Below are positions 1 to 64,000 of a DNA stretch of 64,000 nt, one piece after another; positions within the stretch are counted from its first letter, which is position 1; each line of letters starts with the position of its first letter. The stretch is from a virus: the IMG/VR virus record IMGVR_UViG_640753020_000004, one strand, 5' to 3'. The position numbers were made by a program, and so were the translations under genes. Below the pieces are notes generated by a model. That model searched no databases. It was not told where the DNA came from and was given only the letters and a program-made list of their open reading frames with translations.

Positions 1-1768
1 CAACGGCTTCTTTTAAACATATTATACCACAATTATATTAAATTTAAACTCATTTAAATTTATTTTTATAAATTATAGTATTTCTATAGATGGGGATGTG
101 ATTATTATAAAGGCAGCCATATACAGTAGAAAATCCTTATTCACAGGTAAAGGTGAATCTATTGAAAATCAGATTCAGCTCTGTAAAGAATATGGAGAAA
201 AGAATTTAAATTTAAAAAATGATAATTTTATAATATATGAGGATGAAGGTTTTTCCGGTGGAAATACAAACAGACCTAAATTCCAAGAACTATTGAAAGA
301 TGTAAAAAAGAGAAAATTTGATGTTCTTATGTGTTATCGGCTTGATAGAATAAGCAGGAATGTTGCCGACTTCTCAACTACATTAGAATTACTACAACAA
401 CATAATATATCTTTTGTAAGCATAAAAGAGCAATTTGATACAAGCACTCCTATGGGTAAAGCTATGGTATATATATCCTCTGTATTCGCTCAGCTAGAAA
501 GGGAGACAATAGCAGAAAGAATTAGAGATAATATGATTCAACTTGCCAAAACAGGAAGATGGCTTGGCGGGCAAACTCCTCTAGGGTTTGATTCCCAAAA
601 AATACTTTATTACAATTCTGAAATGAAAGAAAAGTCTATGTATAAACTCTCCCCTGTAAAAGAAGAACTTAAAAAAGTTAAATTAATTTACAATAAATAT
701 ATAGAATTTGGTTCTATATCCTTAGTTCTTAAATACTTATTATCTAATAATATAAGAGGTAAAAACGGAGGAGATTTTGCATCTATGTCTATAAATGATA
801 TTTTAAGAAATCCTGTGTATGTTAAATCAGATGATGGAGTTTTTAAATATTTATCAGATTCGGGCATAATTACATGTGGTACTCCTAACGGTAATGGTAT
901 TATGACCTATAATAAACGTAATTCAAAATATGTACCTAAAAAAAAGACTGAATGGATTGCTGCTATAGGAAAACATGAAGGAGTTATAGATAGCAATACA
1001 TGGTTAGAGGTTCAATTTCGTTTAAATAAAAATAAAAAGAAAGCAAATCCGAGACAAGGAACTTCTAAAAAATCTTTATTATCCGGGGTTTTAAAATGTG
1101 CCTTGTGTGGTGCTCCTATGCGTGTATGCTATGGTAGACCTAAAAAAGATGGAAGTGAAAGAATATATTATTATATGTGTACAATGAAAGCTCATTCAGC
1201 TAAAAGCAGATGTGATAATCCTAATGTAAAAGGTCCAGAGCTTGAAAAGGCCATTATTGAAAATATTAAACAGCTAAATACAACTAAGATACTAAAAGAA
1301 TTACAAGTTGCCAAGAATGAAGCAGCTGTATCCATTGAAAATAATTTCACTGAAACAATAACTAAAGAAATTAAAGATAAAAGCGATCAAATAAATACAT
1401 TGCTGGAGCAACTAGCTCATACGAATGCAAACAATTCTATTGCATCTGAATTTATAACAAGTAAAATTGAATCTTTAGGAAATGAAATAAAAAAATTAAA
1501 TTTGAAATTGGAGAAATCCAAAGATACTAAACAAGAAAACATACAGAAGAAATTAAACTTTGAAATAATAGAAAAATCATTGCATGAATTTAATTCATCT
1601 TTTGATATGATAAAAGACACTTCTAAGAAAAGACTTATACTTGAGAATATAATTGATAAAGTTTACTGGAACGGTAATACTGGTGATGTTGATATCCAGT
1701 TATGGGGAAGTAAAAAAAAACACACACTTCGTCCTGTAGTTCGCTAAATATGTCGCAATACAATACGT
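1..1768 (+). mobile_element. Right end of an integrated element (prophage or excision element A) carrying a serine recombinase
   Basis: The recombinase is followed within ~20 bp by an abrupt switch into a host gene fragment. The rest of the element lies outside the window. Confidence 0.7.
98..1747 (+). CDS. Large serine recombinase/integrase (resolvase + recombinase + zinc-ribbon domains, SpoIVCA/CisA-like)
   Basis: YSRKS catalytic Ser, YEDEGFSG, RP.FQ, YRLDRISRN, FAQLERETIAER, GGQTPLGF, LKCALCG..YYMC..C zinc ribbon, C-terminal coiled coil. Confidence 0.95.
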   Translation: MIIIKAAIYSRKSLFTGKGESIENQIQLCKEYGEKNLNLKNDNFIIYEDEGFSGGNTNRPKFQELLKDVKKRKFDVLMCYRLDRISRNVADFSTTLELLQQHNISFVSIKEQFDTSTPMGKAMVYISSVFAQLERETIAERIRDNMIQLAKTGRWLGGQTPLGFDSQKILYYNSEMKEKSMYKLSPVKEELKKVKLIYNKYIEFGSISLVLKYLLSNNIRGKNGGDFASMSINDILRNPVYVKSDDGVFKYLSDSGIITCGTPNGNGIMTYNKRNSKYVPKKKTEWIAAIGKHEGVIDSNTWLEVQFRLNKNKKKANPRQGTSKKSLLSGVLKCALCGAPMRVCYGRPKKDGSERIYYYMCTMKAHSAKSRCDNPNVKGPELEKAIIENIKQLNTTKILKELQVAKNEAAVSIENNFTETITKEIKDKSDQINTLLEQLAHTNANNSIASEFITSKIESLGNEIKKLNLKLEKSKDTKQENIQKKLNFEIIEKSLHEFNSSFDMIKDTSKKRLILENIIDKVYWNGNTGDVDIQLWGSKKKHTLRPVVR

Positions 1769-1772
1769 CATG
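1748..1772. other. Putative attR-type junction of element A
   Basis: Element arm ATATGTCGCA..ATAC-GT-CATG directly abuts the start of host-like coding (CAT GCT CAC GCC TGG = HAHAW). The arm is related, inverted, to the arm at 2303-2331. Confidence 0.55.
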
Positions 1773-2308
1773 CTCACGCCTGGCTGTATGATGTAAACAA
1801 AATCGAACCAATTGTAAGAAACTATATCTTATCTAAAGGAATAAAATTAAACTTGATATCACGGGTAGTAGATGTTGAAATGAAAGTAAATAAAATTAAA
1901 GGTGTTTACACCTCTAATGGGGAATATGAAGAAGGTGATGTATTTATCGAAACTACAGGTTCCACAGGTCCTATGGGAAACTGTATGAAATACGGAAATG
2001 GATGCTCCATGTGTATACTAAGGTGTCCAACTTTTGGTCCGAGAATAAGTATAAGCAACTGTGCAGGAGCTGAAGATTTCCATGGAGAAAGGACAGATGG
2101 AAATTATGGAGCTTTTAGTGGCTCATGTAAACTTGCCAAGGAAACTTTATCTAAAGAGCTGGTAAATAAATTAGAAGAGGACGGTGTGGTTGTTCTTAAA
2201 GTTCCAAAAGAAGATATAAACTTGGATAAGCTAAAAAATAAAGTTTGCCAGCAATATGCTTTAAAGGAATTTGCGGAAAATATAGTACTTCTTGATACGG
2301 GACATGCA
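1769..2308 (+). pseudogene. Internal fragment of a clostridial FAD-dependent oxidoreductase (GidA-like family), lacking both N- and C-termini
   Basis: The frame is open from HAHAWLYDVNKIEPIVRNYILSKGIKLNLISRVVD (upstream of the 1853 start) through GSTGPMGNCMKYGNGCSMCILRCP to ENIVLLDTGHA, then stops after two more codons (GTA TGA). There is no N-terminal Rossmann motif. Family assigned from memory of the motif. Confidence 0.72.
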
Positions 2309-2331
2309 GTATGAACAAAACTGCAACATAT
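2303..2331. other. Putative attL-type junction of prophage B
   Basis: Host coding ends at GGA CAT GCA and is followed by CATG-CA-GTAT..TGCAACATAT, which mirrors the 1748-1772 arm. Confidence 0.55.
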
Positions 2332-2580
2332 AGAAATGTATTCAAAGATATTGAAAACTCTACCTCTACAATATATTATACACTTCCTGAAAGAACAATT
2401 GCACAAAAAATTTATAAATTAAGAATGATCAAAGGATATACCCAACGTGAATTTGCTGAAGTTTGTTCTATAGGCTATTCTTCTTTATGTAAATACGAAA
2501 TAGGATTATCAAAACCTAAGCACGTTAATTTGGAAAAGATATGTCAAACTTTCAATATGTCTATTGATTATTTTTTATAA
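2311..2580 (+). CDS. XRE-family HTH protein starting inside the att arm
   Basis: IYKLRMIKGYTQREFAEVCSIGYSSLCKYEIG HTH. Its ATG overlaps the TGA of the truncated host frame (ATGA). Confidence 0.8.
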   Translation: MNKTATYRNVFKDIENSTSTIYYTLPERTIAQKIYKLRMIKGYTQREFAEVCSIGYSSLCKYEIGLSKPKHVNLEKICQTFNMSIDYFL

Positions 2581-2594
2581 AGTGCAAAAGAAAG

Positions 2595-2618
2595 AAAGGG
2601 GTATTCTAAGCCCCTTTT
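2595..2618 (+). terminator. Rho-independent terminator
   Basis: AAAGGGG-loop-CCCCTTTT. Confidence 0.65.
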
Positions 2619-2689
2619 ACCACATTCTGAACTAATTCCTCCCCTGTGTCTACTATCTGGTATAATGGAATAAAAAGGGGGAGTGGTTT

Positions 2690-2881
2690 GTGTTTACAGG
2701 TTTGGATATGTTCAATGACGAACTTTTTGACTTGCTATATGAGAAGGTATTTGAGTTAGCAGCTATATATACTCCGGGCTATGATCTAAACATATATGAT
2801 GAAAGAGTTAAAGAAGAAATTGCAAGACAATTCGGAAGAAAGAATATGGAATGGTTTTATGATACGTGGAAAAAGATTTGA
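2690..2881 (+). CDS. Small hypothetical protein (63 aa) with its own promoter and terminator
   Basis: TATAAT upstream, GGGGGAG RBS, and a hairpin GAGAGC-tttg-GCTCTC plus T-run at 2880-2901. Confidence 0.65.
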   Translation: MFTGLDMFNDELFDLLYEKVFELAAIYTPGYDLNIYDERVKEEIARQFGRKNMEWFYDTWKKI

Positions 2882-2992
2882 GAGCTTTGGCTCTCTTTTT
2901 TATTTGAAAAATAAATATAAAATGCTTAGAGTTGGGTATAATGGTTAATACCATAAGAATACTTAAAGTCACTCATTTATGTTCTAATTGTG

Positions 2993-3021
2993 AAAGCCCT
3001 GGGTTTGGTCCTGGGCTTTTT
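2993..3021. terminator. Bidirectional-type hairpin terminator
   Basis: AAAGCCCTGG-loop-CCTGGGCTTTTT; related to the hairpin at 5439-5466. Confidence 0.65.
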
Positions 3022-3101
3022 ATTTAAATTATATTTATTCGAATTACATTATATCCAAGCATTTAATTTATTGATGAAATAGTATTATTATATAAAAATA
3101 C

Positions 3102-3130
3102 TTGATAAAATTATCATAATAATGTAAAAT
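3102..3130 (+). promoter_or_regulatory. Sigma-A promoter with a palindromic operator over the -35
   Basis: TTGATA-N17-TAAAAT; palindrome TGATAA-aa-TTATCA at 3103-3116. Confidence 0.65.
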
Positions 3131-3155
3131 TATTTATATCATATTTTAGAATGGA

Positions 3156-3830
3156 GTGTTTATTTTGATGATATATAAGAATGCTGATGAGTTAATCAAA
3201 CATGAAATAACTTTATCACTCAGGCGTACATTATATCCTATAATTCAAATTGGCGAACAAGTATTTAGAGAATTGTATAAAAATAATTATGCTATATTAA
3301 GTAGCAAATATTTTAAACCTATATTACCTAGAATACGCACAAAAGCTATATATTATCAATTTGAATTGGATTTATTACCCGAAAATTTCCCTTTTAAATG
3401 CAGAATGAAAAAAACTAATAATTTCGGCGAATATGTTCCTGAATTATCAGCTGGAAATATATTTTTACACATTGCATCTGCTAAAGATAAAGACAGTTTA
3501 CCATCACGTTCAAGGTACAAATTGGAATCTTCCTATTGTAATAATTTCGACGAAAAGCAAACAATCTTTGATTTTACAGATCAATCTAACCCTGCTATTA
3601 AAGACGATAAATATTATGGGATTATTACATATGGTGGTGCAGATACTCTTGAATTTTTAAATCTAATTATACCAAACTGTAAATTCGAAAAAATTCTATC
3701 CTCCCTAGACTTAAAATTAGAACTTAAATCTGTTAAAATTAGCTCTGAAGATAAAGATACTAAAAAGAAAGGTATTAAAATTCGAGATACAATATTAAAA
3801 GAACTTTTAAATGAAGAGAAAAGGCTGTGA
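3156..3830 (+). CDS. Hypothetical protein; candidate toxin (RmrT-like) of a two-gene operon. True start probably 3165 or 3168.
   Basis: Overlaps the next gene (GTGA), GGAG RBS at 3153, no recognisable domain. Confidence 0.6.
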   Translation: MFILMIYKNADELIKHEITLSLRRTLYPIIQIGEQVFRELYKNNYAILSSKYFKPILPRIRTKAIYYQFELDLLPENFPFKCRMKKTNNFGEYVPELSAGNIFLHIASAKDKDSLPSRSRYKLESSYCNNFDEKQTIFDFTDQSNPAIKDDKYYGIITYGGADTLEFLNLIIPNCKFEKILSSLDLKLELKSVKISSEDKDTKKKGIKIRDTILKELLNEEKRL

Positions 3831-4981
3831 TAAGAATGGTAAAAAACAATTTTGATATAGTCCCTGCAAGAATAAAAGAAGCAAGAGAGTCTCGTGGATT
3901 ATCAATGTCAGAACTATCAGAGTTAATAGAAGTAACAAGCCAGGCAATTTCCCAATACGAAAAAGGAATTATGAACCCTTCTGTATTCGTACTAAAGAAA
4001 ATGTCCAATGCACTTAATTTTCCAATTCAATTCTTTTATAAATCTGAAAATGAGCGAACGTGTGAAAATAGTGCCATATTTTTTAGAGCAATGAAAAGTA
4101 CTCCTAAAAAAATAAAGAATGCTTACAGCTATTATATTAAATGGGCTGATGATATATATAAGTACCTAAATAAATATATAAATTTTTATGATGTAAATTT
4201 ACCTGATATAAGTAACTATACCTACAAAGAACCAATTGACAACAAAACTATTGAAGAAATAGCTTTATATGTGAGAAAATATTGGAATTTAGGCGATAAC
4301 CCTATTCACAATATGGTAGATCTATTAGAAACGAATGGTATTATTATCTGTAGAATCAAATTTAAAAATAAAAAAATTGATGCTTTCTCACAATGGAATA
4401 ATGGAAAAGGATATATATTTTTGGGTAGTGAGAAAGGTTCTGCTGTAAGATCAAGATTTGATGCGGCACACGAATTAGGCCATTTATTATTACATCCAAC
4501 TTTGAAAATAAATGATGTATATAAAAAAGATGTTCTAAACAGAATTGAAGCTGAAGCGAATTATTTTGCTGGTGCCTTCTTAATGCCTATAACTTCATTT
4601 CCAACGGAGATAATTCATAATTCAGTAGATTATTTATTAATGTTAAAAGAGAAGTGGAAGGTTTCGGTCAATGCCATGATAATGCGATCCAAACAACTCA
4701 ATTTATTTACAGATAATCAGATAAGTTATCTGCAAAGGCAAATGACTTTAAAGCAAATGTGGAAACATGAGCCATTAGATGATATTTTGCAACCAGAAGA
4801 ACCTTCAATTTTTAAAGAGGCTTTTGAATTATTATTTGATAATAAAATACTTCATCCAGAACAAACAATTCAAGATATATGTTTAAATAAAGAAGATATT
4901 CAATCTATATGTTGCTTGCCAGATGAAATTTTTAAAATGAAACCAAAACAAAAAAAACTTGAATTAAAGATAATTAAATAA
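3827..4981 (+). CDS. XRE HTH fused to an ImmA/IrrE (Peptidase M78/DUF955) metallopeptidase; RmrA-like
   Basis: N-terminal HTH (RIKEARESRGLSMSELSELIEVTSQAISQYEKG), RSRFDAAHELGHLLLH zinc motif, EAEANYFAGAFLMP. Confidence 0.9.
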   Translation: MIRMVKNNFDIVPARIKEARESRGLSMSELSELIEVTSQAISQYEKGIMNPSVFVLKKMSNALNFPIQFFYKSENERTCENSAIFFRAMKSTPKKIKNAYSYYIKWADDIYKYLNKYINFYDVNLPDISNYTYKEPIDNKTIEEIALYVRKYWNLGDNPIHNMVDLLETNGIIICRIKFKNKKIDAFSQWNNGKGYIFLGSEKGSAVRSRFDAAHELGHLLLHPTLKINDVYKKDVLNRIEAEANYFAGAFLMPITSFPTEIIHNSVDYLLMLKEKWKVSVNAMIMRSKQLNLFTDNQISYLQRQMTLKQMWKHEPLDDILQPEEPSIFKEAFELLFDNKILHPEQTIQDICLNKEDIQSICCLPDEIFKMKPKQKKLELKIIK

Positions 4982-5030
4982 ACAAATTATTTGTTCTAAT
5001 TAATAAAAAACCTAGAATTTCATGAATCAT

Positions 5031-5098
5031 CTTTCCTTAACCTAAAGGAAATTCATAATAAATCTAGGCTTTATTTTTTTTAATAATTCCTAATAATC
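5031..5098 (+). terminator. Long hairpin/terminator after the HTH-peptidase operon
   Basis: CCTAGA..ATGAAT..TTCCTT-loop-AAGGAA-ATTCAT..TCTAGG followed by a T-run. Confidence 0.5.
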
Positions 5099-5438
5099 AC
5101 CTCACCATACCTGTAGTTCCTTATCCTTATACTTCCCCACCAGATTGTAATTTCTCTCAACCCCGTCTATACACTTTCAAAAAAATAGTATGATTGGTTG
5201 ATAATCATACTATTTGGAGTGTTGATTTAAAAAAACTAAACTTATTTTAGGTTGTGAAAAATTAATTAAGGGGGTTAGCCTTATAAGTATATGATATATG
5301 ATTTTACAAGGCGTGTAAATGGTTTCAAGGCATAAAGCTTTCTTTTGTTTTGAATTTATTGAATTTGGATATAATAATTAATGCTTACAAAACTACTATG
5401 TTATCTCTTTAATATCGTTTCAATATGTTTTAATCTAT

Positions 5439-5466
5439 AAAAGCCCTGGAGTTCACCAGGGCTTTT
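5439..5466. terminator. Bidirectional hairpin terminator
   Basis: AAAAGCCCTGG-agttca-CCAGGGCTTTT. Confidence 0.7.
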
Positions 5467-5550
5467 GCTATGTAAAACAAAGATAACCTTAAAAATAATT
5501 TTGAACATATACTACCACTCATTAATTAGTTTAATATACATTTACTTTAA

Positions 5551-6135
5551 TCATTTATTTTTGTTATGTTCGATATCCGCATTATCATCTACTTCAACAT
5601 CTTTATCATATTTTTCATTTTTCATTTTTGTATTTCTAAGAAAGGTCGTTACAATAGTTGCTATTCCCATTCCTCCAAATATAGTTCCCGATATAGAGTA
5701 ACCCTTTACTATGCATACCCCTCCAACAACAATCACAGTAATTGACACAATAAGTGCAGATATTATTCCTACGATACTATTCCTCGAACTTGAATCTAAA
5801 AACTTTTCCTCTAAACTATGTCTATGGTTCATTTGTTTTTCCGCCATACATATTATTCTATCAGCTGCACCAGGACATACTTTTTCGTATTTCTCAAAAA
5901 TTTCTGGAGGCGGAAGGGGGCCTGTAAAAATTGATCCTCTAAATACTTTTCTTTTTAAAGTTCTGTTTTCTTTTTTTAAGTCTTCTTTGTTTAGTATTTC
6001 AGAAGCTTCTACTTTTTCTTGTGGAATCCCTTCCGCTTCTTTAGGTAAAATCTCTTCTCCATTTTCTTCTTTTGAAGTTTCTTCTGGCTTTATTTCACCA
6101 TCTTGTAGTCCTCCTGATATCTTTTTATTGCCCAC
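5551..6135 (-). CDS. DUF2335 membrane protein
   Basis: FTGPLPPPEIFEKYEKVCPGAADRIICMAEKQMNHRH motif followed by two TM helices. Confidence 0.85.
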   Translation of the reverse strand: MGNKKISGGLQDGEIKPEETSKEENGEEILPKEAEGIPQEKVEASEILNKEDLKKENRTLKRKVFRGSIFTGPLPPPEIFEKYEKVCPGAADRIICMAEKQMNHRHSLEEKFLDSSSRNSIVGIISALIVSITVIVVGGVCIVKGYSISGTIFGGMGIATIVTTFLRNTKMKNEKYDKDVEVDDNADIEHNKNK

Positions 6136-6296
6136 TTTAAATCTCCTCCAACTTTATCCCAGTCATTTTTCATCTTATCAATATCTGACGTGCTAATTCC
6201 TATTAATGGCTGCTTGTCCCAATATGCTTTCTTTAATTCATTTAAATTTACAATTGTCTTTTTATTTAATTTTAGCTTTTGGTAAATTAATTTCAT
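6090..6296 (-). CDS. Small protein upstream of and overlapping DUF2335 (usual partner gene)
   Basis: GGGAGG RBS before ATG 6296; SDIDKMKNDWDKVGGDLKWAI motif. Confidence 0.6.
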   Translation of the reverse strand: MKLIYQKLKLNKKTIVNLNELKKAYWDKQPLIGISTSDIDKMKNDWDKVGGDLKWAIKRYQEDYKMVK

Positions 6297-6398
6297 ACAA
6301 TCATCCCTCCCACTAATATATAATACTATGTAAATATATAATAACATTTTGCTATAAAAAAGTACACCCTAGGCCAAATTAATGACCTAGGGTTAAAA

Positions 6399-6818
6399 TT
6401 ATTGAGCTGGTTGTACTGGAACTGTTGCACCATCTGTATTTTCTGCAGTCCCTTCCTTCACCTGAATAGGTGTCAATATCCCTTCCCCTATCTTGATAAC
6501 CCCATTACAAACCTCTTTATTTATAGCATCCAATTCATTCTGTGTAAGCCCTGGTATTATTTCAAGCAGCCTTTTCTCCATTTCAGCCTTTTTCTGTTCC
6601 CCTGCTTTAGCTAAATCTTTAAATTCATCTTCTAAAGCATAGTACAATCCATTTCCAATATTAAGAGCACGATTGTAATTATATGCATCTTTCTTAGCTG
6701 CAAGAGCCTGTTTCTGAACCTCTACTGCATCTGCAACCTTCTTGAGTACAAAGGTTCCTATAATTCCAAACACACCTATAATAAACTGTACTCCCATGCT
6801 TAATATTTGTTCTTTCAT
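6399..6818 (-). CDS. Holin (LL-H-like)
   Basis: One N-terminal TM helix, a charged tail, and a position immediately downstream of the endolysin. Confidence 0.7.
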   Translation of the reverse strand: MKEQILSMGVQFIIGVFGIIGTFVLKKVADAVEVQKQALAAKKDAYNYNRALNIGNGLYYALEDEFKDLAKAGEQKKAEMEKRLLEIIPGLTQNELDAINKEVCNGVIKIGEGILTPIQVKEGTAENTDGATVPVQPAQ

Positions 6819-6868
6819 TTGTTTTTACCTCCATAATTTATAATCTAAAAAGAGAGCCTTTCAGCTCC

Positions 6869-7708
6869 CTAATTATTCAAAAATACACTCCATGTCTCCA
6901 GTCTTAAAACCCCATCTGTCGGTCTTTCCCACCTCTTCTGTAGTTCAGTTACAGCTTGAAAAGTTGGTTCATCATAAATCATATCTGTATAGCTTCCTTT
7001 CTTTAAATAACCCCACATTTCTAATTTCTGCTGTAACCAGAGAACTATATGGGACTTGTGACCTTTTGCAATGATATTTCCAATGCTTTTGAGGTTGTCC
7101 AAGGTTTCCTGATAGATGTTACCGTCAGTATGTTGTAGTTTAGCATTATAATCAAGATTCATATTGTATTGAAGTGCTGCTATTTGAGATTTTAGTTTCG
7201 CATTCTTTACCTCTGTAATCAAAGAATCCACAGAGCTTCCATTTGCTAATCTTGCCTTAAAGTCATTCCACTTAGCCCAATTATTAGCACTTAAATTATG
7301 CGGACAGTCTTTCCTGCTGGCATCATAATGTCTTACTACATTATTAATAGAAACACCATATTTACTCATTAAACTTCTTACAAGCTCCAGAGTATTATTT
7401 ATGGTTGTATCGGAAATATACCCACCGGAATTGCACATTTCAATACCTATGGAATTATAGTTTGAAATACCATAAGCTCCATGACCATCTCCACAGTGCC
7501 ATGCTGCATTGGAATCTTCTACAACCTGATATATGGAAGTATCATCTACAAAATAATGTGCAGAGGCCTGTCTATCCCCTCCATTGAAATAAGTAGCATT
7601 TGCCAGAGCAGTATCCTTATAATTTCCTGTGTCATGCATAACTATAAACTTAATGCTATTTCCTGCTGAATGGTTGTAAGGTGATATTTTTCTTGTGATT
7701 GGTAACAT
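6869..7708 (-). CDS. Endolysin, N-acetylmuramoyl-L-alanine amidase (Amidase_2) with C-terminal peptidoglycan-binding region
   Basis: IVMHDTG, ASAHYFVDD, AWHCG, SIGIEMC, VVRHYDASRKDCP. Confidence 0.93.
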   Translation of the reverse strand: MLPITRKISPYNHSAGNSIKFIVMHDTGNYKDTALANATYFNGGDRQASAHYFVDDTSIYQVVEDSNAAWHCGDGHGAYGISNYNSIGIEMCNSGGYISDTTINNTLELVRSLMSKYGVSINNVVRHYDASRKDCPHNLSANNWAKWNDFKARLANGSSVDSLITEVKNAKLKSQIAALQYNMNLDYNAKLQHTDGNIYQETLDNLKSIGNIIAKGHKSHIVLWLQQKLEMWGYLKKGSYTDMIYDEPTFQAVTELQKRWERPTDGVLRLETWSVFLNN

Positions 7709-7724
7709 ATTACTTGCATCTCCT

Positions 7725-7979
7725 TTATTTTTTTAATAAAATTCCCATAACAAAAATAGAGACTGTGACAAATATACCAAGTCCCCATTTGATTGTTGAT
7801 ATGAAATCATCCATCTTTTTTATTAAGTTCCTAATTTCCGTTCTATTCTCAGTCTCGTTTCGTTCAAGCTCATCCAATCTATCAGAGTGGTTATCTAACC
7901 TCTTATCATGCGTTCCTAGTTTTTCTTTTATTTGTTCATGCTTCTCTTCACACAATTTCCCGTCATAGCATTCACTCAT
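7725..7979 (-). CDS. Hemolysin XhlA-family holin-like protein
   Basis: Coiled-coil N-terminus plus a C-terminal TM (IKWGLGIFVTVSIFVMGILLKK), upstream of the endolysin. Confidence 0.8.
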   Translation of the reverse strand: MSECYDGKLCEEKHEQIKEKLGTHDKRLDNHSDRLDELERNETENRTEIRNLIKKMDDFISTIKWGLGIFVTVSIFVMGILLKK

Positions 7980-8065
7980 AGTGCACCTCCTAGTTTTGTG
8001 TAAAATAAAAGAACCTGGTTAAACCAAGTTCTTTTGAGTTAGATATTTTTAGATTAATCTTAACA

Positions 8066-8170
8066 TCAATCTTTTTTCTGTGTCTTCTTGCTATGTTTAG
8101 TTTTAGAATTATTTTCTTTTCTCTCTTTTTCTTGTTTGCTTCCACAAGAAGAACAATGTTTTTCACCCAT
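8066..8170 (-). CDS. Small basic peptide, 34 aa (MGEKHCSSCGSKQEKERKENNSKTKHSKKTQKKD); not in the ORF track
   Basis: GGGAGG RBS, own upstream promoter-like sequence, downstream hairpin. Confidence 0.5.
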   Translation of the reverse strand: MGEKHCSSCGSKQEKERKENNSKTKHSKKTQKKD

Positions 8171-8453
8171 AGCACTTATTCCTCCCTAAATGAGATTTAC
8201 TGTAATATCCTTAATATTTTGTTCAATATAAAAATTATAATGCTATGAAATTAATAGTAAAAATAAGCATTCATTATTTGCTTATGCTACTAATATTTTA
8301 TTAAATAAATTGGGCATTAAAAAGAGCTCTGGATTTCTCCAAAACTCTGAATGTGTTATGACGTATTATCTTTGAAATATGAATATTGAACTATAGATCT
8401 CGTTCATATCTTATATTAAAATTTATTTTCCTTTTCTAATCTAAAATATTTAC

Positions 8454-8897
8454 TTAATATTTTTTGTTAAGGTGTTTAAAAATTAAAATTCCTATAATGT
8501 ATTGGAATACTAAAAATCCACCTAAATATAATATTATTAACTTAGAATTTTCCATTATATTAAGACTTCCGATTATAGAAAAGATAACTATAGATACAGA
8601 TATCATTATCATTCCAATAATATACGCATATCTTCCAGATTTATCTCTCAATATGGTTTTCCTTTCATCATGTATTTCAATATTTTCATTCTCAATTTTT
8701 TCTTTATACCTATCTTTATTTTCTGGTCTCGTCCAATAAAAATATTTCCATAAGATGACTGCTCCACTACAAATTCCTGCTCCTGCAAACCCAGATAATA
8801 AGCTCTCCATTTTTGACTCAAAATTTAATACAATGACTAAGCAAACAATTCCTACAAACAGGTATATCAGACCTATAAATAAATTACTTTTTTTCAT
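8454..8897 (-). CDS. Four-TM membrane protein (DUF2178-like), partner of the XRE regulator
   Basis: Start MKKSNLFIG at 8897 with a GGAG RBS; DERK..R.K.G motif between TM pairs. Confidence 0.7.
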   Translation of the reverse strand: MKKSNLFIGLIYLFVGIVCLVIVLNFESKMESLLSGFAGAGICSGAVILWKYFYWTRPENKDRYKEKIENENIEIHDERKTILRDKSGRYAYIIGMIMISVSIVIFSIIGSLNIMENSKLIILYLGGFLVFQYIIGILIFKHLNKKY

Positions 8898-9099
8898 TTT
8901 TCGCTCTCCTTTCATGAATAAAAATTTCCTCAATTGATTTTCCAAAATAATCTGAAATAGCAAATGCTAATTCTAATGAGGGATTATACTTGCCTGTTTC
9001 TATTGAACTAATTGTTTGCCTTGAAACTTTAAGAGCTTTCGCTAGTTTCTCTTGATTAAGTCCTATGCGCTTTCTAAGCTCTTCAATCTTATTTTGCAT
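8884..9099 (-). CDS. XRE-family transcriptional regulator
   Basis: NKIEELRKRIGLNQEKLAKALKVSRQTISSIETGKYNPSLELA. Confidence 0.92.
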   Translation of the reverse strand: MQNKIEELRKRIGLNQEKLAKALKVSRQTISSIETGKYNPSLELAFAISDYFGKSIEEIFIHERRAKNEKK

Positions 9100-9116
9100 T
9101 TAACCACCCCATTTAT

Positions 9117-9179
9117 GACAAGGTACCTTTACATTAATTATAAATATCCTATTTAGTTCTGTCAAGGTACCTTTACATT
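9117..9179 (-). promoter_or_regulatory. Consensus sigma-A promoter flanked by two 17-bp direct-repeat operators
   Basis: TTGACA (9165-9160)-N17-TATAAT (9142-9137). CAAGGTACCTTTACATT occurs at 9119 and 9163 and contains the palindrome AAGGTACCTT. Confidence 0.85.
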
Positions 9180-9230
9180 TTAGCAAAATAAAAAAGCTAT
9201 CTCTAGCTCCTATTTTGCCTTTGTGTTTTA

Positions 9231-9386
9231 TTATGCAACGTAATCTATATTAGTAATCTGCTTATATTCATCTTGTGTGATTTCACCAAATAAATTAGTA
9301 TCTGTTTTTACAGCTATCTTTAATGCTGTAGCATCCACCCACTTATAATTGAAAGCCATTTGCCAAAATGTAAAATTTATACTCAT
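9231..9386 (-). CDS. XkdX-family small tail protein (51 aa; not in the ORF track)
   Basis: MSINFTFWQMAFNYKWVD..AV....GEITQDEYKQIT; coupled to the upstream stop. Confidence 0.8.
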   Translation of the reverse strand: MSINFTFWQMAFNYKWVDATALKIAVKTDTNLFGEITQDEYKQITNIDYVA

Positions 9387-9586
9387 TAATTTGTACCTCC
9401 TTGTAATTGAATAACTTGCAATTTCAAATTAGCTACCTGCTGCCCTAGACCATCAATAACTACATCCTTCTGTATATTTTTTAATTTTTCCTGTGCTAAT
9501 TGCTGTCCTAAGCTTTGTAAAGTATTACCATCTTCTTTCTCCTTTTGTATTTTATTTACAACTGTAACATTTACATATCTACCCAT
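9386..9586 (-). CDS. Small tail-associated protein (XkdW-like position)
   Basis: Lies between the tail fibre and XkdX; LGQQLAQEKL repeat. Confidence 0.6.
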   Translation of the reverse strand: MGRYVNVTVVNKIQKEKEDGNTLQSLGQQLAQEKLKNIQKDVVIDGLGQQVANLKLQVIQLQGGTN

Positions 9587-9600
9587 AAATTTTCCTCCTT

Positions 9601-12600
9601 TTATGCTATCGCATATGCAATGGCATTTAATTTATTATCTTTTCCTAAAATTTTTATACTCGCATTATCTGTATTTAGATTGGAACCTTTGAATATGAAT
9701 TTTTCAGTGTCTATGTTATCTAATTCTAAATCAACATCTTCTTGTTTAACTTCGAAATCTGCAATAGGAACTTGTTGTCCGTCTGTAAGTGTTGTGGGAG
9801 TTTGCATTGTTAGGGTATACCCCTCGCCCACTGTCCATCTACCCCTGAATTTAACTCCTATTTGCCCCGTTTGACCATCTTTATATATAAATAAAGGAAT
9901 TGTAAAATTAAATATTTCACCGATTGCACTGGGGTACTGTTTCCCACCTCCAGATATTATAGACACTACTCCACTCCATCCTGTGGAAGCGTCCCAAGTA
10001 GTTCGGTAAATATTGGAATCATTATTATAACAAAGTATAAATCCTTCATTATCAGTATTGAAAGCTATAGTTGGAGCATAAAAAATACTTCCACTTAATT
10101 TTGTTCTAGAACTCCATGTTGCCCCATTATCATCTGAATAGGACACTCCTATTGCATTATTATCAGAAGAATCGCCACTTACCCAACTAACCCAAATACG
10201 ACCATTTGCTAGTCCATTTATACTCTGCGGAACGAATATTGCACATGGGTTAGATTGAGCATAAGCACCCCCCGAATATATTTGAATCTCTCCTGTATGC
10301 CACTCAGTACCATCATAATAATCAAATCTTATATAATTTGCCGATGAACTTACATAACTAGAAATTATACCGGGATTATTATCCTGTCTTAATATTATTG
10401 TAGGGGTAGTTATATTATAGTCACTTGCATTTATAGAAGTTACCTGTCTTACGCTTCCCCAAGTCACACTTCCATCTGAATTTATGGTTCCTTTACAATA
10501 TCTAATATTGAACGAATTTGGGTAAGTAGAATTTTTGGAACTCCACGCTGCATGAAGATAATTTCCTGTTGAATCTACTACTAATGAACAACCTCCTTCT
10601 GTATCTGTTTGTGTTGAATCTATACTATAAGCAGTTAATGATGTATCGATAGTTGTCGTACCTATTGTAGTAGCATCAAAATTAAATGTACAAACTGATC
10701 CTTTGCTTGATGTTGTACAATGTATTCCATAAATTATATTACCCTTAGATTGTATAGCCCAACTTGATATAGCTGCACCGGCGTATATAGTACAGGAGGG
10801 TATAAATCCATTGCCGTCTCTCTTGTCAATATAAAATTTAATTTGACTAGTACTACATAAACAACTAGCAACCAACCACCCATTACTTAGTCTAACAAGC
10901 TTCCTCCCACCGTTTCCACTCGTGTCATAAGCTTGATTTACCACTGTGGCATCTGTAACTGTATTAGTTATAAAATTTCCAGTAGCATTTAGTACTTCAT
11001 TAAGCACCCCATCCATAAGCAACTTATCCCCTGCTGTCAATGTTTTATCTGTAGCACCTGTAATTACTGTGGTACTATTGTCTACAGCTCCTTTTATCGT
11101 TGCCTTATTTATTTTATCTACATATAAACTCAAGTCTAAATCATTGAAAGTATCAAATGCTTCATCTTTCATTTTCAACATTTTTTCTATGGGGTATATA
11201 AGTAATTCTTCATTTTCTGAAACAGTAACAGGGTCAGTTAAGGTTATATCATATGTTATTGTTCCTATTGTCCACTTTCCATAAAAAGCAACTCTTGTAT
11301 TTTGACTATCTTGCCATATAGTAATTGGATTAGTGAAATTATTATAATTATCACAAGTTGAAGGATATAAGCATTGATTTGTTGTAACCGACGTTACACT
11401 AATTAGGGAACTCCAAGAAGAACCGTTCCATATAATTTGTTTAATTTGTTTATATGAAGTACTAACTGCACTATTTACACCATGCCATAATATATATACA
11501 TACCCATTTATATCACTTGTTATAGAAGGATATGCTTGTTCATACGAATTTCCTGATGTTAACTTTTGTTTCGAACTCCATGATATTCCATTATCGTCTG
11601 AATAAGATAAATAAATATTAAATACCGACGTATCTGTATTATCTAACCCATGCCACACTACCCAAATACGTCCTGCATTTGTACCATATTTTTGTAAAGT
11701 TGCTGTTGGATGTGCTTGGGTATAAGAAGTAGACTCTGCTGTATATGCCGTTTTTTCACTCCATGAAGAACCATTATATATTTGTGCTAATATTTTATAT
11801 GCACTACAATCATATGAACTAAATATTATTGGGGAATTATTTTTATCATATTGTACATATGGATTAACATATCCAAGAGTTGTTGCACCCCTAACAGTTA
11901 CTTGATCAACTCCGCTGGTTCCATCTTGTTTAGTCCACGTAATTCCTCCATCTATTGATTTCGCACTTCTAATATTATTAGTATTTGAATAATTGGAATT
12001 TTTAGAACACCATGCTGCTGTCAGAGTCCCTGTAGAAGATACTGCTATTGAACAACCTGCACCTATAGATGTTTGCGAGTCAATTGAATTTATATTTTGA
12101 CTGGCATTTGTAACTGTTGTAACATCAAATATAACTTTAAATACATTAGTTGAATTTGTGAATATAACATAAATGTTAGTACCATAACTACACATTGCAA
12201 AATAAGTAGTTGTACTTATTGATAATACGCTACATAATGCTTGAAAAGATGCACCGTTATCTTTAGAGACTTTAAAATAAAGATTTCCGCCTGTACTATC
12301 AAATTCACAAGTTACGATCCACCCATTACTAAGCACTTGTGGTCTAGCTGTAGCACTTGTAGTATAACCACTATTAACTACACTTACAGGAGTTGCCCTA
12401 TCATAAGTAACTGAATTATTTACACTACTTACATTAGTTATTACATTTGTATTATCAATTTTATCTCCTACTCCCACAACTTTATCTACATTAATTAAAG
12501 CTACACCGTTATAATCAGATGTAGCTTTCACTGTGTAAGGTTCGACGCTAGGAAAGTTAACTCTTTTATTTTCAGAATCATAGGAAGCTGTAGTCTCTGG

Positions 12601-13392
12601 AGCTATATTAGAATTATCTGCAAATGTATCATAAAAACCTACACCTGTTTTGTTCACAAAGTCTATTGCTGTTTGTTCTTTAAGTTTTAACTTTACATCC
12701 ATTATTTCATTTCTTACTTGTATATCGTTGGTATTTAAATTATTTATTCTAGCATTTAAATTACTAAATTCTGTCTCATTATCTGCCTCATGCGACTTAA
12801 AATTACTATTAACTTCTTCCAAAGTGGTGCCATCATCTGTTTTTATATCAGAAGCTTTCAATACTACATTGCCGGTTTTTTCGTTTACTTTAGTTACTGG
12901 GAAAGATATATTTTGTATCTGATTTCTCAATTCCTGTATATCCTCTTGTGTAGCAAAGGTTACCGTTGGGTCTATTTTTAGGGTAACACTTGCAGAATTA
13001 GAGACCTCAAGTATCGTTCTTATCGTTATTTCCTTAGTACTTCCATCTGCTGCCTGTGGTTTATATGTTTCAGGATATTTACCCACAGCAAGCATATACC
13101 CTTCATCATCAAATATGCCAACCTCACGTATTGTAAACCCCCCTACATTAGATGGAATTGGTACAATAATAAATATCCAATTGGGATTATCCAGATCTGT
13201 AGTTATAGAATTTATATTCCCCTGCCATACAGTATGGACAAGATCCTCTTGTGCTTCTGTAGGGTTATAATAAGTACCGTTGCTATCTCCTACTTTTAAA
13301 GTAGTAAAATTCACCTTTGTTCCTAATGCTGTGGCATTAGCTATCTTAGCTTTTCCCACATTGGTAAGTATTGTATAAAAACTCTCTGCCAA
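9601..13392 (-). CDS. Tail fibre/receptor-binding protein: tail-collar (DUF3751-like) N-terminus plus two duplicated Asp-box/beta-propeller modules
   Basis: YTILTNVGKAKIANA..GDSNG..VREVGIFDDEG N-terminus; Asp-boxes SKDNGASF, SIDGGITW, SDDNGISW, SDDNGATW. Confidence 0.85.
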   Translation of the reverse strand: MAESFYTILTNVGKAKIANATALGTKVNFTTLKVGDSNGTYYNPTEAQEDLVHTVWQGNINSITTDLDNPNWIFIIVPIPSNVGGFTIREVGIFDDEGYMLAVGKYPETYKPQAADGSTKEITIRTILEVSNSASVTLKIDPTVTFATQEDIQELRNQIQNISFPVTKVNEKTGNVVLKASDIKTDDGTTLEEVNSNFKSHEADNETEFSNLNARINNLNTNDIQVRNEIMDVKLKLKEQTAIDFVNKTGVGFYDTFADNSNIAPETTASYDSENKRVNFPSVEPYTVKATSDYNGVALINVDKVVGVGDKIDNTNVITNVSSVNNSVTYDRATPVSVVNSGYTTSATARPQVLSNGWIVTCEFDSTGGNLYFKVSKDNGASFQALCSVLSISTTTYFAMCSYGTNIYVIFTNSTNVFKVIFDVTTVTNASQNINSIDSQTSIGAGCSIAVSSTGTLTAAWCSKNSNYSNTNNIRSAKSIDGGITWTKQDGTSGVDQVTVRGATTLGYVNPYVQYDKNNSPIIFSSYDCSAYKILAQIYNGSSWSEKTAYTAESTSYTQAHPTATLQKYGTNAGRIWVVWHGLDNTDTSVFNIYLSYSDDNGISWSSKQKLTSGNSYEQAYPSITSDINGYVYILWHGVNSAVSTSYKQIKQIIWNGSSWSSLISVTSVTTNQCLYPSTCDNYNNFTNPITIWQDSQNTRVAFYGKWTIGTITYDITLTDPVTVSENEELLIYPIEKMLKMKDEAFDTFNDLDLSLYVDKINKATIKGAVDNSTTVITGATDKTLTAGDKLLMDGVLNEVLNATGNFITNTVTDATVVNQAYDTSGNGGRKLVRLSNGWLVASCLCSTSQIKFYIDKRDGNGFIPSCTIYAGAAISSWAIQSKGNIIYGIHCTTSSKGSVCTFNFDATTIGTTTIDTSLTAYSIDSTQTDTEGGCSLVVDSTGNYLHAAWSSKNSTYPNSFNIRYCKGTINSDGSVTWGSVRQVTSINASDYNITTPTIILRQDNNPGIISSYVSSSANYIRFDYYDGTEWHTGEIQIYSGGAYAQSNPCAIFVPQSINGLANGRIWVSWVSGDSSDNNAIGVSYSDDNGATWSSRTKLSGSIFYAPTIAFNTDNEGFILCYNNDSNIYRTTWDASTGWSGVVSIISGGGKQYPSAIGEIFNFTIPLFIYKDGQTGQIGVKFRGRWTVGEGYTLTMQTPTTLTDGQQVPIADFEVKQEDVDLELDNIDTEKFIFKGSNLNTDNASIKILGKDNKLNAIAYAIA

Positions 13393-13395
13393 GGC

Positions 13396-14028
13396 TTATC
13401 CCTCCTTTGGATATACGGTTATTGTTTCAGTATTGTTTGCTACTGCTGTTGCAACATTAATTTTCCCCCTGGATTCTATTTCTCTTGGTGTCCATGGATA
13501 TACTGTTATTGTTTCACCAGATATAGAAGCTGCAGCATAATAAATATTCATGTTTGTTACAGATGTCATCTTATATTTGACAGATTGATGGGACGGTTTT
13601 ATCCTCTTAACAGTTTTATATAACTCCACTAAATCTTCAGGGAAACCACTACTACTAAGCAAATCAACCTGAAATGTATATGGAGCCACATTTTCTGTTA
13701 TATGAACACTTGCATTTGTGTAAGTACTGATTATTTTAGCCATATTTAAAGGTGTCATGGGCCATCTAGTCTGAAGCTTTACAATTACCTTCTTTCTTCT
13801 TTTTTCTATATCTTCGCTTAAATTCGTTAGAAGCCCTAATCTTTTTTCCCACCATGTAAGTCCCCATGTAGCAGTCTGGGGAAAAAATTGCTTTAGTATT
13901 TCATCTATAATACTGTCTGTATTGTCAAATTCACTTCCTATGGCTTCATATATAGATTGTTCTATAGCACTTGATTGTGAATCAGGCGATATATATTTAA
14001 TCATCTGCTGTCCTCTAGGAGACTCCAT
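13396..14028 (-). CDS. Baseplate protein DUF2313/YmfQ (XkdU-like)
   Basis: FFPQTATWGLTWWEKRLGL, IKPSH; follows baseplate J. Confidence 0.85.
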   Translation of the reverse strand: MESPRGQQMIKYISPDSQSSAIEQSIYEAIGSEFDNTDSIIDEILKQFFPQTATWGLTWWEKRLGLLTNLSEDIEKRRKKVIVKLQTRWPMTPLNMAKIISTYTNASVHITENVAPYTFQVDLLSSSGFPEDLVELYKTVKRIKPSHQSVKYKMTSVTNMNIYYAAASISGETITVYPWTPREIESRGKINVATAVANNTETITVYPKEG

Positions 14029-15145
14029 TTGCTACCACCTCATTTACTACTGCAACCTGCTCATTTAATGTTATATCTACAGTTTCATCATTTACAGTTA
14101 GATTAGAATAATTATCAATTCCTTTCTTCTGCAAAATAAAAGAACCTACTACAGAATCAACTGCTTTAAATAGTATGGTTTCACTTAAATCCACCTTTGT
14201 AACATAGTTATTTACTTCATTTTTTATATTTGTAAGTACTTCAGGCGGATCATATCCACTTGTAAATATGAAATCAGCTTTAATACTAAGATTTAAAATA
14301 GAGGCTGTTGCAACTGTTACTATTGCCCCTATAGGTGCCAGTCCTCCCCTGTTTTGCCCTGGTGGAACTATTGGAGCAATATAATTCTGTACTGCTTCTA
14401 TAAGTTCCTGTGTGGCAGTCTGTCCGTTTTTATCAAGGATTAAAACTTTAACTGTACCTGGACCATTCCATTCCGATACAGGATAAGCATACCCTACTCC
14501 ATCAACCTTCTGTGCCCATCTTATGTAATCGCTATCGGCACCACTAAGCTTCTCCTGCTGTTCTGCCTCTGTAATCCTCTGCGAATAATGGGTATCATCT
14601 TCTATATCAGTGCCACCTTTAAATTGTTCCTCATTGGTTACACTTTTGACCCCGTTTATAGGAGTTAAAAGCATAGTTATACTCCCTGGAGGAACATTAC
14701 CTATACTTCCTGCCTGTGTACATTTTGCATCTATATAAGCTGTTTCCGTAGAATCTATAGTTTTAGTTTCCTGAAATTTATACTCTATGCTTGTCTTGTC
14801 TTCCGTAGCAACGGTACAAGCAATTTTACCTTCTACAATTTGGGTACCAGGAACAGCAGTTACTTTTATTTTTCCAGTACTAAATGTAGCCGCATTTCTA
14901 GGAAGTCCTTTTAACTCTCCGAGATAATCTAAATATTGATCATAACTTGTTTGAGGAAAAGCTATTTTTAAAAATCTCTGCAGTTTATATTGTATAGTTG
15001 CCATTTCATCCGCAGTGGGTCTTGTGTTGTCCCAGAAGAAATCCCCTTCAATGGTATTTACATCTTTAGGAGCTTTTTTAAGCATTCGTGCATGTATGGT
15101 ATCTGCATTTTCGCTAAGAAAATCGGGCATTTCAAAGTCTGCCAT
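14015..15145 (-). CDS. Baseplate J/gp47-like protein (XkdT-like)
   Basis: EGDFFWD, YLDYLG, GSIGNV, GGTDIEDD, DYIRWA, WNGPGTVKV. Confidence 0.92.
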   Translation of the reverse strand: MADFEMPDFLSENADTIHARMLKKAPKDVNTIEGDFFWDNTRPTADEMATIQYKLQRFLKIAFPQTSYDQYLDYLGELKGLPRNAATFSTGKIKVTAVPGTQIVEGKIACTVATEDKTSIEYKFQETKTIDSTETAYIDAKCTQAGSIGNVPPGSITMLLTPINGVKSVTNEEQFKGGTDIEDDTHYSQRITEAEQQEKLSGADSDYIRWAQKVDGVGYAYPVSEWNGPGTVKVLILDKNGQTATQELIEAVQNYIAPIVPPGQNRGGLAPIGAIVTVATASILNLSIKADFIFTSGYDPPEVLTNIKNEVNNYVTKVDLSETILFKAVDSVVGSFILQKKGIDNYSNLTVNDETVDITLNEQVAVVNEVVANGVS

Positions 15146-15149
15146 ATAA

Positions 15150-15620
15150 TCACCCCACCTTCGTTGTATTATTCATGTCAATTGATTCTTCATCTACGGT
15201 AATTACAGTGTAATCATAATACAATTCCCCATTGTTCTGCCAGGTAAAAGCAAAGTCCTTTACATCCTTGGTCATGGGATGAACTATCAATGTATCTGTG
15301 GTCATTCTTTTAACTTCAAGTTCTATAGCTTCCCTTGAATACAGTGAATCCGACAAGGTATCCAATTCATGACCGTATAATCTACTGTAAGCTCTAAATC
15401 CCACAGGAGTATTCATTGCTTTATTGCACCATTGTTCATAAGCTTCCAGTCTGTTACATCTTGCTAAAGTTCCATCCGGGTTTCTTACAAATTCACCCTT
15501 GTTAAAGTCAAATTTATAGGAACCTTTATATCCTGCATCACTATTATTACCACTGGTAGTACTAGTACTTGATGATGTGGTATCATTTGTATAATCACTA
15601 TCCGGAAATAGATTAGGCAT
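15150..15620 (-). CDS. DUF2634 baseplate protein (XkdS-like)
   Basis: FDFNKGEF, EAYEQW..KA, YSRLYGHEL. Confidence 0.85.
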   Translation of the reverse strand: MPNLFPDSDYTNDTTSSSTSTTSGNNSDAGYKGSYKFDFNKGEFVRNPDGTLARCNRLEAYEQWCNKAMNTPVGFRAYSRLYGHELDTLSDSLYSREAIELEVKRMTTDTLIVHPMTKDVKDFAFTWQNNGELYYDYTVITVDEESIDMNNTTKVG

Positions 15621-15951
15621 TTCTCACCCTCCCTATAACTATAAATTCACTTCCTACCTGGGCAACCAATACCCTGTCACCTGACTTCAGGGGTTTTAAC
15701 ATTTCTGGAGTTTTTACATTATGTGAATGACTGTATTCTCCTCCAGCAACATCAGTTTGAGTAAAATAATCCTTATCCAGTTTTAAATAGTCAAGTACCT
15801 TGTAATCCGTTATCTCATGTTTAAAGTTATCAAGTTTCAACCCTGCTTCTGTCATAGTGCCAAATTCAACGCCAAGTCCCGAAACAGCATTATTTACAGA
15901 TTTATTAGTGTGGTCTTTCATTGTACTAGCTAGTTCCTCCATCTCCCGCAT
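15613..15951 (-). CDS. Baseplate spike-like protein (XkdR/DUF2577-like)
   Basis: LKSGDRVLVA....FIVIGRV; gene order. Confidence 0.7.
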   Translation of the reverse strand: MREMEELASTMKDHTNKSVNNAVSGLGVEFGTMTEAGLKLDNFKHEITDYKVLDYLKLDKDYFTQTDVAGGEYSHSHNVKTPEMLKPLKSGDRVLVAQVGSEFIVIGRVRNA

Positions 15952-16912
15952 AAAACTTCCTCCTTATATAATCCATAGTTCCAACGGTTAACTCCATCTT
16001 CCCACTGCTTCCCAAAGTGTGTGTAACACTTGCCACATATAGTTCAACGCCATCAAGGCTTACTTTATCCCCTGCCCTTATGGTATTTATATCAACGCCA
16101 CAGCTTATATTTATATAGTCCTCACCTGTGCTAAAAATGGAATCTGCTTTTTTCTTGGCTTCATCTGCATTTGTTACCTTGTCGTCCTGAACTATCTTTC
16201 TTAAAGTACCATAACCTCTGGTTTCTTTTTCATAGATACCAATGACGGGCGATAAGCTTTCATCCTGCTGTGTTCCTAAAACTTTTACCTGGGTTACAGC
16301 ACCTTCGAGAGAACTGTATTCCTCTATTTCCTCTGCTATGGATTCTAATTTCCATACAGTAGTATTTGTACCTATCTCAATCAGATCCAGTTTATCTTCC
16401 TGCATCCTGACTTTGTAGAGCTTACCGCCTTTCTGGGCTGTCTCCTTCAGGTCTTTAAATATCATGTCAAGAATTTTATCGCCACCTCTGTATATATTCT
16501 TGGCAAGCCCTATTCCTGTATCTGCAAAAATTCCTATAGGTATATTCCAGTCACCTGCATACCTTGTTATCCTCTGAGTGGCGGTCTGACCCTCTATGTG
16601 CTGGTACTCATCCTCTGAATTTTCAAGATAGACTGTTCTCTCCTTACATTCAAGGTTCAGGTAATGCTCTTTTCTGTTTCGATCCCTTTCCCATACAACA
16701 CCTTTAAACACCCTTACATCAGTGCTTCCATTAAAGGGAGTATCCCATATTTCAATACCATTGCCTTTAACAAACTGTATGCTCTGGAGCTGTTCAGTTT
16801 CAATCAGCTTGACTGTGGCCATATATGCTATGGAATCTATGCTTTCCTGCAGGGTAACACCCTCATTTAAATTGCCAACCTTATAATTATCTTTTGCGAT
16901 TATACTTATCAT
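15926..16912 (-). CDS. Tail hub protein (XkdQ/YqbQ-like)
   Basis: FKGVVWER, IRAGDKV, YVASVTHT, M.L.V; gene order. Confidence 0.85.
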   Translation of the reverse strand: MISIIAKDNYKVGNLNEGVTLQESIDSIAYMATVKLIETEQLQSIQFVKGNGIEIWDTPFNGSTDVRVFKGVVWERDRNRKEHYLNLECKERTVYLENSEDEYQHIEGQTATQRITRYAGDWNIPIGIFADTGIGLAKNIYRGGDKILDMIFKDLKETAQKGGKLYKVRMQEDKLDLIEIGTNTTVWKLESIAEEIEEYSSLEGAVTQVKVLGTQQDESLSPVIGIYEKETRGYGTLRKIVQDDKVTNADEAKKKADSIFSTGEDYINISCGVDINTIRAGDKVSLDGVELYVASVTHTLGSSGKMELTVGTMDYIRRKFYAGDGGTS

Positions 16913-16920
16913 AGTATCAC

Positions 16921-17679
16921 CTACCTAACATAATCAGTGCAAATCCAGCCTCCATGGTTGCTCCAGTATATATCTGCCCAATTACCCTGTATGCTTCCAA
17001 TCTTATAGCACTCATCCTTTTTAACTGTTCCCCTTATTCCATAACTTTCTCCAGGTCCATCTCTCACATTCAAAACATCTGCGGTAACTATTATCCACTC
17101 TCCTGCCCTGTGGGAATACTTTGCACCACTACTTTCCGTAGTAGTTTGTCTATTATCTTGAAGAGTGGAATCGACCTGGGATATTTTAAGGTCCCTATGT
17201 GTCCTGAATGTAAATGTAAAGTATCTGCTATTATTAAGTCCTTCCGGTCTTATCTCTTCATTCATGGTGCTTAATTTTACCAGGCTGTTAAAGCCTATAA
17301 CAGTTATAATTAATCTTAATGCCTCCTCCTGTTCCTGCCACTTTTCAAGCTTCTCAATAGTTTCTTTTGAATTGGCTATATCTGTATACCTGCAGTAAGG
17401 TTCATAGACATCTGGAATTAAGGTTTCCATGCTTATTTCCTTTATTTTAGTGCCTTTGTCGCTTATGTCTATTTCCCCTATGTCCACTATATCGGCAGTG
17501 CTATATTTCTTCTCCCTGTTGACTGTGAGACTTAAGGGGTTGACTGGAAAATGGAAAGTCTCACTATCTTTTGTATTTGTTAGGTACACATCAAAATTGC
17601 TGTTGGCAACCCTGTCAAGTGCATTTAGTACAGATTTAGATGCATCCTGTATAACATCAACTATATTGCTAAAGTCCAA
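16921..17679 (-). CDS. Tail tube initiator (XkdP-like) with a C-terminal SH3b domain
   Basis: FPVNP N-terminal domain; VTADVLNVRDGPG..Y..RG.V......GNW..I...GWI..DYV. Confidence 0.8.
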   Translation of the reverse strand: MDFSNIVDVIQDASKSVLNALDRVANSNFDVYLTNTKDSETFHFPVNPLSLTVNREKKYSTADIVDIGEIDISDKGTKIKEISMETLIPDVYEPYCRYTDIANSKETIEKLEKWQEQEEALRLIITVIGFNSLVKLSTMNEEIRPEGLNNSRYFTFTFRTHRDLKISQVDSTLQDNRQTTTESSGAKYSHRAGEWIIVTADVLNVRDGPGESYGIRGTVKKDECYKIGSIQGNWADIYWSNHGGWICTDYVR

Positions 17680-17683
17680 AAAA

Positions 17684-17755
17684 TCACCCCCTATTCCATT
17701 ATCTTCTAAAGGTTTTGGTATTATTTTGTAGAATTATCACCTAAAAGGAGGTGAT
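17684..17755. repeat. Divergent RBS-promoter-RBS element, copy 1
   Basis: TCACCCC..CCATTATCTTCTAAAGG..TTTGTAGAATTATCAC..AGGAGGTGAT. Confidence 0.8.
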
Positions 17756-17984
17756 GAACATGCAAATAACATTAACCTATAATTTTAGTTCTGAGTGTCC
17801 TTATTTAAATGAACCCCATTGTATATCCATTGACTATATAAAATTTGATATGACTGGCACTGGAATGCCCGGATATAAAAAAGGTTCTTATTTCTGCAAT
17901 AAAGTAAAAAACTGTCCATATCCTTCAAAAGATAGATGGGGACGCTGTCCTGTTTACTTAGATGCTCCTTGTCCACCTGAGTAA
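17751..17984 (+). CDS. Small Cys-rich antisense moron protein
   Basis: AGGAGGTG RBS; CP..C..C...CP..CP..CP; convergent with 17954-18472. Confidence 0.7.
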   Translation: MMNMQITLTYNFSSECPYLNEPHCISIDYIKFDMTGTGMPGYKKGSYFCNKVKNCPYPSKDRWGRCPVYLDAPCPPE

Positions 17985-18472
17985 GATGTATCAATTAAAT
18001 TAGACAGTTTATAAAATGCCGGCCATGGATTGAGGGTTTGCTTGTTTTCGCTGCAATAGTGGCCGCATCCAACACATGCATCAGGTACATTCTTTTTCTT
18101 ATCCCAGCAAGTAAAAATAAACATTTTTAAGTGACGATAAATACATTCAAGCTCGCCTTTATTGAGTTGTTCCTGTTGCTCCAGTTTTGTATTCATAACT
18201 CGTGCCCAAATAAGATAATCCAGACCTGTTATATGAACTAATTTATTCATTACATCTGAATAAATAAAATCACTTTTAAAGCAATCTCTAACAAACTTGC
18301 ATGTATTACATGGATTATAATCTTCAAGTTTATTTTCCACTCGATCTATATACATTTGTAAATGACTTGCTACACAGAATATTTCATGTTCAGTAAATTG
18401 GAACTGCTTCTGAGCTGGTACTTCAGAAGCAGTCGTTTCTTTATTCACATCTTGTAATTTTTCATTACTCAT
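17954..18472 (-). CDS. Hypothetical protein with a duplicated Cys/His metal-binding domain
   Basis: Two copies of E(I/L)xC(V/I)xxHL..CxxC..C; GAGG RBS after the TMP stop. Confidence 0.65.
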   Translation of the reverse strand: MSNEKLQDVNKETTASEVPAQKQFQFTEHEIFCVASHLQMYIDRVENKLEDYNPCNTCKFVRDCFKSDFIYSDVMNKLVHITGLDYLIWARVMNTKLEQQEQLNKGELECIYRHLKMFIFTCWDKKKNVPDACVGCGHYCSENKQTLNPWPAFYKLSNLIDTSYSGGQGASK

Positions 18473-18478
18473 CTATCC

Positions 18479-21400
18479 TCACCTCTTCAAATTTTGTAAC
18501 GTCTTTCTAAATTCTGTAGCAAATTTCTTTGTGGCTTGTATTACTATGGTATCAATATCTAGGTCACTACTAAAATTATTTTCTACATCAATATTTATAT
18601 CTCCATAGCTAGTTCCAGCCATAGCTACCTGTGGTTGGGAAGTATAATAACTTAAGTTTTCAGGAATATCTTTATTTTCAGTACCTGTTAAACTTAGTCC
18701 AGATACAGCATTTTTTATCCTGTTTATTGAATTTGCAGCCCTTTCCATTAGACCCACAGATTTATTATGAGTTAACACCTGTTCTCCTCCAGTGAAGTCC
18801 ACAAATTCCCAACCTCTTTCATTTATTCTGGCCAGACCTTTCTTTGCGTTGTCTGTACCGGTTGCATATCCGACATATGAACCACCCTTAAACAAAGGAG
18901 TGTTAAAAACACTTCCATATCTACTTTTTATATAATTTATGGCTGCTGCTGCATTGTGTACAGGATTCAATATATTATTAAGCCCCTTGACCATGAACTC
19001 TCTAAACGTAGAAGGCAATGTTTGAAGCAATCCTGTTGCATGTTCCCCTCCTACACTTATACTGTTATAGGCCAGTGGATTTCCTCCAGATTCAGCCTGA
19101 ACTAACCTTAATAATCCAGGAAGCCATGACATAGGTGTGCCTGTTACAGCTAGTGCAGATGCCAACCATCCAGATACATTCCCACTCATGCCACCGGCCA
19201 TGGATGAAATATCTCCAATCCAGCTTTTTATAAACGATTTAATATCTATAGATGTCATTCCTTTTATAACTCCTTGTGGGATAAATTTAGATAGTCTAGT
19301 CATAACCGCAGATGGGGAATGTATTTCAAAGCCTGTCTTGAATTCCTCAATTACTTTATCTGTGAGAATTTTTACTGCACTTGTTACATCTGACGTTGCA
19401 GCCCTTATACCCTGTGCAAAGTCGTTCATTATGGCACCGCCATACACATGCCCAGTTCTTGAGAATAAATTAAGTATCGAACCAGATTCATTTGTAACTC
19501 TATTCACTGAATTGGTTGATACTTTTTTATTATCTAAAATTCCACTACTTAAATTATCATTTATCTTGTTACCATACTTTTTAAATTGAGTTAGTGAATC
19601 ATCTCCAAGGGCAATGGAAGTGGATATATTAGCTGTAGCTTTTGCGACTTTACCTGTTCCAGTTGAGCCACCTCCTACAATACCACCGTTGGCAAACATT
19701 CTTACTCCTAACATTCTTCCTGCCTGCTGCCATAAGCTTAGTCCTCTATTTCTTCTAGAGCTTGATAAAGGAATAACTGCTTCCGTTCCTGCTTCACCGA
19801 TTAAAGTAACCTCTGGACCATTTACAATACCACCATTGGCTTTGGTGTGTAATCCGGTTACACTTTCTCCTTTTGTCATAACTTTTTCTAGGAGAGCATA
19901 TGCAGGACCACCTATATGTTCCTTAAACCAAGTAGAAAAATTAGACCAAGTTGTTTCTACTGTTTTTCTACCAGAACTAAGCTTACTTCCTATCCAATCT
20001 CCAACAGTAGTAGCCACACTTTTTGTTGGCTCTCCAATATTTTCACTCCACCATCCAGAGAAGCCGGTCCATGCAGTATGAGCTGTAGATTTAGCGTCAT
20101 TAAATCTTTCTCCTATCCATTGGCCAGCAGATGAAGCATATCCTTTTACTGGTTCAGACACATTAGTTCCCCACCAAGTTGAGAAGTCACTCCATTTATT
20201 TGAAGCCCACGCCTTACCTTCTCCTACTTTATCGCCAACCCATTTCCCTGATTCAGAAGCTTTATTTTTAATTGGAGTAAATACATTATTACTAAGCCAT
20301 TGACCATAAGGTGCCCAGGCTCTAGCAGCCGCATCTTTTCCCATGGCAAAAGCACCAACAGTAAAGTTTATAGTATTTATGGCACCATTTTTAAGAGGAG
20401 TACCTACTTTATTACCAAACCAAGTCCCAAAATTATTCCATGATGTTTGAACGGACTTTTTAGCATTTCCAAAGCCTTTCTTTAAATAATTAACTGCTGG
20501 TCCTGTCTTATCATATATCCAATCAAGGGCTTTTTCTCCTCCTATTGAACCTGCTATACTTCCGGCTACTCCTCCTATAGTGCCCCCTATGGCACCTCCT
20601 GCGGCCATACCTGCTGCAGTTCCAGCACCGGGAATTATAGAACCTATAACTCCACCAATACCTCCACCAAGTGTGGCTCCTGCTTTTGCACCAGCTACCC
20701 CTCCAGCTATTCCTCCGGCAATATTGCCTGCTGCCCCAACAGTAGCTTTTTTCTTATCAGAAGCCGTTGCTATATCAATACCTGCACCCGCGAGTGTAAG
20801 CCCTGCACCAAGCAAAGGAACCTTTTTAGCAACCTTTCCTACTTTGCTTAAACCACTTCCCATCCTAGTTACTTCAGATACGTCTTTACCTACATTTTTA
20901 ACATCCTTTGACTTCTTTACAAAATCATTGTACTCCTTTATAGCTTTATTTAACTTGTCCTGATTTATCTTTCTTAATTTTTCTGCATTTGCGGATTCAT
21001 TTACTGCCTTTCTAAAATCCGATGCTGCTTTCTTTAAATCAGAAGTATTATCAGCATTCCTAGTAGATTTAAACGTATCTCTGGCTTTGTTATATGCATC
21101 TTTCTTTGTATTTGCATTTCTACCAGAAAATTTAGCTTCTTCTCTAGCTTTATCAACATTAGATTTTAATCTGTTTATTTCTTCTGAAAAAGGCTTAGAT
21201 GCTTTACTGGAAGTACTTGAAGCTTTTGAAGCACTTCCTGCTGTACCTGCCATTTCTTCGGCAGCATTTGAAGCAGTTTTGGCTCCCTTCTTACCAACAG
21301 CCCACTTACCTAGCTTAAATGCACCTTTGGCAGCTTTTGCACCGCCTTTTATTATAGCGCCACCACCTGCGGCATATAAGCCATAATCTAATATCATAGC

Positions 21401-23159
21401 TTTAGTAATACTTTCAGCATTTGGATTTTTTACAGCATTTAAATTAGCATCTTTAAAAGCAGTTAAAAGCTTCTTTATAATTTCATCAGTATTAAAAGCT
21501 TTGAGAAATGCATCTAAGAAGGATTTACCTGCTGTATTTCCAGTTTTATTTATATCATCTCCACCAGAGAAAGCATCTAATACAGCTATTATTCCCCCTC
21601 CAAGTACACTTCCTATACTAGAACCCATTTCACTGGCAACTTTATTTATTTTAGGTCTACCATCACCACTCCACCAACTTGAAAGAGGTTCAGCTATAAC
21701 CTTATCCCAAGCAAGCGTTATCTTTCCCCCAAAATCAGCATTTTTCCACTGGCTACTATCCATTAATTTACTTAACCTCTGCTGGCTTTTCTCAAGTCCA
21801 CCACCTATAAAAGTACTTACATTTTCTCCAGCTTTTCTGAATAGTTTTCCAAGTTCAGTAACCTTTTTGTCATTTTTATCAAGCCATGTTGTAACTTTAG
21901 TTAGCCCTGGTTTTATTCCAGTCCATAATCCATTACCCCATTGAGTTAAAAATTTATTATCCAGAGTATCTTTAAGGGTAGACATTAATCCAAGTGCAGT
22001 TTTGGCTTGATTCTGCATCATTCCACCAAATCTTTGATTCATTCCCGTAAGCAATGCTTTTATAGCTTTATCTGATTCAAGCCCTTGCTTACCTATTTCA
22101 CCTACTTGTTCAGCTGTCAACCCAAGCTGTTCCTGAAGTATTTTAGCAGCTGGAACTCCTGCCTCTGTTAATTGAAGAATCTCATCCCCTTGGACTCTCC
22201 CTTTTGCTTTCATTTGCAATTTTGTTATCTATGAGACTTTTTATCCTCATAATCTGGAGGTTTCCCTCATTGGTTATCGGTATGTCATTTCATACCCAGT
22301 TCGGCGTACATTTTCAACCAATAAAAAGGACAACCTTTAATATTAGTTGTCGGGTACTCTTGGAAGGATTATATTTATTCACCTTCTACGCTCTACACTA
22401 CTTATAGCCTTTCGTAATCTATAAGCTTAGCACGGTATTACCATAGGTTTTATTAAAACCTTTAGGATTCACCGTTTTTATCCGATTTATAACTCGGCCA
22501 AATAATATTATTAAACCGAGTGCCAAAGTTATTTGATTTATTCCTTCGGCTCCAAGCCCCAGTCCAGATGCAGCATCTCCTATTGTAGATAAATCAGGCA
22601 GAATACTTTTAACATCCCACCCAAAGGCAAGCATTTTCTTACTTGCATCAGCTAATTGTGGAAATTCGAAAGGTGTTGCATTCGCCATATTTTGAGCTTG
22701 AGTCAGGAATGAATTTGCCTGCTCTGCACTTTTAAGCATTGTAGTAAATGCTATCTGGGTTTGTTCAAAATCCCCAGATAGCTGCATGGGTTTTATTATT
22801 CCAGCCCATGTACCACCAACTCCTAAAAGTACACCTTGGAGTGATGTGGCTGCAGATATTACTTTATTTATTCCACTTCTCATTATACTCAATGAGCCAG
22901 ATACCTTATCTTTAATCATTACAGTAGGAGAAGCTACAAGCCTATTTAACTTGTTTAAAGTTGAATTGATTTTTTCAATCCTGCTGGTAGCTCTATCGTT
23001 TATCTTTGCAGAAGGTGACACTGACATTTTATTTAATATATTTGCTCTTTTTTGTGTCTGTTCAAAATATCTGTCAAGAGCACTTATCTTCTTTTTACTT
23101 GATTCATCCCCCTGTACACCGATCACAATGTCCAAGTGATATATTTCTCTTTCAGCCAA
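18479..23159 (-). CDS. Tail tape measure protein, split by an intron (exon 1 23159-22515, exon 2 22216-18479; ~1460 aa spliced), with a C-terminal lytic transglycosylase (SLT) domain
   Basis: Exon 1 ends INQITLALG and exon 2 starts QMKAKGRVQGDE, giving a contiguous tape-measure motif. SLT motif AESGGNP..GLLQ..STF..NAAAAINY..SRYG. Confidence 0.9.
22217..22514 (-). ncRNA. Group I self-splicing intron (298 nt, no homing endonuclease), probably subgroup IA
   Basis: 5' exon ends in U. P1 CUCGGU/GCCGAG with U.G wobble; P3 UCGGAUA/UACCCGA; P7 G-A-GCGUA/UACGC-C; P8 GACAAC/GUUGUC; P9 hairpins; terminal G at 22217; ligation is in frame. Confidence 0.9.
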
Positions 23160-23218
23160 ACTCTCGCCTCCTTCCTGAATGATTTATTTGATTATTTCAA
23201 AACACTATAATTTGGCAC

Positions 23219-23292
23219 TCACCTCCTTATCCCATTATCTTCTAAAGGTTTGGTATTTATTTGTAGAATTATCACTTTAAAAGGTAGGTGAT
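23219..23292. repeat. Divergent RBS-promoter-RBS element, copy 2
   Basis: TCACCTCCTTATCCCATTATCTTCTAAAGGTTTGGTATTTATTTGTAGAATTATCAC..AGGTAGGTGAT. Confidence 0.8.
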
Positions 23293-23524
23293 AATGGTGA
23301 TGAAAGTTAAACTTACTTGCCAATGTGGCGAAAGTTTTAATATTGATGCAAATAATTTTAAAGATAAAACTACAATAATCTGTCAAAATTGCGATTCCAA
23401 ATTTCCTGAAGATAAATTTCAAGATTTCAAAGACTCAATAATAAAACTTAATGATATACATGAATCTCTTAATGAAATTACAGACGGTTATCGTAAACCT
23501 CACTGGACTTTTGAATTTGAATGA
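23288..23524 (+). CDS. Small antisense zinc-ribbon protein
   Basis: CQCG..F....ICQNCD; convergent with 23525-23950. Confidence 0.7.
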   Translation: MIMVMKVKLTCQCGESFNIDANNFKDKTTIICQNCDSKFPEDKFQDFKDSIIKLNDIHESLNEITDGYRKPHWTFEFE

Positions 23525-23950
23525 TTATTTTTTATTCCAAGGATAAATATTTTCTAAAGCATCAACAGTTTCTGTCATAATTTCTTTGGCTTGTTTGATT
23601 GAAAGATTATTTTCACTAAAAACAGAAAAAATCTTACGTGTTATTTTGTATTTCTCATTTTGATTTAATTCTTCCCGTATAGGAGGTTGGTTCTCCTGTA
23701 TGGGTTTTTCTCTGATTTCTTGATTTTCCATCATTCTCACCCCTTCCACTAGCTTATGGGGAAATAATTCATCCATACTTATTATCATAGGTAATGCTTT
23801 ATTCACAAGGAAACTTGCTGTATTCAAGATAGAAAATAATTCAGATTTTATATCTTGACTTTCTAATGGCTGTGCTTGTCCTTCAAGTGCAGCCACTCTT
23901 TTTTCTAATTCCTCATACTTTTGTTCTAATGCTTTGTCCACTAGCCTCAC
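23525..23950 (-). CDS. Hypothetical phage protein
   Basis: AGGAGGTG RBS from repeat copy 3; LEKRVAALEG coiled coil. Confidence 0.65.
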   Translation of the reverse strand: MRLVDKALEQKYEELEKRVAALEGQAQPLESQDIKSELFSILNTASFLVNKALPMIISMDELFPHKLVEGVRMMENQEIREKPIQENQPPIREELNQNEKYKITRKIFSVFSENNLSIKQAKEIMTETVDALENIYPWNKK

Positions 23951-24020
23951 CTCCTTATCCCATTATTTGTTAAAGGTTATAATATTTATTTGTAGAATTA
24001 TCATCTTTGGGAAGGTGATA
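23947..24020. repeat. Divergent RBS-promoter-RBS element, copy 3
   Basis: TCACCTCCTTATCCCATTATTTGTTAAAGGTTATAATATTTATTTGTAGAATTATCA..GAAGGTGAT. Confidence 0.8.
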
Positions 24021-24024
24021 ATAT

Positions 24025-24225
24025 ATGGCAGAAAGCTTTGAAAAACAACTTATTTTTGATCTATCCAAGGAGTATGTTTTTAGAACCTTTGATTTCCAAA
24101 ACAGTACTCCTGAGGATTTAATTAAAAGCTATCAAGATACCTCAGCAAAAATTGAAAAAGTTCTTAAAGAACAGGATTCTAAGAATGATGAATATCGTGG
24201 ATTATTAAATAAAATCATTAAATAA
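24025..24225 (+). CDS. Small antisense hypothetical protein
   Basis: RBS from repeat copy 3; convergent with 24228-24407. Confidence 0.65.
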   Translation: MAESFEKQLIFDLSKEYVFRTFDFQNSTPEDLIKSYQDTSAKIEKVLKEQDSKNDEYRGLLNKIIK

Positions 24226-24227
24226 TA

Positions 24228-24407
24228 CTACACCACGCTATGCTGAATAGCTTTTAAGCAAAATTCTAAAATAGAAGTAGCTCTAATTACCACAGTTCCT
24301 TTTAAGTTATCTAATATTTTTAGAGCTACTTCCTTTTCCTGTTCATCAAGAAGCCCTGGTTTACCGAAATCATGTGTAAGTATTATTTGTAATTGTTCTT
24401 TAGTCAT
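24228..24407 (-). CDS. Small hypothetical protein (59 aa, MTKEQLQIILTHDFGKPG..; not in the ORF track)
   Basis: AGGAGG RBS, open frame. Confidence 0.6.
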   Translation of the reverse strand: MTKEQLQIILTHDFGKPGLLDEQEKEVALKILDNLKGTVVIRATSILEFCLKAIQHSVV

Positions 24408-24588
24408 TGAAATTCCTCCTTAATCAAGACATTATTAATAGCTCAATTTAAATTCTTTAATTTGAACCTGAATCAATTCAAGCTCTACCGAACTTAAATT
24501 TTGTAAATCTTTTTATTCATCATGCCACCTCCTTCCACCCCATAACAAAAGCACCTGCCATTACAGCAAGTGCTTATTTATGTTCTAT

Positions 24589-25017
24589 TTATTTAGTTGC
24601 CTTTAAATATTCAATTTCAATGCAGTTATTGCCAGTGGCAATCTTAACTTTTTTAATATCTTCCTTTATTTCATCCTGACCCTGTTTTAGTTCTTTAACG
24701 TCCTTCGAAATGTCTTTAACTGCTGATGAAATCAAGCTGTCCTTATCCTTTATAGAATTACTAATACCCTGAAATCCCCTTACATCTTGTTCCTTGTGTG
24801 CTGTCTGCACCTCTGCTATTATATCAATCTTCTTTTCAATACTTTCCAGTTTAATTGAGTTTTTTCTGACTTCGCCTTTAAGACTGCTAACTTCATTCGT
24901 AAGATTATTTTGACCCTCAGATAAATTATTTACTTTATCATTGACATCTTTAATATCCTTCTGCATTGACTTTAGTAATTCTAATATTTCCTTATCCAAC
25001 AAATTCACCCTTTCCAC
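24589..25017 (-). CDS. Coiled-coil hypothetical protein
   Basis: Heptad-rich; own -10 and a downstream terminator at 24546-24578. Confidence 0.6.
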   Translation of the reverse strand: MERVNLLDKEILELLKSMQKDIKDVNDKVNNLSEGQNNLTNEVSSLKGEVRKNSIKLESIEKKIDIIAEVQTAHKEQDVRGFQGISNSIKDKDSLISSAVKDISKDVKELKQGQDEIKEDIKKVKIATGNNCIEIEYLKATK

Positions 25018-25106
25018 AGCTCACATATTTATTTTATTATATCATATCTTATTGCCTAAATTATACAGCTGTTTTTGTATTTTGTCTTGACACTTCAATT
25101 ACAATA

Positions 25107-25301
25107 TTAAAAAAAGTGTAGCATAATTTCTTTAACTTGCCTTGTTAAAGATATAAATTCACTTTCAGAAATACGTTTTTCTTTTATAGCTATTATTTCA
25201 TCAGTCGTGAAGTTGTCCAAATAATTTTTAGAAAGTTCTTTGAGATTATATATAAGTTCTTGAGTGGTAGGTACTCTTCGTAAACTTTCCTCCATCATCA
25301 T
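25107..25301 (-). CDS. Small hypothetical protein
   Basis: Coupled to the BRO gene stop. Confidence 0.5.
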   Translation of the reverse strand: MMMEESLRRVPTTQELIYNLKELSKNYLDNFTTDEIIAIKEKRISESEFISLTRQVKEIMLHFF

Positions 25302-26146
25302 ATAGCCACCTCTCTAAGTGGTTTGTAAACCACATGAAAGGTTTTGTTCTTGCTTGGTATGTCCACAGGATATCCATTTTCTTTAAGCCACTTGTTGACT
25401 TTATCAGATACAGATTCAGTATATTTGATCACAGTACCCTGCCATGAACCACTACTTTCCCATACAACCTCTTTCTCATGTTCTTCAATATCCAGCTTTT
25501 TAATTATCTGTCCTACTGCTCCAAATGCAGGATTGCCTGTTTTAGAATACATTCCAACCATTTTGGCTATCTGTTTGGTATCATAGAACTTTTCCCTTGC
25601 TTCTATTTCTATGGGTATGTCCACTCCTGCTTTAGAGAATAATGTTTTAACTACCAGTAATTTAATAGTATTATCTACCCCGGCAACATCTAACAAAGGT
25701 GATACAAGCTCTACTGATTTATTTATGGTTTCTAGTTTTTCAGGTTGGTTGTTTTCTTTTAAGGCTTCTGTGTTAGCCTTCTCTGAAATGTAAGCTCCTG
25801 TTTGCCTTATAGAAGGAAGAACTTCATCAGTTACCCAATCTGTAAATTTTTCTGCTTCTGGTTTTTCGCTCTTAAATGCTATTTTATAAACTCCGCTTTC
25901 AGTAAGAAACTTCTCCCCTGCATTATTTAATTTTCGGATGTTTGCTAAACCAACATCCGAATTTGTAAATTTAACAGCTTGTTTATTATTCATTTTAGTT
26001 AGATGATATCTTACCGTTTCCTTCGCTATACCTAGACACTCTCCTACATGATAAGGGTTAAAATAAACCATCCCATTTATCTCAAACACTTCTACGTCAT
26101 GTCCTTCAAACAGCATTAAATTGTTGCTCATTATTATTACCTCCAA
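25298..26146 (-). CDS. BRO-N domain antirepressor-like protein (likely start 26131)
   Basis: FEGHDV..F..ING..YFNPYHVGECLG, FLTESGVYKIAFKSEKPEAEKFTDWVTDEVLPSIRQTG. Confidence 0.9.
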   Translation of the reverse strand: MEVIIMSNNLMLFEGHDVEVFEINGMVYFNPYHVGECLGIAKETVRYHLTKMNNKQAVKFTNSDVGLANIRKLNNAGEKFLTESGVYKIAFKSEKPEAEKFTDWVTDEVLPSIRQTGAYISEKANTEALKENNQPEKLETINKSVELVSPLLDVAGVDNTIKLLVVKTLFSKAGVDIPIEIEAREKFYDTKQIAKMVGMYSKTGNPAFGAVGQIIKKLDIEEHEKEVVWESSGSWQGTVIKYTESVSDKVNKWLKENGYPVDIPSKNKTFHVVYKPLREVAI

Positions 26147-26260
26147 TTTATTATTTTAAAAAATGTTTTAAAATAACTCAAAATAGTATATAATAATGAG
26201 TACAGAGTACTATTTTGAGTTAAACCCTTTGTTGAGTCGCCAAACTGGAACAAAGGGTTT

Positions 26261-26455
26261 TTAGTTTTCTTCATTGAAAAACAGATCCTTTACAGTTGAA
26301 TCAAGTGCTGTTGAAATTCTTTCCATCAATGACTTTGTCACATTTCCATAGTCTCCTCTTTCTATAGCAACTAACTTTTTAGGACTTGTTTTTACTATCT
26401 TACATAATTGAGCTTGTGTAAGTCCTTTTTTTATTCTTGCTTTCTTGACTTCCAT
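26261..26455 (-). CDS. Cro-like XRE HTH protein (second switch)
   Basis: VKKARIKKGLTQAQLCKIVKTS..LVAIERG; AGGAG RBS before ATG 26455. Confidence 0.85.
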   Translation of the reverse strand: MEVKKARIKKGLTQAQLCKIVKTSPKKLVAIERGDYGNVTKSLMERISTALDSTVKDLFFNEEN

Positions 26456-26479
26456 ATTACCACTCCTATTTTGTTTTAA

Positions 26480-26586
26480 TACCATATTGGTAATCTATAT
26501 TCATATATTATATCCATTTCGGTATGAAGTCAATACTAAATTGGTACTTTTTTAAAAATATTATATAAATATATTCCGTTTTGGAT
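26480..26586. promoter_or_regulatory. Four related 13-bp operators and divergent promoters of the second switch
   Basis: TACCA-tat-TGGTA (26480), ATCCA-ttt-CGGTA (26512), TACTA-aat-TGGTA (26534), TTCCG-ttt-TGGAT (26574); TTGACT -35 on the minus strand at 26533-26528. Confidence 0.65.
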
Positions 26587-26619
26587 ATAATACATATATA
26601 ATTACTATGAGGTGGTAAA

Positions 26620-27405
26620 ATGAATGTTGGTGCAAAGATCAAAGAAATAAGAGAATCTAAAAATTTAACACAAAAACAATTAGCCGAAAAAATTGGAGTT
26701 ACGCCAGTTACTATAACTAGGTATGAAAATAACAAGAGAGAACCTAGCATAGAAACTTTAAATAAAATAGCTAAAGCTCTTGATGTAACTATTAACGATT
26801 TAGCTGGTGAAAAAGATACCGTTACTAAAAAAGTTTTAAAACAACTCATATCTGGAGGTGTAAATTTAGAACAATTATCTACAGATACAAAAATTCATAT
26901 AGATAGATTAAATTCCCTACTTAAAAACGATGATGCAACTTGTGATGAAATTCAACAAATAGCTAAATATACTGATTGCACAGATGAAGAAATTGCACAG
27001 TGGATTCTATCAGATGCTGTTACAACAGCTGTATATAACAATAAAGACAAAAATAATCATCAAGCTGAATTATTAAAAAAAATTTTTTTAAATGGTAGAA
27101 TCTCAAAAGACGATTTATTATCAGAATTAACTAATGATGATAAAGATTTTATCAATCAATTCTATCCATATATAAATAATAAAAATAATGAAGATTACAT
27201 ACAAATACCAGGAGGTTTTTTTGCAAAATCTGAGATTTTACATCCTGGTGCATTTTATGAAGCTATCGCCACAATTTGCTATTACGTAGATAAGGACTTC
27301 ACGAAATTAAATTTATCAGATGATGAATATAAAAGTTTGGGCGAAAAATTAAAAAACCTAGTTGAATTTGAGTTATTTAAGATATCTAAAAGTAGAGACA
27401 AATAA
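26620..27405 (+). CDS. CI-like XRE repressor (second switch)
   Basis: VGAKIKEIRESKNLTQKQLAEKIGVTPVTITRYENNKREP; a second HTH-like segment; divergent from the cro-like gene. Confidence 0.88.
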   Translation: MNVGAKIKEIRESKNLTQKQLAEKIGVTPVTITRYENNKREPSIETLNKIAKALDVTINDLAGEKDTVTKKVLKQLISGGVNLEQLSTDTKIHIDRLNSLLKNDDATCDEIQQIAKYTDCTDEEIAQWILSDAVTTAVYNNKDKNNHQAELLKKIFLNGRISKDDLLSELTNDDKDFINQFYPYINNKNNEDYIQIPGGFFAKSEILHPGAFYEAIATICYYVDKDFTKLNLSDDEYKSLGEKLKNLVEFELFKISKSRDK

Positions 27406-27514
27406 ACACCCACACTCGCCTTTAAAACGGGTGTGTTTTTCTATGAAAAAGTTTAGTATAAAAATTAGAATTATGCTAATACTATAATTGATCTTAAGCA
27501 AAGGAGTAATTGAT

Positions 27515-27652
27515 ATGAATTCTATTATTCATAACTTAAAAACTATATTAGAAACATATAATTTACTAATTTCTGCATCAATATCAACAATTATTATTTA
27601 TAGAATAGTTAGGAGACAAATAAAAAAAAATCCTTTAGTATTTAACTGCTAG
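27515..27652 (+). CDS. Small hydrophobic/basic peptide (45 aa); candidate type I toxin; not in the ORF track
   Basis: AAGGAG RBS, TATAAT at 27483; LLISASISTIIIYRIVRRQIKK; hairpin overlapping the 3' end. Confidence 0.55.
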   Translation: MNSIIHNLKTILETYNLLISASISTIIIYRIVRRQIKKNPLVFNC

Positions 27653-27743
27653 AGGGTAGTTAATTAAAGATTAAATAAAAATAATTATTTCAATAAAATT
27701 TTTGCAATACGCTTCAAGCGTTGTGCAAAACCCTAGAACAAAA

Positions 27744-28457
27744 TTAAGCTATTAATCTTTGCATTGGTAAGTAAGCATATTTAACTATTTGCTCTGCTCT
27801 TTCTTTGCATATAGCATAAATATCATGGTATTCTGTACCATTTTCCATTTCTTCCCTTACTGTATTTAATATCATATCTTCTATAAATGCTATAGTGTCT
27901 AATACCTTTCTAGTTGCATATTCTCTTTGTCCTTTTTTAATACCTACTTGGGTGTTTACCAATCTTGAATAATTAGTAAATATTAAATCTGGATTCTTTT
28001 CATATGTTTTGCTACCTTGATTAATTGCATATTTTAGTAATTCATCTAGAGAATCCGTCTCACTTCTTCTTACAAGCTTTCCATTCTTTCTTGTTTGGAG
28101 CCATTCACTGGATTGCTTTTCTTTAATAAAGGCTTCCATTTTATTAAAAGCTTCAATATATTTTAATTTCCACTGCAAGGCTTTTTGTCCTGTAAATCCC
28201 ATAACAAGCAAGCTAAATCCATCACGTGTCATAATATATTCTGGGTATTTCTGATTATTTTGTTCATGCAAATAACTACTTTTTATAAAATAATTCCTTA
28301 TAGGGGTTTCCTCAATTTTGTGGAGACCCTTAATAATATTTTCAATATCTCTTAATACCTGATCGTGCCTTTTATCAAAATTTTTAGCAATAATCCTACT
28401 GCTTACTAATGCTCTTTCTCTCTTTGTAAATAACCCTAAATCTATTAATTCTTTCAT
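27744..28457 (-). CDS. Rha-family phage regulatory protein
   Basis: VSSRIIAKNFDKRHDQVLRDI, Y.MTRDGFSLLVMGFTGQKALQWKLKYIEAFNKME. Confidence 0.93.
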   Translation of the reverse strand: MKELIDLGLFTKRERALVSSRIIAKNFDKRHDQVLRDIENIIKGLHKIEETPIRNYFIKSSYLHEQNNQKYPEYIMTRDGFSLLVMGFTGQKALQWKLKYIEAFNKMEAFIKEKQSSEWLQTRKNGKLVRRSETDSLDELLKYAINQGSKTYEKNPDLIFTNYSRLVNTQVGIKKGQREYATRKVLDTIAFIEDMILNTVREEMENGTEYHDIYAICKERAEQIVKYAYLPMQRLIA

Positions 28458-28654
28458 TAAATTTTCCTCCTAAAATTTATTTATCTAGGAGCGACCGGAA
28501 CATACCCGGTCATTCCTCTCTCCTAGGAGGTTCAGCATGTCTCACGACGTTCTTTGCCCCAAAATAAAAAACACCCCAAAAGGTGTTTTTTATTATTTTT
28601 GAATATAAAAAAGAACCACATGAGTGATTCTTTTATTACTATTATTGTATGCTC

Positions 28655-29494
28655 TTAGTCGAATACGCTACTTAGCTGCTCTAACTGTCCCAATTGCTGT
28701 AAATTAGTTTTAGCATATTGATTATTAGAATCTAATTGTATAGCTTGATTAAAATACTTCTTAGCATTTTCATAATCTTTGTTACCTTCATAGTCTAACC
28801 CTAATATATTATATGCATTTGACTTTTCTTCATTAGATTTAGTATTTTCTATATATTTATTTGCAGCACTGATTGATTCGTCATATCTTTCTAAATGTGA
28901 ATAAACATATGCTAAGGCATAGTAACTTTCATTATAACTAGGAGATATTTTGATCGCTTCATTTAAGATTGTTGCTCCCTGATTTAAGTCTTTATCTTTT
29001 CCTTTTCCTTCAATATACATCCAAGCTAGATCATTCATAGAATCTGTCAACACATCTTTTCCATTTTCTTTTTCCCGATATACTTTCCATCCACCATTGT
29101 CATTGACAATATATCTTTTATAATTTACTGACGCATCCTTGTTATTATAATTATCATGGCTACTATCAACTACATTAAATTCAACAGCATTTTCATAAGT
29201 AATGTTATCTAATTTTTTATTTTTGTACTCATTACCTTTATCTATTTTTGCACCTTTAAAAGTATAAGTTTCTTTTTGAGTTTCAACCCATTTTATAAAA
29301 TCTTCTTTTTGAAAATTCTTCTTACTTGCCTCTGCCAAAGTATCATAGGCTGCTTCTGCATCTCCATTTTTAATATTGTCATAATAACTATTCAAGACTT
29401 GAACAGGATCTCCTTTAGGTGTACACCCCACAAATCCAACTGATAAAATTACTATTGACATTATTGCTAGTTTAGAAAGTAATTTTTTCAACAT
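28655..29494 (-). CDS. TPR-repeat lipoprotein moron
   Basis: Signal peptide with lipobox FVGC; C-terminal TPRs; own promoter TGGACA-N17-TACAAT at ~29530-29560. Confidence 0.8.
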   Translation of the reverse strand: MLKKLLSKLAIMSIVILSVGFVGCTPKGDPVQVLNSYYDNIKNGDAEAAYDTLAEASKKNFQKEDFIKWVETQKETYTFKGAKIDKGNEYKNKKLDNITYENAVEFNVVDSSHDNYNNKDASVNYKRYIVNDNGGWKVYREKENGKDVLTDSMNDLAWMYIEGKGKDKDLNQGATILNEAIKISPSYNESYYALAYVYSHLERYDESISAANKYIENTKSNEEKSNAYNILGLDYEGNKDYENAKKYFNQAIQLDSNNQYAKTNLQQLGQLEQLSSVFD

Positions 29495-29650
29495 AATCTC
29501 CCCCTTAATTCATACTTTATCAACAATATTGTAACAAATTGTATATATTTTGTCCAACCTATTCCATAATACAAGATTTATGGGGTAATTTCTATTAAAA
29601 TGCATTTCAAAGAATGTATCATTATTCCACTTAAAATAGCGTTAATTATA

Positions 29651-29818
29651 CTACTTCTTTGTAAGCTTATTTTCTGCTTCTATTTCAAGTTCAGCACTGG
29701 CTAGATACAACTTTTGTTCATATTCAGGCATATTATAAAATTCTCCGAATCTTAAATTATGCCTTACCCAAAGAAAATTTATTAAATAAAGTTTGTATCT
29801 AGCCCTGATGAGTTTTTT
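29651..29818 (-). other. Predicted -1 programmed ribosomal frameshift extension (G-T type) of the tail assembly chaperone
   Basis: Slippery A-AAA-AAC at 29818-29812; the -1 frame is open for 53 codons (LIRARYKLYLINFLWVRHNLRFGEFYNMPEYEQKLYLASAELEIEAENKLTKK). Confidence 0.8.
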
Positions 29819-30237
29819 ATATCTTCTATATCCTCAGCTTCATCATTGTATCCACTTAAATCAAAGATCTTGTTTATTAAATCATCCATTTCTCCTGCAA
29901 GTAATCGCCTTTTTATAACTTCTTTTCCATTACTAACGCTTAAAGCAGCTTTTAATTTCTCATTATTCCAATTAGGGGACACCGTAGCTTTTTCAATTAT
30001 ATCTGCATTAAAATTTTCATCATCAAATACATCTTTTTCAAGCTTAGAGCCTTTTACCTTTTCTGAATGTGTATTGTCCTTTCTTATTTTACTTATCTGC
30101 TTGCCTGTTAGAGCCTTTAATTTTATTGGTATTCCAAGCCTCTGTATAACAACTGTCCTTGTAGGTACCTCTATTTCACCTAAAAGCGCATCTATAATAT
30201 CATCTTCACTCATGTTTTGCATTTTTTCTATATCCAT
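29782..30237 (-). CDS. Tail assembly chaperone (XkdN-like)
   Basis: First tail gene after the tube (past HicAB); P.W....L, KRRLLAGE, slippery site at the 3' end. Confidence 0.85.
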   Translation of the reverse strand: MDIEKMQNMSEDDIIDALLGEIEVPTRTVVIQRLGIPIKLKALTGKQISKIRKDNTHSEKVKGSKLEKDVFDDENFNADIIEKATVSPNWNNEKLKAALSVSNGKEVIKRRLLAGEMDDLINKIFDLSGYNDEAEDIEDIKNSSGLDTNFI

Positions 30238-30318
30238 ATCTTAAATTCCTCCTAAATAATTATTTTAAAACATAAGAAAAGAACCGCATTTAAGCGATTC
30301 TTTTAAAATTATTAACTA

Positions 30319-30726
30319 TTAATTTCTAATATTAAGCCTTTCTTTAATGGCTGATTGTAATACCTGTGAAAAGTTAATTTTATTTTCTTCAGCTATTTTA
30401 TTTAGCCATCTTGGTAAAGTCACATTTTTGTTGACAGATTTATTCATCATTTCGTTTCTAATATCAACCATATGGGCTGTAATAGGAACAACAAACTGAC
30501 CTTTAGTAACTTTCACATCTTCAGGATTAGTTGCTGCAGGTATTTTTTCACCTTCATCCTCTAACCCCCACAGATAACCTTCAAGTAAATCTTTTGCCAT
30601 ATACATTGCTTCATCTAAGTTATCCCCAAACGTAGCACATCCTAAATCAGGAAAATTAACACAATATTGATTTTCCTCTCTTTCAAATACAGCTGGAAAA
30701 GTATATTTATCTTTCATAAACAACAC
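30319..30726 (-). CDS. hicB: HicB antitoxin
   Basis: YTFPAVF, Y.VNFPDL.C.TFG..LDEA..MA.D.L, C-terminal KNVTLP.WL RHH domain. Confidence 0.93.
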   Translation of the reverse strand: MLFMKDKYTFPAVFEREENQYCVNFPDLGCATFGDNLDEAMYMAKDLLEGYLWGLEDEGEKIPAATNPEDVKVTKGQFVVPITAHMVDIRNEMMNKSVNKNVTLPRWLNKIAEENKINFSQVLQSAIKERLNIRN

Positions 30727-30762
30727 CTCAATAATTATTAGTATATTTTATTGCAGCAAGAA

Positions 30763-30945
30763 CTATTTAATTCCTGCCTGTTTAAGTATCGCGTTTAAAG
30801 TGCCTTTAGGAATATCACCTTTATGATTAGGAACTGGCACTTTATTAGGTTTATCCTTATGTTTGAAATACATATGAGATCCTCTTTGATAAGAATAATA
30901 CCATCCAGCTTTTTCTAGCTTTTTAACCAGTTCTTTGATTTTCAT
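30763..30945 (-). CDS. hicA: HicA mRNA interferase toxin
   Basis: LEKAGW..QRGSH..FKH..VPVPNHKGDIPKGTL.AILKQAG; AGGAGG RBS before ATG 30945. Confidence 0.93.
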   Translation of the reverse strand: MKIKELVKKLEKAGWYYSYQRGSHMYFKHKDKPNKVPVPNHKGDIPKGTLNAILKQAGIK

Positions 30946-30967
30946 AATTTTCCTCCTAACACCTATA

Positions 30968-30996
30968 ATTTTAAGCGTGTTGTTTATGCGTGTCAA
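30968..30996 (-). promoter_or_regulatory. hicAB promoter
   Basis: TTGACA-N17-TAAAAT with an ACACGC direct repeat. Confidence 0.75.
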
Positions 30997-31021
30997 GATA
31001 TATAAATATACTTATTTTCAT

Positions 31022-31438
31022 CTAAGCAACTTCTATTTTATCCAAAAGCTCATAACCACTGAAATTGAAAGGTGTTTCCTCTTCTACGAGGTCTCCTGCT
31101 TTTAAATTTATTAACTGCAGCTTTGTAGCCATGCAATTTTTTAACCTTATGGATTCATACCCATAAGCTTCGGGGTCGTCAAGTTTAGTTATTATTTCGA
31201 ATCTCTTGAATCCTCTTTCTATCATATCACTTGTTACTTTATAACCTTTCATGGTTCCAGTACCTTTTTTTATCCCTGATTTATATTGAACCCAGTCCGC
31301 CCCCAATAGATTGAGCTCTTTAATATCTGGTTCCACATCTGCTGTACACTCCTGCAGGTTGGTCTGTTTAACTCCATCAACTAAAACTTCTCCAAAACGT
31401 CCATGTATCGCCCTTCCTGCCTCTAATACATCTGTCAT
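31022..31438 (-). CDS. Tail tube protein (XkdM-like)
   Basis: IHGRFG, GTGTMK.YKVTS, KLDDPEA.G.E.I.L, EEETPFNF. Confidence 0.9.
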   Translation of the reverse strand: MTDVLEAGRAIHGRFGEVLVDGVKQTNLQECTADVEPDIKELNLLGADWVQYKSGIKKGTGTMKGYKVTSDMIERGFKRFEIITKLDDPEAYGYESIRLKNCMATKLQLINLKAGDLVEEETPFNFSGYELLDKIEVA

Positions 31439-31456
31439 AATTTATCCCTCCTATTC

Positions 31457-32875
31457 CTAGCTTATATAGCCAGTTCCGTATATTTTCTTCATTACATTTA
31501 CGTAATCCGCAGCCCATTTCCAGTAGAATTCATCATCTTTTGCATTTACCTGCAGGTCAGTGTCAACTTCAACTGAAAAATCTCCTATCACTCCATCAAT
31601 TTGCAGTGTTTCGAAGTACTGCTTTAATGCCGATAAAACAACTTTCTGCCCTAAATCTCCATTAGGAGTTTTTCCTATATAGTCTCTTTTTGTAATAGTT
31701 GTATCTGCATTTACTGTGTGCATGAATCTAACAGCTCTAATATATCCAAGAGACTCACTCTGGTCTTCTCCATAGGATTTTAATGTATTCACATCATCAA
31801 CCACTATGGCATTTGTAGCAATACCATCTCCTGCAAATATCAAAGTTCCTGATTTCAAACATTGTACTATCTGTTCTCTGTTTAATTTTGGGTATACATC
31901 TGAAAAGATAGTTTCTTTATTGCAGATACTTTCCTTCATAGTTGCGGCTGCTATTATTCCTGCCACATAACAAGCACTTTCTGCAGGGGTATAAGTTACG
32001 CCCTCATAAATGCCCCCATTACCTACATTCACTACGCATTCATCATTAAATGCCTTTGATTGTGTATTGGCAGCATCAATACTAGTACTAGATGAACCTC
32101 CAAAACAACCTATAACGTCATAGCCTACAGCTTTATTTCTGTCTATCCATGCCTGAACTGTTGTTTGAAGGGCAGTATCTGCTATACCATCCAATGTAAA
32201 TACATTTATCTTGTATTGTTCAAAAGCTGCCATAGCATCCACGTAGTTTTCATTTGTTATATTCTCAGTTCCATTGCTGCCACCTTCCAGTGGTTGATTT
32301 ACTATGCTTGCCAAAGTATCGTTGCCATCTGCAACTTTAGTAGCTTTAAGCCATATATTTTCACTGTCTCCATTTATCTGTTCTACAATTTCACTTATGC
32401 TTCCGGATACCTTGAATGTATATAACTGTCCAGTTCCTTCATATAAAGTTACATCTATTAAGGTTTCATCTGCAATATCAGGCTTTACTGAAACATTAAA
32501 GTTCCTAGTTGTAGGATATAAAGTCTCAAGTTTTATAACATCCACAGGAGTTCCAGTAGTATCCTTTAATGTTATGCTTGCAGCTTTTTCACTATCATCG
32601 CCCATCCTATATAAGAGAAGCTCTGAGGGCTGCCCCAAAAGAACTAATCTCCCAAGTCTATAGGCACTTAATGTACTATTACTTCCAAATGCCTTTATCA
32701 ATTCCGATTCTGTACTTACAGAAGTAACTTTCTTCATAGGCCCCCAATCGCTCTTGACCGGCATAGCCACAACTCCCTTAGTGCCTTGTGTCAGCCTGTT
32801 TTCAGCCATCCATTTAAACCTATTGTAAAACCCTGGTATAATCTGTTTATTCGTTTCACTCCAAGTTCCTGCCAC
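31457..32875 (-). CDS. Tail sheath protein (XkdK-like)
   Basis: PGFYNRF, GVVAMP..DWGP, immediately upstream of the tube gene. Confidence 0.9.
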   Translation of the reverse strand: MAGTWSETNKQIIPGFYNRFKWMAENRLTQGTKGVVAMPVKSDWGPMKKVTSVSTESELIKAFGSNSTLSAYRLGRLVLLGQPSELLLYRMGDDSEKAASITLKDTTGTPVDVIKLETLYPTTRNFNVSVKPDIADETLIDVTLYEGTGQLYTFKVSGSISEIVEQINGDSENIWLKATKVADGNDTLASIVNQPLEGGSNGTENITNENYVDAMAAFEQYKINVFTLDGIADTALQTTVQAWIDRNKAVGYDVIGCFGGSSSTSIDAANTQSKAFNDECVVNVGNGGIYEGVTYTPAESACYVAGIIAAATMKESICNKETIFSDVYPKLNREQIVQCLKSGTLIFAGDGIATNAIVVDDVNTLKSYGEDQSESLGYIRAVRFMHTVNADTTITKRDYIGKTPNGDLGQKVVLSALKQYFETLQIDGVIGDFSVEVDTDLQVNAKDDEFYWKWAADYVNVMKKIYGTGYIS

Positions 32876-32876
32876 C

Positions 32877-33311
32877 TTATTTCACCTTCCTTTTTAGAAA
32901 ATCTTCTATTAATTTCTTAAAACTTTCTTTTGTAAGTTCCTTTTCTTTACAATCAAACAAAGCACCCACTGCCACTTCTCTTTTATGGCCTGTAAGTGCT
33001 TTACTATTTTTAATTAAATCCTCAATTGGGTATTTAACTTCTGGCTTAGTTGTATTGACCTCCACTGTAGATATTGGCACACTTGAACTTGTACTACCAC
33101 TTGATAATGTACTTGTTTTTATATCCACATTTGTAGTTGAAGCTTGTGTCTGAATATTTGCCCCACTAGAAATAGGTTTATCTTTTTTATCATCTACAGC
33201 ACTATTTACAGATGTAACCGGTGTTGAACCTATACCACTAATTGATGAAGTGTTAGCACCTGTGGTACTTTCAGTTGAAGTGGCTTTATCCTTTACGTTA
33301 TCTTCTGCCAT
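32877..33311 (-). CDS. Hypothetical tail protein with a Ser/Thr-rich linker
   Basis: Low-complexity N-terminus; VAVGAL..LT..I..FL.RKV C-terminus. Confidence 0.6.
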   Translation of the reverse strand: MAEDNVKDKATSTESTTGANTSSISGIGSTPVTSVNSAVDDKKDKPISSGANIQTQASTTNVDIKTSTLSSGSTSSSVPISTVEVNTTKPEVKYPIEDLIKNSKALTGHKREVAVGALFDCKEKELTKESFKKLIEDFLKRKVK

Positions 33312-33314
33312 AAA

Positions 33315-34142
33315 TTACTCCTCCTTTATCGAACCCCTGCCATAGATTTTATTCATGACAGGAATATTTTTTCTCTTGATATTTTCAAGCCTGAAAAAAT
33401 CCACGCTAAGTTGACCCACAGTAAATGGGTCTGCTTCTCTATCTTCCCTTATGCTGCTTATGGTCAAATACCTTCTATCTGCTATATCCAAAGGTATCTT
33501 TGTATCCTGGATTAATTGACTTTCTACAGTATCAATAAATTTATTGGCCATACTTTTATCTCTGCTCACAAAATGGCATCTTATAGTCTTCATAACCCTG
33601 TTAGCTCCAAGTGTTGCAGGAGATAAATCAGTTTTAAGTACCCTGCACAATACAGAAGGTACCGCAAAATTTTTTACCCAGTACTCAGGATACACAGGAA
33701 TATTTATAAGACCATTTATATAATTGGATACAGCTCCAACCCACGAATCTACATAGGATTCACTTTCTTCATGAAGAGCTATAACGTTGAATTTAAGCCC
33801 CCTTGCAATAGCATCCCATTCTTCGTCTATAACATCATCACCAATGGTTCCATTAAAAACACATGTATAACTTTCCCCTGTATCTTTTGTTATAGTCTGT
33901 AAATCCAATGCTGCTATAACTTTTTCCATCAAACTATCCAGGGTATTGAATGTCAGCCTCTTATCATAAAGCCATATCTGTATGCCTCTACTGTAGGATG
34001 TAGGATTGTTCTGTTTATCATCAGAGCCTTGAAGAATTACAGCATAAGGCTTTTCTGTGGATTTATCAGGAACAGTAGGTTCATAACACTCTTTAAGCTC
34101 TGGAATACTATCCAGTAACTTTTCCCTTATTCCGTCACGCAT
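33315..34142 (-). CDS. Tail terminator-like protein
   Basis: Lies between the HK97 gp10-like gene and the sheath. Confidence 0.6.
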   Translation of the reverse strand: MRDGIREKLLDSIPELKECYEPTVPDKSTEKPYAVILQGSDDKQNNPTSYSRGIQIWLYDKRLTFNTLDSLMEKVIAALDLQTITKDTGESYTCVFNGTIGDDVIDEEWDAIARGLKFNVIALHEESESYVDSWVGAVSNYINGLINIPVYPEYWVKNFAVPSVLCRVLKTDLSPATLGANRVMKTIRCHFVSRDKSMANKFIDTVESQLIQDTKIPLDIADRRYLTISSIREDREADPFTVGQLSVDFFRLENIKRKNIPVMNKIYGRGSIKEE

Positions 34143-34145
34143 ATA

Positions 34146-34580
34146 CTAATCCTCCCATAATCTAATCACATCATCTCTGATTTTATATTTATTTTTTTCC
34201 ATAGTAGGACCTACTGTTGCATATTTCTTGGTACCTGGATGATGCACAAGCTTAACTGGATGATCTGCATCCTTCCAATATAAGGCTTTCTTATTCTTTG
34301 GCCTTATTATATGCGGTTTCGAACCATCTTCAAGCACTCCCCCGTATTCCACTCCATGACTTAAAGAAATAGTATATTCCTTATTTTCAACTTTCACATC
34401 TCCATGAAGCGACTGTCTGGCATGTGCTGACCTATCTTTCCATGGTGCATTCATTTTAGCTTCATTTTCTAAATTTCTTGCCCAATTATCACAGAAAGAA
34501 TGCATTAAGGCATTTTTCCTATTTATAAAATCCAGTACATTATCACTAAAAGCCATTACATCACCTTCTCCAAGCCGCAA
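34146..34580 (-). CDS. HK97 gp10-like tail completion protein
   Basis: APWKDRSAHARQSL, GVEYG..LEDG, VHHPGT. Confidence 0.8.
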   Translation of the reverse strand: MRLGEGDVMAFSDNVLDFINRKNALMHSFCDNWARNLENEAKMNAPWKDRSAHARQSLHGDVKVENKEYTISLSHGVEYGGVLEDGSKPHIIRPKNKKALYWKDADHPVKLVHHPGTKKYATVGPTMEKNKYKIRDDVIRLWED

Positions 34581-34990
34581 TCATACCCACATATTTCTCC
34601 ATTTATTATCTGTGGATACACATTTTTTACTTTCATATGACCATAAGAACAGTCAAATTCTATTGAAGTTTTACTGTCTACACTTAAATCTGCTTCGCTG
34701 TCTGCAAGCATTCCATAGGCTGTATTTTTATAAGAAGTACCTATTGTACCTGAAGAAACTGTTATACTGCTGTCATAAGTTTTCTGTGGAAATATCCTAA
34801 CTGTTAAAGTTATATCTTTGGACACTTCTGCAAAATGACCATTTACAATCTCTTTGACAACCTTAGTAAAAGATATTTCTGTAGGGTTTTGAGCTATGCT
34901 CCAGTTTATATCCCTTTTTCTTCTCTCTGCTGTAATCATAGGTTTATCTCCACATCTGAACCAATTATAAAACTGCTTCTTCCGGTACAC
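34556..34990 (-). CDS. Head-tail adaptor/closure protein
   Basis: Gene order in the neck module. Confidence 0.55.
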   Translation of the reverse strand: MYRKKQFYNWFRCGDKPMITAERRKRDINWSIAQNPTEISFTKVVKEIVNGHFAEVSKDITLTVRIFPQKTYDSSITVSSGTIGTSYKNTAYGMLADSEADLSVDSKTSIEFDCSYGHMKVKNVYPQIINGEICGYDCGLEKVM

Positions 34991-35265
34991 ATTGACTTAT
35001 ATTTCTCTGCATTTTTGTAACATAGGTTTGCCACGTCAGTGATAGTTGAATATTGATATCTCTCTTGTCCAACTTGATATTGATTAGGAGTATCGATATT
35101 ACTCTCCTGCATAGTGGCTTTCATCATCCATCCTTCGCTGGCGGCACAATATATACAGTCTGCATCAGATATTAGAGAATCCAGTTCATCATCAGTGAAC
35201 GTCTTGCTGTCCCTATCGTTTAGCAACATTCTTAATTTTGTTCTTAAACTATCAGTGGGTGTCAC
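34936..35265 (-). CDS. Head-tail connector protein
   Basis: LR.LL.D....FTDDEL; follows the capsid gene. Confidence 0.65.
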   Translation of the reverse strand: MTPTDSLRTKLRMLLNDRDSKTFTDDELDSLISDADCIYCAASEGWMMKATMQESNIDTPNQYQVGQERYQYSTITDVANLCYKNAEKYKSMCTGRSSFIIGSDVEINL

Positions 35266-35310
35266 AATATCACCTCCATGAAAATAGAGTCCATTTAAAA
35301 TTAATGAACC

Positions 35311-36345
35311 CTATCCTAAAGTTATTTCCTGTACATTTTCATCTATGGCAGCATAACATCCCCTGTAAGCATATCCTACAATCTGCTGTTCCACTAATCT
35401 TGAAAGATCCCCCGCCTGTGATTCTATTTGAAGGTCCTGTTTCAAAAGCTCCTTGAATCCTCTCTTAGGTCTTATCAGGTAACACTTTCCATCAGCTACT
35501 CCTGGATATGAATAACTCTTTCTTCCAACTTGAGTAGCCCATCCATCATAGTAAACTATTGAACTTATTCCACTTACAGCAGGATAAGTAGTGCCATTTA
35601 TCTGATATCCACCTTTAAGCGCCATTTCAATATTATCCTTATTCATACTGGATGCAAGTAAAACAGTACCTGGCCTTTTAGCCTTGTTACAATCAATTAT
35701 TGCCTGGGTCAATGTTTTATAGTACCTTACCCACACGTCCTCATCAGCTGACCCCTGATATGGAGTTTTATTAGCTGTCTTGTAAGTATAGTTGATTATC
35801 GGAGAAAGATATATGTGGTTAAGAAGAGCATTATACGCTTCACCCATAGACCTGTTCAGTATATCCACAGAGAAATTATCATTAAAATCCTTCATTTCCT
35901 TTGTATATTCAAAACCAGCCGTATAAGTTAAAAGCCTTGCAGTTGGCCCATATTCAACTTGAAGGGCACCAAATTTAACTTCTTCCCCTTCCATATGCTC
36001 TGTAAATACTACCGTTCCGGTCAAAGCCCATTTTGCATCTATAAGCTTTGGCATGGTTGGGTCTGAAAGCAAATCATAAATAGGAGAATATAAAAGTGGT
36101 ATCTGCTCACGTCCAAGTTCAACGTCAAGTACCACTTTTTTTAACAAATCCTTATATTGTGCCAGGCTGTTGCTTCTTAGCATTTCCCCTATAGGTTTTG
36201 TAAGAACGTAAGTTTCCATTTCACCATTGACTATCTTTTTAGGAGCTAAATACTCTTTACCATTTAATTTAAAAGGTATTACGGTATCTATAGTCTGTGT
36301 TTTCTTTGCTTCTCTTAATGAATCTATACTATAAATTTTTACCAT
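35311..36345 (-). CDS. Major capsid protein
   Basis: 344 aa, position after the decoration and scaffold genes, HK97-like features. Confidence 0.8.
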   Translation of the reverse strand: MVKIYSIDSLREAKKTQTIDTVIPFKLNGKEYLAPKKIVNGEMETYVLTKPIGEMLRSNSLAQYKDLLKKVVLDVELGREQIPLLYSPIYDLLSDPTMPKLIDAKWALTGTVVFTEHMEGEEVKFGALQVEYGPTARLLTYTAGFEYTKEMKDFNDNFSVDILNRSMGEAYNALLNHIYLSPIINYTYKTANKTPYQGSADEDVWVRYYKTLTQAIIDCNKAKRPGTVLLASSMNKDNIEMALKGGYQINGTTYPAVSGISSIVYYDGWATQVGRKSYSYPGVADGKCYLIRPKRGFKELLKQDLQIESQAGDLSRLVEQQIVGYAYRGCYAAIDENVQEITLG

Positions 36346-36360
36346 GTTTTATAAGCCTCC

Positions 36361-36738
36361 TTATACTTGTGGTCCTAATATGAACCATATTACATTGTTG
36401 CTGTCTTTGGCAGAGGATACAATCCCAACTTTTTTATTGGTACCAGCAGTTTCAGTTAAAACTTTACTGGTAGCATCAAAGTAAATCGAGGTACCTACTG
36501 CAAATTCCTCATCAGTCTTTATCTGATTTGTTTCATATTCTGCCTGTTCAATTGCAAGCACTACTTCTTCTCCCACTGCTGCATCTTGATTGGCAAGTCC
36601 AAAGAATCCTCCTATCTGATAAAAGTTTCCTTGTGCAACTTCCTCTGTAGCTGTAAGTCTGACTGATTTACCATCACTGATTTTTCCACTTGATATATTT
36701 ATTATCGTACTTGGCGTAGGTTGTCCTGTAAATGCCAT
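36361..36738 (-). CDS. DUF2190-family capsid decoration/cement protein
   Basis: FFGLA, F.VG...YFD...LT, KKVG.V. Confidence 0.75.
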   Translation of the reverse strand: MAFTGQPTPSTIINISSGKISDGKSVRLTATEEVAQGNFYQIGGFFGLANQDAAVGEEVVLAIEQAEYETNQIKTDEEFAVGTSIYFDATSKVLTETAGTNKKVGIVSSAKDSNNVIWFILGPQV

Positions 36739-36758
36739 CTATAATCACTTTCCTTTCC

Positions 36759-38234
36759 TTAAATTGATATCCTTCTAGTCTTTAATATACCTGATGTTTC
36801 GGTTTTATTGTCAATTGAAGTACCTATTCCCGGTGCCATGTCAATATGTTCACCAGATATGAAGCTTTTTACAAAATCATCTTTTAAGATATTATCAATT
36901 TCACCTGCTATAATTTCTTTTGTAGCTCCATCTTCAACTTTTAACATCTTTTTAACTAAGTTCTGAGCTATCTCTCCTGCAACTTTTTCTTTTACCAAAT
37001 CATCTACGACCTTTTTAAATTCTGCTTTTTTAGAATTTTCTACAGCTTCATGGGCTTTTTTAGCTACATCTACTATATCTATCTCACCTGTAACCCCTAG
37101 AACTTCCTTTACTTTTTCAAGTGTCTCATTTTCCTTCTTAATAGTATTTACTATATCCATCTCACCAGTTATTTTAAGATTGTCTTTAATCTTATCAAGT
37201 AAATTTTCAGCATCAACAGCACTTTTGACATCTGCCATTTCTCCGGCTATTTTTTCTTTTGTAAGTCCCATCTCCCCAAGTACCTGGGAATAGGTAACTT
37301 TTCCAGTCTGTAATAATCCATTTAAATTAGCCATAATCTCTTTAAATTCCATAATCGTATTTCCTCCTTTATTATCCATTTCACTTGAAGTTACAGGCTC
37401 ATATATTCTTTTTTCCATAACTTCCGTCTTATCTCCAAGGGCTATTTTATTATCTTTGTCTATGGAAAATGGTATGCTGTAAAGTTTTGTAGGTTGATCC
37501 CTTTGTTCGTGCTCTACTATAACGGTGTTATTATCATATCTGATATTTCTAACCCATACATAGTCTTGACCATCTTTTACGTTTAAAGCACTTTTAACAG
37601 ATTCCTTCAACTCCTGTTTAAGTTGTTCAAAGGTTCCGTCAAGCTGTTCCCCTTTTGCATCTAAATTATCCATCTCCATACCTACCACATTTGTAGGCAT
37701 ACCTGGCCTGTGAAGTGGTGTCCAATCAATAGACAATGGATTGTATCCCACTACATTTACCCCAGAAGTATCCCTTTTTATCTTTGGATAGCCAAATATA
37801 CTGACTTCCTTAATTCTTTTGGTTCTTATCCATCTCTTAAGATCAGGAGCAGCCGCATCAACTATTCCCCTAAAATATGCCTTATTGTCTTTCATCTCTG
37901 CCCCTACCCAGTGTGTTACAGGGATTTTGAATTCGTTGGACAGGTTTTCTGGTTTTTGGTGCCCCAAAAATCCACTTAATGTATTTTGATTTACATAGTT
38001 TACTATATCCTGCAAAGCTTCGGGTTTGTAATTCCAACCTCTCTTACTCTTAGCAGCAGGTATTTCTACAACTACTTCCAGAGGATCTTTGTCCATTGAT
38101 TTCATTAAATCTATATCTGCCCCTGGAGCTGCTGGAATAGTACCCGGCTTTATTTGAGATATACTTGCATTTATAGGATCTATTTCTCCATAAACTTCAC
38201 TATCCATCTCTCCTATAGGTTTATATAGGAACAT
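36759..38234 (-). CDS. Prohead protease/scaffold-like protein
   Basis: GFLGHQ..VSIFG..SIDWTPL N-terminal domain plus a coiled-coil scaffold; upstream of the capsid genes. Confidence 0.65.
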   Translation of the reverse strand: MFLYKPIGEMDSEVYGEIDPINASISQIKPGTIPAAPGADIDLMKSMDKDPLEVVVEIPAAKSKRGWNYKPEALQDIVNYVNQNTLSGFLGHQKPENLSNEFKIPVTHWVGAEMKDNKAYFRGIVDAAAPDLKRWIRTKRIKEVSIFGYPKIKRDTSGVNVVGYNPLSIDWTPLHRPGMPTNVVGMEMDNLDAKGEQLDGTFEQLKQELKESVKSALNVKDGQDYVWVRNIRYDNNTVIVEHEQRDQPTKLYSIPFSIDKDNKIALGDKTEVMEKRIYEPVTSSEMDNKGGNTIMEFKEIMANLNGLLQTGKVTYSQVLGEMGLTKEKIAGEMADVKSAVDAENLLDKIKDNLKITGEMDIVNTIKKENETLEKVKEVLGVTGEIDIVDVAKKAHEAVENSKKAEFKKVVDDLVKEKVAGEIAQNLVKKMLKVEDGATKEIIAGEIDNILKDDFVKSFISGEHIDMAPGIGTSIDNKTETSGILKTRRISI

Positions 38235-38254
38235 TATTTATCACCTACCTATAT

Positions 38255-38371
38255 TTATATCTCTGTTTTCTTTTTCCATATGCAGAGGCATAAATTAAAC
38301 ATATTAATTTGTATCCAAGCCTCTGCATATCTTTTCCCATTTTCCTCGTATTTTGTAATGTAGTGATGCAT
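38255..38371 (-). CDS. Small phage protein (38 aa, MHHYITKYEENGKRYAEAWIQIN..)
   Basis: GGAGG RBS; not in the ORF track. Confidence 0.6.
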   Translation of the reverse strand: MHHYITKYEENGKRYAEAWIQINMFNLCLCIWKKKTEI

Positions 38372-38382
38372 TTTTTTCCCTC

Positions 38383-38799
38383 CTATCTTTTCATATCTTG
38401 AAGTGTCTTTCTGAACTCTGTAACAAATTTATTAGTAGCTTTATTGACTAAATCATCTACAAAGATATCATCATCTATTTTTGCATCAACGCATATATTA
38501 CTCTGAATCAATTCTTCATTGAATACACTTGGATTATCTCTAACAAGCGCATAAATCGCAGTTTCTAAATCATAGATTTGTTTATGTTCTAATCCCACAT
38601 TGTAAACAAAATTAAATTGTTCAAGTATTTCATGGATAAATACTGATTCTTTCATTGATTGTGGTAGGCTTTTATCAATGTCTATACTTAATTTATCAGC
38701 ACAGCTTTCACCAATTCTATCCCTATCTCTAGCCAAATTTTCAGTATAATTAACTGTATAGATATGTCCTCCAATTTTAACTTTACCAGGTATATTCAA
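38383..38799 (-). CDS. Degenerate metallopeptidase-like protein (HEILE) with a TMP-like C-terminal tail
   Basis: IPGKVKIGG..Y.V, FIHEILE; C-terminus ATNKFVTEFRKTLQDMKR. Confidence 0.55.
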   Translation of the reverse strand: MNIPGKVKIGGHIYTVNYTENLARDRDRIGESCADKLSIDIDKSLPQSMKESVFIHEILEQFNFVYNVGLEHKQIYDLETAIYALVRDNPSVFNEELIQSNICVDAKIDDDIFVDDLVNKATNKFVTEFRKTLQDMKR

Positions 38800-38860
38800 A
38801 ACAATTCCTCCTTAATTTTAAGCACAATAAAAGCACCTACTATTTTTTAGTAAGTGCTTA

Positions 38861-39094
38861 TTAAATAATTTCTATTTCTTTAGCAATCTCATTTAGAGAT
38901 TTACCATTAAAAAACGGATCCTTTAACAGTATATCTACGTCATTATAACTTTTATTAACGTTACCATACGACATTGAAATATTATCATGGCTTAACGGAA
39001 TAATTGAACCATTCACATTATTATAGTTAAACTCTATATCCTGTGTTAGTGACAATATTAAATCTTTAATTGATTGTGCATTCATAAACATCAC
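38861..39094 (-). CDS. Putative immunity protein for the MuF toxin
   Basis: Small gene overlapping the toxin stop; DPFFNGKSLNEI motif. Confidence 0.65.
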   Translation of the reverse strand: MMFMNAQSIKDLILSLTQDIEFNYNNVNGSIIPLSHDNISMSYGNVNKSYNDVDILLKDPFFNGKSLNEIAKEIEII

Positions 39095-40422
39095 TCCAAT
39101 ATATCCTTGTGAATTTTCCTTTCCTTTTCAGTTAACTCTCTGGCAGGTCTTCCAACTATTTTTCCATTTTCCCAAATAATATCATGTGCATGTTCTCCGT
39201 TTTTACCATATGGGTGCATCTTAGGATTTCCATGATTAGTTGGATTTATTTGTGTTTTCATTTTCCCTTTATTGTCATATATAGTTCTATTATTAACTTT
39301 GCCATCCTTACTTAACTTATCTATAATAGAATTAGGTGTAGTTTCTGCCGGAATCTTACCTTTGCTATCTATTCTCCTAATACCATTATAAGGTATTTTA
39401 CTGATATCATCAATATACATGGAAGATTTCTTGTAAATATTTTGATACCAACTTTCAAGTCCTGGTTCACTTCCTGGATTCTTATTCCACCTTTTAAGCC
39501 TGTCAACAAAATCACTGGGGTTTTCATTTACTGTAAGTGTTACGCAGAGGCAATTCGGGTGGAAGGGATATGCTGGAGCTTTATCAACTGGGTAACAACC
39601 AATTCCAAGTCCGTATTCATCAACACCACATATATGGTCGCATATATCATATTTGGGATGTGAACCTGATAGTATAAATTTGACTCCACTGCATGAAGGG
39701 CTTACCATAGCACTTTGAATGGTAGCTTCACCGTATGCAGCAGTCATTTCGGTTCTTGCAAGTCTTAGAGATTCATAGCATATATCCTCTGGCACCCTGC
39801 TTCCCATTCTTTCCATCATATTAGGATACTGTTTTGCCAATGTTTTTTTGCCAGTTTTTACATACTTCTCAAGCATCCTAGCAGTCTTTACACAGTCTTG
39901 CCCTTCAGCCACTGCACCCTGGATTATCTCAGTCATATTGACCCTGTAATGTTTTGATTTACTCCATATCCTGTCTGAAATGTATAAACCCTCATGAGTT
40001 CTTGACCAACAGGTTTCTATAGCTCGTTGATTTGCACTGAAATGTAAATTTCTAACCTTAGATGCAGATACCTTAGATACTCCAGCTTCCTGAACTGCTT
40101 TAATATCTATGGCCTTTGCATACTCTGTAGCTGCTTCTGCATTTGCCTTGATATATTTTTCAAGATTCATAGTGAGCTGGCCTTCCAGTTTATCCTGCTG
40201 TTTCTTAAGAGCAGTAATGAGAGTTTCCAGTTGTCTTCTCCTAATCTTAGAGGTACCTTCTTTTTTAAGCTCATTAGATATATCATGGACAAGTCTTACA
40301 TACAATGCTCTTATTTCAGTTTCATTGTTAAGTCTCAGGTCTATATACTTACTTCTGGCCTTAAGTGCCCATGTTTTGTAATCACCTGCTGTCTTTTTAA
40401 GATCGTCTATTTCCTTACTCAT
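39091..40422 (-). CDS. MuF/gp7-like minor head protein with a C-terminal polymorphic toxin domain
   Basis: RLARTE, H...DICD, P.HPNC.C MuF core, then a His-rich extension NHGNPKMHPYGKNGEHAHD. Confidence 0.8.
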   Translation of the reverse strand: MSKEIDDLKKTAGDYKTWALKARSKYIDLRLNNETEIRALYVRLVHDISNELKKEGTSKIRRRQLETLITALKKQQDKLEGQLTMNLEKYIKANAEAATEYAKAIDIKAVQEAGVSKVSASKVRNLHFSANQRAIETCWSRTHEGLYISDRIWSKSKHYRVNMTEIIQGAVAEGQDCVKTARMLEKYVKTGKKTLAKQYPNMMERMGSRVPEDICYESLRLARTEMTAAYGEATIQSAMVSPSCSGVKFILSGSHPKYDICDHICGVDEYGLGIGCYPVDKAPAYPFHPNCLCVTLTVNENPSDFVDRLKRWNKNPGSEPGLESWYQNIYKKSSMYIDDISKIPYNGIRRIDSKGKIPAETTPNSIIDKLSKDGKVNNRTIYDNKGKMKTQINPTNHGNPKMHPYGKNGEHAHDIIWENGKIVGRPARELTEKERKIHKDILE

Positions 40423-41935
40423 TTACAGTACCCTCCTGAGTACTTAAATTATTTATTTCATCATCAAGCTTTTTCTTTTCATCATCAAGGCCGCCTGAAT
40501 CCTGCATCCTAAAGTTGAGCATCTTATCTTTAATTATCTTTTCCCTTTCACCAACTATACCCTCATCACTAGATATGTAATCACTCATGGTATCAACATA
40601 CCCTGAAAGGAAATTAGCAGCAGATTCCACTGAAATAAATCCTCCTGTAATCGCAGTTTCAAGGGCAGTTGCAATATAGTTAAGAGTTTCAGCACTTTCC
40701 TTATTATCCTTAGGAGTGACTTCATCCCACCCCAAGGTAACATCATAACTTGCAAAATTACCACCTGCAGATTGAGCAGACATTATGAGTACCATCCTTG
40801 CAAGTATACGCCATTGTTCAGTGAATTGTTCCCTCTTACGCCTTATCTTATTGGCCATTATAGGCATCTGCTCTTTTACACTGGCAAGAGCACTTGGAGT
40901 ATGTACCCCAAATACAAATTCAGGGACTTCACTAACATCAACAATACAATAAAATAAGAGGCTTAACAGTACCTTTGCATCACCTGTGGCACTATTAACC
41001 TCTACAAATCCTGCATCTTCATCAGATGCCATAAATAAGACCTCATGTCCATCTAAGTTTATTTTTCCACCATCTTTTGCAAACTTTACTGGATCTTCAA
41101 CTCCAAAATTATTGGCCAAGAAACTTTTAACATCCTTAAGTTTCATCTTCAATTTAGGAGTACTATGCATTTTGCTTCCCTTTAATGCATGAAGCATAAC
41201 ATCATGATAGGCTTTTAGTAATGGTTCTATAGGTTCAATATCACTCTGCCCATACTTTAGTGTTTCATCAGGTTCATTTTTAAAATGCACTATAGGAATG
41301 AAACCCCAAGGATTAGGTATTGTACCTGCTTGTATACCTTCTGGAGTATCTCCTGTTATTTGTATAGTCCTTTCAGTAGCTGTTATGGCTTGAGTGATAT
41401 CACATTTAAATTTATTGCCCTCTATGTCCTGCCATTCCTGATGGCTTTTTAAAATATATGCGGTTGGTTCCCCTGTGGTAGGGTCAAGTAATATATCCTT
41501 AATTTGCTCTGGAGGGATAAAATTATAAACCAATCTATTAGGTTTATCGGGGTATAGTGGATTGGCAACCTCTTCCCTTGTAATCCATACATAGCTGTCA
41601 CCAAGTTTCAAGGCATCAGTATGTGTCTTAAGCATCTGCGAGGTATTATCAAGAATAAAATCATCAAGAATCTCCTGTGCTGATTCATCTGCACAGTCAA
41701 AGTGAGGTACCCCCATAAAACCTACAGTGGAATTTATTATAGGTCTTACAAAAGGAGCACCCAATTTATAGTCGTCATTATTATTCTGATATAATTGCCT
41801 TGCAAGTTCATAATCCACCTGTGAACTATCCAATTGATATGTTGATGTAGCAGCTCCACCAGATATACGCATCTGCTCACCTTTCGGATTCAGCAGTTTC
41901 AATTTTACACTTTTAATAAAAGACTTTAACCCCAT
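40415..41935 (-). CDS. Portal protein (SPP1 gp6-like)
   Basis: Follows the terminase; WGFIPIVHFKN..YGQSDIE. Confidence 0.85.
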   Translation of the reverse strand: MGLKSFIKSVKLKLLNPKGEQMRISGGAATSTYQLDSSQVDYELARQLYQNNNDDYKLGAPFVRPIINSTVGFMGVPHFDCADESAQEILDDFILDNTSQMLKTHTDALKLGDSYVWITREEVANPLYPDKPNRLVYNFIPPEQIKDILLDPTTGEPTAYILKSHQEWQDIEGNKFKCDITQAITATERTIQITGDTPEGIQAGTIPNPWGFIPIVHFKNEPDETLKYGQSDIEPIEPLLKAYHDVMLHALKGSKMHSTPKLKMKLKDVKSFLANNFGVEDPVKFAKDGGKINLDGHEVLFMASDEDAGFVEVNSATGDAKVLLSLLFYCIVDVSEVPEFVFGVHTPSALASVKEQMPIMANKIRRKREQFTEQWRILARMVLIMSAQSAGGNFASYDVTLGWDEVTPKDNKESAETLNYIATALETAITGGFISVESAANFLSGYVDTMSDYISSDEGIVGEREKIIKDKMLNFRMQDSGGLDDEKKKLDDEINNLSTQEGTVNE

Positions 41936-43197
41936 ATTCTCACCCCTTTCAATAAAGATAAATCACTACTTGATACTGGATACAATGTTTGGATTAAATA
42001 TCTAAGTGCATCCATAGCATGGTCATTCTGCTTTAATGGTTTATCCTCACCATGTTTTTGTGCTTTATCATCCCATATATAAGACTCAAATTCTTTTATG
42101 AGATTAGGACACCTGTTCTTAACTATATGAATTCTTTCATCATTGAGCCATGTCGTTACATTACTTATTCCATCTATTACGGTATTATCTGCTTCAAGTA
42201 CGGATATTCCATCTTGTCTAAATAAGTTAATTAGTGATGTAGCTGATGGGTCTATTATTACGTTTCTAGGTTTTATACCTTTAGCAAAATCTTTGTAATC
42301 CGATAGGAATAAATTATCTGTCTTAGGGCTACCGCCATCACCTTTGTTATAATATTCATCAACTATGAATATATGTGGTATATGTTCATACAACCTAACT
42401 GCGGCTTTCAAATACACGTGGGGATTTGTTATCCCATAATCGCATGGGATATAAAATATTAAATTGTCTCTAGGAACCTCATCTATTGATATACAATGCT
42501 TTTTCTCATCAAATCCAGGGTATATAACTCCATCTGCCATTACCCATAACCCTTTGATAAATCGATCATAAAATAATCCCGAATAAGCTTTTTTTATATT
42601 TTCCTTATATTCCTCACTTAAAGTTAAATTATCATCTAAATCAAAGTGCCAATGGCAATATTCATTCTCCTTGCACTTATCAATATATTCAGTTCTTATA
42701 TAGTGATAAGGACTATCTGGATTAGTTGTCCAAAAAGCCTTTGCGCCTTTTAAACTCATTCTTGATAATGCTTGTTTAACGAAACTCTCATGATGCAGCG
42801 TTATTTCATCAGCCATCCATCCACCAATAGTGATACCTCTTATCTTCCCCTCGTCATTTGCTTTGGAGCCTCCTCTGCAGTAACATATTTTTGTTCTGCC
42901 ATCATAATTTATTATAAGTTGGGCTCCACCTTTAGAACTATCCTGATAAGACGCTTTATTTTGGCCAAGAATATATATCATATCTCCTATAACATTTCTA
43001 TATAATGAATCAGTGCTTTCACCTGACATGAGAAATTTATCATACGGAGAATTCAGTATAAATAAAGTCCATGCTAGATTTACTATAAATGTTTTACCAC
43101 TCCTTACACTTCCTTCAAGAATATTAATAAAGCCCATTTGATTATTTAATAATTTCTTCACAACATCCTTTTGTTTAGGAGAATATTTATAACTCAT
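41926..43197 (-). CDS. Terminase large subunit (PBSX XtmB-like)
   Basis: EGSVRSGKT Walker A, ADEIT Walker B, TTNP, DYG, DPSA, NDHAMDALRY. Confidence 0.93.
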   Translation of the reverse strand: MSYKYSPKQKDVVKKLLNNQMGFINILEGSVRSGKTFIVNLAWTLFILNSPYDKFLMSGESTDSLYRNVIGDMIYILGQNKASYQDSSKGGAQLIINYDGRTKICYCRGGSKANDEGKIRGITIGGWMADEITLHHESFVKQALSRMSLKGAKAFWTTNPDSPYHYIRTEYIDKCKENEYCHWHFDLDDNLTLSEEYKENIKKAYSGLFYDRFIKGLWVMADGVIYPGFDEKKHCISIDEVPRDNLIFYIPCDYGITNPHVYLKAAVRLYEHIPHIFIVDEYYNKGDGGSPKTDNLFLSDYKDFAKGIKPRNVIIDPSATSLINLFRQDGISVLEADNTVIDGISNVTTWLNDERIHIVKNRCPNLIKEFESYIWDDKAQKHGEDKPLKQNDHAMDALRYLIQTLYPVSSSDLSLLKGVRIWG

Positions 43198-43969
43198 TTT
43201 TCAAACCTTCCAGCATCTCTTTTAATACTCCATCATTTCCTTTATCCTTATCAGGATTTTTAACCTTCTCCACCTCAGCCCTAAGCTTTTCCATCCTCAA
43301 CCTCTGTTCTTCTGTTGCCATGTCTGGGTTGTTATGAACCATCTCATCATGTTGCTTGATAAGGCTCCTTAACTCTGCCATAGCCCTTGATTGAGCTTTA
43401 AGGAATGTGGCTTGTCTGTCCCATGCAAATTGGAACTCATATTCAAATTCTTTTTCTGATTCATTAGTGGAAGTTTTCTGCGTGCTTCTATCTTTAGTCT
43501 TAACCTTGGACTTTTTAAGTTCCTTAATCATTTCCTCTTTACTCTTAACATCCATAATTCTCTGAGACCTTGCTATGGCCGTATATTGAATTATTATATT
43601 TTCCCAGAGCATATCCAAAGGATTTTTAATCATAATATCCTGCACCACCTCCATTGTTTCAGGCGGAAAAATCTTAGAAAAAAAGCCATGGGATTCAGCG
43701 TTTTTGTTTCCCTTTGGTACGCTGCTCACATGACCTTTTGAATTCTTATTTTGTGGTTGGCCGCCCTTTTTTCGTTTAGTTGCGCAACTATTCCCGTTTG
43801 ATTGCGCAACTTTATTTTTATTGTCCCAATTATCCTGAGCTTTCCAATTTCTAACCTGACTTTCGGAAACATTTAAAACCTTTGCTATATCCTTACATAA
43901 TAGTGTTTTACCCGATTCTAAGTACATTTGTTTAGCTTTATCCCGGTTCGGGCTTCTCTGTCTCGGCAT
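43187..43969 (-). CDS. Terminase small subunit (PBSX XtmA-like)
   Basis: MPRQRSPNRDKA, N-terminal HTH, GGQPQN.N, GN.NA..HGF. Confidence 0.9.
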   Translation of the reverse strand: MPRQRSPNRDKAKQMYLESGKTLLCKDIAKVLNVSESQVRNWKAQDNWDNKNKVAQSNGNSCATKRKKGGQPQNKNSKGHVSSVPKGNKNAESHGFFSKIFPPETMEVVQDIMIKNPLDMLWENIIIQYTAIARSQRIMDVKSKEEMIKELKKSKVKTKDRSTQKTSTNESEKEFEYEFQFAWDRQATFLKAQSRAMAELRSLIKQHDEMVHNNPDMATEEQRLRMEKLRAEVEKVKNPDKDKGNDGVLKEMLEGLKNEL

Positions 43970-44047
43970 CTCTACATTGTCACCACCTGCCTCATTCGTT
44001 TTGTTTGGGGGATGAAGAAAGAGCCCTGTTGGGGGGCTCTTTGAATA

Positions 44048-46030
44048 CTATAAAAATATATCTTCTTCAAAACTAGATTCTTCTTCAATTTGATTCTTCA
44101 GTTTAACACATTCATCGTAATTGAATATATATTTTTCACGTGATAGATTAATCTTATTACTATGGTTGAAAACAATTAAAAATTCATTAAGCAGACCAAA
44201 AGTTTCTTCTTCATTTGTGGTATTTTCATTTTCTATACTTAATATATATTTATCACTATCAAAACTTTCAACAGATCTATATAAATCAATTAAATCATCT
44301 TCACTTCTAACCCTCTTTACTATAGAAGAATTTTTGCTAGTCAATAAATCTATCAGCACATCCAAATCTTTATCTTTGCTATAGCATCCAATTGCCATAT
44401 TAAAATACTTAGTGTGTATAATGCGACGTTTACTTAACCTAGACTTATCCCATTGTTCAAAAATATCACTGCTTATATACCTTTTTCCCGATTTATCTTT
44501 ATCAAAAAATCCTATATAAACTTCATCATAAATAAAATTTATATTTTTTCTTATATCCAACACTCGTCTATCATAACTCTCATATTTTTTGTCTGTATAC
44601 GAACTATCATAATATTCAATAAACTCTTTTATAATTGGATAAACTATTGCTTTTCTAAACTCCTTATAATCTATATCATAACAAAAATCTAATACATTAT
44701 AATACTTAGATATTTTTTCTCCTTGTATCATTGTCCATAAATACACATCTTGTTTCTCCTTTGAATCATAGCAAATATAACTCGCCGCAAAATATTCTTG
44801 AAATGACTTGTGAATCCATCTATATTCAACGCCATCTTTTATAAATATCGGAACAGCATGAACAATATCATAAATGAAATCATTTGCTTTAAACTGTATT
44901 CCTACCGCCATTGATTTCGCTTTATTTACTATTTTAATAAGCTCCTCCTTGCAATAACTTATCCCTTTGCTTAATGTAATAAATCCTAATATTCTAAGCA
45001 CCCTATGAAAATCCTCTATATCAAGTTTGCTATTTTTAGGATGTACATAGGCTCCTCCTTTAGTTCTATCATGATCCTGAAATAAAGCATCATATACTTG
45101 CCTATAAAATATTTGTTTTTTGTAAGGAACTACCCTTTTATATTGAAAAGCTATATAAAGTAATGAAACCATTAAAGGATTTACCAAAAATTCATCAATT
45201 ATTCTTAAATTTTCTTCACCATTAAGACTTCTTATTAATTCTTTTGATAGTTCTCCATTATTGTCATATTTACAAATTAATTCGTATGCTTCCTTTTTAG
45301 TTAATGCTTTTATATCAAACCTTTGAAAATCTGAAAAACAACTGAGAGCATTTTCATCTCTAGATGATATCACAAAATTATTACTCAAATTTTTTGTAGT
45401 TGAAGTTTTTGATATGAAATTTTGTAGATTTTCTGTAACTTCTTTCTTGTTTTCATCTATTATCTCATCATATCCATCAAAGAAAAACACGAAACCACCT
45501 TCTTCAATTAAATCTAAAATCTCCTTTTTACTAAAATATTCTTTTATGCCATTAATTTCACTAACAATAAAATCAATTATAGAAGTATCTACTTTTAATT
45601 TTCTTAGTTCTATTAACACCGGAATACCCTTATTTTCTTTTATAATACTCAGATATAAATATTTTAATATAGTTGATTTCCCCATTCCAGCACTATCTAC
45701 CAATAAAACTTTGCTATAATGTGGTACAAAATTATCATGATATCTATCTATACAAATTCTAACATTATCTTTATTATTTGTTGAACATTTTGATACATTT
45801 AATGGTATGTATAAATCATCTATAGTCTTTTGCTGATTTTTAAAAGCAATAGTATTCATATATAAATTGCTATTATACGAACGCTCCATATATTCATTAA
45901 ATTTATCTTCAAAGCCCAATTTATTATTAATATTTAGTAGTTCTAGCCGCGGCTTTATATATGTACTTATAACTAATTTTATCATTTCACTTATACCAGC
46001 AGTAACTGCTATCTTTGTAAATTCTTCCAT
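44048..46030 (-). CDS. NACHT-family STAND NTPase (bacterial NLR-related, effector-less type)
   Basis: Walker A DSAGMGKST, PVLIELR, Walker B FFFDGYDE, ISSR, NPL, W.HKSFQEYFAA. Confidence 0.9.
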   Translation of the reverse strand: MEEFTKIAVTAGISEMIKLVISTYIKPRLELLNINNKLGFEDKFNEYMERSYNSNLYMNTIAFKNQQKTIDDLYIPLNVSKCSTNNKDNVRICIDRYHDNFVPHYSKVLLVDSAGMGKSTILKYLYLSIIKENKGIPVLIELRKLKVDTSIIDFIVSEINGIKEYFSKKEILDLIEEGGFVFFFDGYDEIIDENKKEVTENLQNFISKTSTTKNLSNNFVISSRDENALSCFSDFQRFDIKALTKKEAYELICKYDNNGELSKELIRSLNGEENLRIIDEFLVNPLMVSLLYIAFQYKRVVPYKKQIFYRQVYDALFQDHDRTKGGAYVHPKNSKLDIEDFHRVLRILGFITLSKGISYCKEELIKIVNKAKSMAVGIQFKANDFIYDIVHAVPIFIKDGVEYRWIHKSFQEYFAASYICYDSKEKQDVYLWTMIQGEKISKYYNVLDFCYDIDYKEFRKAIVYPIIKEFIEYYDSSYTDKKYESYDRRVLDIRKNINFIYDEVYIGFFDKDKSGKRYISSDIFEQWDKSRLSKRRIIHTKYFNMAIGCYSKDKDLDVLIDLLTSKNSSIVKRVRSEDDLIDLYRSVESFDSDKYILSIENENTTNEEETFGLLNEFLIVFNHSNKINLSREKYIFNYDECVKLKNQIEEESSFEEDIFL

Positions 46031-46059
46031 ACATTGCTTACCCCCTTGTTTGTATTAAC

Positions 46060-46122
46060 CTTCTACAAAATAACCCAAAATTCCTCCTAAATTTTAGAGG
46101 AATTTAACATTTTATGTTGAAT
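46060..46122. promoter_or_regulatory. Back-to-back sigma-H-like promoters for DUF2188 (+) and NACHT (-)
   Basis: Plus: AGGA (46098)-N17-GAAT (46119). Minus: AGGA-N18-GAAG with TTTTGTAGAA. The -35 boxes form an inverted repeat. Confidence 0.55.
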
Positions 46123-46123
46123 A

Positions 46124-46375
46124 TTGGTATTGAAGGAGGTGATTGCTGTGGGTAAAAATCAACATGTTACTTATAATAAAGATGATAACACTTGGAATGT
46201 AAAAGGTGAAGGCAATTCTAAAGCAACTAAAATTACCAACACCAAACAAGAAGCTGTTAATATTGCTAGGAAAATAGCCAATAATCAAGATTCAGAATTA
46301 GTTATCCATGGAAAGGATAATAAAATCCAATCCAAGGATAGCCACAGACATGATCCTTTTCCACCAAAAGGTTAA
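46124..46375 (+). CDS. DUF2188 protein
   Basis: NQHV...W.VKGEG..KAT..TKQEA...AR.IA.NQ..ELVIHG..G-type motif, HDPFPPKG. Confidence 0.9.
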   Translation: MVLKEVIAVGKNQHVTYNKDDNTWNVKGEGNSKATKITNTKQEAVNIARKIANNQDSELVIHGKDNKIQSKDSHRHDPFPPKG

Positions 46376-46527
46376 TTTCTATCATAATTAGGAGTTAGCC
46401 TTATCCTATAACCACTAGCTGCGTCAGCATCTTCATTTGTTATTTCAGCTATGGTTGTATGATTTTCTTCGTCAGTTTCAACAACTATTTTAGTATATTT
46501 ATCTGATAACACATCTATACTCTCCAT
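46372..46527 (-). CDS. Small acidic protein (51 aa), convergent with DUF2188
   Basis: Open frame MESIDVLSDKYTKIVVETDE..; RBS. Confidence 0.55.
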   Translation of the reverse strand: MESIDVLSDKYTKIVVETDEENHTTIAEITNEDADAASGYRIRLTPNYDRN

Positions 46528-46534
46528 TATATTC

Positions 46535-46696
46535 TCACCTCACCCTCCTAACAGCACCCTTGACCCTCCTGTAGCACTCATGCCGTATCAATTTTTCTAT
46601 ATCAGAAAAGGAGAGGTATTCGCCTCTCCCTGGTTTGTCTTTATTTAGTTTTCTATCCTGGTTAAGCTTTTCTTTTAAGATTTCTCTTATCTTCAT
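46535..46696 (-). CDS. Small basic phage protein (53 aa)
   Basis: MKIREILKE..LSFSDIEKLIRHECYRRVKGAVRRVR; GAGG RBS. Confidence 0.6.
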   Translation of the reverse strand: MKIREILKEKLNQDRKLNKDKPGRGEYLSFSDIEKLIRHECYRRVKGAVRRVR

Positions 46697-46883
46697 ACCT
46701 CTCACCTATTTCTTTTTTACGTAAGAAGAGTATATCTGAAATTTAAATATTAGTGTAAAAAGGAGATATGTTAAACAGATATACTCATAGCAAGTAACTA
46801 TCTGGAGGTTAGTTACACTTATATTCATATATATGCTCTAACTTTAATATTTATACACTCTCTAATGATTCTCAACTCTTATT

Positions 46884-46911
46884 CACAGATTTGATATTTT
46901 ACTCATAGTAT
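46884..46911 (+). promoter_or_regulatory. Sigma-K-like (mother-cell) promoter
   Basis: CACA-N16-CATAGTAT upstream of the Arg-rich gene. Confidence 0.5.
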
Positions 46912-46941
46912 GACATTGTAAACAAACTTACGGAGGTACCT

Positions 46942-47232
46942 ATGAGTATCAATGATTCTAATGACAACTCCAATGACAAAGTTGAAAATTCTTATGACTT
47001 TGGAGCTTCCATGTATTGCCCATACTGCTCAATGCCCTATACTGGACCAATCCAAGATGAATATATAGATGTAGATCCTTATGATAAAGACTTTGATGAA
47101 AATTTTGATGATGACTTCAATCCCGGATATAGACAAAGACGTCGTAGAAGACGTAGGCGTAGACGCAGAAGGCATAGACGTGGGTTCCCTCTTTGGCCAT
47201 TAATATTTTTCTACGACGACTGGTATTGGTAA
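46942..47232 (+). CDS. Spore-coat/exosporium-like protein (acidic N-terminus, CPYC, poly-Arg, aromatic C-terminus)
   Basis: GGAGG RBS; RQRRRRRRRRRRRRHRRGFPLWPLIFFYDDWYW. Confidence 0.6.
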   Translation: MSINDSNDNSNDKVENSYDFGASMYCPYCSMPYTGPIQDEYIDVDPYDKDFDENFDDDFNPGYRQRRRRRRRRRRRRHRRGFPLWPLIFFYDDWYW

Positions 47233-47358
47233 TAAAAAATATTTTACACTTTATAAATATACTTAATTTAATCATTATAAAAAATAAGCACCCTAAATAA
47301 TGAGTGCTTATTTTAATAATATTATTTTTTAAGGATAGAATCTTGATACATCAATTTC

Positions 47359-47615
47359 TGGCGGTTGCATTTTAAGTTTTAAGTGCCCTGCAACCACAGA
47401 CACAGACTTAAATTTACATTTGGTGGGAACCTAATTTATAAGCCATTTTTTTATTATATACATTACTTGTTACAATCCAATGTCCTATGTGACAACTATT
47501 TGTAAACAATGCAAAATAGACACTGCATTAACAGTGCCTATCTCTGACATACACATATATAGTTTTATTTTATTTGCGGTTTCCCGCATTGGTAGCTATA
47601 CTTTAGGCTATAGCC
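47359..47615 (-). ncRNA. Cluster of hairpins including two tRNA-acceptor-like minihelices ending in NCCA
   Basis: GGCTATA-8-TATAGCT-A-CCA (47615-47590); GGTTGCA-19-TGCAACC-G-CCA (47395-47359); GCGG-GAAA-CCGC; GGCACTG/CAGTGTC. Confidence 0.45.
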
Positions 47616-47627
47616 AAACCTGTATAC

Positions 47628-47924
47628 TTAAGAAAGAATAATTCTATATTTCATGCCACCATTAAAATTAAAAATCAATTCTTTATTCGTAAAACTAATA
47701 TCCAAAACTCCATCTTCCGTTATCGTGACCATTGGAGCAATAGACTTTACGCCAACGTCACACCCACACTCGAAAAGTGTAATCGTTGATTCTGCTACAC
47801 CTTTACTTTTGGGTTTTCCCCAATCTTCTTCCTTGAAATCTTCTATGCAGAATACTCTCTCTATTTTATTATTATCTATGATATTACATGCTTTCTCAAA
47901 AGAAATGTCCATATTTTCCCCCAT
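47628..47924 (-). CDS. Hypothetical protein
   Basis: Open frame with a GAGG RBS. Confidence 0.55.
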   Translation of the reverse strand: MGENMDISFEKACNIIDNNKIERVFCIEDFKEEDWGKPKSKGVAESTITLFECGCDVGVKSIAPMVTITEDGVLDISFTNKELIFNFNGGMKYRIILS

Positions 47925-48030
47925 ACATCCTCTTTAATATTATCCTAATATATAGTACTATTTCCTTTGAGTAAAAGCAAGGCCCCATTTAACCCTGGAG
48001 CCAGAGGTTTATTTTAAGAGGGTATTAAAA

Positions 48031-48477
48031 TTAAAATTTAACTTTATTTTCATTTGCCAATCTTCTCGGAGTGTCCCATGTAACTACAGGAGCAACCTCT
48101 TTATTTATTACTATATCCCCGTCAGGATTCGTTTTATATATAGACCTATTCTTTTTTACAAACGCACTATCACCTATATATTTATTTGCTTCATAGTTAA
48201 CTGCCTTTACCACCTCTCGTCTACATGTTAAGGCAACCCTATGTTCACATTTTAAATTACTAAAATTTCTTTGGATGCATTTTTCTACAGTATCTTTTTT
48301 AATATTTAATTTTCTAGCAATCTCAGGGGCTGTTAACCCATCTAAATACAAAATCTTAACTTCTTCTTTATTTAACACAGCTCTCAAATCATCAGCTCCT
48401 AAAAAAGAATATAGTTCACCCAAACCATAAAAGTGGACATGTTTTATTTTTACCAAATTGAATTCTTTGAATTTCAT
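48031..48477 (-). CDS. HTH DNA-binding protein (true start probably internal, near LNKEEVKILY)
   Basis: LYLDGLTAPEIARKLNIKKDTVEKCIQRN HTH. Confidence 0.65.
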   Translation of the reverse strand: MKFKEFNLVKIKHVHFYGLGELYSFLGADDLRAVLNKEEVKILYLDGLTAPEIARKLNIKKDTVEKCIQRNFSNLKCEHRVALTCRREVVKAVNYEANKYIGDSAFVKKNRSIYKTNPDGDIVINKEVAPVVTWDTPRRLANENKVKF

Positions 48478-48481
48478 TTAT

Positions 48482-48570
48482 ATTATATACTATTTCTTAA
48501 TGTATTTTGTCCCAACTTTGTCCTATTTTTGTCTCAAATTTGTCTCATTTTTGTCCTATTTTTGTCTCAA
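48482..48570 (-). promoter_or_regulatory. Late promoter with six tandem 11-bp activator-binding repeats
   Basis: GGACAAA/AGACAAA units at an exact 11-bp period (GTC at 48509, 48520, 48531, 48542, 48553, 48564), then TATAAT (48487-48482); directly downstream of the RinA/ArpU-like gene. Confidence 0.75.
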
Positions 48571-48607
48571 GATTTTTTAAGATTAAAAAAGGCAACAGCA
48601 TTATTTT

Positions 48608-49078
48608 TCAGCTATTACCATACACCCCTTCCCACTTAACAATATCCTCCAGTATATCCTCTCGCCACCTATAGGCAGTGCTTCTCACGCCACCATACAT
48701 TTCATTTGCTATCCACCCAACACCCTTGTTTAGCTTGTACTTATAAATAATAAATTGCATAATTTCTTCTGATAGTGGAGGGACTGTCAGGACTTTCTTC
48801 AACAGAGCTGTATTTCTTTTTAACTGCCTTATCCTGGACATATTCTTACGGAATTTTCTATTTACATATTTTAGTTCACTCTTAAGCTCCTTAATTTCTT
48901 TTGCATCTTCCTTTTCACTCGAGTGCTTTATATCCCACTGGATACTTTCCTCCTGATCCTGCAGGTCTTTACATTCCAATTCCAAAGCTTCCATCTCTTT
49001 CAAATCCCTAAAATAGCCATACAGCTTACCTTCTGTTCTTTTAAATGTTTCTTTGTCCAACATACAGTTCCCTCCCAT
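48608..49078 (-). CDS. Late transcriptional activator (RinA/ArpU-like)
   Basis: FKRTEGKLYGY N-terminus; C-terminal HTH (YKYK...WIANEM..RSTAYRWREDIL); last gene before the late promoter. Confidence 0.75.
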   Translation of the reverse strand: MGGNCMLDKETFKRTEGKLYGYFRDLKEMEALELECKDLQDQEESIQWDIKHSSEKEDAKEIKELKSELKYVNRKFRKNMSRIRQLKRNTALLKKVLTVPPLSEEIMQFIIYKYKLNKGVGWIANEMYGGVRSTAYRWREDILEDIVKWEGVYGNS

Positions 49079-49111
49079 GTACTTATTTAATTATGTCTAA
49101 TTTCTAACCCC

Positions 49112-49726
49112 TCACTTACCCATCTGCTTCAAATCATCCTTAAAAGCCCTGGAATTACAAATCATATTGACATATTCTTTTATTTTAAGCTTCGGAACCT
49201 TAGTACTTTCCTTTTTCTTCTCTATATCAACATCAATTTGTTTTATGGTTAGGTTAAGAGAATTAATTTCTTCCTGCAGCAATTGGATTTTATCAAAATA
49301 CCTTTCTCTTTCCAGAGTTTTGGCATTTACATAATCGACTATGGATCTTTCACTTTCTTCTAAATCTTCCTTCAGTAAATTTATTTCCATCAGAAGATCC
49401 TTAACAATATTTCTATTGGTTTTCCCAGGGAACCCAAAGTCTACTTTAATAAGTGTAACAATTACTGATTCATCTTTACTCAAAACAAGGAGTATATCAT
49501 CCTTCACGTAAAATCTCCTGACTACCTTATCCTCACCAATCCGGTCCTCTATTAAGAAATCAGAATAAGTAAATATCTTATTTACATCCTGTATTATACG
49601 TTCATTATTGGCTGCCACATATTCCTGGACAGCAAAGTTACCAGTTATACCTTTCACTCTTTCTACATATCTCGTTTTGCAGTGTTTGGTCAAATCTATA
49701 TGTTTACGTTCTGCCATTACTTCCAT
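49112..49726 (-). CDS. Hypothetical phage protein
   Basis: Open frame, LTKHCKTRYVER motif, C-terminal coiled coil. Confidence 0.6.
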   Translation of the reverse strand: MEVMAERKHIDLTKHCKTRYVERVKGITGNFAVQEYVAANNERIIQDVNKIFTYSDFLIEDRIGEDKVVRRFYVKDDILLVLSKDESVIVTLIKVDFGFPGKTNRNIVKDLLMEINLLKEDLEESERSIVDYVNAKTLERERYFDKIQLLQEEINSLNLTIKQIDVDIEKKKESTKVPKLKIKEYVNMICNSRAFKDDLKQMGK

Positions 49727-49750
49727 ACAATCCCTCCATGCCCATTCTTT

Positions 49751-49951
49751 TTAAACTAACTTTCTACCGCATATAGGACAATACTTTATCTTAAAATGTC
49801 CTTGTGCAAGTCTATGCCTAAATAATACTATTCTAGGTTTATCACCTTTCAGTTGAAATATTACAGCTTCATTAGGTTGTGTTTCTTTACTGTCAGGGCT
49901 TTTATTTACAAGAATGCTTTTTCCATATTCACCGTCACAATATTGGCACAT
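49751..49951 (-). CDS. Small zinc-binding protein
   Basis: MCQYC..IKYCPICGRKL. Confidence 0.7.
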   Translation of the reverse strand: MCQYCDGEYGKSILVNKSPDSKETQPNEAVIFQLKGDKPRIVLFRHRLAQGHFKIKYCPICGRKLV

Positions 49952-49973
49952 AAGCTATTCCTCCTTAACTTAT

Positions 49974-50135
49974 TTACCTCCCATGCCTGTCCCATTCCTT
50001 TTTAAAATTCTTATAACTCTTAGCACTTTCCTTCCTGCAATTCCTAACAACTACATAAAGGCCTATTATCCCAACTATACTCAACAGAACCCATGCTCCC
50101 AAAAACACATACCCTAATTTTATTAAATGTTCCAT
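49974..50135 (-). CDS. Single-TM small membrane protein (53 aa; not in the ORF track)
   Basis: MEHLIKLGYVFLGAWVLLSIVGIIGLYVVVRN..; AGGTGAG RBS. Confidence 0.55.
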   Translation of the reverse strand: MEHLIKLGYVFLGAWVLLSIVGIIGLYVVVRNCRKESAKSYKNFKKEWDRHGR

Positions 50136-50158
50136 CTACTCACCTTTTCCATAATCAT

Positions 50159-50536
50159 CTATTTAACATTTCTAAAAAGCTTTATCTTATCTACCGTATT
50201 TAAAAAATCATATATGGTTTTCCTTTTCATTTCTCTTGTAAAGGCCATTTCATAACGCTTAACAAAATCATCTGCTGCAATATCTAATATGTTAAGATTA
50301 TTTCCACTTTCATTTTTTGTATTTGCTTCATTGGGTGTATTTGCTTTATTGACTTTTGCTAAATTATTTTTTAACCATTCATGAGCCTCATTAACTTTTT
50401 TCATTTCTTCATCTTTCCCTGTAATATCAGGATGAACCTCTTTTGCTTTAGCTCTATATGCTTTTGAAAGCTGTTCTTCTGATATCGGAAACTTTTTTTC
50501 CATTCCTAAAACCTTAAAGGCTTCATTGGCATTCAT
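50159..50536 (-). CDS. J-domain (DnaJ-like) protein
   Basis: AFKVLG..LSKAYRAKAKEVHPD..MKKVNEAHEWL with an intact HPD. Confidence 0.85.
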   Translation of the reverse strand: MNANEAFKVLGMEKKFPISEEQLSKAYRAKAKEVHPDITGKDEEMKKVNEAHEWLKNNLAKVNKANTPNEANTKNESGNNLNILDIAADDFVKRYEMAFTREMKRKTIYDFLNTVDKIKLFRNVK

Positions 50537-50854
50537 CTAATCACCTTCCTTCAATTTAACGCTTACAACCAAAGGATCATCCTTTAGATGCTTTCTAGTA
50601 TAAACCAAGCTATATGGTAACAAACTTGTCAAACACCCTTTTATACCCCATATAATTAAAAATGGTGCTGTAATTATAACTCCAACAACAGATAAAATAA
50701 GTTTGAATAACCCAAGATATGTTTCCTTTATATTCTTAAAATAATATCCTTTATTTCTAAAAACAAATACATACTGAATTCTCTTATTTGGATTATATTT
50801 AATTCTAATTTTTTTCAATATTCTCTGCTGCTGAATAGTTTTTATTATAGTCAT
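50537..50854 (-). CDS. Hypothetical membrane protein
   Basis: Hydrophobic segment LILSVVGVIITAPFLIIWG. Confidence 0.55.
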   Translation of the reverse strand: MTIIKTIQQQRILKKIRIKYNPNKRIQYVFVFRNKGYYFKNIKETYLGLFKLILSVVGVIITAPFLIIWGIKGCLTSLLPYSLVYTRKHLKDDPLVVSVKLKEGD

Positions 50855-51017
50855 CTACTCACCTTCTTTAAATTCCCATGTATAATAAATCCAATTTTGC
50901 ACATACTATCTTTGTGTTCCATTATGTAATTATGTTTTAATGTATGTGTAACATAATTAATCCTTATGCCGGGGATTATTTATCCCCGGTGTTTAGTTTT
51001 ATTACAAAGTATTTGTA

Positions 51018-51329
51018 TCACGAATCAACTTCTAGCCACTGATCAATTAATCCATACAATTGAACAGCATCCCAGGAATATTCAGCCTCTATACAAATAT
51101 GTTGACCACCAAGCTCCCCAAATGTAATTCTTACAGTCCCTCCTATTTCATCATCCCATATAAATTCAAAGCCATTTTCAATAGACATTACATTGTCTGG
51201 TGTTGCAATGTCTTTAAATTTCATTTCATCTATACTTAAACTTGATTCATCAGCTATATGCTTTTTTAAAGAATTATTGATATCTTTATCCATATCATGG
51301 TATATGAATAAGACGTTTTTTAACTCCAT
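51018..51329 (-). CDS. Hypothetical protein
   Basis: Open frame with RBS. Confidence 0.55.
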   Translation of the reverse strand: MELKNVLFIYHDMDKDINNSLKKHIADESSLSIDEMKFKDIATPDNVMSIENGFEFIWDDEIGGTVRITFGELGGQHICIEAEYSWDAVQLYGLIDQWLEVDS

Positions 51330-51337
51330 ATTTACAC

Positions 51338-51667
51338 CTACTTCCTACTTGCATTAAAATTAACCTCTGCACAAGCCTCACAACCCCTGTCAACCAACTT
51401 TTTATTATGCCTATGGAATCCCTGGACTATGTCAAAATTCTCTCTAAAAAGCTTGGCCAAGATTCCTATACCCACCTGAATAACGTCCAGCACCTCTTCC
51501 ATTATCTTTTTCTTATCTCCAGAGGAGAGAGCTTCACACAGCTCTCCTGCTTCCTCCAAAACTTTCTTTTTCCAATCCTGCCAGGTCATTGTCCTGTGGT
51601 CTATTTTATTACCTTTGCGGTCTATTAGTTTTCTAAGCACCATTAGCTTTAGTTTCAATGTGTTCAC
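51338..51667 (-). CDS. MazG-like nucleotide pyrophosphohydrolase
   Basis: KVLEEAGELCEA..IMEEVLDVIQ (EExxE/EExxD). Confidence 0.8.
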   Translation of the reverse strand: MNTLKLKLMVLRKLIDRKGNKIDHRTMTWQDWKKKVLEEAGELCEALSSGDKKKIMEEVLDVIQVGIGILAKLFRENFDIVQGFHRHNKKLVDRGCEACAEVNFNASRK

Positions 51668-51807
51668 CTTCTCAATTCTTCAATTTGTCTTATATATCCA
51701 GAAGCCATAGCTTTATACTGTTCTGGCCTATCTGGTAATAGCTTTTCTTTTAGGCATTGCAAGCTCTTTTCTAGTCTATCTATTTGTTCCTTCTTGGATT
51801 TATCCAT
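51664..51807 (-). CDS. Small hypothetical protein (47 aa)
   Basis: MDKSKKEQIDRLEKSL..; open frame overlapping the MazG start. Confidence 0.5.
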   Translation of the reverse strand: MDKSKKEQIDRLEKSLQCLKEKLLPDRPEQYKAMASGYIRQIEELRR

Positions 51808-51821
51808 ACATCACACTTCTT

Positions 51822-52448
51822 TCAATTAGCTTTATCAAATATACTTACTTGCCTATCTGCCTTTTTAAGCATACTGAAATCACTATCATCAAACCCATCA
51901 AGTATGTTAGGTATTGGACTCATGGTAGTTTCCCATCCATAACCCATGGTCCCTATTATCTCTTTCTATCCTTTTACATCAGGTGTTCTTAGTTTGTCCC
52001 CATCTATTTGCTTTAGGCAGCTATAAATCAACGCAATTATCTGTTCTTTAGAGATTCTCTCCGTCCAGAATTCTCTGCTTTCAATGATGAATTCATAACC
52101 TGTAAGAATTGTAAGCTGCTTTGGAGCTTTCTTAATCCACATGACATCATCATCACGCTTTAATTCATCTCCCATATAGTCCGTATCCTCAATGAATAAA
52201 ATCTTATTTATATTTACACTTGTAAATTCAGGAACCTTCTCTTTGAACTTGTCTTTTATTTTTTGAGCTAGAGGAGCATAGAATTCATTCTTTATCCAAT
52301 GTCTAGAATCATATTTTCCGTTATTCAATTCTCTTATCTTTTGTATTACCCCATTTCCAGTGGACTGAACATACTGCAAATTAAATCCCGAACATTCTAT
52401 TTCTCTCACATGTCCAGTGCGGTCATCAATTATCTTTATTCTAGGCAT
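51822..52448 (-). pseudogene. Phage metallopeptidase-like gene with an in-frame TAG at 51968-51966
   Basis: The frame continues KEIIGTMGYGWETTMSPIPNILD..KAN to TGA at 51822. Confidence 0.5.
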
Positions 52449-52857
52449 TTTTCTTACTCTCCCTTCTTCTTTTCTTCAACTCCTTGAAGTCTATCCAGCC
52501 ACTTTCACTGTACTTCAGGCTTCTTGAAACCCACCTGAAATCCATAGTTGGATGAAGATATTTAAGCATTTTAAATTTAAGCTCTCCTTGTGGTGTACTA
52601 TCACCCTTAACATCAATATAAGTTTCCGTACCATCAAGGTTGTATATTAAAAAATCCAAAGTATACGTAGCCGGTCTTTCCTTTTTGCCCTTATATTCAA
52701 AAGCCGGTATAAGAGTAAACTTAGGCTGCAATTCAAAATTTTCTATTTCACCTTTGGCCTTAAGTTTTTTCAGATATTCATAATACCTGGCTTCATCTTT
52801 AGAATCAAAGGTTATTCCGTCAACCATTGATTTTTTAGCATTATATTTACTTCTCAT
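52441..52857 (-). CDS. DUF1064 endonuclease-like protein
   Basis: SKYNAKK..VDGITFDSKDEARYY, LQPKF.L, YTLDF.I, IDVKG. Confidence 0.9.
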   Translation of the reverse strand: MRSKYNAKKSMVDGITFDSKDEARYYEYLKKLKAKGEIENFELQPKFTLIPAFEYKGKKERPATYTLDFLIYNLDGTETYIDVKGDSTPQGELKFKMLKYLHPTMDFRWVSRSLKYSESGWIDFKELKKRRRESKKNA

Positions 52858-52861
52858 GCCA

Positions 52862-53044
52862 TCACCTTCTATTCACCAGATTTTCCGCATATCTAAGCTG
52901 CTGCTTAATGTATGGATCATCAATGCTACTTCCTTCTCCACTCATCCAATCGGTAATTCTTTTATTTATATCCTCTATAGCTTGAATTGGCAACTTGTTT
53001 AAATTTCTATTCAAATCTTCCATGGATTTAATTTCTATCCTCAC
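52862..53044 (-). CDS. Small hypothetical protein
   Basis: DINKRITDW..G..DPYIKQQLRYA. Confidence 0.6.
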   Translation of the reverse strand: MRIEIKSMEDLNRNLNKLPIQAIEDINKRITDWMSGEGSSIDDPYIKQQLRYAENLVNRR

Positions 53045-53769
53045 ATAACCACTTCCTTAAGCTCCATAAATTCCTGAATTTCTGCAATTATATCTTTTAA
53101 ATCTTCTATTTTTACATCTATACTTTTGGACTGTGGCGTATACAAAGTAACATATTTGCCTTCTATAGAAAAACTTAACTTTTCGCCTTCCAATCTAACT
53201 ATTTTCAATCTTTTCTTAGAATCTTTCGCCGGTCCTTCGCAGTCCTTCGCCGATTTATCAGCTGGCTTCGCTGGCTTATTATTCACAGCAGCAGTCTCTT
53301 TTTCAAACTTAGTATTTTCACACAACTCATTTATTTCATCCTCTGTCATCTTTGTTACCTCTAATTTTTTATTTTCTTCTTTGGTTTTTCTTTTCTTAGC
53401 CAATTCCTCCAACCTGAATTTTGCAGTATGCTCTTCCAAGTTAAATTTATTTGCAATGCATTTAATTGTTCCGGGACTTATCGAAGGATAGCTAAAGCCA
53501 CTTTTCTTCAATTCCTCAAGTATCATTTCATCTGTTAAATTTGGTTTCTTTTCTATTTCTTCCTCTTCACCTTCTCCAAAAATATAATCTGCTGCTTTTT
53601 CTGCCACCTCATCAACGGAACTTGGATTTTGAGCTTTCCACCTGGAGTAATAGTTCTCTGCTGTCAACCTAGTTATTCCAAATTTACTAACTGCACCTTT
53701 TAATAAATCTCCTTTTTCTTGTCCTTTGTTACTGCTAAAATATTCAAAGCACTTTTCTTTATAGCTCAT
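53041..53769 (-). CDS. Hypothetical phage protein
   Basis: Open frame, coupled to its neighbours. Confidence 0.6.
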   Translation of the reverse strand: MSYKEKCFEYFSSNKGQEKGDLLKGAVSKFGITRLTAENYYSRWKAQNPSSVDEVAEKAADYIFGEGEEEEIEKKPNLTDEMILEELKKSGFSYPSISPGTIKCIANKFNLEEHTAKFRLEELAKKRKTKEENKKLEVTKMTEDEINELCENTKFEKETAAVNNKPAKPADKSAKDCEGPAKDSKKRLKIVRLEGEKLSFSIEGKYVTLYTPQSKSIDVKIEDLKDIIAEIQEFMELKEVVM

Positions 53770-53785
53770 TAATATTCACTCCTTT

Positions 53786-53902
53786 TTATTTAACAATGCA
53801 ATATTCACCGCATATCAAACATCTTTTAATAATTCCACCCGACCTAGTTTTGCCAACACTTTTCCAGTAATGATTGCACATCTTAGGACTTTTCTTTTTC
53901 AT
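53786..53902 (-). CDS. Small Cys/His peptide (38 aa)
   Basis: CNHYW..RCLICG; AGGTGAG RBS. Confidence 0.5.
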   Translation of the reverse strand: MKKKSPKMCNHYWKSVGKTRSGGIIKRCLICGEYCIVK

Positions 53903-54037
53903 CTTTCTCACCTACTACACTATTACTCTAAAACTCTAATACAGCCTTTTTAAACCTATCTTAATTTCAAGACGATTAATTATACTACTTGTCCCCTTTC
54001 CTTTTGAATTTGCTATGCCTATGGCTTGAATTGGCTG

Positions 54038-54256
54038 TTATTTATACAATCCTTTGGGACTAAACTTATTTACATTGCATTCATCACAACTTTGAGCAGT
54101 GTTTTTAATGACTTTCTTGCTACTCCTCCAGCAGTGCAGACATTTATTTTTAATTAACTTCTTTCCACATTTTGCACAAAAGTTGCATGGCATTTTATTT
54201 TTATGGCCACAATGAGGGCATTCAAACATTGTGGAATATTTGGATTTATAAATCAT
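54038..54256 (-). CDS. Double zinc-ribbon protein
   Basis: CPHCG, CAKCG, CLHC, CDEC. Confidence 0.7.
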   Translation of the reverse strand: MIYKSKYSTMFECPHCGHKNKMPCNFCAKCGKKLIKNKCLHCWRSSKKVIKNTAQSCDECNVNKFSPKGLYK

Positions 54257-54675
54257 ACAACCTGCACCTCTCCCACACAGAACTCCGCATACCTAAAACT
54301 TTCCCGTCTGTTGTTTTCATTCTTCTTCCATTTAACTAGCACAAGGTAATCTGTACTATCAGCCACGATACCTTTTATGACTTTATATTTTCCACGACTG
54401 ATTCCCACTTTTAGAGTTATCTTCTCCCCTAGCCTAAAATCCTTCTTCATCCTCCGAATACTCTCCGTAGTGTAGAATGAATCCCTGGGAAGTGTAGGTA
54501 ATTTACGTTGTATGGGTAAACCTAATTCAGCCCCTATCATGCTCACAAGCGAAGCACTGCACCCCAATTTCTTCGCCATATCCTTCTTAGGTATGATTTC
54601 CCAGTTGTCTCTTATAAAGTCCAAATCTTCTTTTTTTCTTTCGAATGCAACTGCCATTTTTATCACCTCAATCAA
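54253..54675 (-). CDS. Hypothetical DNA-binding phage protein
   Basis: HTH-like N-terminus (KKDMAKKLGCSASLV). Confidence 0.55.
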   Translation of the reverse strand: MIEVIKMAVAFERKKEDLDFIRDNWEIIPKKDMAKKLGCSASLVSMIGAELGLPIQRKLPTLPRDSFYTTESIRRMKKDFRLGEKITLKVGISRGKYKVIKGIVADSTDYLVLVKWKKNENNRRESFRYAEFCVGEVQVV

Positions 54676-55499
54676 ACAATTTTCATCTGCTCCTCTACCT
54701 GAGGCTTATAGTTCATGAGAATTAATTCAGTCCGGACCGGACACTTGTCTCCATCACTTCTGACCTCAATCTGTGAAGCTGTATTGTATTCAACCCTGTA
54801 CCATCCGGAATATAATTCATCAATCAATGGATCCGGATAATAACAAACCATGGCTTTGCCTTTTATTTTTTCAAGTCTCCTTCTTAGCCTCAAATGGTCC
54901 TCTGGTTGAAATCCACCTGCATAAATATTTTCATAGCCTACATAGGGTGGGTCCAGGAAGAACAATGTATCTTCCGTATCGTAGAAATCAATTACCTCCT
55001 GAAAATCCCTGCAGAGTATATTCCATGTCTTGATTATTTGGGCCATCTTAGGTATTAAGTTAACTGCGGACCTGTAAGTCCCAGCCTTGTCCTGAGTCTT
55101 TGAAAGTCCCAATCCATTTCTATACTTGTGGCCTCCTCCTGAGAATGTCAATCGCATCTTGTAGAAGAACCTGACAGCTCTCTCTAAACTGTCCTCAGGT
55201 AGGGGGTCCCATTTGTATTTTTTATAAAGAGCTTCACTGTATGGCAGCCCATCACATGCATGAAATAATTCTTCCGGTCTATCCCTTAAAACAAGCATGT
55301 AGTTTATAAGCTCATCATTTTTATCATTGACAACTGTTATTTTGGCCGGAGACTTAACACTCTTGTAAAAAGTCACAGCCCCACTTCCAAAAGTACAGTC
55401 CGCAAATATTTTATGTTTAGGCATAAGCTCCAGGTACCGTTCTTCCTTGCCATGTTTGCCGCCAATCCACTTTATGTTGGTTAAATTCTTAAGTTTCAC
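54672..55499 (-). CDS. Orphan DNA adenine methyltransferase (D12/Dam class)
   Basis: KWIGGK, variant motif I (DCTFGSGAV), ND.N.EL, FLDPPY, EL.LMNY. Confidence 0.9.
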   Translation of the reverse strand: MKLKNLTNIKWIGGKHGKEERYLELMPKHKIFADCTFGSGAVTFYKSVKSPAKITVVNDKNDELINYMLVLRDRPEELFHACDGLPYSEALYKKYKWDPLPEDSLERAVRFFYKMRLTFSGGGHKYRNGLGLSKTQDKAGTYRSAVNLIPKMAQIIKTWNILCRDFQEVIDFYDTEDTLFFLDPPYVGYENIYAGGFQPEDHLRLRRRLEKIKGKAMVCYYPDPLIDELYSGWYRVEYNTASQIEVRSDGDKCPVRTELILMNYKPQVEEQMKIV

Positions 55500-55735
55500 T
55501 ATCCACCATCCTCACTTTCTAACAAATTCTCGCATCCTGTAATTATGCTCGGCACCTTTAAAAACTATCTCATTGCTCTCTCTTTTTCCTCACGCATTAT
55601 TAAACGCTTGTATAATATAAACTCTATTAAGCCTTCCCTAAGTTCTTCTACTGGAGCCCTTTCTATGTCTTTCACGCTTATTTCATTGCTTCCACCCTTC
55701 AGGTAATTATAAATCTGCCACCTATTTACCATTTA

Positions 55736-57079
55736 CTATTCCCCTCTTCCAAATATTTCAGGGTTATAACTCCCCTCATGAACATAGTCCAGTTCTCTAA
55801 TCCTCTGGGTATTGCCATCCCAATACAATTTAACAGTTCCTGTCTTTCCATCCCTGCTCTTAGTTACAATAGCTTCCATGATATTTTTTTCCTCTGTTTC
55901 TGCGTTATAGTATTCATCCCTGTACAGCATAATAACTATATCTGCATCCTGTTCTATTGACCCTGATTCTCTTAGATCCGAAAGCATAGGTCTATGGTCC
56001 GATCTGGCCTCCGGTGCACGAGATAACTGGCATAAAACTACAATTGGTATTTTTAGTTCTTTAGCCAGATTCTTTAGTGCATCTGATATCCTGCTTAATT
56101 CCTGATTCCTGTTTTCACCCTGTCCCTGTATTTTCCCAATGTAGTCTATTACGATTAAATCCAGGTCATATTGCAGCTTGGCTTTTCGGGATTTGGAACG
56201 TATTTCATTTACCGTCTGGCCACCTTTATCGTCAAAGTATAATTTCTGCTGGCATATGAAATTGGCAGCACTAGCAAGTTTATTCCACTCAGGTGAAGTC
56301 AATTCTCCGGTCTTTATTCTCTCAAGTGGTATTTTTGTCAGACTTGAAAACAATCTGTTCATCAGTTTTTCTTTGGTCATTTCAAGACTAAATACCAACA
56401 CTGACTTACCCTGTTTTGCCACGTTTTCAGATATTTCAAGCATCATGGCACTTTTACCCATGCTGGGTCTTGCCGCAAGTATCACGTAGTCCCCTGGTTC
56501 CAGTCCTCCAGTCATGTTATCTATGGACTTTATGCCAGTTGCCAGGCCTGCCAATCCTCCGCCCTTATTGTAATTTTCTTCTATTTTTTCATAGGCATTC
56601 ATAGCAACTGTCTTGGCCGTGACTATCTCTGAATCCTTATAGCTGTTTATATCCAGAATCTTACTTTCTGCTTTATTTAAAATATCATCCACACTAGAGT
56701 TATTGCAGGCATCCAGCATCATTTCATTGGCTATTTTTATTATTTTTCTTTTATTGCTTTTGTCTTTTACTATCAAGGCGTACTCTTTTACGTTTGAAGT
56801 CGGAGTGTAGGCTCCCATAAGCTGTGACAGGTAAGTAATTCCCCCGATTTCTTTCAGCCCGTCTTTCAGCTGCTCACTCACTGTTAACAGGTCCATAGCT
56901 GCATTTTTTTCATGCAAATTCACTAGAGCTTTAAATATCACCTTGTGATTTTCTCTGTAAAAATCTTCAGGCGTAATTAATTCCAGAGCTATGTCCATGG
57001 CCTGATTATTGTTTAGTATAGTGCCTATAACTCCCCTTTCGGCCTCAATACTACTTGGCAAAGCTGTCACGTTATTCAA
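55736..57079 (-). CDS. dnaB: Replicative DNA helicase
   Basis: AARPSMGKS, FSLEM, IDY, QLSR, LSDLRESGSIEQDAD. Confidence 0.96.
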   Translation of the reverse strand: MNNVTALPSSIEAERGVIGTILNNNQAMDIALELITPEDFYRENHKVIFKALVNLHEKNAAMDLLTVSEQLKDGLKEIGGITYLSQLMGAYTPTSNVKEYALIVKDKSNKRKIIKIANEMMLDACNNSSVDDILNKAESKILDINSYKDSEIVTAKTVAMNAYEKIEENYNKGGGLAGLATGIKSIDNMTGGLEPGDYVILAARPSMGKSAMMLEISENVAKQGKSVLVFSLEMTKEKLMNRLFSSLTKIPLERIKTGELTSPEWNKLASAANFICQQKLYFDDKGGQTVNEIRSKSRKAKLQYDLDLIVIDYIGKIQGQGENRNQELSRISDALKNLAKELKIPIVVLCQLSRAPEARSDHRPMLSDLRESGSIEQDADIVIMLYRDEYYNAETEEKNIMEAIVTKSRDGKTGTVKLYWDGNTQRIRELDYVHEGSYNPEIFGRGE

Positions 57080-57082
57080 TTT

Positions 57083-58021
57083 CTAACCTCCCCTGCACTT
57101 AGGACATTCCACCCATTCATTGTTTTGTCTCACCACTCCTTTACCTCCACAAACAGGGCAACACCCTTGATTTACAACCTTGTAAGATGGCGGTTTAGGA
57201 GCATTCTTTTCTTTCTTGGAAGTTCCACATTCCTCACTTTTTCCTTCCACAAGCCAATTTTTTAAAATTTTCTCCATGTAGCTTAAAATAAATTTATTTT
57301 TGTTCTTGACCATAATCTGCATTGCTTCTTTGCACCAGTCATAGCCATAAGTGTTTATAAATATCTTTAAAGCTGCCAAGTGTGCAGTTATATTTTCACC
57401 TGGTTTCAGAACTTCCCAATATTTACAAAGTTCTAAAGCGTTATTATCGAGAGAGAGATCTTTTTTCTCTCTTCTCTCTCTCTTATTATCTAGATCTAGA
57501 TCTTCTTCTCTCTCTCTCTCTCTTATAGCGTGACTGTCACGTGACATTTCGTGACTATCTTGTGACATCACAATTTCCTCTCCTTCTGTCACGTTTTCTT
57601 CACTGTTTTTTGGCTCTTCCAGTAACTCCTGCTGTTTTTCTTTTTCCCTTTGCCTTCGTTTTCTAAGTCTATTTCCTTCTCTGATTTTATCCATACTTTC
57701 CACATTTTGATGTTTGTCCCAATTAGTTATTTTTAAATCGTTGTTTTCGGACCTTTGAATCATTCCGAATTTTTTCAAAGTATCCAAGGCAAGTCTTACA
57801 GTATTAAGAGGTCTATTAAAGATTGCCGATAACATCTCATCAGTGTAGGGTATATCCTCTGCAAGGAATATATACCCTCCTGCATTTGTCTTGCCTGCCT
57901 GTACCAAAAGACGCATCCAAATGTAAAATATAGTATCATGTTCAGGCATTGCATCTATTATTTTAATTTTTTCGTCATCAAACATTGCTGTACTTATTTT
58001 AATCCACTTAACTTCTGCCAT
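57083..58021 (-). CDS. Phage replisome organiser/replication initiator
   Basis: VKWIKIST.MFDDEKIKIIDAMPE..WMRLL..AGK; I.NW.KHQN; DnaD-like C-terminal region. Confidence 0.9.
   Translation of the reverse strand: MAEVKWIKISTAMFDDEKIKIIDAMPEHDTIFYIWMRLLVQAGKTNAGGYIFLAEDIPYTDEMLSAIFNRPLNTVRLALDTLKKFGMIQRSENNDLKITNWDKHQNVESMDKIREGNRLRKRRQREKEKQQELLEEPKNSEENVTEGEEIVMSQDSHEMSRDSHAIREREREEDLDLDNKRERREKKDLSLDNNALELCKYWEVLKPGENITAHLAALKIFINTYGYDWCKEAMQIMVKNKNKFILSYMEKILKNWLVEGKSEECGTSKKEKNAPKPPSYKVVNQGCCPVCGGKGVVRQNNEWVECPKCRGG
57529..57593. repeat. GTGAC/GTCAC iterons inside the initiator gene (putative origin)
   Basis: GTGAC at 57530, 57541, 57551, 57562; GTCAC at 57536 and 57588. Confidence 0.6.
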
Positions 58022-58061
58022 AATCTCACCTTTTCTACTAAAATAAATTTGTTTCTAATTT

Positions 58062-58856
58062 CTAAAACTCTGAATAATGGAAAGTCCTATCTAGTTTCTT
58101 TGTACTTCTGCAATAAGCACATTTACCACATCTTGTAGGCTTCACAAGCCCATTCTTAACTTGTAAAACACGCTCTATATTCCGTTCAACCTGATTCATG
58201 CCTATTTCATAATCTTCTGGCCTGAAACCCAGTATTACCTTGTCGGGTGGTTTTTGTTTGGTTACAGCAATTATAAAACCCTCTAAGTCATTAATTCCTA
58301 TATTTTGTCTTAAAATTTCTTTGTACACAGCAATTTGGATTAAATAACCCCATCTTTCCACAAATGTAACCCATTCATATTCCTCATCATGTTCCACTTT
58401 TTGTTCCTTGAAATCTCTAGTGCTCTTCAAGTCTATAAAATACCCATCTTCAAGATTTAATAAATCCACTTTGATTTTCCATGGGACTCCGAACAATTCT
58501 CCAGTAAATATCTTTTCTCTTTCTCCAACATAAGCCTGATTAAAATATTCATCTGTTTCTAGGCAATTTATCATTTCATTAGCCTGTCTATAATTTGCTT
58601 TAAGTTCCCCTTTTGTTGTAAATATTTGTGGATGTTCCTGTTTGAATCTATCCAGCGTTCCTTCGAAATGACTGTGGAAGTAACTTCCTACTAATAATGC
58701 TGTACTCTCTTCCTCTTTCCATTCTCCATTCAGGGAAGCCAGGGCAGCTGCTTCACAGCCGCCGAAAGCTTTAAATTGTGATACTGACATATATTGTTGG
58801 TTGGCTTCCTGAGAAAAGTAATTTTCATCTGTAAGTTTTATAAGTGTAGCTTCCAT
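58062..58856 (-). CDS. PD-(D/E)xK exonuclease (DUF3799/RecE-like)
   Basis: YMSVSQFK, LLVGSY.H, WKIKVD, IDLKS, Y.IQ.A.Y. Confidence 0.9.
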   Translation of the reverse strand: MEATLIKLTDENYFSQEANQQYMSVSQFKAFGGCEAAALASLNGEWKEEESTALLVGSYFHSHFEGTLDRFKQEHPQIFTTKGELKANYRQANEMINCLETDEYFNQAYVGEREKIFTGELFGVPWKIKVDLLNLEDGYFIDLKSTRDFKEQKVEHDEEYEWVTFVERWGYLIQIAVYKEILRQNIGINDLEGFIIAVTKQKPPDKVILGFRPEDYEIGMNQVERNIERVLQVKNGLVKPTRCGKCAYCRSTKKLDRTFHYSEF

Positions 58857-59749
58857 TACTCATCAGCTCCTTCAAAAGGTGTACCTTTAAATAAATCTTC
58901 TTGCATATCTTCTGAAGGGGTATCATCTTTTTTCCTATCTTGTGCAGAATCTTTATTAGCTTTTTTAAACTTATCATCAAGTTTAGTCGTAACTTTTTCA
59001 GAATCCACTTCCTCAAATTCTGTATCTATACTATCAGGATTATCAATGTAATCTAGGTTTACCTCCACAGGCTCACCATCAAGTACACCTTTCTTAATTA
59101 CCGCCTGGTCTGCTTGTAGTGCCAATTGCATGTCTATACTTAAAATACCCCATTTACTTAGAGTATTTTTAAGAACTGTTTTTTCAGCCATTCTATTAAA
59201 ATTTGTCTGCCAAGGACCATCATTAAATGCTTTAGAAAATCTCTTTGCATGGGTTATTACTTCTTCTTTACTCCAATAAACATATTTCTCAAAACCACTA
59301 ACCAAGCTGAAATATGCAGCATATCCTATGACCTCATTACTTTCCTTATTTTCAAAATTAAGTTCAATCTTTTCTGTAAGAGGATTCCAGCTTTTTAGTT
59401 GTCCCTTATAAATACTGATAGCATTTATATTCTTATATTGCCCTGTTCTTAAACCCAATTGCACAAAACCTTTATATCCCATCTGAAATTGTGCTTTCTT
59501 TTTATAAGGAACTATCCATGCAAAGCCTAGATTAGGATCTATAGGTAAATCCAAAGTTGCTGCTATCATTGCGGAAGATACAACGCTGTAAGGCTCTATC
59601 CCCTTTAATTTGCCATTAGATACGTTTATGAGACTCGCCATAAACCCTGCAGCCTTTTTACCTAGAATCTCCTGAAATCTCTTTTGCACATTTACATTCG
59701 CCAGAATATTTTTCACTTCCACAGGCTTACCATTTATTAGATTACCCAC
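58856..59749 (-). CDS. recT: RecT-family single-strand annealing recombinase
   Basis: AATLDLPIDPNLGFAWIVPY..AQFQMGYKG..QL, MAEKTV. Confidence 0.92.
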   Translation of the reverse strand: MGNLINGKPVEVKNILANVNVQKRFQEILGKKAAGFMASLINVSNGKLKGIEPYSVVSSAMIAATLDLPIDPNLGFAWIVPYKKKAQFQMGYKGFVQLGLRTGQYKNINAISIYKGQLKSWNPLTEKIELNFENKESNEVIGYAAYFSLVSGFEKYVYWSKEEVITHAKRFSKAFNDGPWQTNFNRMAEKTVLKNTLSKWGILSIDMQLALQADQAVIKKGVLDGEPVEVNLDYIDNPDSIDTEFEEVDSEKVTTKLDDKFKKANKDSAQDRKKDDTPSEDMQEDLFKGTPFEGADE

Positions 59750-59751
59750 GT

Positions 59752-59928
59752 TTATTCCTCCTCTGCTATTTCTTTAAATTCATCTATACAATCACTACAT
59801 ATTTCTCTATTTCCGATCCTATAATAAGAATCCCCTGAACAAATATCCTCTCCGCATATGTCGCATACTGTTATTATTTGTGCCTGTGGAGCCTCATATC
59901 TGTAATCATAACAACAATCTGGTAACAT
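59752..59928 (-). CDS. Small zinc-finger protein (58 aa; not in the ORF track)
   Basis: CDICGE.I..C.DC. Confidence 0.65.
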   Translation of the reverse strand: MLPDCCYDYRYEAPQAQIITVCDICGEDICSGDSYYRIGNREICSDCIDEFKEIAEEE

Positions 59929-59930
59929 AC

Positions 59931-60170
59931 TTATACCTCCATTTCCTTTAAAAAATTATCTATAAGTCTGTTTTGAATTTCTGCTACATCTCTAAAACCT
60001 TTGTAATATCCTCTTTTATAGTCATCATCATTCTTGCCGACATCTTTTGCATAGGATTTAATATGAATACTATTGTCGTTCCTGATACTCTTTAAAAATC
60101 CTATAAGCATATATTTGTCGGTGGCATCTTTATCATAAATTTCTAATTCTTCAGGATACAATTTCTCCAA
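59931..60170 (-). CDS. Hypothetical protein
   Basis: Open frame with a GGAGG RBS. Confidence 0.55.
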   Translation of the reverse strand: MEKLYPEELEIYDKDATDKYMLIGFLKSIRNDNSIHIKSYAKDVGKNDDDYKRGYYKGFRDVAEIQNRLIDNFLKEMEV

Positions 60171-60360
60171 TTTCTACCCCTCCACAACTATTTACTTTTT
60201 CTATAGAAGCAATAAATCCTACTCACATAAATTACACTGCTACATAGTATATAAAGAAATCGCTTATCATGCTCTCCTCTAATATTTGATTTTTCCCCCA
60301 TTCCGGTGTAGAATGGGGATAATGAAGTTTTAATTTTGTGCCCTTTGGCGAGGGCGTTTT

Positions 60361-60597
60361 TTACTTTTCTGGCATTTCGTATACTTTAGCAATAACATTC
60401 TCATCAACATTTAAACAATCCCATAAGCTCTCTTGTATCTCATCCAATACCTCAACAGCTCTTTCTTCGCTTTCGTACTCTCCTAGAGGTCCAGTATCGG
60501 CTCTATTTCCGCCTATACTTGCTCTTATTTCAATACTATAAGCCCCAATTGCTTTTATATCTGCCAAAAGCTTTCTATCTTGACTTCTAATCCACAT
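60361..60597 (-). CDS. Hypothetical phage protein
   Basis: MWIRSQD..LG.YESEERAVEVLDEI. Confidence 0.65.
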   Translation of the reverse strand: MWIRSQDRKLLADIKAIGAYSIEIRASIGGNRADTGPLGEYESEERAVEVLDEIQESLWDCLNVDENVIAKVYEMPEK

Positions 60598-60600
60598 CTC

Positions 60601-60741
60601 CTATCCCTCCATAAATATTTTTACTTCCTCAACTGTCAGTTCATCAATATCCTTAAAAGTCTCTCCAGATACCGGATCATAAAGTTCTCCGTTGTTATCC
60701 AGCTGGCACTCTCTAAGCTTCTTTACTGTAAGTGCATCCAT
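60601..60741 (-). CDS. Small acidic protein (46 aa)
   Basis: Open frame with an AGGTG RBS. Confidence 0.45.
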   Translation of the reverse strand: MDALTVKKLRECQLDNNGELYDPVSGETFKDIDELTVEEVKIFMEG

Positions 60742-60742
60742 G

Positions 60743-61144
60743 TTATTCACCTTCCTTTAAGAGCCTTGGATTTTCGTAGATATTGCCTATAACTTCAAAG
60801 GTAACTATGGGTGTATTATAACTATTAAAGTAGTTAAAAATTTCACCAACAAATTCATCTTGCCATGTAGCCACAAGCGACCCTTCTTTGTATTTAACTA
60901 TAGCATTATGGGTGTTAGTCTTTTTAGTTACTTCATTCAAGTTATTTACTATTTCTATAATATCGCCCTCATAAATCTCTACGCCCTTCTTATCTTTCAA
61001 ACCTGTATACTGCATAACCTCAAAATCTTCTCTATTCTCCCATTCAGCATGTTTAATCCTTAGTACTTCGTCTCCTAAAAGCTCTACTTCTTCCATAGAC
61101 TTATTTTGCTTATCCCATGCACGAAACTTAAGTTCTCTTTGCAT
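60743..61144 (-). CDS. YopX-family protein
   Basis: RELKFRAWD, MQYTGLKDK.G.EIYEGDI, EVIGNIYENP. Confidence 0.93.
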   Translation of the reverse strand: MQRELKFRAWDKQNKSMEEVELLGDEVLRIKHAEWENREDFEVMQYTGLKDKKGVEIYEGDIIEIVNNLNEVTKKTNTHNAIVKYKEGSLVATWQDEFVGEIFNYFNSYNTPIVTFEVIGNIYENPRLLKEGE

Positions 61145-61446
61145 CTGTTACACCTCCTAACTCTTCTTAATCTCCAACGGCTTGTACACATCCTCCTGAC
61201 ACTTGACCTTTTCCACGCAAATTTCCGCAAGTTGAATACCTTCCCTTAAAAGTTCCCTAAGCTTTTTGTTTTCCTTCTGCAGCTTCACAAACTCCTTATC
61301 CCTCATCTATTGGCCTCCTTTAAATAACATTTGCCAAGAATATAATTACAGGTATTAGAACAACTATGGTTAATTGATTCTCTGTGTCATCTTCTCTTTT
61401 AAATCTGATTGTGTGATATATAGCTAGTGCAATAACTGCCATAAGG

Positions 61447-61632
61447 CTATAAACTCCTAATACTTGAACTCCTAGCTGTGTCATACTTCCCCTTCTTCCC
61501 CTCCATCATTTTTCTCATTTCTTCGTTAACAAACTCGTCCATTTCTTGACTAGCCTCTAAAGTTCTAATATCTGATAAGTCATATAAATCCATACATTCA
61601 TGTAACTTATCTCTAGCAGCTTCTATGGTCAT
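61447..61632 (-). CDS. Spo0E-like (aspartyl-phosphate phosphatase family) small protein
   Basis: IE..R.KL..Y.L....TLEASQEMDEFVN, matching the SQELD motif. Confidence 0.7.
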   Translation of the reverse strand: MTIEAARDKLHECMDLYDLSDIRTLEASQEMDEFVNEEMRKMMEGKKGKYDTARSSSIRSL

Positions 61633-61880
61633 GACTGCACCTGCTTTCTTCTATTAATCCTTGAACGCACAGCATCCCTTGATATGCCATATACTTTTCC
61701 AATTTGCCTATATGTGTATCCTTCACTTTTCAGACTTTCCATACATTCAATATCATCTTGTGTGAATTTGGAATATTTCTTCTTCCTTCCTATTGAATCC
61801 CCATTCATTATTCTAAAAGCCTGTTCTACACCAACTGGACGTTGTGAAGCTATTAGAAGCGCATACCAATTTTCCTTCAC
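61629..61880 (-). CDS. Small HTH protein
   Basis: GYTYRQIGKVYGISRDAVRSRI. Confidence 0.75.
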   Translation of the reverse strand: MKENWYALLIASQRPVGVEQAFRIMNGDSIGRKKKYSKFTQDDIECMESLKSEGYTYRQIGKVYGISRDAVRSRINRRKQVQS

Positions 61881-61907
61881 TGTTCTTCCTCCTCTCTTTT
61901 TCCCTAT

Positions 61908-62330
61908 CTAATACCACTCACAATCCTTAGTAATGTGCAACCATACCCCATCCTTTAGGGTTACTTTTAAATAATTCTCCACTCTTTGTATTTTCACTGG
62001 TGCATGTTGCTCTGGGAATTCCCATACATCATAAAACTTTTTGCAAAATCTTTTGAAAAGCTCCTTGTCTGCATCATTTAGTCTGTTGTATCCTTTTACC
62101 ACAGTAGCATCAAACATCTTCTTTACCTCCTCAACTGCCTTCAATCCATTTTTCCTAGCCCATAAATCCAAGTTCTTTTGAGCTTCTTCTCTGGATGAAG
62201 CCATTGGCATCATTGGGGATTTTACACGGTGAAGTCCTCCTGCTTTACTCTTTCTAAATGAACCATATTCTTTCATTCCTAAGCCCTGGCTAACAAATAC
62301 TTCCTTGCCCTTTTTATCTATATACTTCAC
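61908..62330 (-). CDS. Hypothetical protein (possibly two fused ORFs; internal GGAGGT RBS before ATG 62117)
   Basis: Open frame; internal RBS and ATG. Confidence 0.5.
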   Translation of the reverse strand: MKYIDKKGKEVFVSQGLGMKEYGSFRKSKAGGLHRVKSPMMPMASSREEAQKNLDLWARKNGLKAVEEVKKMFDATVVKGYNRLNDADKELFKRFCKKFYDVWEFPEQHAPVKIQRVENYLKVTLKDGVWLHITKDCEWY

Positions 62331-62489
62331 TTATTCCTACTCCTCTCTATATCCTTTGCCATTTTCACCTCTAAGGATAAGTTCCATACGATACCTTTCT
62401 ACATCTAGTCCTCCAATTGGAACCATACCATTGTTATAGGTCCAAATAGCGTTTTTTAAATCATCAACAGATAATTTACTTAAATCCAT

Positions 62490-62702
62490 TTATACTCCCC
62501 TCCTTCTCCTCCTGCATGGTCGTTCCATACTCTCCAATTCCTTGGAATATTCATCTAAGGGTAAATTTCCTAAATTGTTAGTATAGTAATCAATATTTTC
62601 ATGCGGGTAATTCAGTTCTTGAATAATAGTTTGAGCCAATTCCCTGCGTGTTACCTGCTCCCCTGCAAATACACCCATTTTAATTTTTCTTGAGTTGGTC
62701 AT
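62490..62702 (-). CDS. Hypothetical protein
   Basis: Open frame with RBS. Confidence 0.5.
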   Translation of the reverse strand: MTNSRKIKMGVFAGEQVTRRELAQTIIQELNYPHENIDYYTNNLGNLPLDEYSKELESMERPCRRRRRGV

Positions 62703-62880
62703 TTTGTCGCCTGCCTTCCTTTGCTTCCCTGCCTCCTATCAAATTCAGAGATTAAATACCCAAGCTCCTCATGCGTGAGTTCCTCGGATACAGCATCCGC
62801 AAGTAGTATAGAAAACTTTTTAACAAGTTCTGTCCTGTCCTTCGGTAGTGATACAACTGCTGAATACATATAAGTACCTC

Positions 62881-63396
62881 CTATCTTTTGATGTATTTTC
62901 TACTAATGAGCTTTTCTTTCTGAACTTTAAACATTTCCTGAATGTTTAAATTAAATTCTTTACACATGACTGCTATATAGATTGCACTTGCGTTATATAC
63001 ATCTATGGTTTCTTGAATACTTTCAACTATGTTTTGAACATCTTCCATAGTGCAAGTCTTTGGATTTTTAGAAGTTTTGACCAAAGATATAGCCTGTATT
63101 GCTTCGTCAAATTCTTCTACCACTTTTTCCCTTACTGCTGCCCTATGCAAATCAGCAGCTTCTCCATCCAGCCAATTAATATTAAATACATCTCCTGTCA
63201 CTTCACTAGCAGCTTGAAAATATATGAAGGGATTGTCCAACTCCTTACATATAATTCTTAAATTATCCTTTGTAAGATTTCTTCTGCCTGTTTCTATTGC
63301 TGAAATTGTCTTGTCTGATAAAAAACTCATCTGACCTAATTCCTGCTGTGTCATTCCTTTTTCTTCCCTGGCTTCTTTTATCGCAGTTCCTATCAT
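62881..63396 (-). CDS. XRE-family HTH regulator
   Basis: IGTAIKEAREEKGMTQQELG..ISAIETG. Confidence 0.85.
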   Translation of the reverse strand: MIGTAIKEAREEKGMTQQELGQMSFLSDKTISAIETGRRNLTKDNLRIICKELDNPFIYFQAASEVTGDVFNINWLDGEAADLHRAAVREKVVEEFDEAIQAISLVKTSKNPKTCTMEDVQNIVESIQETIDVYNASAIYIAVMCKEFNLNIQEMFKVQKEKLISRKYIKR

Positions 63397-63497
63397 TCTT
63401 TATGTCACCTCCCTTCGCTGTAGAGTTTTAGATAGATATTTTTTGAAATGTAGATTTTTACATATTTGTATCTACATCAAATTTTGATATATTTAAG

Positions 63498-63749
63498 TTA
63501 ACTAAATGAGTTGGCTATACTACTTCCTTTTTTTATTTCGGTTTCCTCTAGCTCTAGTAGCTTACTTATCGGTACTTCTAGGGCTTTGGATATTGCTTCT
63601 AACTTCGGTATAGGTGGTATTATAATTCCGTTTTCATACCGGCTTATAATTGATTGCTCAATACCTGTTATTTCTGCTAGTTCTTCTTGAGTTATATTTT
63701 TTTGAATTCGAATGTTACGAATATTTTTTCCTACTTTCATTGCTGTCAC
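63498..63749 (-). CDS. Cro-like repressor (primary switch)
   Basis: VGKNIRNIRIQKNITQEELAEITGIEQSIISRYENG; divergent from cI. Confidence 0.85.
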   Translation of the reverse strand: MTAMKVGKNIRNIRIQKNITQEELAEITGIEQSIISRYENGIIIPPIPKLEAISKALEVPISKLLELEETEIKKGSSIANSFS

Positions 63750-63769
63750 CTCCTGCTACTTATAATTTA

Positions 63770-63907
63770 ATTATATGCGTTTTAGGCATATTGTCAATAT
63801 AAAAATATCTTTTATACGCATATAAAATTGATTTATGTCCATTTCCCTTGCAATATCTCTTAATCTCTTATATCATTAGATTATATAAATATGCTTCTTA
63901 CGAATAT
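63770..63907. promoter_or_regulatory. Early lytic promoter and three 19-bp operators
   Basis: Minus-strand TTGACA (63797-63792)-N16-TATAAT (63775-63770). Operators ATATGC-N7-GCATAT (63773), ATATCT-N7-GCATAT (63805), ATATGC-N7-GAATAT (63889). Confidence 0.75.
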
Positions 63908-63925
63908 TAATGTACAGGTGATAAT

Positions 63926-64000
63926 ATGTTTGATTTAGGTGCTCGTATTAGAGAATTAAGAAAACTAAATAACGTAACTGCTGTTAAATTATCAGCTAAA
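63926..64000 (+). CDS. CI-like repressor, N-terminal 25 codons (truncated by the window end)
   Basis: MFDLGARIRELRKLNNVTAVKLSAK, AGGTG RBS, divergent from cro. Confidence 0.7.
   Translation, partial: MFDLGARIRELRKLNNVTAVKLSAK

Follow-up and report, generated by a model that had tools for sequence, protein, structure and literature searches.

A Clostridium flavoprotein gene split into three pieces by two sibling prophages, with sequence signals suggestive of excision late in sporulation

One flavoprotein gene of this Clostridium is divided into three pieces by two almost identical prophages of about 70 kb, each with its own large serine recombinase (LSR) and its own attachment site, and sequence signals suggest that both are excised late in spore formation to rebuild the gene. 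The window analysed here is a stretch of 64,000 nucleotides (IMG/VR virus record IMGVR_UViG_640753020_000004); coordinates prefixed C1 refer to the host genome and the remaining coordinates to the window. Positions 1774–2304 (+) constitute the middle third (codons 85–261) of a 425-aa GidA-like Fe-S flavoprotein gene of 1,278 nt, the second gene of a PyrK-like/GidA-like Fe-S flavoprotein operon. A blastn search with the intact locus of a sister genome (G005) places the 5′ part 67.9 kb upstream (C1:1927219-1927472) and the 3′ part 70.5 kb downstream (from C1:2066444), and the middle piece shows 97.4% identity to L002:1506-2036 and a Pfam GIDA match. Removing both inserts in silico yields an intact frame of 425 codons without a stop.

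A reading made from the sequence alone had described a host gene split twice between related attachment arms, and this observation is confirmed in every sequence detail. The serine recombinase reading frame occupies 98–1747 with its TAA stop at 1745–1747, CATGC is present at 1769–1773 and 2303–2307, 534 nt apart, and ATATGTCGCA at 1748–1757 (reverse complement TGCGACATAT) and TGCAACATAT at 2322–2331 each lie 17 nt from the crossover dinucleotide. One refinement concerns the host–element boundaries, which are the 3-nt overlaps TCA (1774–1776) and ACA (2302–2304). The CATGC at 1769–1773 is therefore wholly element DNA, whereas that at 2303–2307 consists of the crossover CA plus TGC from the element. 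The inferred crossover dinucleotides are CA at 1775–1776 and 2303–2304, and both sit on the first two bases of a CAC histidine codon (His85 for A and His261 for B). The reconstructed attP_A and attP_B sites are inverted repeats centered on CA, and the similarity of their arms is more than chance: the shared motif TGTYGCA starts exactly 24 nt from the central CA in both. The element-side arm of attR_A (1748–1773, ATATGTCGCAATACAATACGTCATGC) is conserved in six other genomes (G012, G016, G004, G008, G014 and G015), and the element-side arm of attL_B (2305–2331, TGCAGTATGAACAAAACTGCAACATAT) is half of a 19-nt inverted repeat in attP_B.

The inserts are two co-oriented myovirus-type prophages. Prophage A spans C1:1927473-1995366 (67,894 bp), begins 66 kb before the window and ends at window positions 1–1773 (+). 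Its last gene, co-oriented with the host gene, encodes LSR_A (98–1747, +, 549 aa), which ends 27 nt before the crossover; orthologues 72–97% identical are found at the same site in six other genomes of the genus. Prophage B spans C1:1995898-2066443 (70,546 bp), with its body at 2305–64000 (−), and runs 8.85 kb past the end of the window. PHROG searches of B identified large terminase, portal, head morphogenesis protein, tail sheath, tape measure, baseplate, tail fibre, endolysin and DnaB helicase genes, and the ORFs of A have the same lengths. Packaging, head, tail, lysis, replication and lysogeny modules are present and unbroken, and both elements look like complete prophages, although inducibility was not tested. 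Most ORFs of 120 aa or more are 100% identical between A and B, and the differences lie in the immunity genes, the tail fibre and the integration module. In a megablast search of 24.7 kb of prophage B against 50,697 phage records, only a 140-nt HNH patch was found, and no described close relative exists in that collection.

The two recombinases are 41% identical over their full lengths. Pfam identifies Resolvase (PF00239), Recombinase (PF07508) and Zn_ribbon_recom (PF13408) domains in order in LSR_A and in two further recombinase types (C and D), and PHROG 95 (integrase) matches both LSR_A and LSR_B, as expected for phage integrase-type LSRs. The LSR_B reading frame runs across attR_B. At the other end of prophage B, positions 2311–2580 (+) encode HTH_B, an 89-aa XRE-type regulator (Pfam HTH_3/HTH_19) whose ATG overlaps the TGA that ends the broken host frame (ATGA). 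HTH_B is type-specific, has orthologues 85–92% identical at site 2 in G012 and G016, and in the excised form is in frame with LSR_B; this fusion frame is open in three B-type prophages.

The tests named in advance by the sequence-only reading came out in its favor: the fragment is homologous to an intact conserved gene, the matching 5′ and 3′ parts lie at the far ends of the two elements, and the junctions are bridged by independent contigs. Contigs from two RNA runs of pure cultures and from a sludge metagenome with a variant strain cross both junctions, and the junction stretch is present in runs of 11 studies. A metagenome, X11, contains a 531-nt unitig with exactly the ends of the middle piece and also both empty sites carrying this strain's own allele, although those sites could belong to a prophage-free sister strain. 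The alternatives offered with that reading, a captured fragment or two collapsed prophages, are rejected. Its interpretation, two independent excisions by sibling recombinases acting as an AND gate, is largely supported, with two qualifications. Excision during development is inferred only from promoter-like sequences, and both candidate directionality factors carry the same sigma-K-type promoter class, making the arrangement a double lock on one signal rather than an AND gate on two different inputs.

Comparison across genomes supports independent use of the two sites. Among 20 genomes of the genus, the gene is intact in 10, split in nine and undetermined in one, where only the 5′ piece lies at a contig end. 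Each site has its own recombinase type, whose gene always lies directly upstream of the next gene piece, and each site is used alone in other species. The same sites are used in other genera, and in the Clostridiaceae the gene has four such sites, each with its own recombinase type. One genome has the gene in five pieces, and several carry remnants of 3–4 kb. All nine split genes reassemble into open frames and stay under strong purifying selection, and dN/dS is 0.03–0.06 between split genomes, as between intact ones. This includes four species that share one orthologous 3–4 kb remnant, 85–94% identical along its length. Recombinases in remnants also remain under purifying selection (omega 0.16–0.2).

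We infer that excision requires a small type-specific directionality factor, for which the candidates are a 59-aa ORF at C1:1989796-1989975 for A and a 53-aa ORF at C1:2064444-2064605, divergent from LSR_B, for B. The small ORF is the only gene besides the recombinase kept in all five remnants of the genus and in the site-2 remnant of G181, but no homologue of either small ORF was detected in the site-1 and site-3 remnants of G060, which carries a triple split. Searches of Pfam and PHROGs returned no match for either ORF, and since neither binding to the recombinases nor activity was examined, the retention pattern leaves their role as directionality factors undecided. HTH_B was also considered for this role, but ranks below the small ORF because all five remnants in the genus have lost the HTH gene and kept the small ORF.

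Promoter-like sequences provide the link to sporulation. GTAACA-N16-CATAnnnTA is present before the B-type ORF in G000, G012, G016 and G018, GTAGCA-N15-CATAACATA stands before it in another genus, and TCACA-N15-CATATAATA is present before the A-type ORF in G000, G012 and four remnants. These fit the mapped C. difficile SigK promoters (Table S6 of PMC7438776). The strict pattern occurs five times in the whole genome, and one of the five is this one. To validate the pattern we sought dpaA as a known SigK gene, but no orthologue above cut-off was found; yabG, used instead, has TGCACT-N16-CATAATATA upstream. For the host operon, whose promoter-like sequence lies at C1:1926148, GTAACA-N15/16-AATAAYCTR is conserved in 16 species within an otherwise unalignable spacer, with equivalents in other Clostridiaceae genera, in Caloramator and in an Oscillospiraceae MAG. 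The sigma-K assignment rests on likeness to a C. difficile consensus, and the −10 of the host operon begins with A rather than C and in G000 ends in TG. Other readings of this motif were less satisfactory: Rex and CodY boxes fit poorly and the middle is not conserved, the spacing is wrong for SigA, and for SigE the −35 GTAATA is close but C replaces T and the −10 fits worse. There are no expression data, and mother-cell expression of the target gene is likewise undecided. Homologues exist in non-spore-formers, and the operon also occurs in MAGs labelled Bacteroidales and Prevotella, indicating that it is not a sporulation-only gene.

The analysis thus demonstrates two sibling temperate prophages integrated in the same orientation within one gene, each with its own recombinase and attB, and precise excision of both restores the frame; the directionality factors, their sigma-K-type promoters and the timing of excision are inferences. 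In the model we favor, with moderate confidence, the mother cell would cut out both prophages late in sporulation and rebuild and express the gene, while the spore keeps both. The factor of A also sits in the phage early operon, so ordinary induction would excise A as well. Neither excision during sporulation nor its absence from the spore lineage was measured, and no experiment or read set here shows excision in a pure culture: the RNA-run contigs show only the integrated form, contigs drop rare variants, and the empty sites in X11 have no link to cell type. A reading in which the pieces work as separate subunits was rejected because the inner pieces have no start codon or ribosome-binding site.

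The strongest competing view, possible but less likely, is ordinary double lysogeny, in which the gene is merely a well-conserved, dispensable landing site for two integrase types, the prophages leave only on induction and the gene is simply off in lysogens. Both elements look like complete, inducible phages, and the A-type small ORF lies in a phage early operon behind a cro-like gene. The closest relative, G005, has the gene intact, so the two prophages may be recent arrivals in this lineage, and G012 carries different phage backbones with the same integration modules, which points to repeated phage-borne arrivals. Against this view, the four species sharing a non-phage remnant keep the split gene under the constraint described above and keep the recombinase and small ORF intact, sigma-K-type promoters stand before the small ORFs in prophages and in remnants of two genera, and the host operon has a conserved promoter of this type.

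Two further mechanisms appear unlikely. The sigma-K promoters could serve the phages selfishly, allowing them to excise and multiply in the doomed mother cell, which lyses anyway, at no cost to the spore and with repair of the gene as a by-product. Such promoters do stand before the small ORFs of complete prophages, but the 3–4 kb remnants have no virion genes and yet keep the same recombinase, small ORF and promoter, and the target gene itself carries the same promoter class. More doubtful still is a reversible 'active lysogeny' switch in growing cells, as for φ10403S in Listeria comK. Occupied and empty sites coexist with one allele in X11, and LSR_B has a sigma-A extended −10 (TGATATAAT), so the recombinase is probably always made; however, no vegetative promoter is evident before the small ORFs of the B type or of the remnants, and the pure-culture contigs show only the integrated form.

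A mis-assembly around a stray gene fragment can be dismissed even though A and B share about 50 kb at roughly 99% identity in tandem, a classic source of such errors, because independent contigs from four runs of at least three studies bridge 1774 and 2304, one from a variant strain with 16 differences, and because G012 has the same double split with different phages and G060 has its triple split in a complete genome. The second public assembly of this strain is about 68.5 kb shorter, which would fit loss or collapse of one repeat unit; this difference was not checked here.

A more speculative possibility, which we consider unlikely but not excluded, follows from the position of attP inside one long reading frame in B-type phages. 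On the excised circle the recombinase would be made as a 659-aa LSR–HTH fusion. Integration would cut off the HTH domain, give the recombinase a 13-residue host-encoded tail and place the ATGA-coupled HTH part under the host gene's own promoter. The architecture of the recombinase, and the expression of its detached domain, would then report whether the element is in or out, and rebuilding could proceed stepwise from 5′ to 3′ as each excision lets the host transcript reach the HTH gene of the next element.

If the favored model is correct, it would add a widely distributed new target to the short list of genes rebuilt by DNA excision during sporulation (sigK, spsM, spoVFB, spoVR, gerE and yabG). 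We found no report in Firmicutes of one gene carrying two to four independent elements, each with a matched recombinase, att site and small factor, and no paper that names this gene as a phage target or describes tandem prophages in C. kluyveri. The finding flags an uncharacterized Fe-S flavoprotein pair as a probable late mother-cell function, and the four recombinase/att sets, two of them with candidate factors, are natural candidates for orthogonal genome-engineering tools in Clostridium. In this organism, which appears to be the type strain of an industrially used chain-elongating species, two 68-kb direct repeats flanking a 531-bp gene piece are also a built-in source of genome instability.

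The arrangement follows the logic of SPβ and skin, applied twice to one gene. In SPβ of Bacillus subtilis, with the SprA recombinase and the SprB directionality factor (PMC4191935, PMC5499854), an intact, inducible prophage splits a mother-cell gene, spsM, an LSR gene sits at one end next to att, and precise excision rebuilds the gene. The sprB gene can be driven both by the phage early programme and by its own sporulation promoter. SprA is the nearest full-length solved relative of LSR_A, although a distant one (E about 1e-13). Here, however, two such prophages occupy two different attB sites in one gene with two recombinase and factor types, the target is an uncharacterized operon and nothing has been tested experimentally.

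The 3–4 kb remnants in sister species (G004, G008, G014, G015, G018 and G181) resemble skin in sigK (B. subtilis SpoIVCA/Skr; C. difficile CD1231 with the directionality factor CD1234; PMC5025042) and gin in gerE (GirC/GirX; PMC5595907), in that they are decayed elements that keep a serine recombinase and a tiny ORF of 47–57 aa (GirX is 42 aa). In C. difficile, CD1234 has a sporulation sigma promoter (Table S6 of PMC7438776). The target gene differs, the promoters here resemble SigK rather than SigE, and the same site is occupied by complete phages in some species and by remnants in others. The yin element in yabG of Clostridium botulinum (PMC10747680) is a clostridial prophage-like element with a serine recombinase in a SigK-controlled gene, for which a putative small directionality factor with a putative SigK promoter was proposed; yin was reported as unique to one strain, whereas the system described here is spread over many Clostridiaceae species with four sites per gene. 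Finally, in the nif and hup genes of heterocyst-forming cyanobacteria (PMC4874684; Calothrix NIES-4101, PMC11249958), several independent elements interrupt one gene or gene cluster and all must be removed in a terminally differentiated cell, but the phylum, the cell type and (mostly) the recombinases differ, and those elements are not complete prophages.

The ORF at window positions 98–1747 encodes a 549-aa large serine recombinase (LSR_A), in which Pfam finds Resolvase, Recombinase and Zn_ribbon_recom domains. From position 1748, one frame stays open to the TGA at 2312–2314 and its product matches the GIDA family. The observation made in the sequence-only reading holds, since each of the sequence details it listed is present at the position it gave. 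That reading had made its case conditional on homology of the fragment to an intact conserved gene and, in a search of 31 related genomes, we found an intact 425-aa gene, 99% identical over the fragment, in the relative G005. The gene is the second of a two-gene operon, where the first gene encodes a Cys-rich PyrK-like protein matching NCBIfam PRK05802.

A further condition named in advance was that the missing 5′ and 3′ parts of the gene should lie at the far ends of the two elements. The window corresponds to C1:1993594–2057593 of the genome studied here (G000), and alignment of the intact G005 locus to this genome gives three collinear blocks. The first (C1:1925965–1927472) contains the upstream gene plus codons 1–84, the second (C1:1995367–1995897; window 1774–2304) contains codons 85–261 and the third (C1:2066444–2067893) contains codons 261–425 plus downstream DNA. 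Neighboring blocks overlap by 3 nt on the intact gene, with TCA at the first junction and ACA at the second, and joining the three pieces gives a 1,278-nt frame with no internal stop. Element A is therefore C1:1927473–1995366 (67,894 bp) and element B is C1:1995898–2066443 (70,546 bp). The stop codon of LSR_A (TAA, 1745–1747) is in the same reading frame as the gene fragment that follows, so that within window 1745–1776 a single stop separates the recombinase frame from the gene piece. This is probably coincidence, since it is not conserved in the related genome G012.

PHROG hits identify B as a complete myovirus-type prophage, with a large terminase, portal, head morphogenesis protein, tail sheath, tape measure, baseplate, tail fibre, amidase endolysin and DnaB helicase. 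A and B are collinear and co-oriented, are about 99% identical over roughly 50 kb, and most of their ORFs of 120 aa or more encode 100% identical proteins. The cassettes that differ are the tail fibre, the tail sheath (88% identical), the endolysin (94% identical), some cargo genes, the CI/Cro-like immunity region and the integration module. This is the set of differences that a sibling phage needs to superinfect a lysogen and settle beside it. A third, more distant relative lies at C1:~3296000–3364698. It has its own serine recombinase (C1:3363025–3364698), about 39–41% identical to the B- and A-type recombinases, and abuts the truncated 5′ end of a lipoprotein gene on the opposite strand (C1:3364645–3364980), which may be another gene-splitting insertion.

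The recombinase of element B (LSR_B; C1:2064719–2066482) also lies at the right end of its element and aligns with LSR_A over its full length at 41% identity. We reconstructed the two attP sites from the element ends. The attP_A site is GTCGCAATAC..GTCATG / CATGAC..GTATTGCGAC around CT-CA-TT, and attP_B has a perfect 19-nt inverted repeat, TATGTTGCAGTTTTGTTCA, around a 16-nt center whose middle is CA. In both sites the center of symmetry coincides with the CA of the 3-nt overlap and TGTYGCA starts 24 nt from that CA. The related att arms pointed out in the sequence-only reading are thus real and fit sibling enzymes. On the host side, both crossovers are the first two bases of a CAC His codon (His85 and His261).

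An assembly artefact had been named as an outcome that would defeat this reading, and the junctions were examined in independent data. The stretch 1400–2700 is found in runs of 11 studies, and single contigs bridge both junctions in two RNA runs of pure cultures and in a sludge metagenome. The metagenome contig differs at 16 positions and therefore comes from another strain. In the fermentation metagenome X11, the fragment is a separate 531-nt unitig (1774–2304) at depth 69.7, whereas a unitig bridging attR_A has depth 31.7. Loose ends at 1774 and 2304 continue into the 5′ and 3′ gene parts, and the 5′ side carries the allele of this strain rather than that of G005. Occupied and empty sites thus coexist in X11, an observation compatible either with excision or with a prophage-free sister strain; the junctions themselves are not an artefact.

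Within the genus, 20 species genomes were examined. The gene is intact in 10, split in 9 and undetermined in one (G009), where only the 5′ piece is present, at a contig end. Four insertion sites exist: site 0 at about codons 10–13, site 1 at codon 85, site 2 at codon 261 and site 3 at codons 332–336. Each site has its own recombinase type. Type A at site 1 is 72–97% identical to LSR_A, type B at site 2 is 67–95% identical to LSR_B, type C at site 3 is about 51% identical to LSR_A and type D at site 0 is about 33% identical. The recombinase gene always lies directly upstream of the next gene piece and is co-oriented with it. G012 has the same double split as G000, but its two prophages share only the integration modules and a few patches with A and B. 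G016 (labelled Candidatus Clostridium eludens) has all four sites occupied, so that the gene is in five pieces. G004, G008, G014 and G015 at site 1, and G018 at site 2, carry remnants of 3.1–3.9 kb, which hold the recombinase and leftovers of phage genes such as a Rad52-like gene and Gp157. In G008, an extra partial copy of codons 317–385 with a site-3 attR-type arm lies downstream of the repaired-looking gene (L034:7342–7548) and looks like the scar of a former site-3 element.

We also examined a draw of 200 further genomes of the family, of which 194 were scored (G000 included) and 165 have the gene. About two dozen outside the genus have only partial best matches. All five of these that we examined are split at the same sites, among them a triple split in the complete genome G060. 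In G058, a genome of another genus, the gene is cut at site 2 and is followed by four diverged extra copies of the 3′ part (C1:2691828–2746313; about 50–58% identity to the query), and the tandem elements may each carry their own substitute gene end.

All nine split genes in the genus reassemble into open frames of 424–426 codons (G016 from codon 10). dN/dS between two split genomes is 0.03–0.06, the same as between intact genes. The strongest case is the clade of G004, G008, G014 and G015, whose remnants are orthologous along their whole length (85–94% identity), so the decayed element predates the species. Since then the gene pieces have diverged with dS 0.15–0.21 and dN 0.006–0.012. The recombinases in these remnants are intact, with omega 0.16–0.2. 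G007 belongs to the same clade and has an uninterrupted gene, which implies a precise loss. We infer that a gene that stays this constrained while physically split is rebuilt in some cells.

In all five remnants in the genus, and in the site-2 remnant of G181 from another genus, one small ORF accompanies the recombinase, and we consider it a candidate directionality factor. No homolog was detected in the G060 remnants. In the G060 site-1 remnant, the recombinase gene itself has a sigma-K-like sequence (TTAACA-N15-TATATTTTA; L072:3211–3260) 19 nt before its start. The A-type ORF is 57 aa in G004 and 71–93% identical among the four site-1 remnants. Its homolog in prophage A (59 aa, C1:1989796–1989975, about 61–66% identical) is the gene after a cro-like gene in the A-specific region, and B has no copy. 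The B-type ORF is 53 aa (C1:2064444–2064605) and divergent from LSR_B. It is 91% identical in G012, 79% in G016, 39% in the G018 remnant and about 50% in the G181 remnant.

Mapped C. difficile SigK promoters read (A/T)GTAACA, then 15–16 nt, then CATAnnnTA, with variants such as TTAGCA and TCACA at −35 and A at the first −10 position (Table S6 of PMC7438776). Promoter-like sequences of this class stand before the small ORFs. For the B type these are GTAACA-N16-CATAACATA in G000 and G012, GTAACA-N16-CATAATATA in G016, GTAACA-N16-CATATTTTA in G018 and GTAGCA-N15-CATAACATA in G181. For the A type, (C/A)TCACA-N15-CATATAATA is present in G000, G012 and all four remnants. Genome-wide, GTAACA.{15,16}CATA...TA occurs 5 times on both strands, and the chance of a hit in a given 100-nt window is 4e-5. 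Five near-identical copies of GTAACAAATACC(G/A)TATATAATAAATA.., at C1:557533, 2610496, 2945453, 2958778 and 3026015, represent a dispersed repeat of unknown nature that happens to match the promoter pattern. LSR_B itself has a sigma-A extended −10, TGATATAAT.

The target operon carries the same promoter class. The spacer upstream of the PyrK-like gene is unalignable between species except for one block, AAGTAACAAAA .. AAAAATAAYCTRATAWTRTACA, which reads GTAACA-N15/16-AATAAYCTR. The relaxed pattern has 30–34 hits in the genome, four of which lie before this operon, the B-type small ORF, a feoA gene and a LysM protein gene; the feoA promoter is a SigK promoter in C. difficile. Equivalent boxes with different spacers stand before the operon in C. 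bornimense, two Caloramator genomes, a Clostridiaceae MAG, a Bacillota MAG, an Oscillospiraceae MAG and the genus designated g39, but are absent before the homologs in the Prevotella, Bacteroidales and Pelosinus records. In G000, a spoIIID-like gene and a small Arg-rich acidic protein gene lie directly upstream of the operon (C1:1925213–1925966).

At both attL junctions, the broken host frame ends in a TGA that overlaps the ATG of an XRE-type HTH gene (ATGA), and the first codons of that gene are the att arm itself. These are HTH_A (155 aa; C1:1927476–1927943, L010:1577–2044) and HTH_B (89 aa; window 2311–2580), and transcription from the host operon would therefore read into them. Both genes are type-specific and the arrangement is conserved in G012 and G016, but all five remnants in the genus have lost them. 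They therefore belong to the LSR–attP–HTH module but are probably not the directionality factor. In the reconstructed attP of all three B-type prophages (L009:7150–8853 joined to window 2305–2580 in G000, L039/L040 in G012 and L044/L043 in G016), the recombinase frame runs without a stop into HTH_B, giving a 659–667-aa fusion. These three modules are about 95% identical, so this counts as one observation and not three. Integration splits the fusion, and in the integrated state the recombinase ends in 13 host-encoded residues.

The analysis establishes the anatomy of the locus, the sibling relation of the elements, the reality of the junctions, the pairing of sites with recombinase types and the purifying selection on split genes. 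It is by inference that we regard the small ORFs as directionality factors, read together with the operon by sigma-K in the mother cell, so that both prophages would leave late in sporulation and the gene would be rebuilt and expressed while the spore inherits the integrated state. In this view, the factor of A can also be expressed with the phage early genes. The proposal in the sequence-only reading of an AND-gate rearrangement by sibling recombinases is largely supported: both excisions are needed and the recombination events form a logical AND, but both appear wired to one signal. Of the alternatives, plain double lysogeny with a dispensable target carries the most weight, followed by phage-selfish use of the mother cell and then by a reversible vegetative switch. 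Mis-assembly is practically excluded.

What is new here is the target operon, the four sites with matched recombinase types (two of them also with candidate factors), the two nearly identical complete prophages as the interrupting elements and the sigma-K-type promoters on the small ORFs across genera. None of the papers on the SPbeta, skin, gin and yin elements (PMC4191935, PMC5025042, PMC5595907, PMC10747680), and no paper found in our literature searches, names this operon as a target or reports more than one element in one Firmicute gene. The logic is nevertheless that of SPbeta/spsM, skin/sigK, gin/gerE and yin/yabG, and multiple interruptions are known in cyanobacterial nif genes (PMC4874684, PMC11249958).

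What the first reader, a model, noticed from the sequence alone, without database searches (positions are those of the whole stretch)
44048..46030. Prophage-borne NACHT (NLR-related) protein with no obvious effector domain
Seen: a complete NACHT module, a short N-terminus and an unrecognised ~230-aa C-terminus, inserted just upstream of the small terminase with its own promoter. Established: bacterial NACHT proteins defend against phage, and some lack separate effector domains. Inference: a defence moron whose C-terminus is the sensor. How the phage avoids self-triggering during lytic growth is an open question.
Basis: partly seen in the sequence, partly recalled or inferred. Interest (0 to 1): 0.65.

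Follow-up and report, generated by a model that had tools for sequence, protein, structure and literature searches.

The report
Prophage-borne bacterial NLR-like defence gene
A Clostridium prophage carries, in a cargo slot just before its DNA-packaging genes, a complete single-gene bacterial NLR-type (NACHT) protein of a family already shown to protect bacteria from phages, so it is a well-formed new member of a known kind of immune gene and not a new system.

Summary
The 660-aa ORF at 44048-46030 (-) is real and intact. It has a two-helix N-terminus, a complete NACHT module (Walker A AGMGKST, NACHT-type Walker B DGYDE, NLRC4/NOD2/NLRP3-like fold) and a C-terminal domain. That domain is not unrecognised: it matches Pfam SNaCT5 (PF22711, E 3e-44, full length).

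The protein is collinear from residue 1 to about 470 with bNACHT01, a validated antiphage protein (hhalign 99.7%). As in that clade, its C-terminal domain is far more variable than the NACHT core.

The gene behaves as a self-contained cargo cassette:
- It has 25.9% GC against 34.2% for the prophage.
- An intrinsic terminator follows its stop codon.
- Its upstream neighbour is a divergent gene.
- Two other prophages in the same genome keep the same flanks with only about 320 bp between them.

Related NACHT-SNaCT5 genes sit immediately upstream of terS in C. difficile (phiCDHM1 and prophages), C. perfringens, C. sporogenes, C. botulinum and Lachnospiraceae prophages. They form one Bacillota clade.

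The likely mechanism, by analogy with bNACHT11, is that SNaCT5 senses foreign phage protein, ATP-dependent oligomerisation follows, and the clustered N-terminal helices kill the cell. Nothing here is experimental. Verdict: new member of a known kind, of moderate interest.

The parts
44048..46030 (-). NACHT-SNaCT5 gene, 660 aa (P0001), a single-gene bacterial NLR-related protein
   Evidence: ORF and translation. Pfam NACHT plus SNaCT5. PHROG 18297 over the full length. An identical second copy lies in the sibling prophage at C1:1969311-1971290.
45863..46030 (-). N-terminal extension, aa 1-56: two predicted helices (2-32, 37-56). Helix 1 contains the moderately hydrophobic stretch IAVTAGISEMIKLVISTYI. 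Proposed effector.
   Evidence: AF2 secondary structure. Kyte-Doolittle 19-residue mean 1.48 at residues 7-25. Aligns with the N-terminus of bNACHT01. The effector role is inferred from bNACHT11 mutagenesis.
44675..45862 (-). NACHT module, aa 57-452 (pre-NBD strands, P-loop NBD, helical domain, winged helix). Walker A is at nt 45671-45691 and Walker B DGYDE at nt 45464-45478.
   Evidence: Pfam PF05729. Invariant motifs. Fold matches to NLRC4, NOD2 and NLRP3. hhalign to bNACHT01 at 99.7%.
44075..44674 (-). SNaCT5 domain, aa 453-652: a hypervariable alpha/beta domain. Proposed sensor.
   Evidence: PF22711 E 3.1e-44, 1-196 of 196. Mean column entropy 2.57 vs 1.24-1.30 bits in NACHT, Mann-Whitney p about 1e-37. 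Folds confidently alone (pLDDT 84.8, pTM 0.85). No invariant acidic or histidine residues after the N445/D448/Y451/D452 junction motif; beyond it only K566, F611 and C641 are invariant.
44051..44074 (-). Acidic C-terminal tail ending in F-L (...SFEEDIFL). The family consensus is ...D-I-D-F-L.
   Evidence: Tally of C-termini in 120 relatives. bNACHT01 ends ...NEFFDL. In bNACHT11 the last 7 residues dock into the neighbouring SNaCT and are required for oligomerisation; the same role here is inference.
44014..44040 (-). Intrinsic terminator directly after the stop codon (AGAGCCC-loop-GGGCTCT followed by TTTCTTC), 45 nt before the terS start
   Evidence: Sequence and fold. Equivalent hairpin plus U-tract follows the NACHT stop in L005, L007, L009, L010, phiCDHM1, L024 and L036.
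46031..46123 (-). Upstream control region. It holds the RBS AAGGGGG (46041-46047), a hairpin (46078-46105), the palindrome AACATAAAATGTT (46106-46118) and weak sigma-70-like hexamers (TCAACA-18-TAAAAT; TTGGGT-15-TAATAC).
   Evidence: Sequence and scan. The palindrome, hairpin and TGTAGAA element is shared with the C. sporogenes and C. botulinum cassettes, and it also precedes the next cargo ORF in L013. Promoter function is not shown.
46124..46375 (+). Divergent DUF2188 gene (83 aa), part of the same about 2.5-kb cargo block
   Evidence: PF09954 E 5.7e-23. phrog_3220 E 3.4e-30.
46372..46527 (-). 51-aa phage ORF inside the cargo block
   Evidence: phrog_3150 E 1.4e-18.
46535..46705 (-). Conserved 56-aa phage ORF: the left flank of the slot, also present in the 'empty-site' prophages
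   Evidence: phrog_3928 E 3.3e-14. Homologous at 88-94% DNA identity at C1:3343827-3344001 and C1:2960763-2960939.
43187..43969 (-). Small terminase subunit: the right flank of the slot
   Evidence: PF10668 E 2.6e-42. phrog_509 E 2.5e-84. Its 5' leader (43935-44022) is conserved at 90-96% in three other prophages of the genome.

Best explanation
This is a prophage-carried, single-gene, abortive-infection-type immune sensor of the bacterial NLR-related (bNACHT) kind. It has the architecture of Kibby et al.'s clade 14: a short N-terminal extension, a NACHT NTPase and a short non-repeat C-terminal SNaCT domain.

Proposed mechanism:
1. The lysogen makes the protein from an insulated cassette. (Inferred; a 51%-identical homologue in phiCDHM1 is transcribed in lysogens.)
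2. The hypervariable SNaCT5 domain binds one or more proteins of a superinfecting, unrelated phage. (Inferred from bNACHT11.)
3. ATP-bound NACHT modules oligomerise into a ring, probably helped by the conserved acidic ...F-L C-terminal tail. (Inferred.)
4. The clustered N-terminal helices damage the membrane or osmotic homeostasis and kill or arrest the cell before the invader completes its cycle. (Inferred.)

The resident phage's own proteins presumably do not fit the sensor. Two 99%-identical sibling prophages carrying the identical gene coexist in this chromosome.

The gene occupies a cargo slot next to the packaging genes. A whole Bacillota lineage of this family uses the same slot in otherwise unrelated Clostridia phages.
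For: Anatomy and family:
- Pfam NACHT plus SNaCT5.
- Invariant Walker A, the D-G-h-D-E Walker B signature that defines NACHT (definition), R224 and H407.
- NLRC4/NOD2/NLRP3-like fold.

Link to a validated defence protein:
- bNACHT01 = WP_015632533.1 was retrieved from a K. pneumoniae plasmid.
- It aligns with this protein over residues 1-470 (BLASTP E 5e-27; hhalign prob 99.7%, E 7.7e-27).
- Both have similar N-termini (MDIIQELTKAGITVA vs MEEFTKIAVTAGISE) and similar C-terminal ends (FFDL vs DIFL).

Sensor-like evolution:
- SNaCT5 entropy is 2.57 bits vs 1.24-1.30 in NACHT.
- In cross-phylum relatives only residues about 1-480 still align.

Mechanistic precedent: bNACHT11's SNaCT binds phage proteins, the protein forms a heptamer, and the roughly 45-aa N-terminus is required for plasmolysis-type death.

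Cargo status:
- GC is 25.9% vs 34.2% for the prophage and 32.0% for the chromosome.
- The gene has its own terminator and a divergent upstream gene.
- Two other prophages in this genome keep both flanks about 320 bp apart, with a 53-63-aa hydrophobic ORF instead.
- Only the NACHT gene is shared at DNA level with phiCDHM1.

Same slot elsewhere:
- The gene lies immediately upstream of terS, or has a terminase gene 0.6-2.7 kb downstream on the same strand, in phiCDHM1, C. sporogenes, C. difficile and C. perfringens and in L013, L015, L021, L022, L024, L025, L036.
- All of these fall in one Bacillota clade.

Expression of a homologue: Orf84 of phiCDHM1 was detected by RT-PCR in lysogens and in infected culture.
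Against: - No phenotype exists for this protein or for any SNaCT5-type member.
- PADLOC-DB v2 gives no hit. NCBIfam gives only a negligible EruA hit.
- The N-terminal MDPIT/MEPIS motif is not present. Its D2 and P3 are essential in bNACHT11. This protein starts MEEFT, and only 1 of 120 relatives starts M[DE]P. The effector chemistry may therefore differ.
- SNaCT5 has no detectable sequence similarity to the SNaCT of bNACHT01. The bNACHT11 structure was not in the PDB copy, so 'same sensing mode' is untested.
- The strictly conserved position next to terS could also mean a role tied to the phage's own packaging or late programme.
Confidence: 0.7

Rival explanations
1. The sensor is indirect. 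The protein is still a defence NLR, but SNaCT5 monitors a host factor or a host-cell perturbation (as bNACHT25 does through DnaJ) instead of binding phage proteins directly.
For: Published precedent within bNACHTs (PMC12169576, listed; mentioned). An indirect sensor could explain how very different resident phages, with terminases of four or more families, can all carry the gene without triggering it.
Against: The strong diversification of SNaCT5 is more typical of an interface in an arms race with rapidly changing ligands or inhibitors than of one bound to a conserved host chaperone. The closest architecture studied (bNACHT11, the SNaCT clade) binds phage proteins directly.
Confidence: 0.15
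2. The protein serves the phage's own life cycle, not defence. It could be a packaging-linked or late-stage switch, for example timing host killing or release, analogous to the CARD-NLR-like system that controls gene-transfer-agent release.
For: The position immediately upstream of terS, on the same strand and 50-80 bp away, recurs in unrelated Clostridia phages. All such genes form one clade. The title and abstract of PMC13236601 (listed; the paper itself was not read) report an NLR-like system that controls GTA release. RNA-library contigs cover the gene together with the late genes (not quantitative).
Against: - The gene is dispensable for the phage type: sibling prophages in the same genome have other small cargo in the slot, and other phiCD119-like phages lack it.
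- A terminator separates it from terS in every case examined.
- Its GC content is foreign.
- Close relatives in Bacillota (L014, L033, L065) and 64 loci from other phyla are not next to terminase genes.
- Hotspots next to the cos site are already known to collect defence cargo in P2 and P4.
Confidence: 0.1
3. The gene is a silent or decaying passenger with no current function.
For: No direct expression data exist for this strain. The RNA runs are contigs only.
Against: The ORF is intact. All catalytic motifs are invariant. The two copies are identical. Hundreds of full-length relatives of 650-680 aa exist. The phiCDHM1 homologue is transcribed.
Confidence: 0.05

Closest known systems
bNACHT01 (Klebsiella pneumoniae MGH 35, WP_015632533.1; Kibby et al., bioRxiv 10.1101/2022.07.19.500537)
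   Same: Both are single-gene systems with a short N-terminus, a NACHT module and a short non-repeat C-terminal domain. They are collinear over residues 1-470 (23% identity, hhalign 99.7%). The N-terminal helix sequences are similar and both proteins have a hydrophobic-acidic C-terminal end. In both, the C-terminal domain is more variable than the NACHT core.
   Different: The C-terminal roughly 190 aa are not alignable, and bNACHT01 gives no Pfam SNaCT5 hit. bNACHT01 lies on an enterobacterial conjugative plasmid beside ThiF-family adenylyltransferase and Mov34/MPN genes (Kibby et al. place it near a CBASS system). This gene lies in a Clostridium prophage next to terS. bNACHT01 has a demonstrated phenotype (T4, T5, T6; Walker A K115-dependent); this gene has none.
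bNACHT11 (bioRxiv 10.1101/2024.12.17.629029)
   Same: Same clade architecture. It supplies the mechanistic template: SNaCT is the sensor, ATP-dependent ring assembly follows, the C-terminal tail docks into the neighbouring protomer, and a roughly 45-aa N-terminal extension is the death effector.
   Different: The N-terminal MDPIT motif (D2 and P3 essential) is replaced here by MEEFT followed by a more hydrophobic helix. Beta-augmentation sensing and heptamer stoichiometry are untested here. I could not retrieve the sequence or structure of bNACHT11 for direct comparison.
Orf84/gp84 'putative signalling/NTPase protein' of Clostridium phage phiCDHM1 (HG531805; Hargreaves et al. 2014, PMC3901668)
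   Same: 51% identical over residues 6-542. It is the last gene before terS in the circular map and is followed by the same kind of terminator. It was noted in 2014 as a NACHT gene absent from related phages and similar to C. kluyveri proteins. It is transcribed in lysogens.
   Different: The phage backbone is different; only the NACHT gene matches at DNA level. It was described before bacterial NACHT defence was known and was never tested for defence.
[quoted passage not shown] 2022, PMC9122126)
   Same: A variable cargo slot lies directly beside the packaging site or genes of temperate phages. It holds autonomous antiphage genes that differ between otherwise similar prophages.
   Different: The phage groups and hosts differ (Enterobacteria vs Clostridia). 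Here the slot lies between the late-regulator/small-ORF region and terS. The breadth of cargo in the Clostridia slot was sampled only superficially.
Avs/AVAST STAND sensors (Avs1-4 and later families)
   Same: They are STAND NTPases that sense phage proteins and trigger abortive infection through N-terminal effectors.
   Different: Avs proteins are much larger, with TPR or other repeat sensors and enzymatic effectors. This protein belongs to the NACHT branch, with a small globular sensor and no enzymatic effector domain.

Membership tests
NACHT module (STAND NTPase) | Walker A P-loop GxxGxGK[ST] | tested here: met
   AGMGKST at residues 114-120, invariant in 36 relatives.
NACHT module (STAND NTPase) | Walker B with the NACHT signature D[GAS]hDE (definition quoted) | tested here: met
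   D185-G-Y-D-E189. D185, G186, D188 and E189 are invariant.
NACHT module (STAND NTPase) | Profile match above the curated threshold | tested here: met
   PF05729: 32.6 bits against a gathering score of 26.7, E 8.7e-8.
NACHT module (STAND NTPase) | NBD-helical-winged-helix fold of NLRs | tested here: met
   AF2 model pLDDT 81.9. Top Foldseek hits are NLRC4 4kxf (E 9e-13), NOD2 and NLRP3.
NACHT module (STAND NTPase) | NTP binding and NTP-dependent oligomerisation | not testable with these tools
   Needs biochemistry.
Clade-14-type bNACHT (bNACHT01/11-like, NACHT + SNaCT) | Homology to a validated member over the N-terminal extension plus NACHT | tested here: met
   hhalign of A2 vs bNACHT01: prob 99.7%, E 7.7e-27, columns 6-474 vs 2-462. 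BLASTP E 5e-27.
Clade-14-type bNACHT (bNACHT01/11-like, NACHT + SNaCT) | Short non-repeat C-terminal SNaCT domain, with no TPR, LRR or other repeats | tested here: met
   PF22711 SNaCT5, 1-196 of 196, E 3.1e-44. Compact alpha/beta model.
Clade-14-type bNACHT (bNACHT01/11-like, NACHT + SNaCT) | SNaCT diversifies faster than NACHT | tested here: met
   Mean column entropy 2.57 vs 1.24-1.30 bits, Mann-Whitney p about 1e-37.
Clade-14-type bNACHT (bNACHT01/11-like, NACHT + SNaCT) | N-terminal MDPIT/MEPIS-like motif (D/E2 and P3 essential in bNACHT11) | tested here: not met
   The protein starts MEEFT: E2 is present and P3 is absent. Only 1 of 120 relatives starts M[DE]P[VILFM][TS]. bNACHT01 itself starts MDIIQ.
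Clade-14-type bNACHT (bNACHT01/11-like, NACHT + SNaCT) | C-terminal tail that docks into the neighbouring protomer | tested here: inconclusive
   A conserved acidic tail ending in F-L or F-I is present. Docking could not be modelled.
Clade-14-type bNACHT (bNACHT01/11-like, NACHT + SNaCT) | Placement inside clade 14 on the published NACHT phylogeny | not tested
   No reference tree or sequences of the other clades were at hand. My tree used the three enterobacterial proteins, bNACHT01 among them, only as outgroup.
Clade-14-type bNACHT (bNACHT01/11-like, NACHT + SNaCT) | Walker-A-dependent protection against phage | not testable with these tools
   Experimental.
Phage moron / prophage cargo cassette | Present or absent between related phages with conserved flanks | tested here: met
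   The flanks 43935-44020 and 46529-46705 lie about 320 bp apart at C1:2960361-2960939 and C1:3343454-3344001. The gene is absent from other phiCD119-like phages.
Phage moron / prophage cargo cassette | Own transcription terminator | tested here: met
   Hairpin plus U-tract at 44014-44040. The same is found in seven homologous cassettes.
Phage moron / prophage cargo cassette | Own promoter, with expression from the repressed prophage | tested here: inconclusive
   The upstream gene is divergent, and terminators precede the cassette in L005, L007 and L036. Promoter-like hits are at background level. RNA runs are contigs only. The phiCDHM1 homologue is transcribed in lysogens.
Phage moron / prophage cargo cassette | Base composition unlike the surrounding phage genes | tested here: met
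   GC 25.9% vs 35.8% for terS-portal and 34.2% for the prophage. GC3 is 0.17 vs 0.24-0.27.
Catalogued defence systems (PADLOC-DB v2.0.0) | Match to a defence-system HMM | tested here: not met
   0 families at E <= 1.

The most novel reading that the evidence does not exclude
The Bacillota NACHT-SNaCT5 lineage is a phage-adapted 'kin-guard'. It has co-evolved with the terS-proximal slot and is tuned to ignore the resident phage while sensing early or packaging proteins of rival phages or satellites. In this reading its conserved upstream palindrome/hairpin element and flanking terminators form a portable regulatory cassette that couples its expression to the lysogenic state. A stronger variant is that the resident phage exploits it during its own late phase.
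Probability: 0.15. Interest if true: 0.6.

Novelty: new member of a known kind. Interest (0 to 1): 0.38.

Why it matters
Bacterial NLR-related proteins are the prokaryotic counterparts of animal inflammasome sensors. The tested members named in the papers read here come from enterobacteria and were assayed in E. coli. This locus adds three things:

- It shows a compact clade-14-type member as autonomous prophage cargo in Clostridia.
- It shows that a whole Bacillota lineage of the family travels in one slot beside the small terminase gene of unrelated phages, including C. difficile, C. perfringens, C. sporogenes and C. botulinum prophages.
- It gives a natural test bed for self versus non-self discrimination by an NLR, because two near-identical prophages each carry the same allele.

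It also flags a gap: PADLOC v2 does not detect this subfamily, so prophage-encoded immunity in Clostridia is under-annotated. None of this changes the known picture of how bNACHT proteins work.

Tried and rejected
- PADLOC scan: no hit.
- NCBIfam: only a negligible EruA hit, 12 bits against a cut-off of 1000.
- Sequence search of the PDB: nothing at E <= 0.01. The bNACHT11 cryo-EM structure was not in the PDB copies searched.
- Fold search of the isolated SNaCT5 model: no meaningful match. Foldseek best E 0.09. VIA-align best Z 3.3 to MarR/PadR winged-helix proteins, below the tool's stated noise level. The fold therefore remains unassigned.
- RNA evidence. 16 RNA-library runs from five studies hold all or part of the stretch, 12 of them nearly all of it. 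All are Logan contigs, so level, strand and transcript ends cannot be read. Contig breaks near 43.9-44.1 kb cannot be told apart from assembly branch points caused by the paralogous prophages. The 'joint' 43992->46531 in one run, with only 26 letters on its shorter side, matches the empty-site prophages elsewhere in the genome. It is not evidence of excision.
- Rfam on 40-52 kb: nothing at E <= 0.1.
- Palindrome AACATnnnATGTT: a single copy in the window, and 22% of shuffles reach that count. Only its conservation in other cassettes is suggestive.
- Megablast of 38-50 kb against the phage collection: only the NACHT gene of phiCDHM1 matches.
- Pfam scan of genes downstream of 29 non-Bacillota relatives: no terminase among the listed families (only 25 of 62 families were shown). 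A phmmer check with nine TerL queries also found none outside Bacillota (limited sensitivity).
- Considered and rejected: a C-terminal enzymatic effector. SNaCT5 has no conserved catalytic-type residues.
Full report
**Observation.** The minus strand carries one uninterrupted ORF at 44048..46030, 660 aa. An AAGGGGG ribosome-binding site lies 10 nt upstream of the ATG. Pfam finds a NACHT domain above its gathering score (residues 109-255, 32.6 vs 26.7 bits). [quoted passage not shown] The whole protein matches PHROG 18297 end to end (E 4e-168), so phage-encoded relatives are already in databases. PADLOC-DB v2 does not flag it.

In an alignment of 36 relatives (38-68% identity) the following are invariant: Walker A AGMGKST (114-120), Walker B D185-G-Y-D-E189, R224 and H407. 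The Walker B sequence is exactly the D[GAS]hDE signature that Kibby et al. use to separate NACHT from other STANDs. An AlphaFold2 model built on that alignment (pLDDT 81.9, pTM 0.75) matches NLRC4, NOD2 and NLRP3 best (Foldseek E 9e-13 to about 1e-8). The NACHT call is therefore solid.

**Relation to validated defence proteins.** A tblastn search of plasmids found enterobacterial NACHT proteins that align from residue 1. One of them, on a K. pneumoniae IncF plasmid, is WP_015632533.1. This is bNACHT01, the founding antiphage NACHT protein. The window protein and bNACHT01 are collinear over residues 1-470 (23% identity, BLASTP E 5e-27; profile-sequence hhalign 99.7%, E 7.7e-27). The alignment covers the N-terminal extension as well as the NTPase. 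The last roughly 190 residues do not align, and bNACHT01 has no SNaCT5 hit.

That is the published behaviour of this clade: the NACHT core is stable and the SNaCT diversifies fast. I reproduced it for this subfamily. Mean column entropy is 2.57 bits in SNaCT5 against 1.24-1.30 in the NACHT core (Mann-Whitney p about 1e-37). In cross-phylum relatives only residues about 1-480 remain alignable. All 78 relatives whose ORF could be delimited in other genomes are 585-880 aa, mostly 640-680, which shows a very uniform architecture.

**What the 'missing effector' probably is.** For bNACHT11, of the same architecture, a 2026 preprint version reports the following:
- SNaCT binds several unrelated phage proteins by beta-augmentation plus a hydrophobic patch.
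- ATP-dependent heptamerisation follows.
- The last seven residues dock into the neighbouring SNaCT and are required.
- The roughly 45-aa N-terminal extension, although it is not a recognisable domain, is needed for plasmolysis-type cell death.

Here the first 56 residues are predicted as two helices. Residues 7-25 (IAVTAGISEMIKLVISTYI) are moderately hydrophobic (Kyte-Doolittle 1.48, against 0.69 for the equivalent stretch of bNACHT01). The C-terminus ends in a conserved acidic tail with terminal F-L: EEDIFL here, DIDFL as the family consensus, FFDL in bNACHT01.

The specific MDPIT/MEPIS motif is not conserved. The protein starts MEEFT, and only 1 of 120 relatives starts M[DE]P. I therefore treat 'the N-terminal helix is the effector' as an inference, with the chemistry possibly different.

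SNaCT5 shows no conserved catalytic-type residues. It folds confidently on its own as an alpha/beta domain (pLDDT 84.8, pTM 0.85) and has no meaningful match among solved structures. In a Bacteroidota subclade of about 875-aa relatives, the extra roughly 210 residues are N-terminal and weakly resemble an Mrr-type nuclease (E 0.002, below threshold). That fits the rule that effectors sit on the N-terminal side.

**Context in this genome.** Downstream on the same strand lie terS (43187-43969), TerL, portal and a MuF-like head protein. The window is part of a chromosome of 3,964,618 bp; a second contig has 59,182 bp.

The gene occurs twice, 100% identical and 68 kb apart, because two roughly 99%-identical prophages lie close together. 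Between window positions 36001 and 52000 the two copies differ at one base.

The gene has 25.9% GC (GC3 0.17). The prophage has 34.2%, terS-portal 35.8% and the chromosome 32.0%.

Directly after the stop codon there is a canonical intrinsic terminator (44014-44040), 45 nt before terS. Upstream, the neighbour is a divergently transcribed DUF2188 gene (46124-46375 +). The NACHT gene therefore cannot simply ride on an adjacent same-strand gene.

Two other prophages of the same genome (at C1:2.960 Mb and 3.343 Mb) retain the terS leader (homologous to 43935-44020) and the small ORF 46535-46705. In them these flanks are only about 320 bp apart, with a 53-63-aa hydrophobic ORF in between. The 2.5 kb holding NACHT, DUF2188 and a 51-aa ORF is therefore exchangeable cargo in a defined slot.

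**The same slot in other phages.**
- In phiCDHM1 the 51%-identical gp84 is the last gene before terS. It is the only part of that phage that matches this prophage at DNA level.
- Exact-sequence look-ups of relatives from C. sporogenes, C. difficile (three prophage backgrounds) and C. perfringens all show NACHT-SNaCT5 50-70 bp upstream of terS on the same strand. The terminases belong to different families: Terminase_2, GP3_package and Terminase_5.
- In a scan of species-representative genomes, TerL lies 0.6-2.7 kb downstream in 7 of the 16 Bacillota loci and in none of the 64 loci from other phyla. The tally for other phyla is limited by phmmer sensitivity and by the truncated Pfam tally.
- On a FastTree phylogeny all 12 terminase-adjacent genes fall in one Bacillota clade of 18 rows (support 100). 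The label needs 3 changes on the tree against 11.4 in shuffles (0 of 500).
- The terminator after the stop codon is present in all eight cassettes that showed one (window, L005, L007, L009, L010, phiCDHM1, L024, L036; no clear one in L013 and L025).
- Several cassettes are also preceded by the terminator of the upstream gene.
- The C. sporogenes and C. botulinum cassettes share a palindrome/hairpin/TGTAGAA element upstream. It is partly present in the window and also precedes the next cargo ORF in L013.

This is an insulated, portable transcription unit. The positional analogue in the literature is the cos-adjacent defence hotspot of P2 and P4.

**Expression.** Sixteen RNA-library runs from five studies hold all or part of the stretch, twelve of them nearly all of it. 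They are available only as assembled contigs, which cannot give level, strand or transcript ends. I draw no conclusion from them. Hargreaves et al. (2014) detected transcripts of the phiCDHM1 homologue by RT-PCR in two lysogens and in infected culture. They noted that the gene is absent from related C. difficile phages and resembles C. kluyveri proteins. The contig sizes match what I recall for C. kluyveri DSM 555. That is recollection, not a test. An earlier follow-up note of this scan calls the element a Clostridium prophage.

**Mechanism and self-triggering.** The best-supported reading is a lysogen-expressed abortive-infection sensor that works like bNACHT11/01. How the resident phage avoids triggering it cannot be answered here. 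The relevant facts are these:
- Phages with very different packaging and head genes all carry the gene.
- The gene is separated from the late operon by a terminator.
- Two sibling prophages with the same allele coexist.

These facts fit a sensor whose ligand is absent from the carrier phages, or an expression or inhibition control. A conserved upstream palindrome is a candidate operator, but as a single copy in the window it is not significant on its own.

**Rivals.** The alternatives are an indirect, host-factor sensor; a role in the phage's own late programme; and a silent passenger. Each is weighed in the Rival explanations section.

**Novelty.** The kind (bNACHT clade with SNaCT), the domain (Pfam SNaCT5), prophage carriage of STAND defence genes, and even a phage NACHT gene in C. 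difficile (2014) are all on record. I did not find the following stated in the papers I searched:
- A Bacillota lineage of this family resides in the terS-proximal slot of unrelated Clostridia phages as a terminator-bracketed cassette.
- The slot shows a presence/absence polymorphism within one genome.

This makes the finding a well-documented new member of a known kind, with moderate interest.

Noticed in passing
window 4073 to beyond 62565, and C1:1930001-1992210 (outside the window): Two roughly 99%-identical prophages lie about 68 kb apart on the chromosome. The long collinear blocks are 98.9-99.3% identical. The blocks with no or weaker match are about 5450-6450, 8360-12915 (inside the 1263-aa ORF 9601-13392), 25810-27410 and 28635-29480. 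This could be tandem polylysogeny or a duplicated segment with later mosaic replacement.
   Followed up: partly
window 47280-47523 (also 47356-47620): A roughly 250-nt non-coding stretch in the cargo region upstream of the NACHT cassette is a dispersed repeat. About 17 further copies lie on the chromosome at 73-86% identity. It has no Rfam match. It overlaps the stretch another first-reader note calls tRNA-like minihelices.
   Followed up: partly
window 46942-47232 (+): A 96-aa ORF sits on the opposite strand inside the cargo region. It is low-complexity (an Arg run and acidic repeats) and has no Pfam or PHROG hit. Related DNA occurs in other prophage-like regions of the genome.
   Followed up: partly
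window 43970-44013; L005, L007 and the phiCDHM1 terS leaders: The short leader between the NACHT terminator and terS (CCCAAAACAAACAAA...GAGGTGGTG) is similar in phages whose terS proteins belong to different Pfam families. It is 90-96% conserved in three other prophages of this genome. Where the late promoter for terS lies relative to the terminator is unclear.
   Followed up: no
L013:7933-9035 (C. botulinum ATCC 25763 prophage): In this relative the slot holds a second cargo gene (314 aa, no Pfam or PHROG hit) between NACHT and terS. It is preceded by the same palindrome/hairpin/TGTAGAA element that precedes the NACHT genes.
   Followed up: partly
G000 contig C2 (59,182 bp): 4051-8384: The second contig shares 70-90% identical stretches with the prophage's early/regulatory region (window 49151-51670). 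It may be a plasmid carrying phage-related genes or a phage-plasmid.
   Followed up: no
L019, L027, L031, L038, L052 (Bacteroidota relatives): A subclade of about 875-aa relatives carries an extra roughly 210-aa N-terminal region. In two of the four N-terminal regions scanned it weakly matches Mrr_cat restriction endonuclease (E 0.002-0.005, below the gathering score).
   Followed up: partly

Follow-up and report, generated by a model that had tools for sequence, protein, structure and literature searches.

Phage leaders are known to give rise to small RNAs that carry an acceptor-like helix followed by CCA. The C4 RNAs of P1 and P7 and the CI RNA of P4 are of this kind; they are processed by RNase P and control transcription termination in their own operon. 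In lambda, the Q protein binds its promoter at the spacer position. Among dispersed intergenic elements, BOX combines A, B, and C modules in varying ways. Firmicutes also carry sibling small RNAs with C-rich motifs, such as LhrC1-5 in Listeria and RsaE and other Rsa RNAs in Staphylococcus (PMC4211561, PMC2790875).

The locus compared with these systems here lies in a 64,000-nt stretch of viral DNA, referred to as the window (IMG/VR record IMGVR_UViG_640753020_000004), whose own genome is that of Clostridium kluyveri DSM 555. The region at 47359-47615 lies in a 350-nt gap composed as a mosaic of three dispersed modules, A, B, and C. We tentatively interpret it as two members (A, and C driven by B) of a family of modular, multicopy small transcription units, and we put the chance of this being correct at a little under even. 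The best reading of A and C is an uncatalogued multicopy small-RNA or leader family. In the order in which the minus strand is read, the region is laid out as follows.

47628..47924, minus strand: 98-aa ORF without a family match, ending immediately before module A
47513..47626, minus strand: module A, with an H-type pseudoknot, an N-CCAA tail, a GNRA hairpin, an A/U-rich linker, and an intrinsic terminator
47452..47523, minus strand: module B, a portable promoter predicted from sequence alone
47404..47446, minus strand: variable 5' part of the predicted RNA, including GGUUCCCACCA at 47431-47421
47281..47410, minus strand: module C, with a pseudoknot core, an RCCA tail, hairpin P3, an A/U-rich linker, and an intrinsic terminator

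A preliminary description had presented this region as an array of tRNA-acceptor-like minihelices ending in NCCA. Its two main hairpins are present on the minus strand as claimed, one reading GGCUAUA, an 8-nt loop, UAUAGCU, A, and CCA (47615-47590) and the other GGUUGCA, a 19-nt loop, UGCAACC, G, and CCA (47395-47359), and so is the GAAA hairpin GCGG-GAAA-CCGC (47587-47576). The further GG-initiated stem that it listed does exist, as the 14-bp terminator hairpin at 47544-47513. The supposed third 3' end holds in its letters only: GGUUCCCACCA is found at 47431-47421 with no complementary 5' strand upstream, and lies within the unpaired 5' part of the predicted RNA; paralogues keep only UAGUUCCCC or AUGCCCCC at this site and not CCA.

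By itself, the pattern of a 7-bp stem followed by N and CCA is not above chance. When both strands were searched for such stems with at most one G-U pair and a loop of 3-25, the window held 19 instances compared with 15.3 ± 3.6 in Markov shuffles, and the whole-genome average was 20.6 per 64 kb. The two hairpins are taken as real because they are conserved and covary across more than 100 paralogous and orthologous copies. Judged by the pairing in these copies, each minihelix is stem 2 of an H-type pseudoknot and not a free minihelix. In module A, which begins right after the stop codon of the 98-aa ORF, the elements are placed as follows.

47621-47618 with 47608-47605, minus strand: stem 1, AGGU with GCCU, the latter inside the stem 2 loop
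47615-47609 with 47600-47594, minus strand: stem 2 (the first minihelix, 47590..47615), GGCUAUA with UAUAGCU
47593 and 47592-47590, minus strand: tail, A and CCA
47576..47587, minus strand: hairpin with a GNRA (GAAA) tetraloop
47513..47544, minus strand: intrinsic terminator of 14 pairs followed by a T run, at the end of module A and of the upstream operon

Fourteen copies of module A were detected in C. kluyveri DSM 555 by nhmmer. The covariation check called for by the preliminary description was positive in an alignment of 18 copies (alignment A2), where 91.9% of positions were paired compared with 25-46% in slid controls and compensatory changes occurred at 10 of the 16 pairs, including both crossing helices. 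Stem 2 varies as GGCUAUA/UAUAGCU, GGCUCC/GGGGCU, and GGUAGGA/UCCUACC, while stem 1 switches between AGG/CCU and CCU/AGG among copies. The GNRA hairpin (helix 3) is 85.6% paired, with compensatory changes at three pairs, and the fold z-score of the module is -4.9.

The crossing helices bear on the suggestion that these are collapsed prophage tRNA genes which have lost their D, anticodon, and T arms. The arms are indeed missing, as had been noted, and the 7-bp stem with N and CCA is the only feature that recalls such an origin, which we regard as ruled out to within a negligible probability. The loops hold the partner strands of a second helix, thus forming a pseudoknot. ARAGORN detected no tRNA in the window and Rfam no tRNA (RF00005) at the gathering score or at E <= 10, and neither GGTTGCA nor GGCTATA occurs at the 5' end of any of the 60 tRNAs of C. 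kluyveri. The proposal that homologous loci might hold full tRNAs was not borne out either, as none of 41 has a tRNA in place of a module and two have an ordinary tRNA nearby. The NCCA look is the conserved 3' tail of a pseudoknot and does not reflect tRNA ancestry.

The second minihelix belongs to the pseudoknot of module C (47359..47403), the parts of which are listed below.

47403-47398 with 47388-47383, minus strand: stem 1, GUGUCU with GGGCAC
47395-47389 with 47369-47363, minus strand: stem 2 (the second minihelix), GGUUGCA with UGCAACC
47382-47370, minus strand: A-rich loop 3
47362 and 47361-47359, minus strand: tail, G and CCA
about 47359-47337, minus strand: hairpin P3, variable, with a C/U-rich 3' strand
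47314-47279, minus strand: intrinsic terminator

Lack of conservation of the stems and CCA ends had been named as the outcome that would speak against the minihelices, which survive this check. Across 109 distinct module C copies (alignment A4, which was fitted to a model that contains stem 2), 99.4% of cells at the 13 pseudoknot pairs are paired versus 34-41% when slid. RNAalifold recovers stem 2 and the terminator. Since the stems are highly conserved, double-sided covariation is seen at only 3 of the 13 pairs; the closing pair of stem 2 is GC in 61, AU in 30, and GU in 18 copies, and one stem 1 pair is UG in 77, CG in 17, and UA in 13. Two U-G pairs are conserved in 106 and 77 of the 109 copies. 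Such G-U pairs would be A-C mismatches on the opposite strand, and the structure is therefore assigned to the strand that carries the promoter and terminator.

The tail is likewise retained, as NCCA in 81 of the 109 module C copies and as CCA in 16 of the 18 module A copies. In module C its bases are C in 84%, C in 91%, and final A in 100% of copies. The conserved tail raises the second suggestion of the preliminary description, that of a functional tRNA mimic or processing signal. The pseudoknot with R-CCA would then imitate the top half of tRNA in some 200 copies across the genus, with stem 2 (7 bp) as acceptor set on stem 1 (6 bp) as T stem and the tail as 3' end. A cut by RNase P, as in the C4 and CI RNAs of P1, P7, and P4, or the action of another CCA-reading factor would release a stable RNA, or the RNA would serve as a decoy for a tRNA-directed enzyme. 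We consider this improbable. R-CCA is the family consensus tail, the A and C pseudoknots differ in sequence and end in the same tail, the 13-bp coaxial stack that we infer has nearly the length of a tRNA top half (12 bp), and CCA is encoded in all 60 host tRNA genes. However, the tail is internal, with the CCA 60-80 nt upstream of the transcript's terminator, and 28 of the 109 module C copies have ATCA, ACTA, GACA, or similar instead of NCCA. The tail "N" and its first C can pair with an upstream GU in 85% and 84% of module C copies, and in the stack it is the 5' strand that runs on without a break, the reverse of tRNA. The stems occur in no host tRNA, and Rfam gave no tRNA, C4, or tmRNA match; for C4 (RF01695), this applies at E <= 10 in the window and E <= 1 in eight other copies. 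If true, such imitation would release or time small RNAs and late transcripts, or soak up a tRNA-directed enzyme, and would constitute a new class of bacterial tRNA-like element.

Other roles for module C were considered and rejected. A coding reading is open in some copies and broken by indels, with no conserved start or RBS. For a riboswitch-type switch, in which loop 3 and stem 2b would pair with the loop and 3' strand of the terminator, the pairing is about as strong as in shuffled sequences (mean z -0.19, 32 copies), and for a switch between stem 1b and the terminator 3' strand, no co-variation was seen in one variant copy inspected by eye. No conserved alternative antiterminator pairing was found.

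Upstream of the module C core lies module B, with the following promoter-like elements.

47506-47494, minus strand: TTTACAAATAGTT
47480-47475, minus strand: -35 element, TTGGAT
47475-47467, minus strand: palindrome TTGTAACAA, in the spacer
47458-47453, minus strand: -10 element, TATAAT

These elements suggest that module B is a promoter, with a predicted transcription start at about 47446. There are 23 copies of it in the C. kluyveri genome, and across the genus 59 of 110 C cores have the signature GTAAYAR-N7-9-TAYRAT no more than 130 nt upstream. Of the same 110 cores, 102 have a terminator or a T run. The variable 5' part between the predicted start and the pseudoknot has a sole stretch in common with paralogues, UUAUAAAuUAG-UCCCC, for which the partner strand is absent.

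The region is far from unique. The 391-nt stretch at this locus gave 42-47 BLAST matches in its own genome, and each of the 19 other genomes of the genus also yielded matches. Module C counts in C. kluyveri DSM 555 range from 32 (covariance model R1) to 35 (nhmmer), and every full copy there lies between an upstream promoter module, B or B', and a downstream terminator. With covariance model R1, the C core was detected in 19 of the 20 genomes of the genus, at 2-33 copies each, and 117 family genomes yielded only three weak single matches outside it. The family is confined to the Clostridium kluyveri/ljungdahlii/tyrobutyricum genus and is found hardly anywhere outside. Chromosomal units have unrelated housekeeping genes as neighbours, and in about half of all cases a unit points towards a convergent gene. 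A 75-aa ORF inside some B...C cassettes has no family match. In a comparison for an empty site at larC-crcB, the insertion proved to be shared by the closest species (G005, 97% identical), and synteny was absent in the next one (G012).

Dispersal on this scale invites the view that the modules are a selfish or neutral DNA repeat (BOX-, REP-, or MITE-like), or a gene-less IS200/IS605 derivative with a guide-RNA scaffold, and that the likeness to promoters and terminators is incidental. The modular A/B/C build recalls pneumococcal BOX, copies are many (0 to 33 per species) and cluster in arrays, their orientation is strongly biased by replichore, and the C. kluyveri genome has two Y1 transposase and three to four TnpB-like genes. 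No module match lies beside any tnpB or Y1 gene, however, and the conserved G-U pairs point to an RNA from one strand. The core is retained at 70-93 bits across species that are highly divergent elsewhere, the prophage position is fixed, and an unsystematic look noticed no terminal inverted repeats or target duplications. We give this view a slim chance. A possible link to IS110 was dismissed as coincidence: a 392-aa IS110-family transposase near one C-like copy is present in three identical copies with unrelated flanks.

Existing catalogues do not list the family. Rfam 15 gave no relevant match at the gathering score in the window and five further loci of the same genome, nor did permissive scans (E <= 1-10) of the window copy, eight loci in seven related genomes, and one prophage contig; the only matches were ordinary tRNAs and a fluoride riboswitch, all outside the modules. 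GenBank phages showed no BLAST match to the stretch or to the packaging genes. The family was not described in the literature searched (C. kluyveri small RNA, start sites of C. ljungdahlii/autoethanogenum, and sequence strings). One study reported 126 predicted small RNAs in the same C. kluyveri strain (Chen et al. 2011, PMC3025663).

In prophages the modules occupy a fixed place. The neighbouring genes in the window are listed here.

48608..49078, minus strand: "transcriptional regulator" gene (phrog_36), a candidate late regulator
46942..47232, plus strand: convergent Arg-rich ORF between module C and the phrog_3928 ORF, without a family match
46535..46705, minus strand: 56-aa basic ORF (phrog_3928), which in related prophages is the next gene past the terminator of module C

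Seven IMG/VR prophage contigs share the order A-(B)-C, with a phrog_36/RinA-like gene on one side and the phrog_3928 ORF, HNH/integrase-like genes, terS, terL, and portal genes on the other. Two phrog_36 homologues (L178 and L169) weakly match RinA TIGR01636, with E values of 6e-4 and 7e-3, both below the curated cut-off. Ahead of module A, a second prophage also has a homologue of the 98-aa ORF, and the copy at C1:57141 has a 3' remnant of it. In four loci (L175, L178, L024, and L167), the phrog_3928 ORF starts 20 nt past the end of module C, whereas a 575-bp insertion separates the two in the window. The module C terminator has A and T runs on its flanks and, by these, is predicted to be able to serve both strands. 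No tandem 30-45-nt repeats of a ToxI-like array were found, and the neighbours included no PADLOC or Pfam toxin family.

This placement agrees with that of a late leader, as four loci have a regulator gene, a terminator, and a first late gene without a promoter before the latter. It is possible, if doubtful, that the pseudoknots are processive antitermination elements, either put-like (acting directly on RNA polymerase) or nut/Q-like (acting through a phage protein), which let polymerase from phage promoters pass strong terminators and reach the packaging genes; on this view, what the chromosome carries are relics or portable promoter-insulator cassettes. The rinA-like gene always stands on one side of A-(B)-C and the late genes on the other, and the 20-nt gap between terminator and first late ORF in the four loci leaves no space for a promoter, so a cis-acting leader fits better there than a free small RNA. 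Phage leaders have two or three terminators in series, TTGTAACAA is conserved within the promoter spacer, module A contains a boxB-like GNRA hairpin, and the near-invariant stem sequences suggest a conserved macromolecular partner. On the other hand, read-through would be pointless at the roughly half of chromosomal units, and at the window's own unit, that face a convergent gene. No N-, Q-, or LoaP-like antiterminator was recognised among the neighbouring genes, where the only matches were to phrog_36/RinA-like and sigma region 4/GerE-like families, and units also sit between ordinary genes, e.g., larC and crcB.

The small-transcription-unit reading, which we prefer, starts from a common anatomy. 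A conserved promoter of type B or B' comes first. After it, about 40-90 nt of variable 5' sequence, which often includes a C-rich run and occasionally a small ORF, lead into a near-invariant H-type pseudoknot with a 6-bp stem 1, a 7-9-bp stem 2, and an A-rich loop 3. Next come an R-C-C-A tail, which is single-stranded, and a hairpin that varies and has one C/U-rich strand, and a strong intrinsic terminator closes the unit. This anatomy, the copy numbers, the strand-specific pairing at the RNA level, and the distribution are established at the level of sequence. The units would be transcribed as RNAs of about 170-220 nt, their promoters, ends, and lengths being predictions. The invariant pseudoknot would act as a scaffold, or as a handle bound by a conserved factor of the cell or the phage, and copy specificity may come from the variable 5' part and the C/U-rich strand, by analogy with sibling small-RNA families. 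In temperate phages of the genus, A-B-C makes up the leader that separates the rinA-like regulator gene from the first late gene; its terminators would also insulate the late operon, and late expression would require read-through.

If transcribed as predicted, the units constitute an undescribed structured RNA family in the clostridia that industry uses for acetogenesis and chain elongation (C. kluyveri, C. ljungdahlii, C. tyrobutyricum, and their relatives). The fixed late-leader slot ahead of promoterless genes points to unstudied gating of late genes in Gram-positive temperate phages. The near-invariant pseudoknot with its RCCA tail gives pull-downs, RNase P assays, and structural studies a well-defined handle, and the conserved promoter and terminator modules could be genetic parts for clostridial hosts. 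For annotation, these N-CCA hairpins should not be labelled tRNA remnants.

Compared with described systems, the modules share with GP20-b (Rfam RF03003) and ToxI the form of compact pseudoknot RNAs near terminator positions in phage genomes, and with ToxI the order of array, terminator, and ORF. They differ from GP20-b in giving no Rfam match at E <= 1-10, and from ToxI in lacking 30-45-nt tandem repeats and an adjacent ToxN, AbiQ, or any PADLOC family. In contrast to C4 and CI RNAs, the clostridial units have their CCA at an internal site and vary in it from copy to copy. Target boxes complementary to them were not found, and they have Gram-positive clostridia as hosts.

BOX of Streptococcus pneumoniae and REP/BIME are also dispersed, strongly folded intergenic repeats that affect neighbouring transcription, whereas the clostridial modules hold a full promoter and terminator, have stems that covary as RNA pseudoknots, and show no sequence relation to them. 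The lambda pR'-tR' (6S RNA)/Q and HK022 put leaders, late or early, have a similar layout. From a promoter, about 170-200 nt of leader run to a strong terminator, all of it between the late regulator gene and the late genes; the promoter spacer contains a conserved element, and the RNA ahead of the terminators is structured. Unlike these leaders, the clostridial units have no recognised Q- or N-like protein and also stand alone on the chromosome, often facing convergent genes, and their fold is a pseudoknot instead of the two stem-loops of HK022 put.

The sibling small RNAs of Firmicutes resemble the clostridial units in having several to many paralogues of about 100-200 nt, some of them in tandem, each with its own promoter and intrinsic terminator, and in joining a conserved scaffold to C-rich stretches able to pair with Shine-Dalgarno sequences. 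The clostridial RNAs, which are predicted from sequence, have no sequence or Rfam relation to them. They are set apart by the modular swapping of promoter and body, by the fixed late-leader slot in prophages, by copy numbers that reach 33 per genome, and by a nearly invariant H-type pseudoknot that ends in an RCCA tail.

The prophage runs on the minus strand of C. kluyveri DSM 555, with genes in the order phrog_36 regulator, sigma region 4/GerE-like protein and 98-aa ORF, followed by a gap of ~350 nt. 3' of the gap are small ORFs, including that of a 56-aa phrog_3928 protein, then a NACHT/SNaCT5 NTPase gene and terS, terL, portal, and head morphogenesis genes. The plasmid contig of this genome shows 100% identity to the plasmid of C. 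kluyveri NBRC 12016 (NC_011836.1). Iterated nhmmer delimited three modules in the gap (copy numbers are nhmmer counts in this genome):

47924-47628, minus: 98-aa ORF, bounding the gap on its 5' side
47626-47533, minus: module A, ~95 nt, 14 copies
47615-47590, minus: hairpin GGCUAUA, 8-nt loop, UAUAGCU, then A and CCA
47587-47576, minus: GNRA-type hairpin GCGG-GAAA-CCGC
47544-47513, minus: terminator hairpin, 14 bp
47523-47452, minus: module B, ~72 nt, 23 copies
47410-47281, minus: module C, ~130 nt, 35 copies
47395-47359, minus: hairpin GGUUGCA, 19-nt loop, UGCAACC, then G and CCA
47314-47279, minus: second strong terminator
46705-46535, minus: phrog_3928 ORF, 56-aa basic protein

A second copy of at least 3.4 kb of the region (G000:C1:1971010-1974400), 100% identical to 45750-49140 of the window, is located 68.3 kb upstream; this reflects either a large duplication or the presence of two nearly identical prophages.

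The core of module C is a textbook H-type pseudoknot, in which the loop of stem 1 (GUGUCU/GGGCAC) contains GGUUGCA, which pairs with UGCAACC (stem 2) across an A-rich loop of 12-13 nt. Pairing holds in 99.2% of cells in an alignment of 49 copies and, in an alignment fitted to a model containing stem 2 (111 copies, 109 distinct, at least 17 genomes), in 99.4% vs 34-41% with slid partners. From full-length copies, RNAalifold independently predicted stem 2, here of 9 bp, as well as the terminator. Stem 2 is closed by GC in 61, AU in 30, and GU in 18 copies, and one stem 1 pair is UG (77), CG (17), or UA (13); few pairs truly covary, owing to the strong conservation of module C. Module A has the same design in a different sequence, with a GNRA hairpin after the pseudoknot. 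Its stem 1 alternates between AGG/CCU and CCU/AGG, its stem 2 reads GGCUAUA/UAUAGCU, GGCUCC/GGGGCU, or GGUAGGA/UCCUACC, compensatory changes occur in 10 of 16 pairs, and 91.9% of cells are paired vs 25-46% when slid. On the opposite strand, the conserved G-U pairs would read as A-C mismatches; the structure thus belongs to the promoter/terminator strand, i.e., to an RNA.

Stem 2 is followed by NCCA in 81 of the 109 distinct C copies, with ATCA, ACTA, GACA, and similar tails in the remainder (by position over all C copies: G/A, then C in 84%, C in 91%, and A in 100%), and by CCA(A) in 16/18 A copies. Being present in both, the CCA tail is a real feature common to two differently sequenced pseudoknots, and its conservation is lower than that of the stems. 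The hairpins at 47615-47590 and 47395-47359, which the preliminary description read as tRNA-acceptor-like minihelices, and the GAAA hairpin at 47587-47576 are correctly placed, and of that reading the idea of a functional structured element holds up; a proposed third 3' end, GGUUCCCACCA at 47431-47421, is present in sequence but has no partner strand. Their significance lies in membership of a conserved structured family and not in the pattern alone: a 7-bp stem with a loop of 3-25 nt, N, and CCA was counted 19 times across the window vs 15.3 ± 3.6 in shuffles (genome mean 20.6 per 64 kb), and by itself carries no weight.

The accompanying suggestion of collapsed tRNA genes was rejected, since neither stem is found in any host tRNA (60, each with CCA encoded) and no tRNA replaces a module at 41 homologous loci. 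ARAGORN detected no tRNA and Rfam no match in the 64-kb window, and with every test contradicting it, the probability of a tRNA origin is negligible. Conservation of the RCCA tail would suit an acceptor mimic or RNase P signal, but the tail is internal, 60-80 nt before the terminator of the predicted transcript, which counts against such a role, considered unlikely. In ~85% of C copies, the N and first C of the tail are able to pair with an upstream GU.

Module B is a predicted promoter (-35 TTGGAT, 16-nt spacer, -10 TATAAT) with a conserved TTGTAACAA in the spacer and TTTACAAATAGTT upstream. A second type, B', precedes other C copies and shares the core GTAACAA-N8-TATAAT, so that every full C copy in this genome has a predicted promoter ~45-90 nt upstream and ends in a terminator. 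The units are found singly or in tandem arrays (A, then B'-C, then B-C). Two paralogous cassettes have, between B and C, a 75-aa ORF with a strong RBS of its own (L031:1366-1593 and L038:3494-3721, both minus; no Pfam or PHROG match), which indicates that B and C act as portable 5' and 3' ends; shorter B...C cassettes resemble deletion derivatives retaining the same 5' UTR hairpin. A "D" unit (L033:4140-4340, G000:C1:304139-304339), directly 3' of a C unit and just 5' of a fluoride riboswitch and crcB, has a B'-type promoter, a different RNA body of ~140 nt, and its own predicted terminator. The D body is found elsewhere too, e.g., 3' of the array next to tRNA-Ser. The promoter module thus serves at least two RNA families. 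An IS110-family element of 1566 bp (DEDD transposase, 392 aa) is present in three identical copies with unrelated flanks (G000:C1:3023559-3025124, 3375621-3377186, and 3446060-3447623); one of them lies 83 nt from a minimal C-like unit that has a different terminator and a TTGACA-17-TATACT promoter of its own.

Within its own genome, the 391-nt stretch gives 42-47 partial matches, and the remaining genomes of the genus all match it as well (19/19). With a covariance model of the C core, copies numbered 32 in C. kluyveri DSM 555, 33 in G005 (97% identical at the larC-crcB locus), 20 in Clostridium sp. BJN0013 (G012), 18 in G016, 15 in G013, 11 in G003, 10 in G011, 2-8 in each of 12 further genomes, and none in one 700-contig assembly, i.e., presence in 19/20 genomes. 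Among 117 genomes of other Clostridiaceae, the model gave three weak single matches only. A scan with a short core pattern matched C. ljungdahlii, C. ragsdalei, C. tyrobutyricum, C. luticellarii, C. aromativorans, C. moutaii, C. lapidicellarium, and Ca. C. eludens, and non-clostridial matches were about as numerous as expected by chance. Eight loci from seven related genomes and one prophage copy gave no match in permissive Rfam scans, nor did the literature searched contain a description of the family, which appears to be undescribed. Modular build and variable copy number might point to a selfish repeat, an explanation considered unlikely and opposed by the strand-specific RNA pairing.

Apart from two exceptions, copies in C. 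kluyveri below 0.56 Mb are oriented on the plus strand and those above 1.97 Mb on the minus strand. The genes on either side are unrelated (larC/crcB, chemotaxis receptors, EamA, ABC-2, MarR-GNAT, UvrD-type helicase, crotonase, LD-carboxypeptidase, PFOR), and for about half of the units the gene ahead is convergent. Locus L032 (G000:C1:54893-58518) carries tRNA-Arg, tadA, tRNA-Ser(cga), an A/B'-C/B-C array, and a terS fragment, and resembles a degenerate prophage left at a site of integration into a tRNA gene, reduced to RNA modules and a piece of a terminase gene. Amid other arrays, a 57-aa ORF (L029:1844-2017, minus; G000:C1:2958343-2958516) bears a Spo0E-like signature by eye, SQMLDSMLNKY; it adjoins a terS fragment and a pair of phrog_3928 copies, so that several prophage remnants appear to be clustered at 2.93-2.96 Mb.

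Modules were present in 10 of the 13 IMG/VR contigs matching the core pattern, seven of these ten in the order A-(B)-C. At the prophage loci L178 and L169, the block lies 3' of a phrog_36 gene weakly matching the RinA late-activator family and is followed by the phrog_3928 ORF, an HNH or integrase-like gene, and terS, terL, and portal. Just upstream of a predicted TGTAATATAAT promoter reading into module A in related prophages are three to four direct repeats of AGGAATTA (L169:1700-1790, L178:2880-2960), candidate binding sites for the rinA-like activator. The phrog_3928 ORF was downstream of a module C terminator in 13/13 places found by tblastn and is probably the first late-operon gene. At four loci its start lies 20 nt past the C end and immediately 3' of the T run, with space for an RBS, which is present, but not for a promoter; judging from this layout, the late genes of these phages could only be reached by read-through of the module C terminator. 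In the window, 575 bp with a convergent Arg-rich ORF separate C from the phrog_3928 ORF. The 20-nt gaps would fit a cis-acting antitermination leader, which we regard as rather unlikely given the convergent chromosomal copies; an RNA-only switch between pseudoknot and terminator was looked for and none was found.

Alignments and predicted signals together show self-contained units that run from promoter to terminator and all include an RNA-level pseudoknot. We tentatively favor, as somewhat short of an even chance, that these would be transcribed into RNAs of ~170-220 nt, with the invariant pseudoknot and RCCA tail as a scaffold or binding handle. Specificity may come from the variable 5' part, where many copies have a C-rich run (e.g., UUCCC in the window), and from the third hairpin, through its C/U-rich strand. 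In phages, these units may serve as late leader and insulate the late operon. The layout thus proposed for the clostridial units is the same as that of the sibling small RNAs of Firmicutes.
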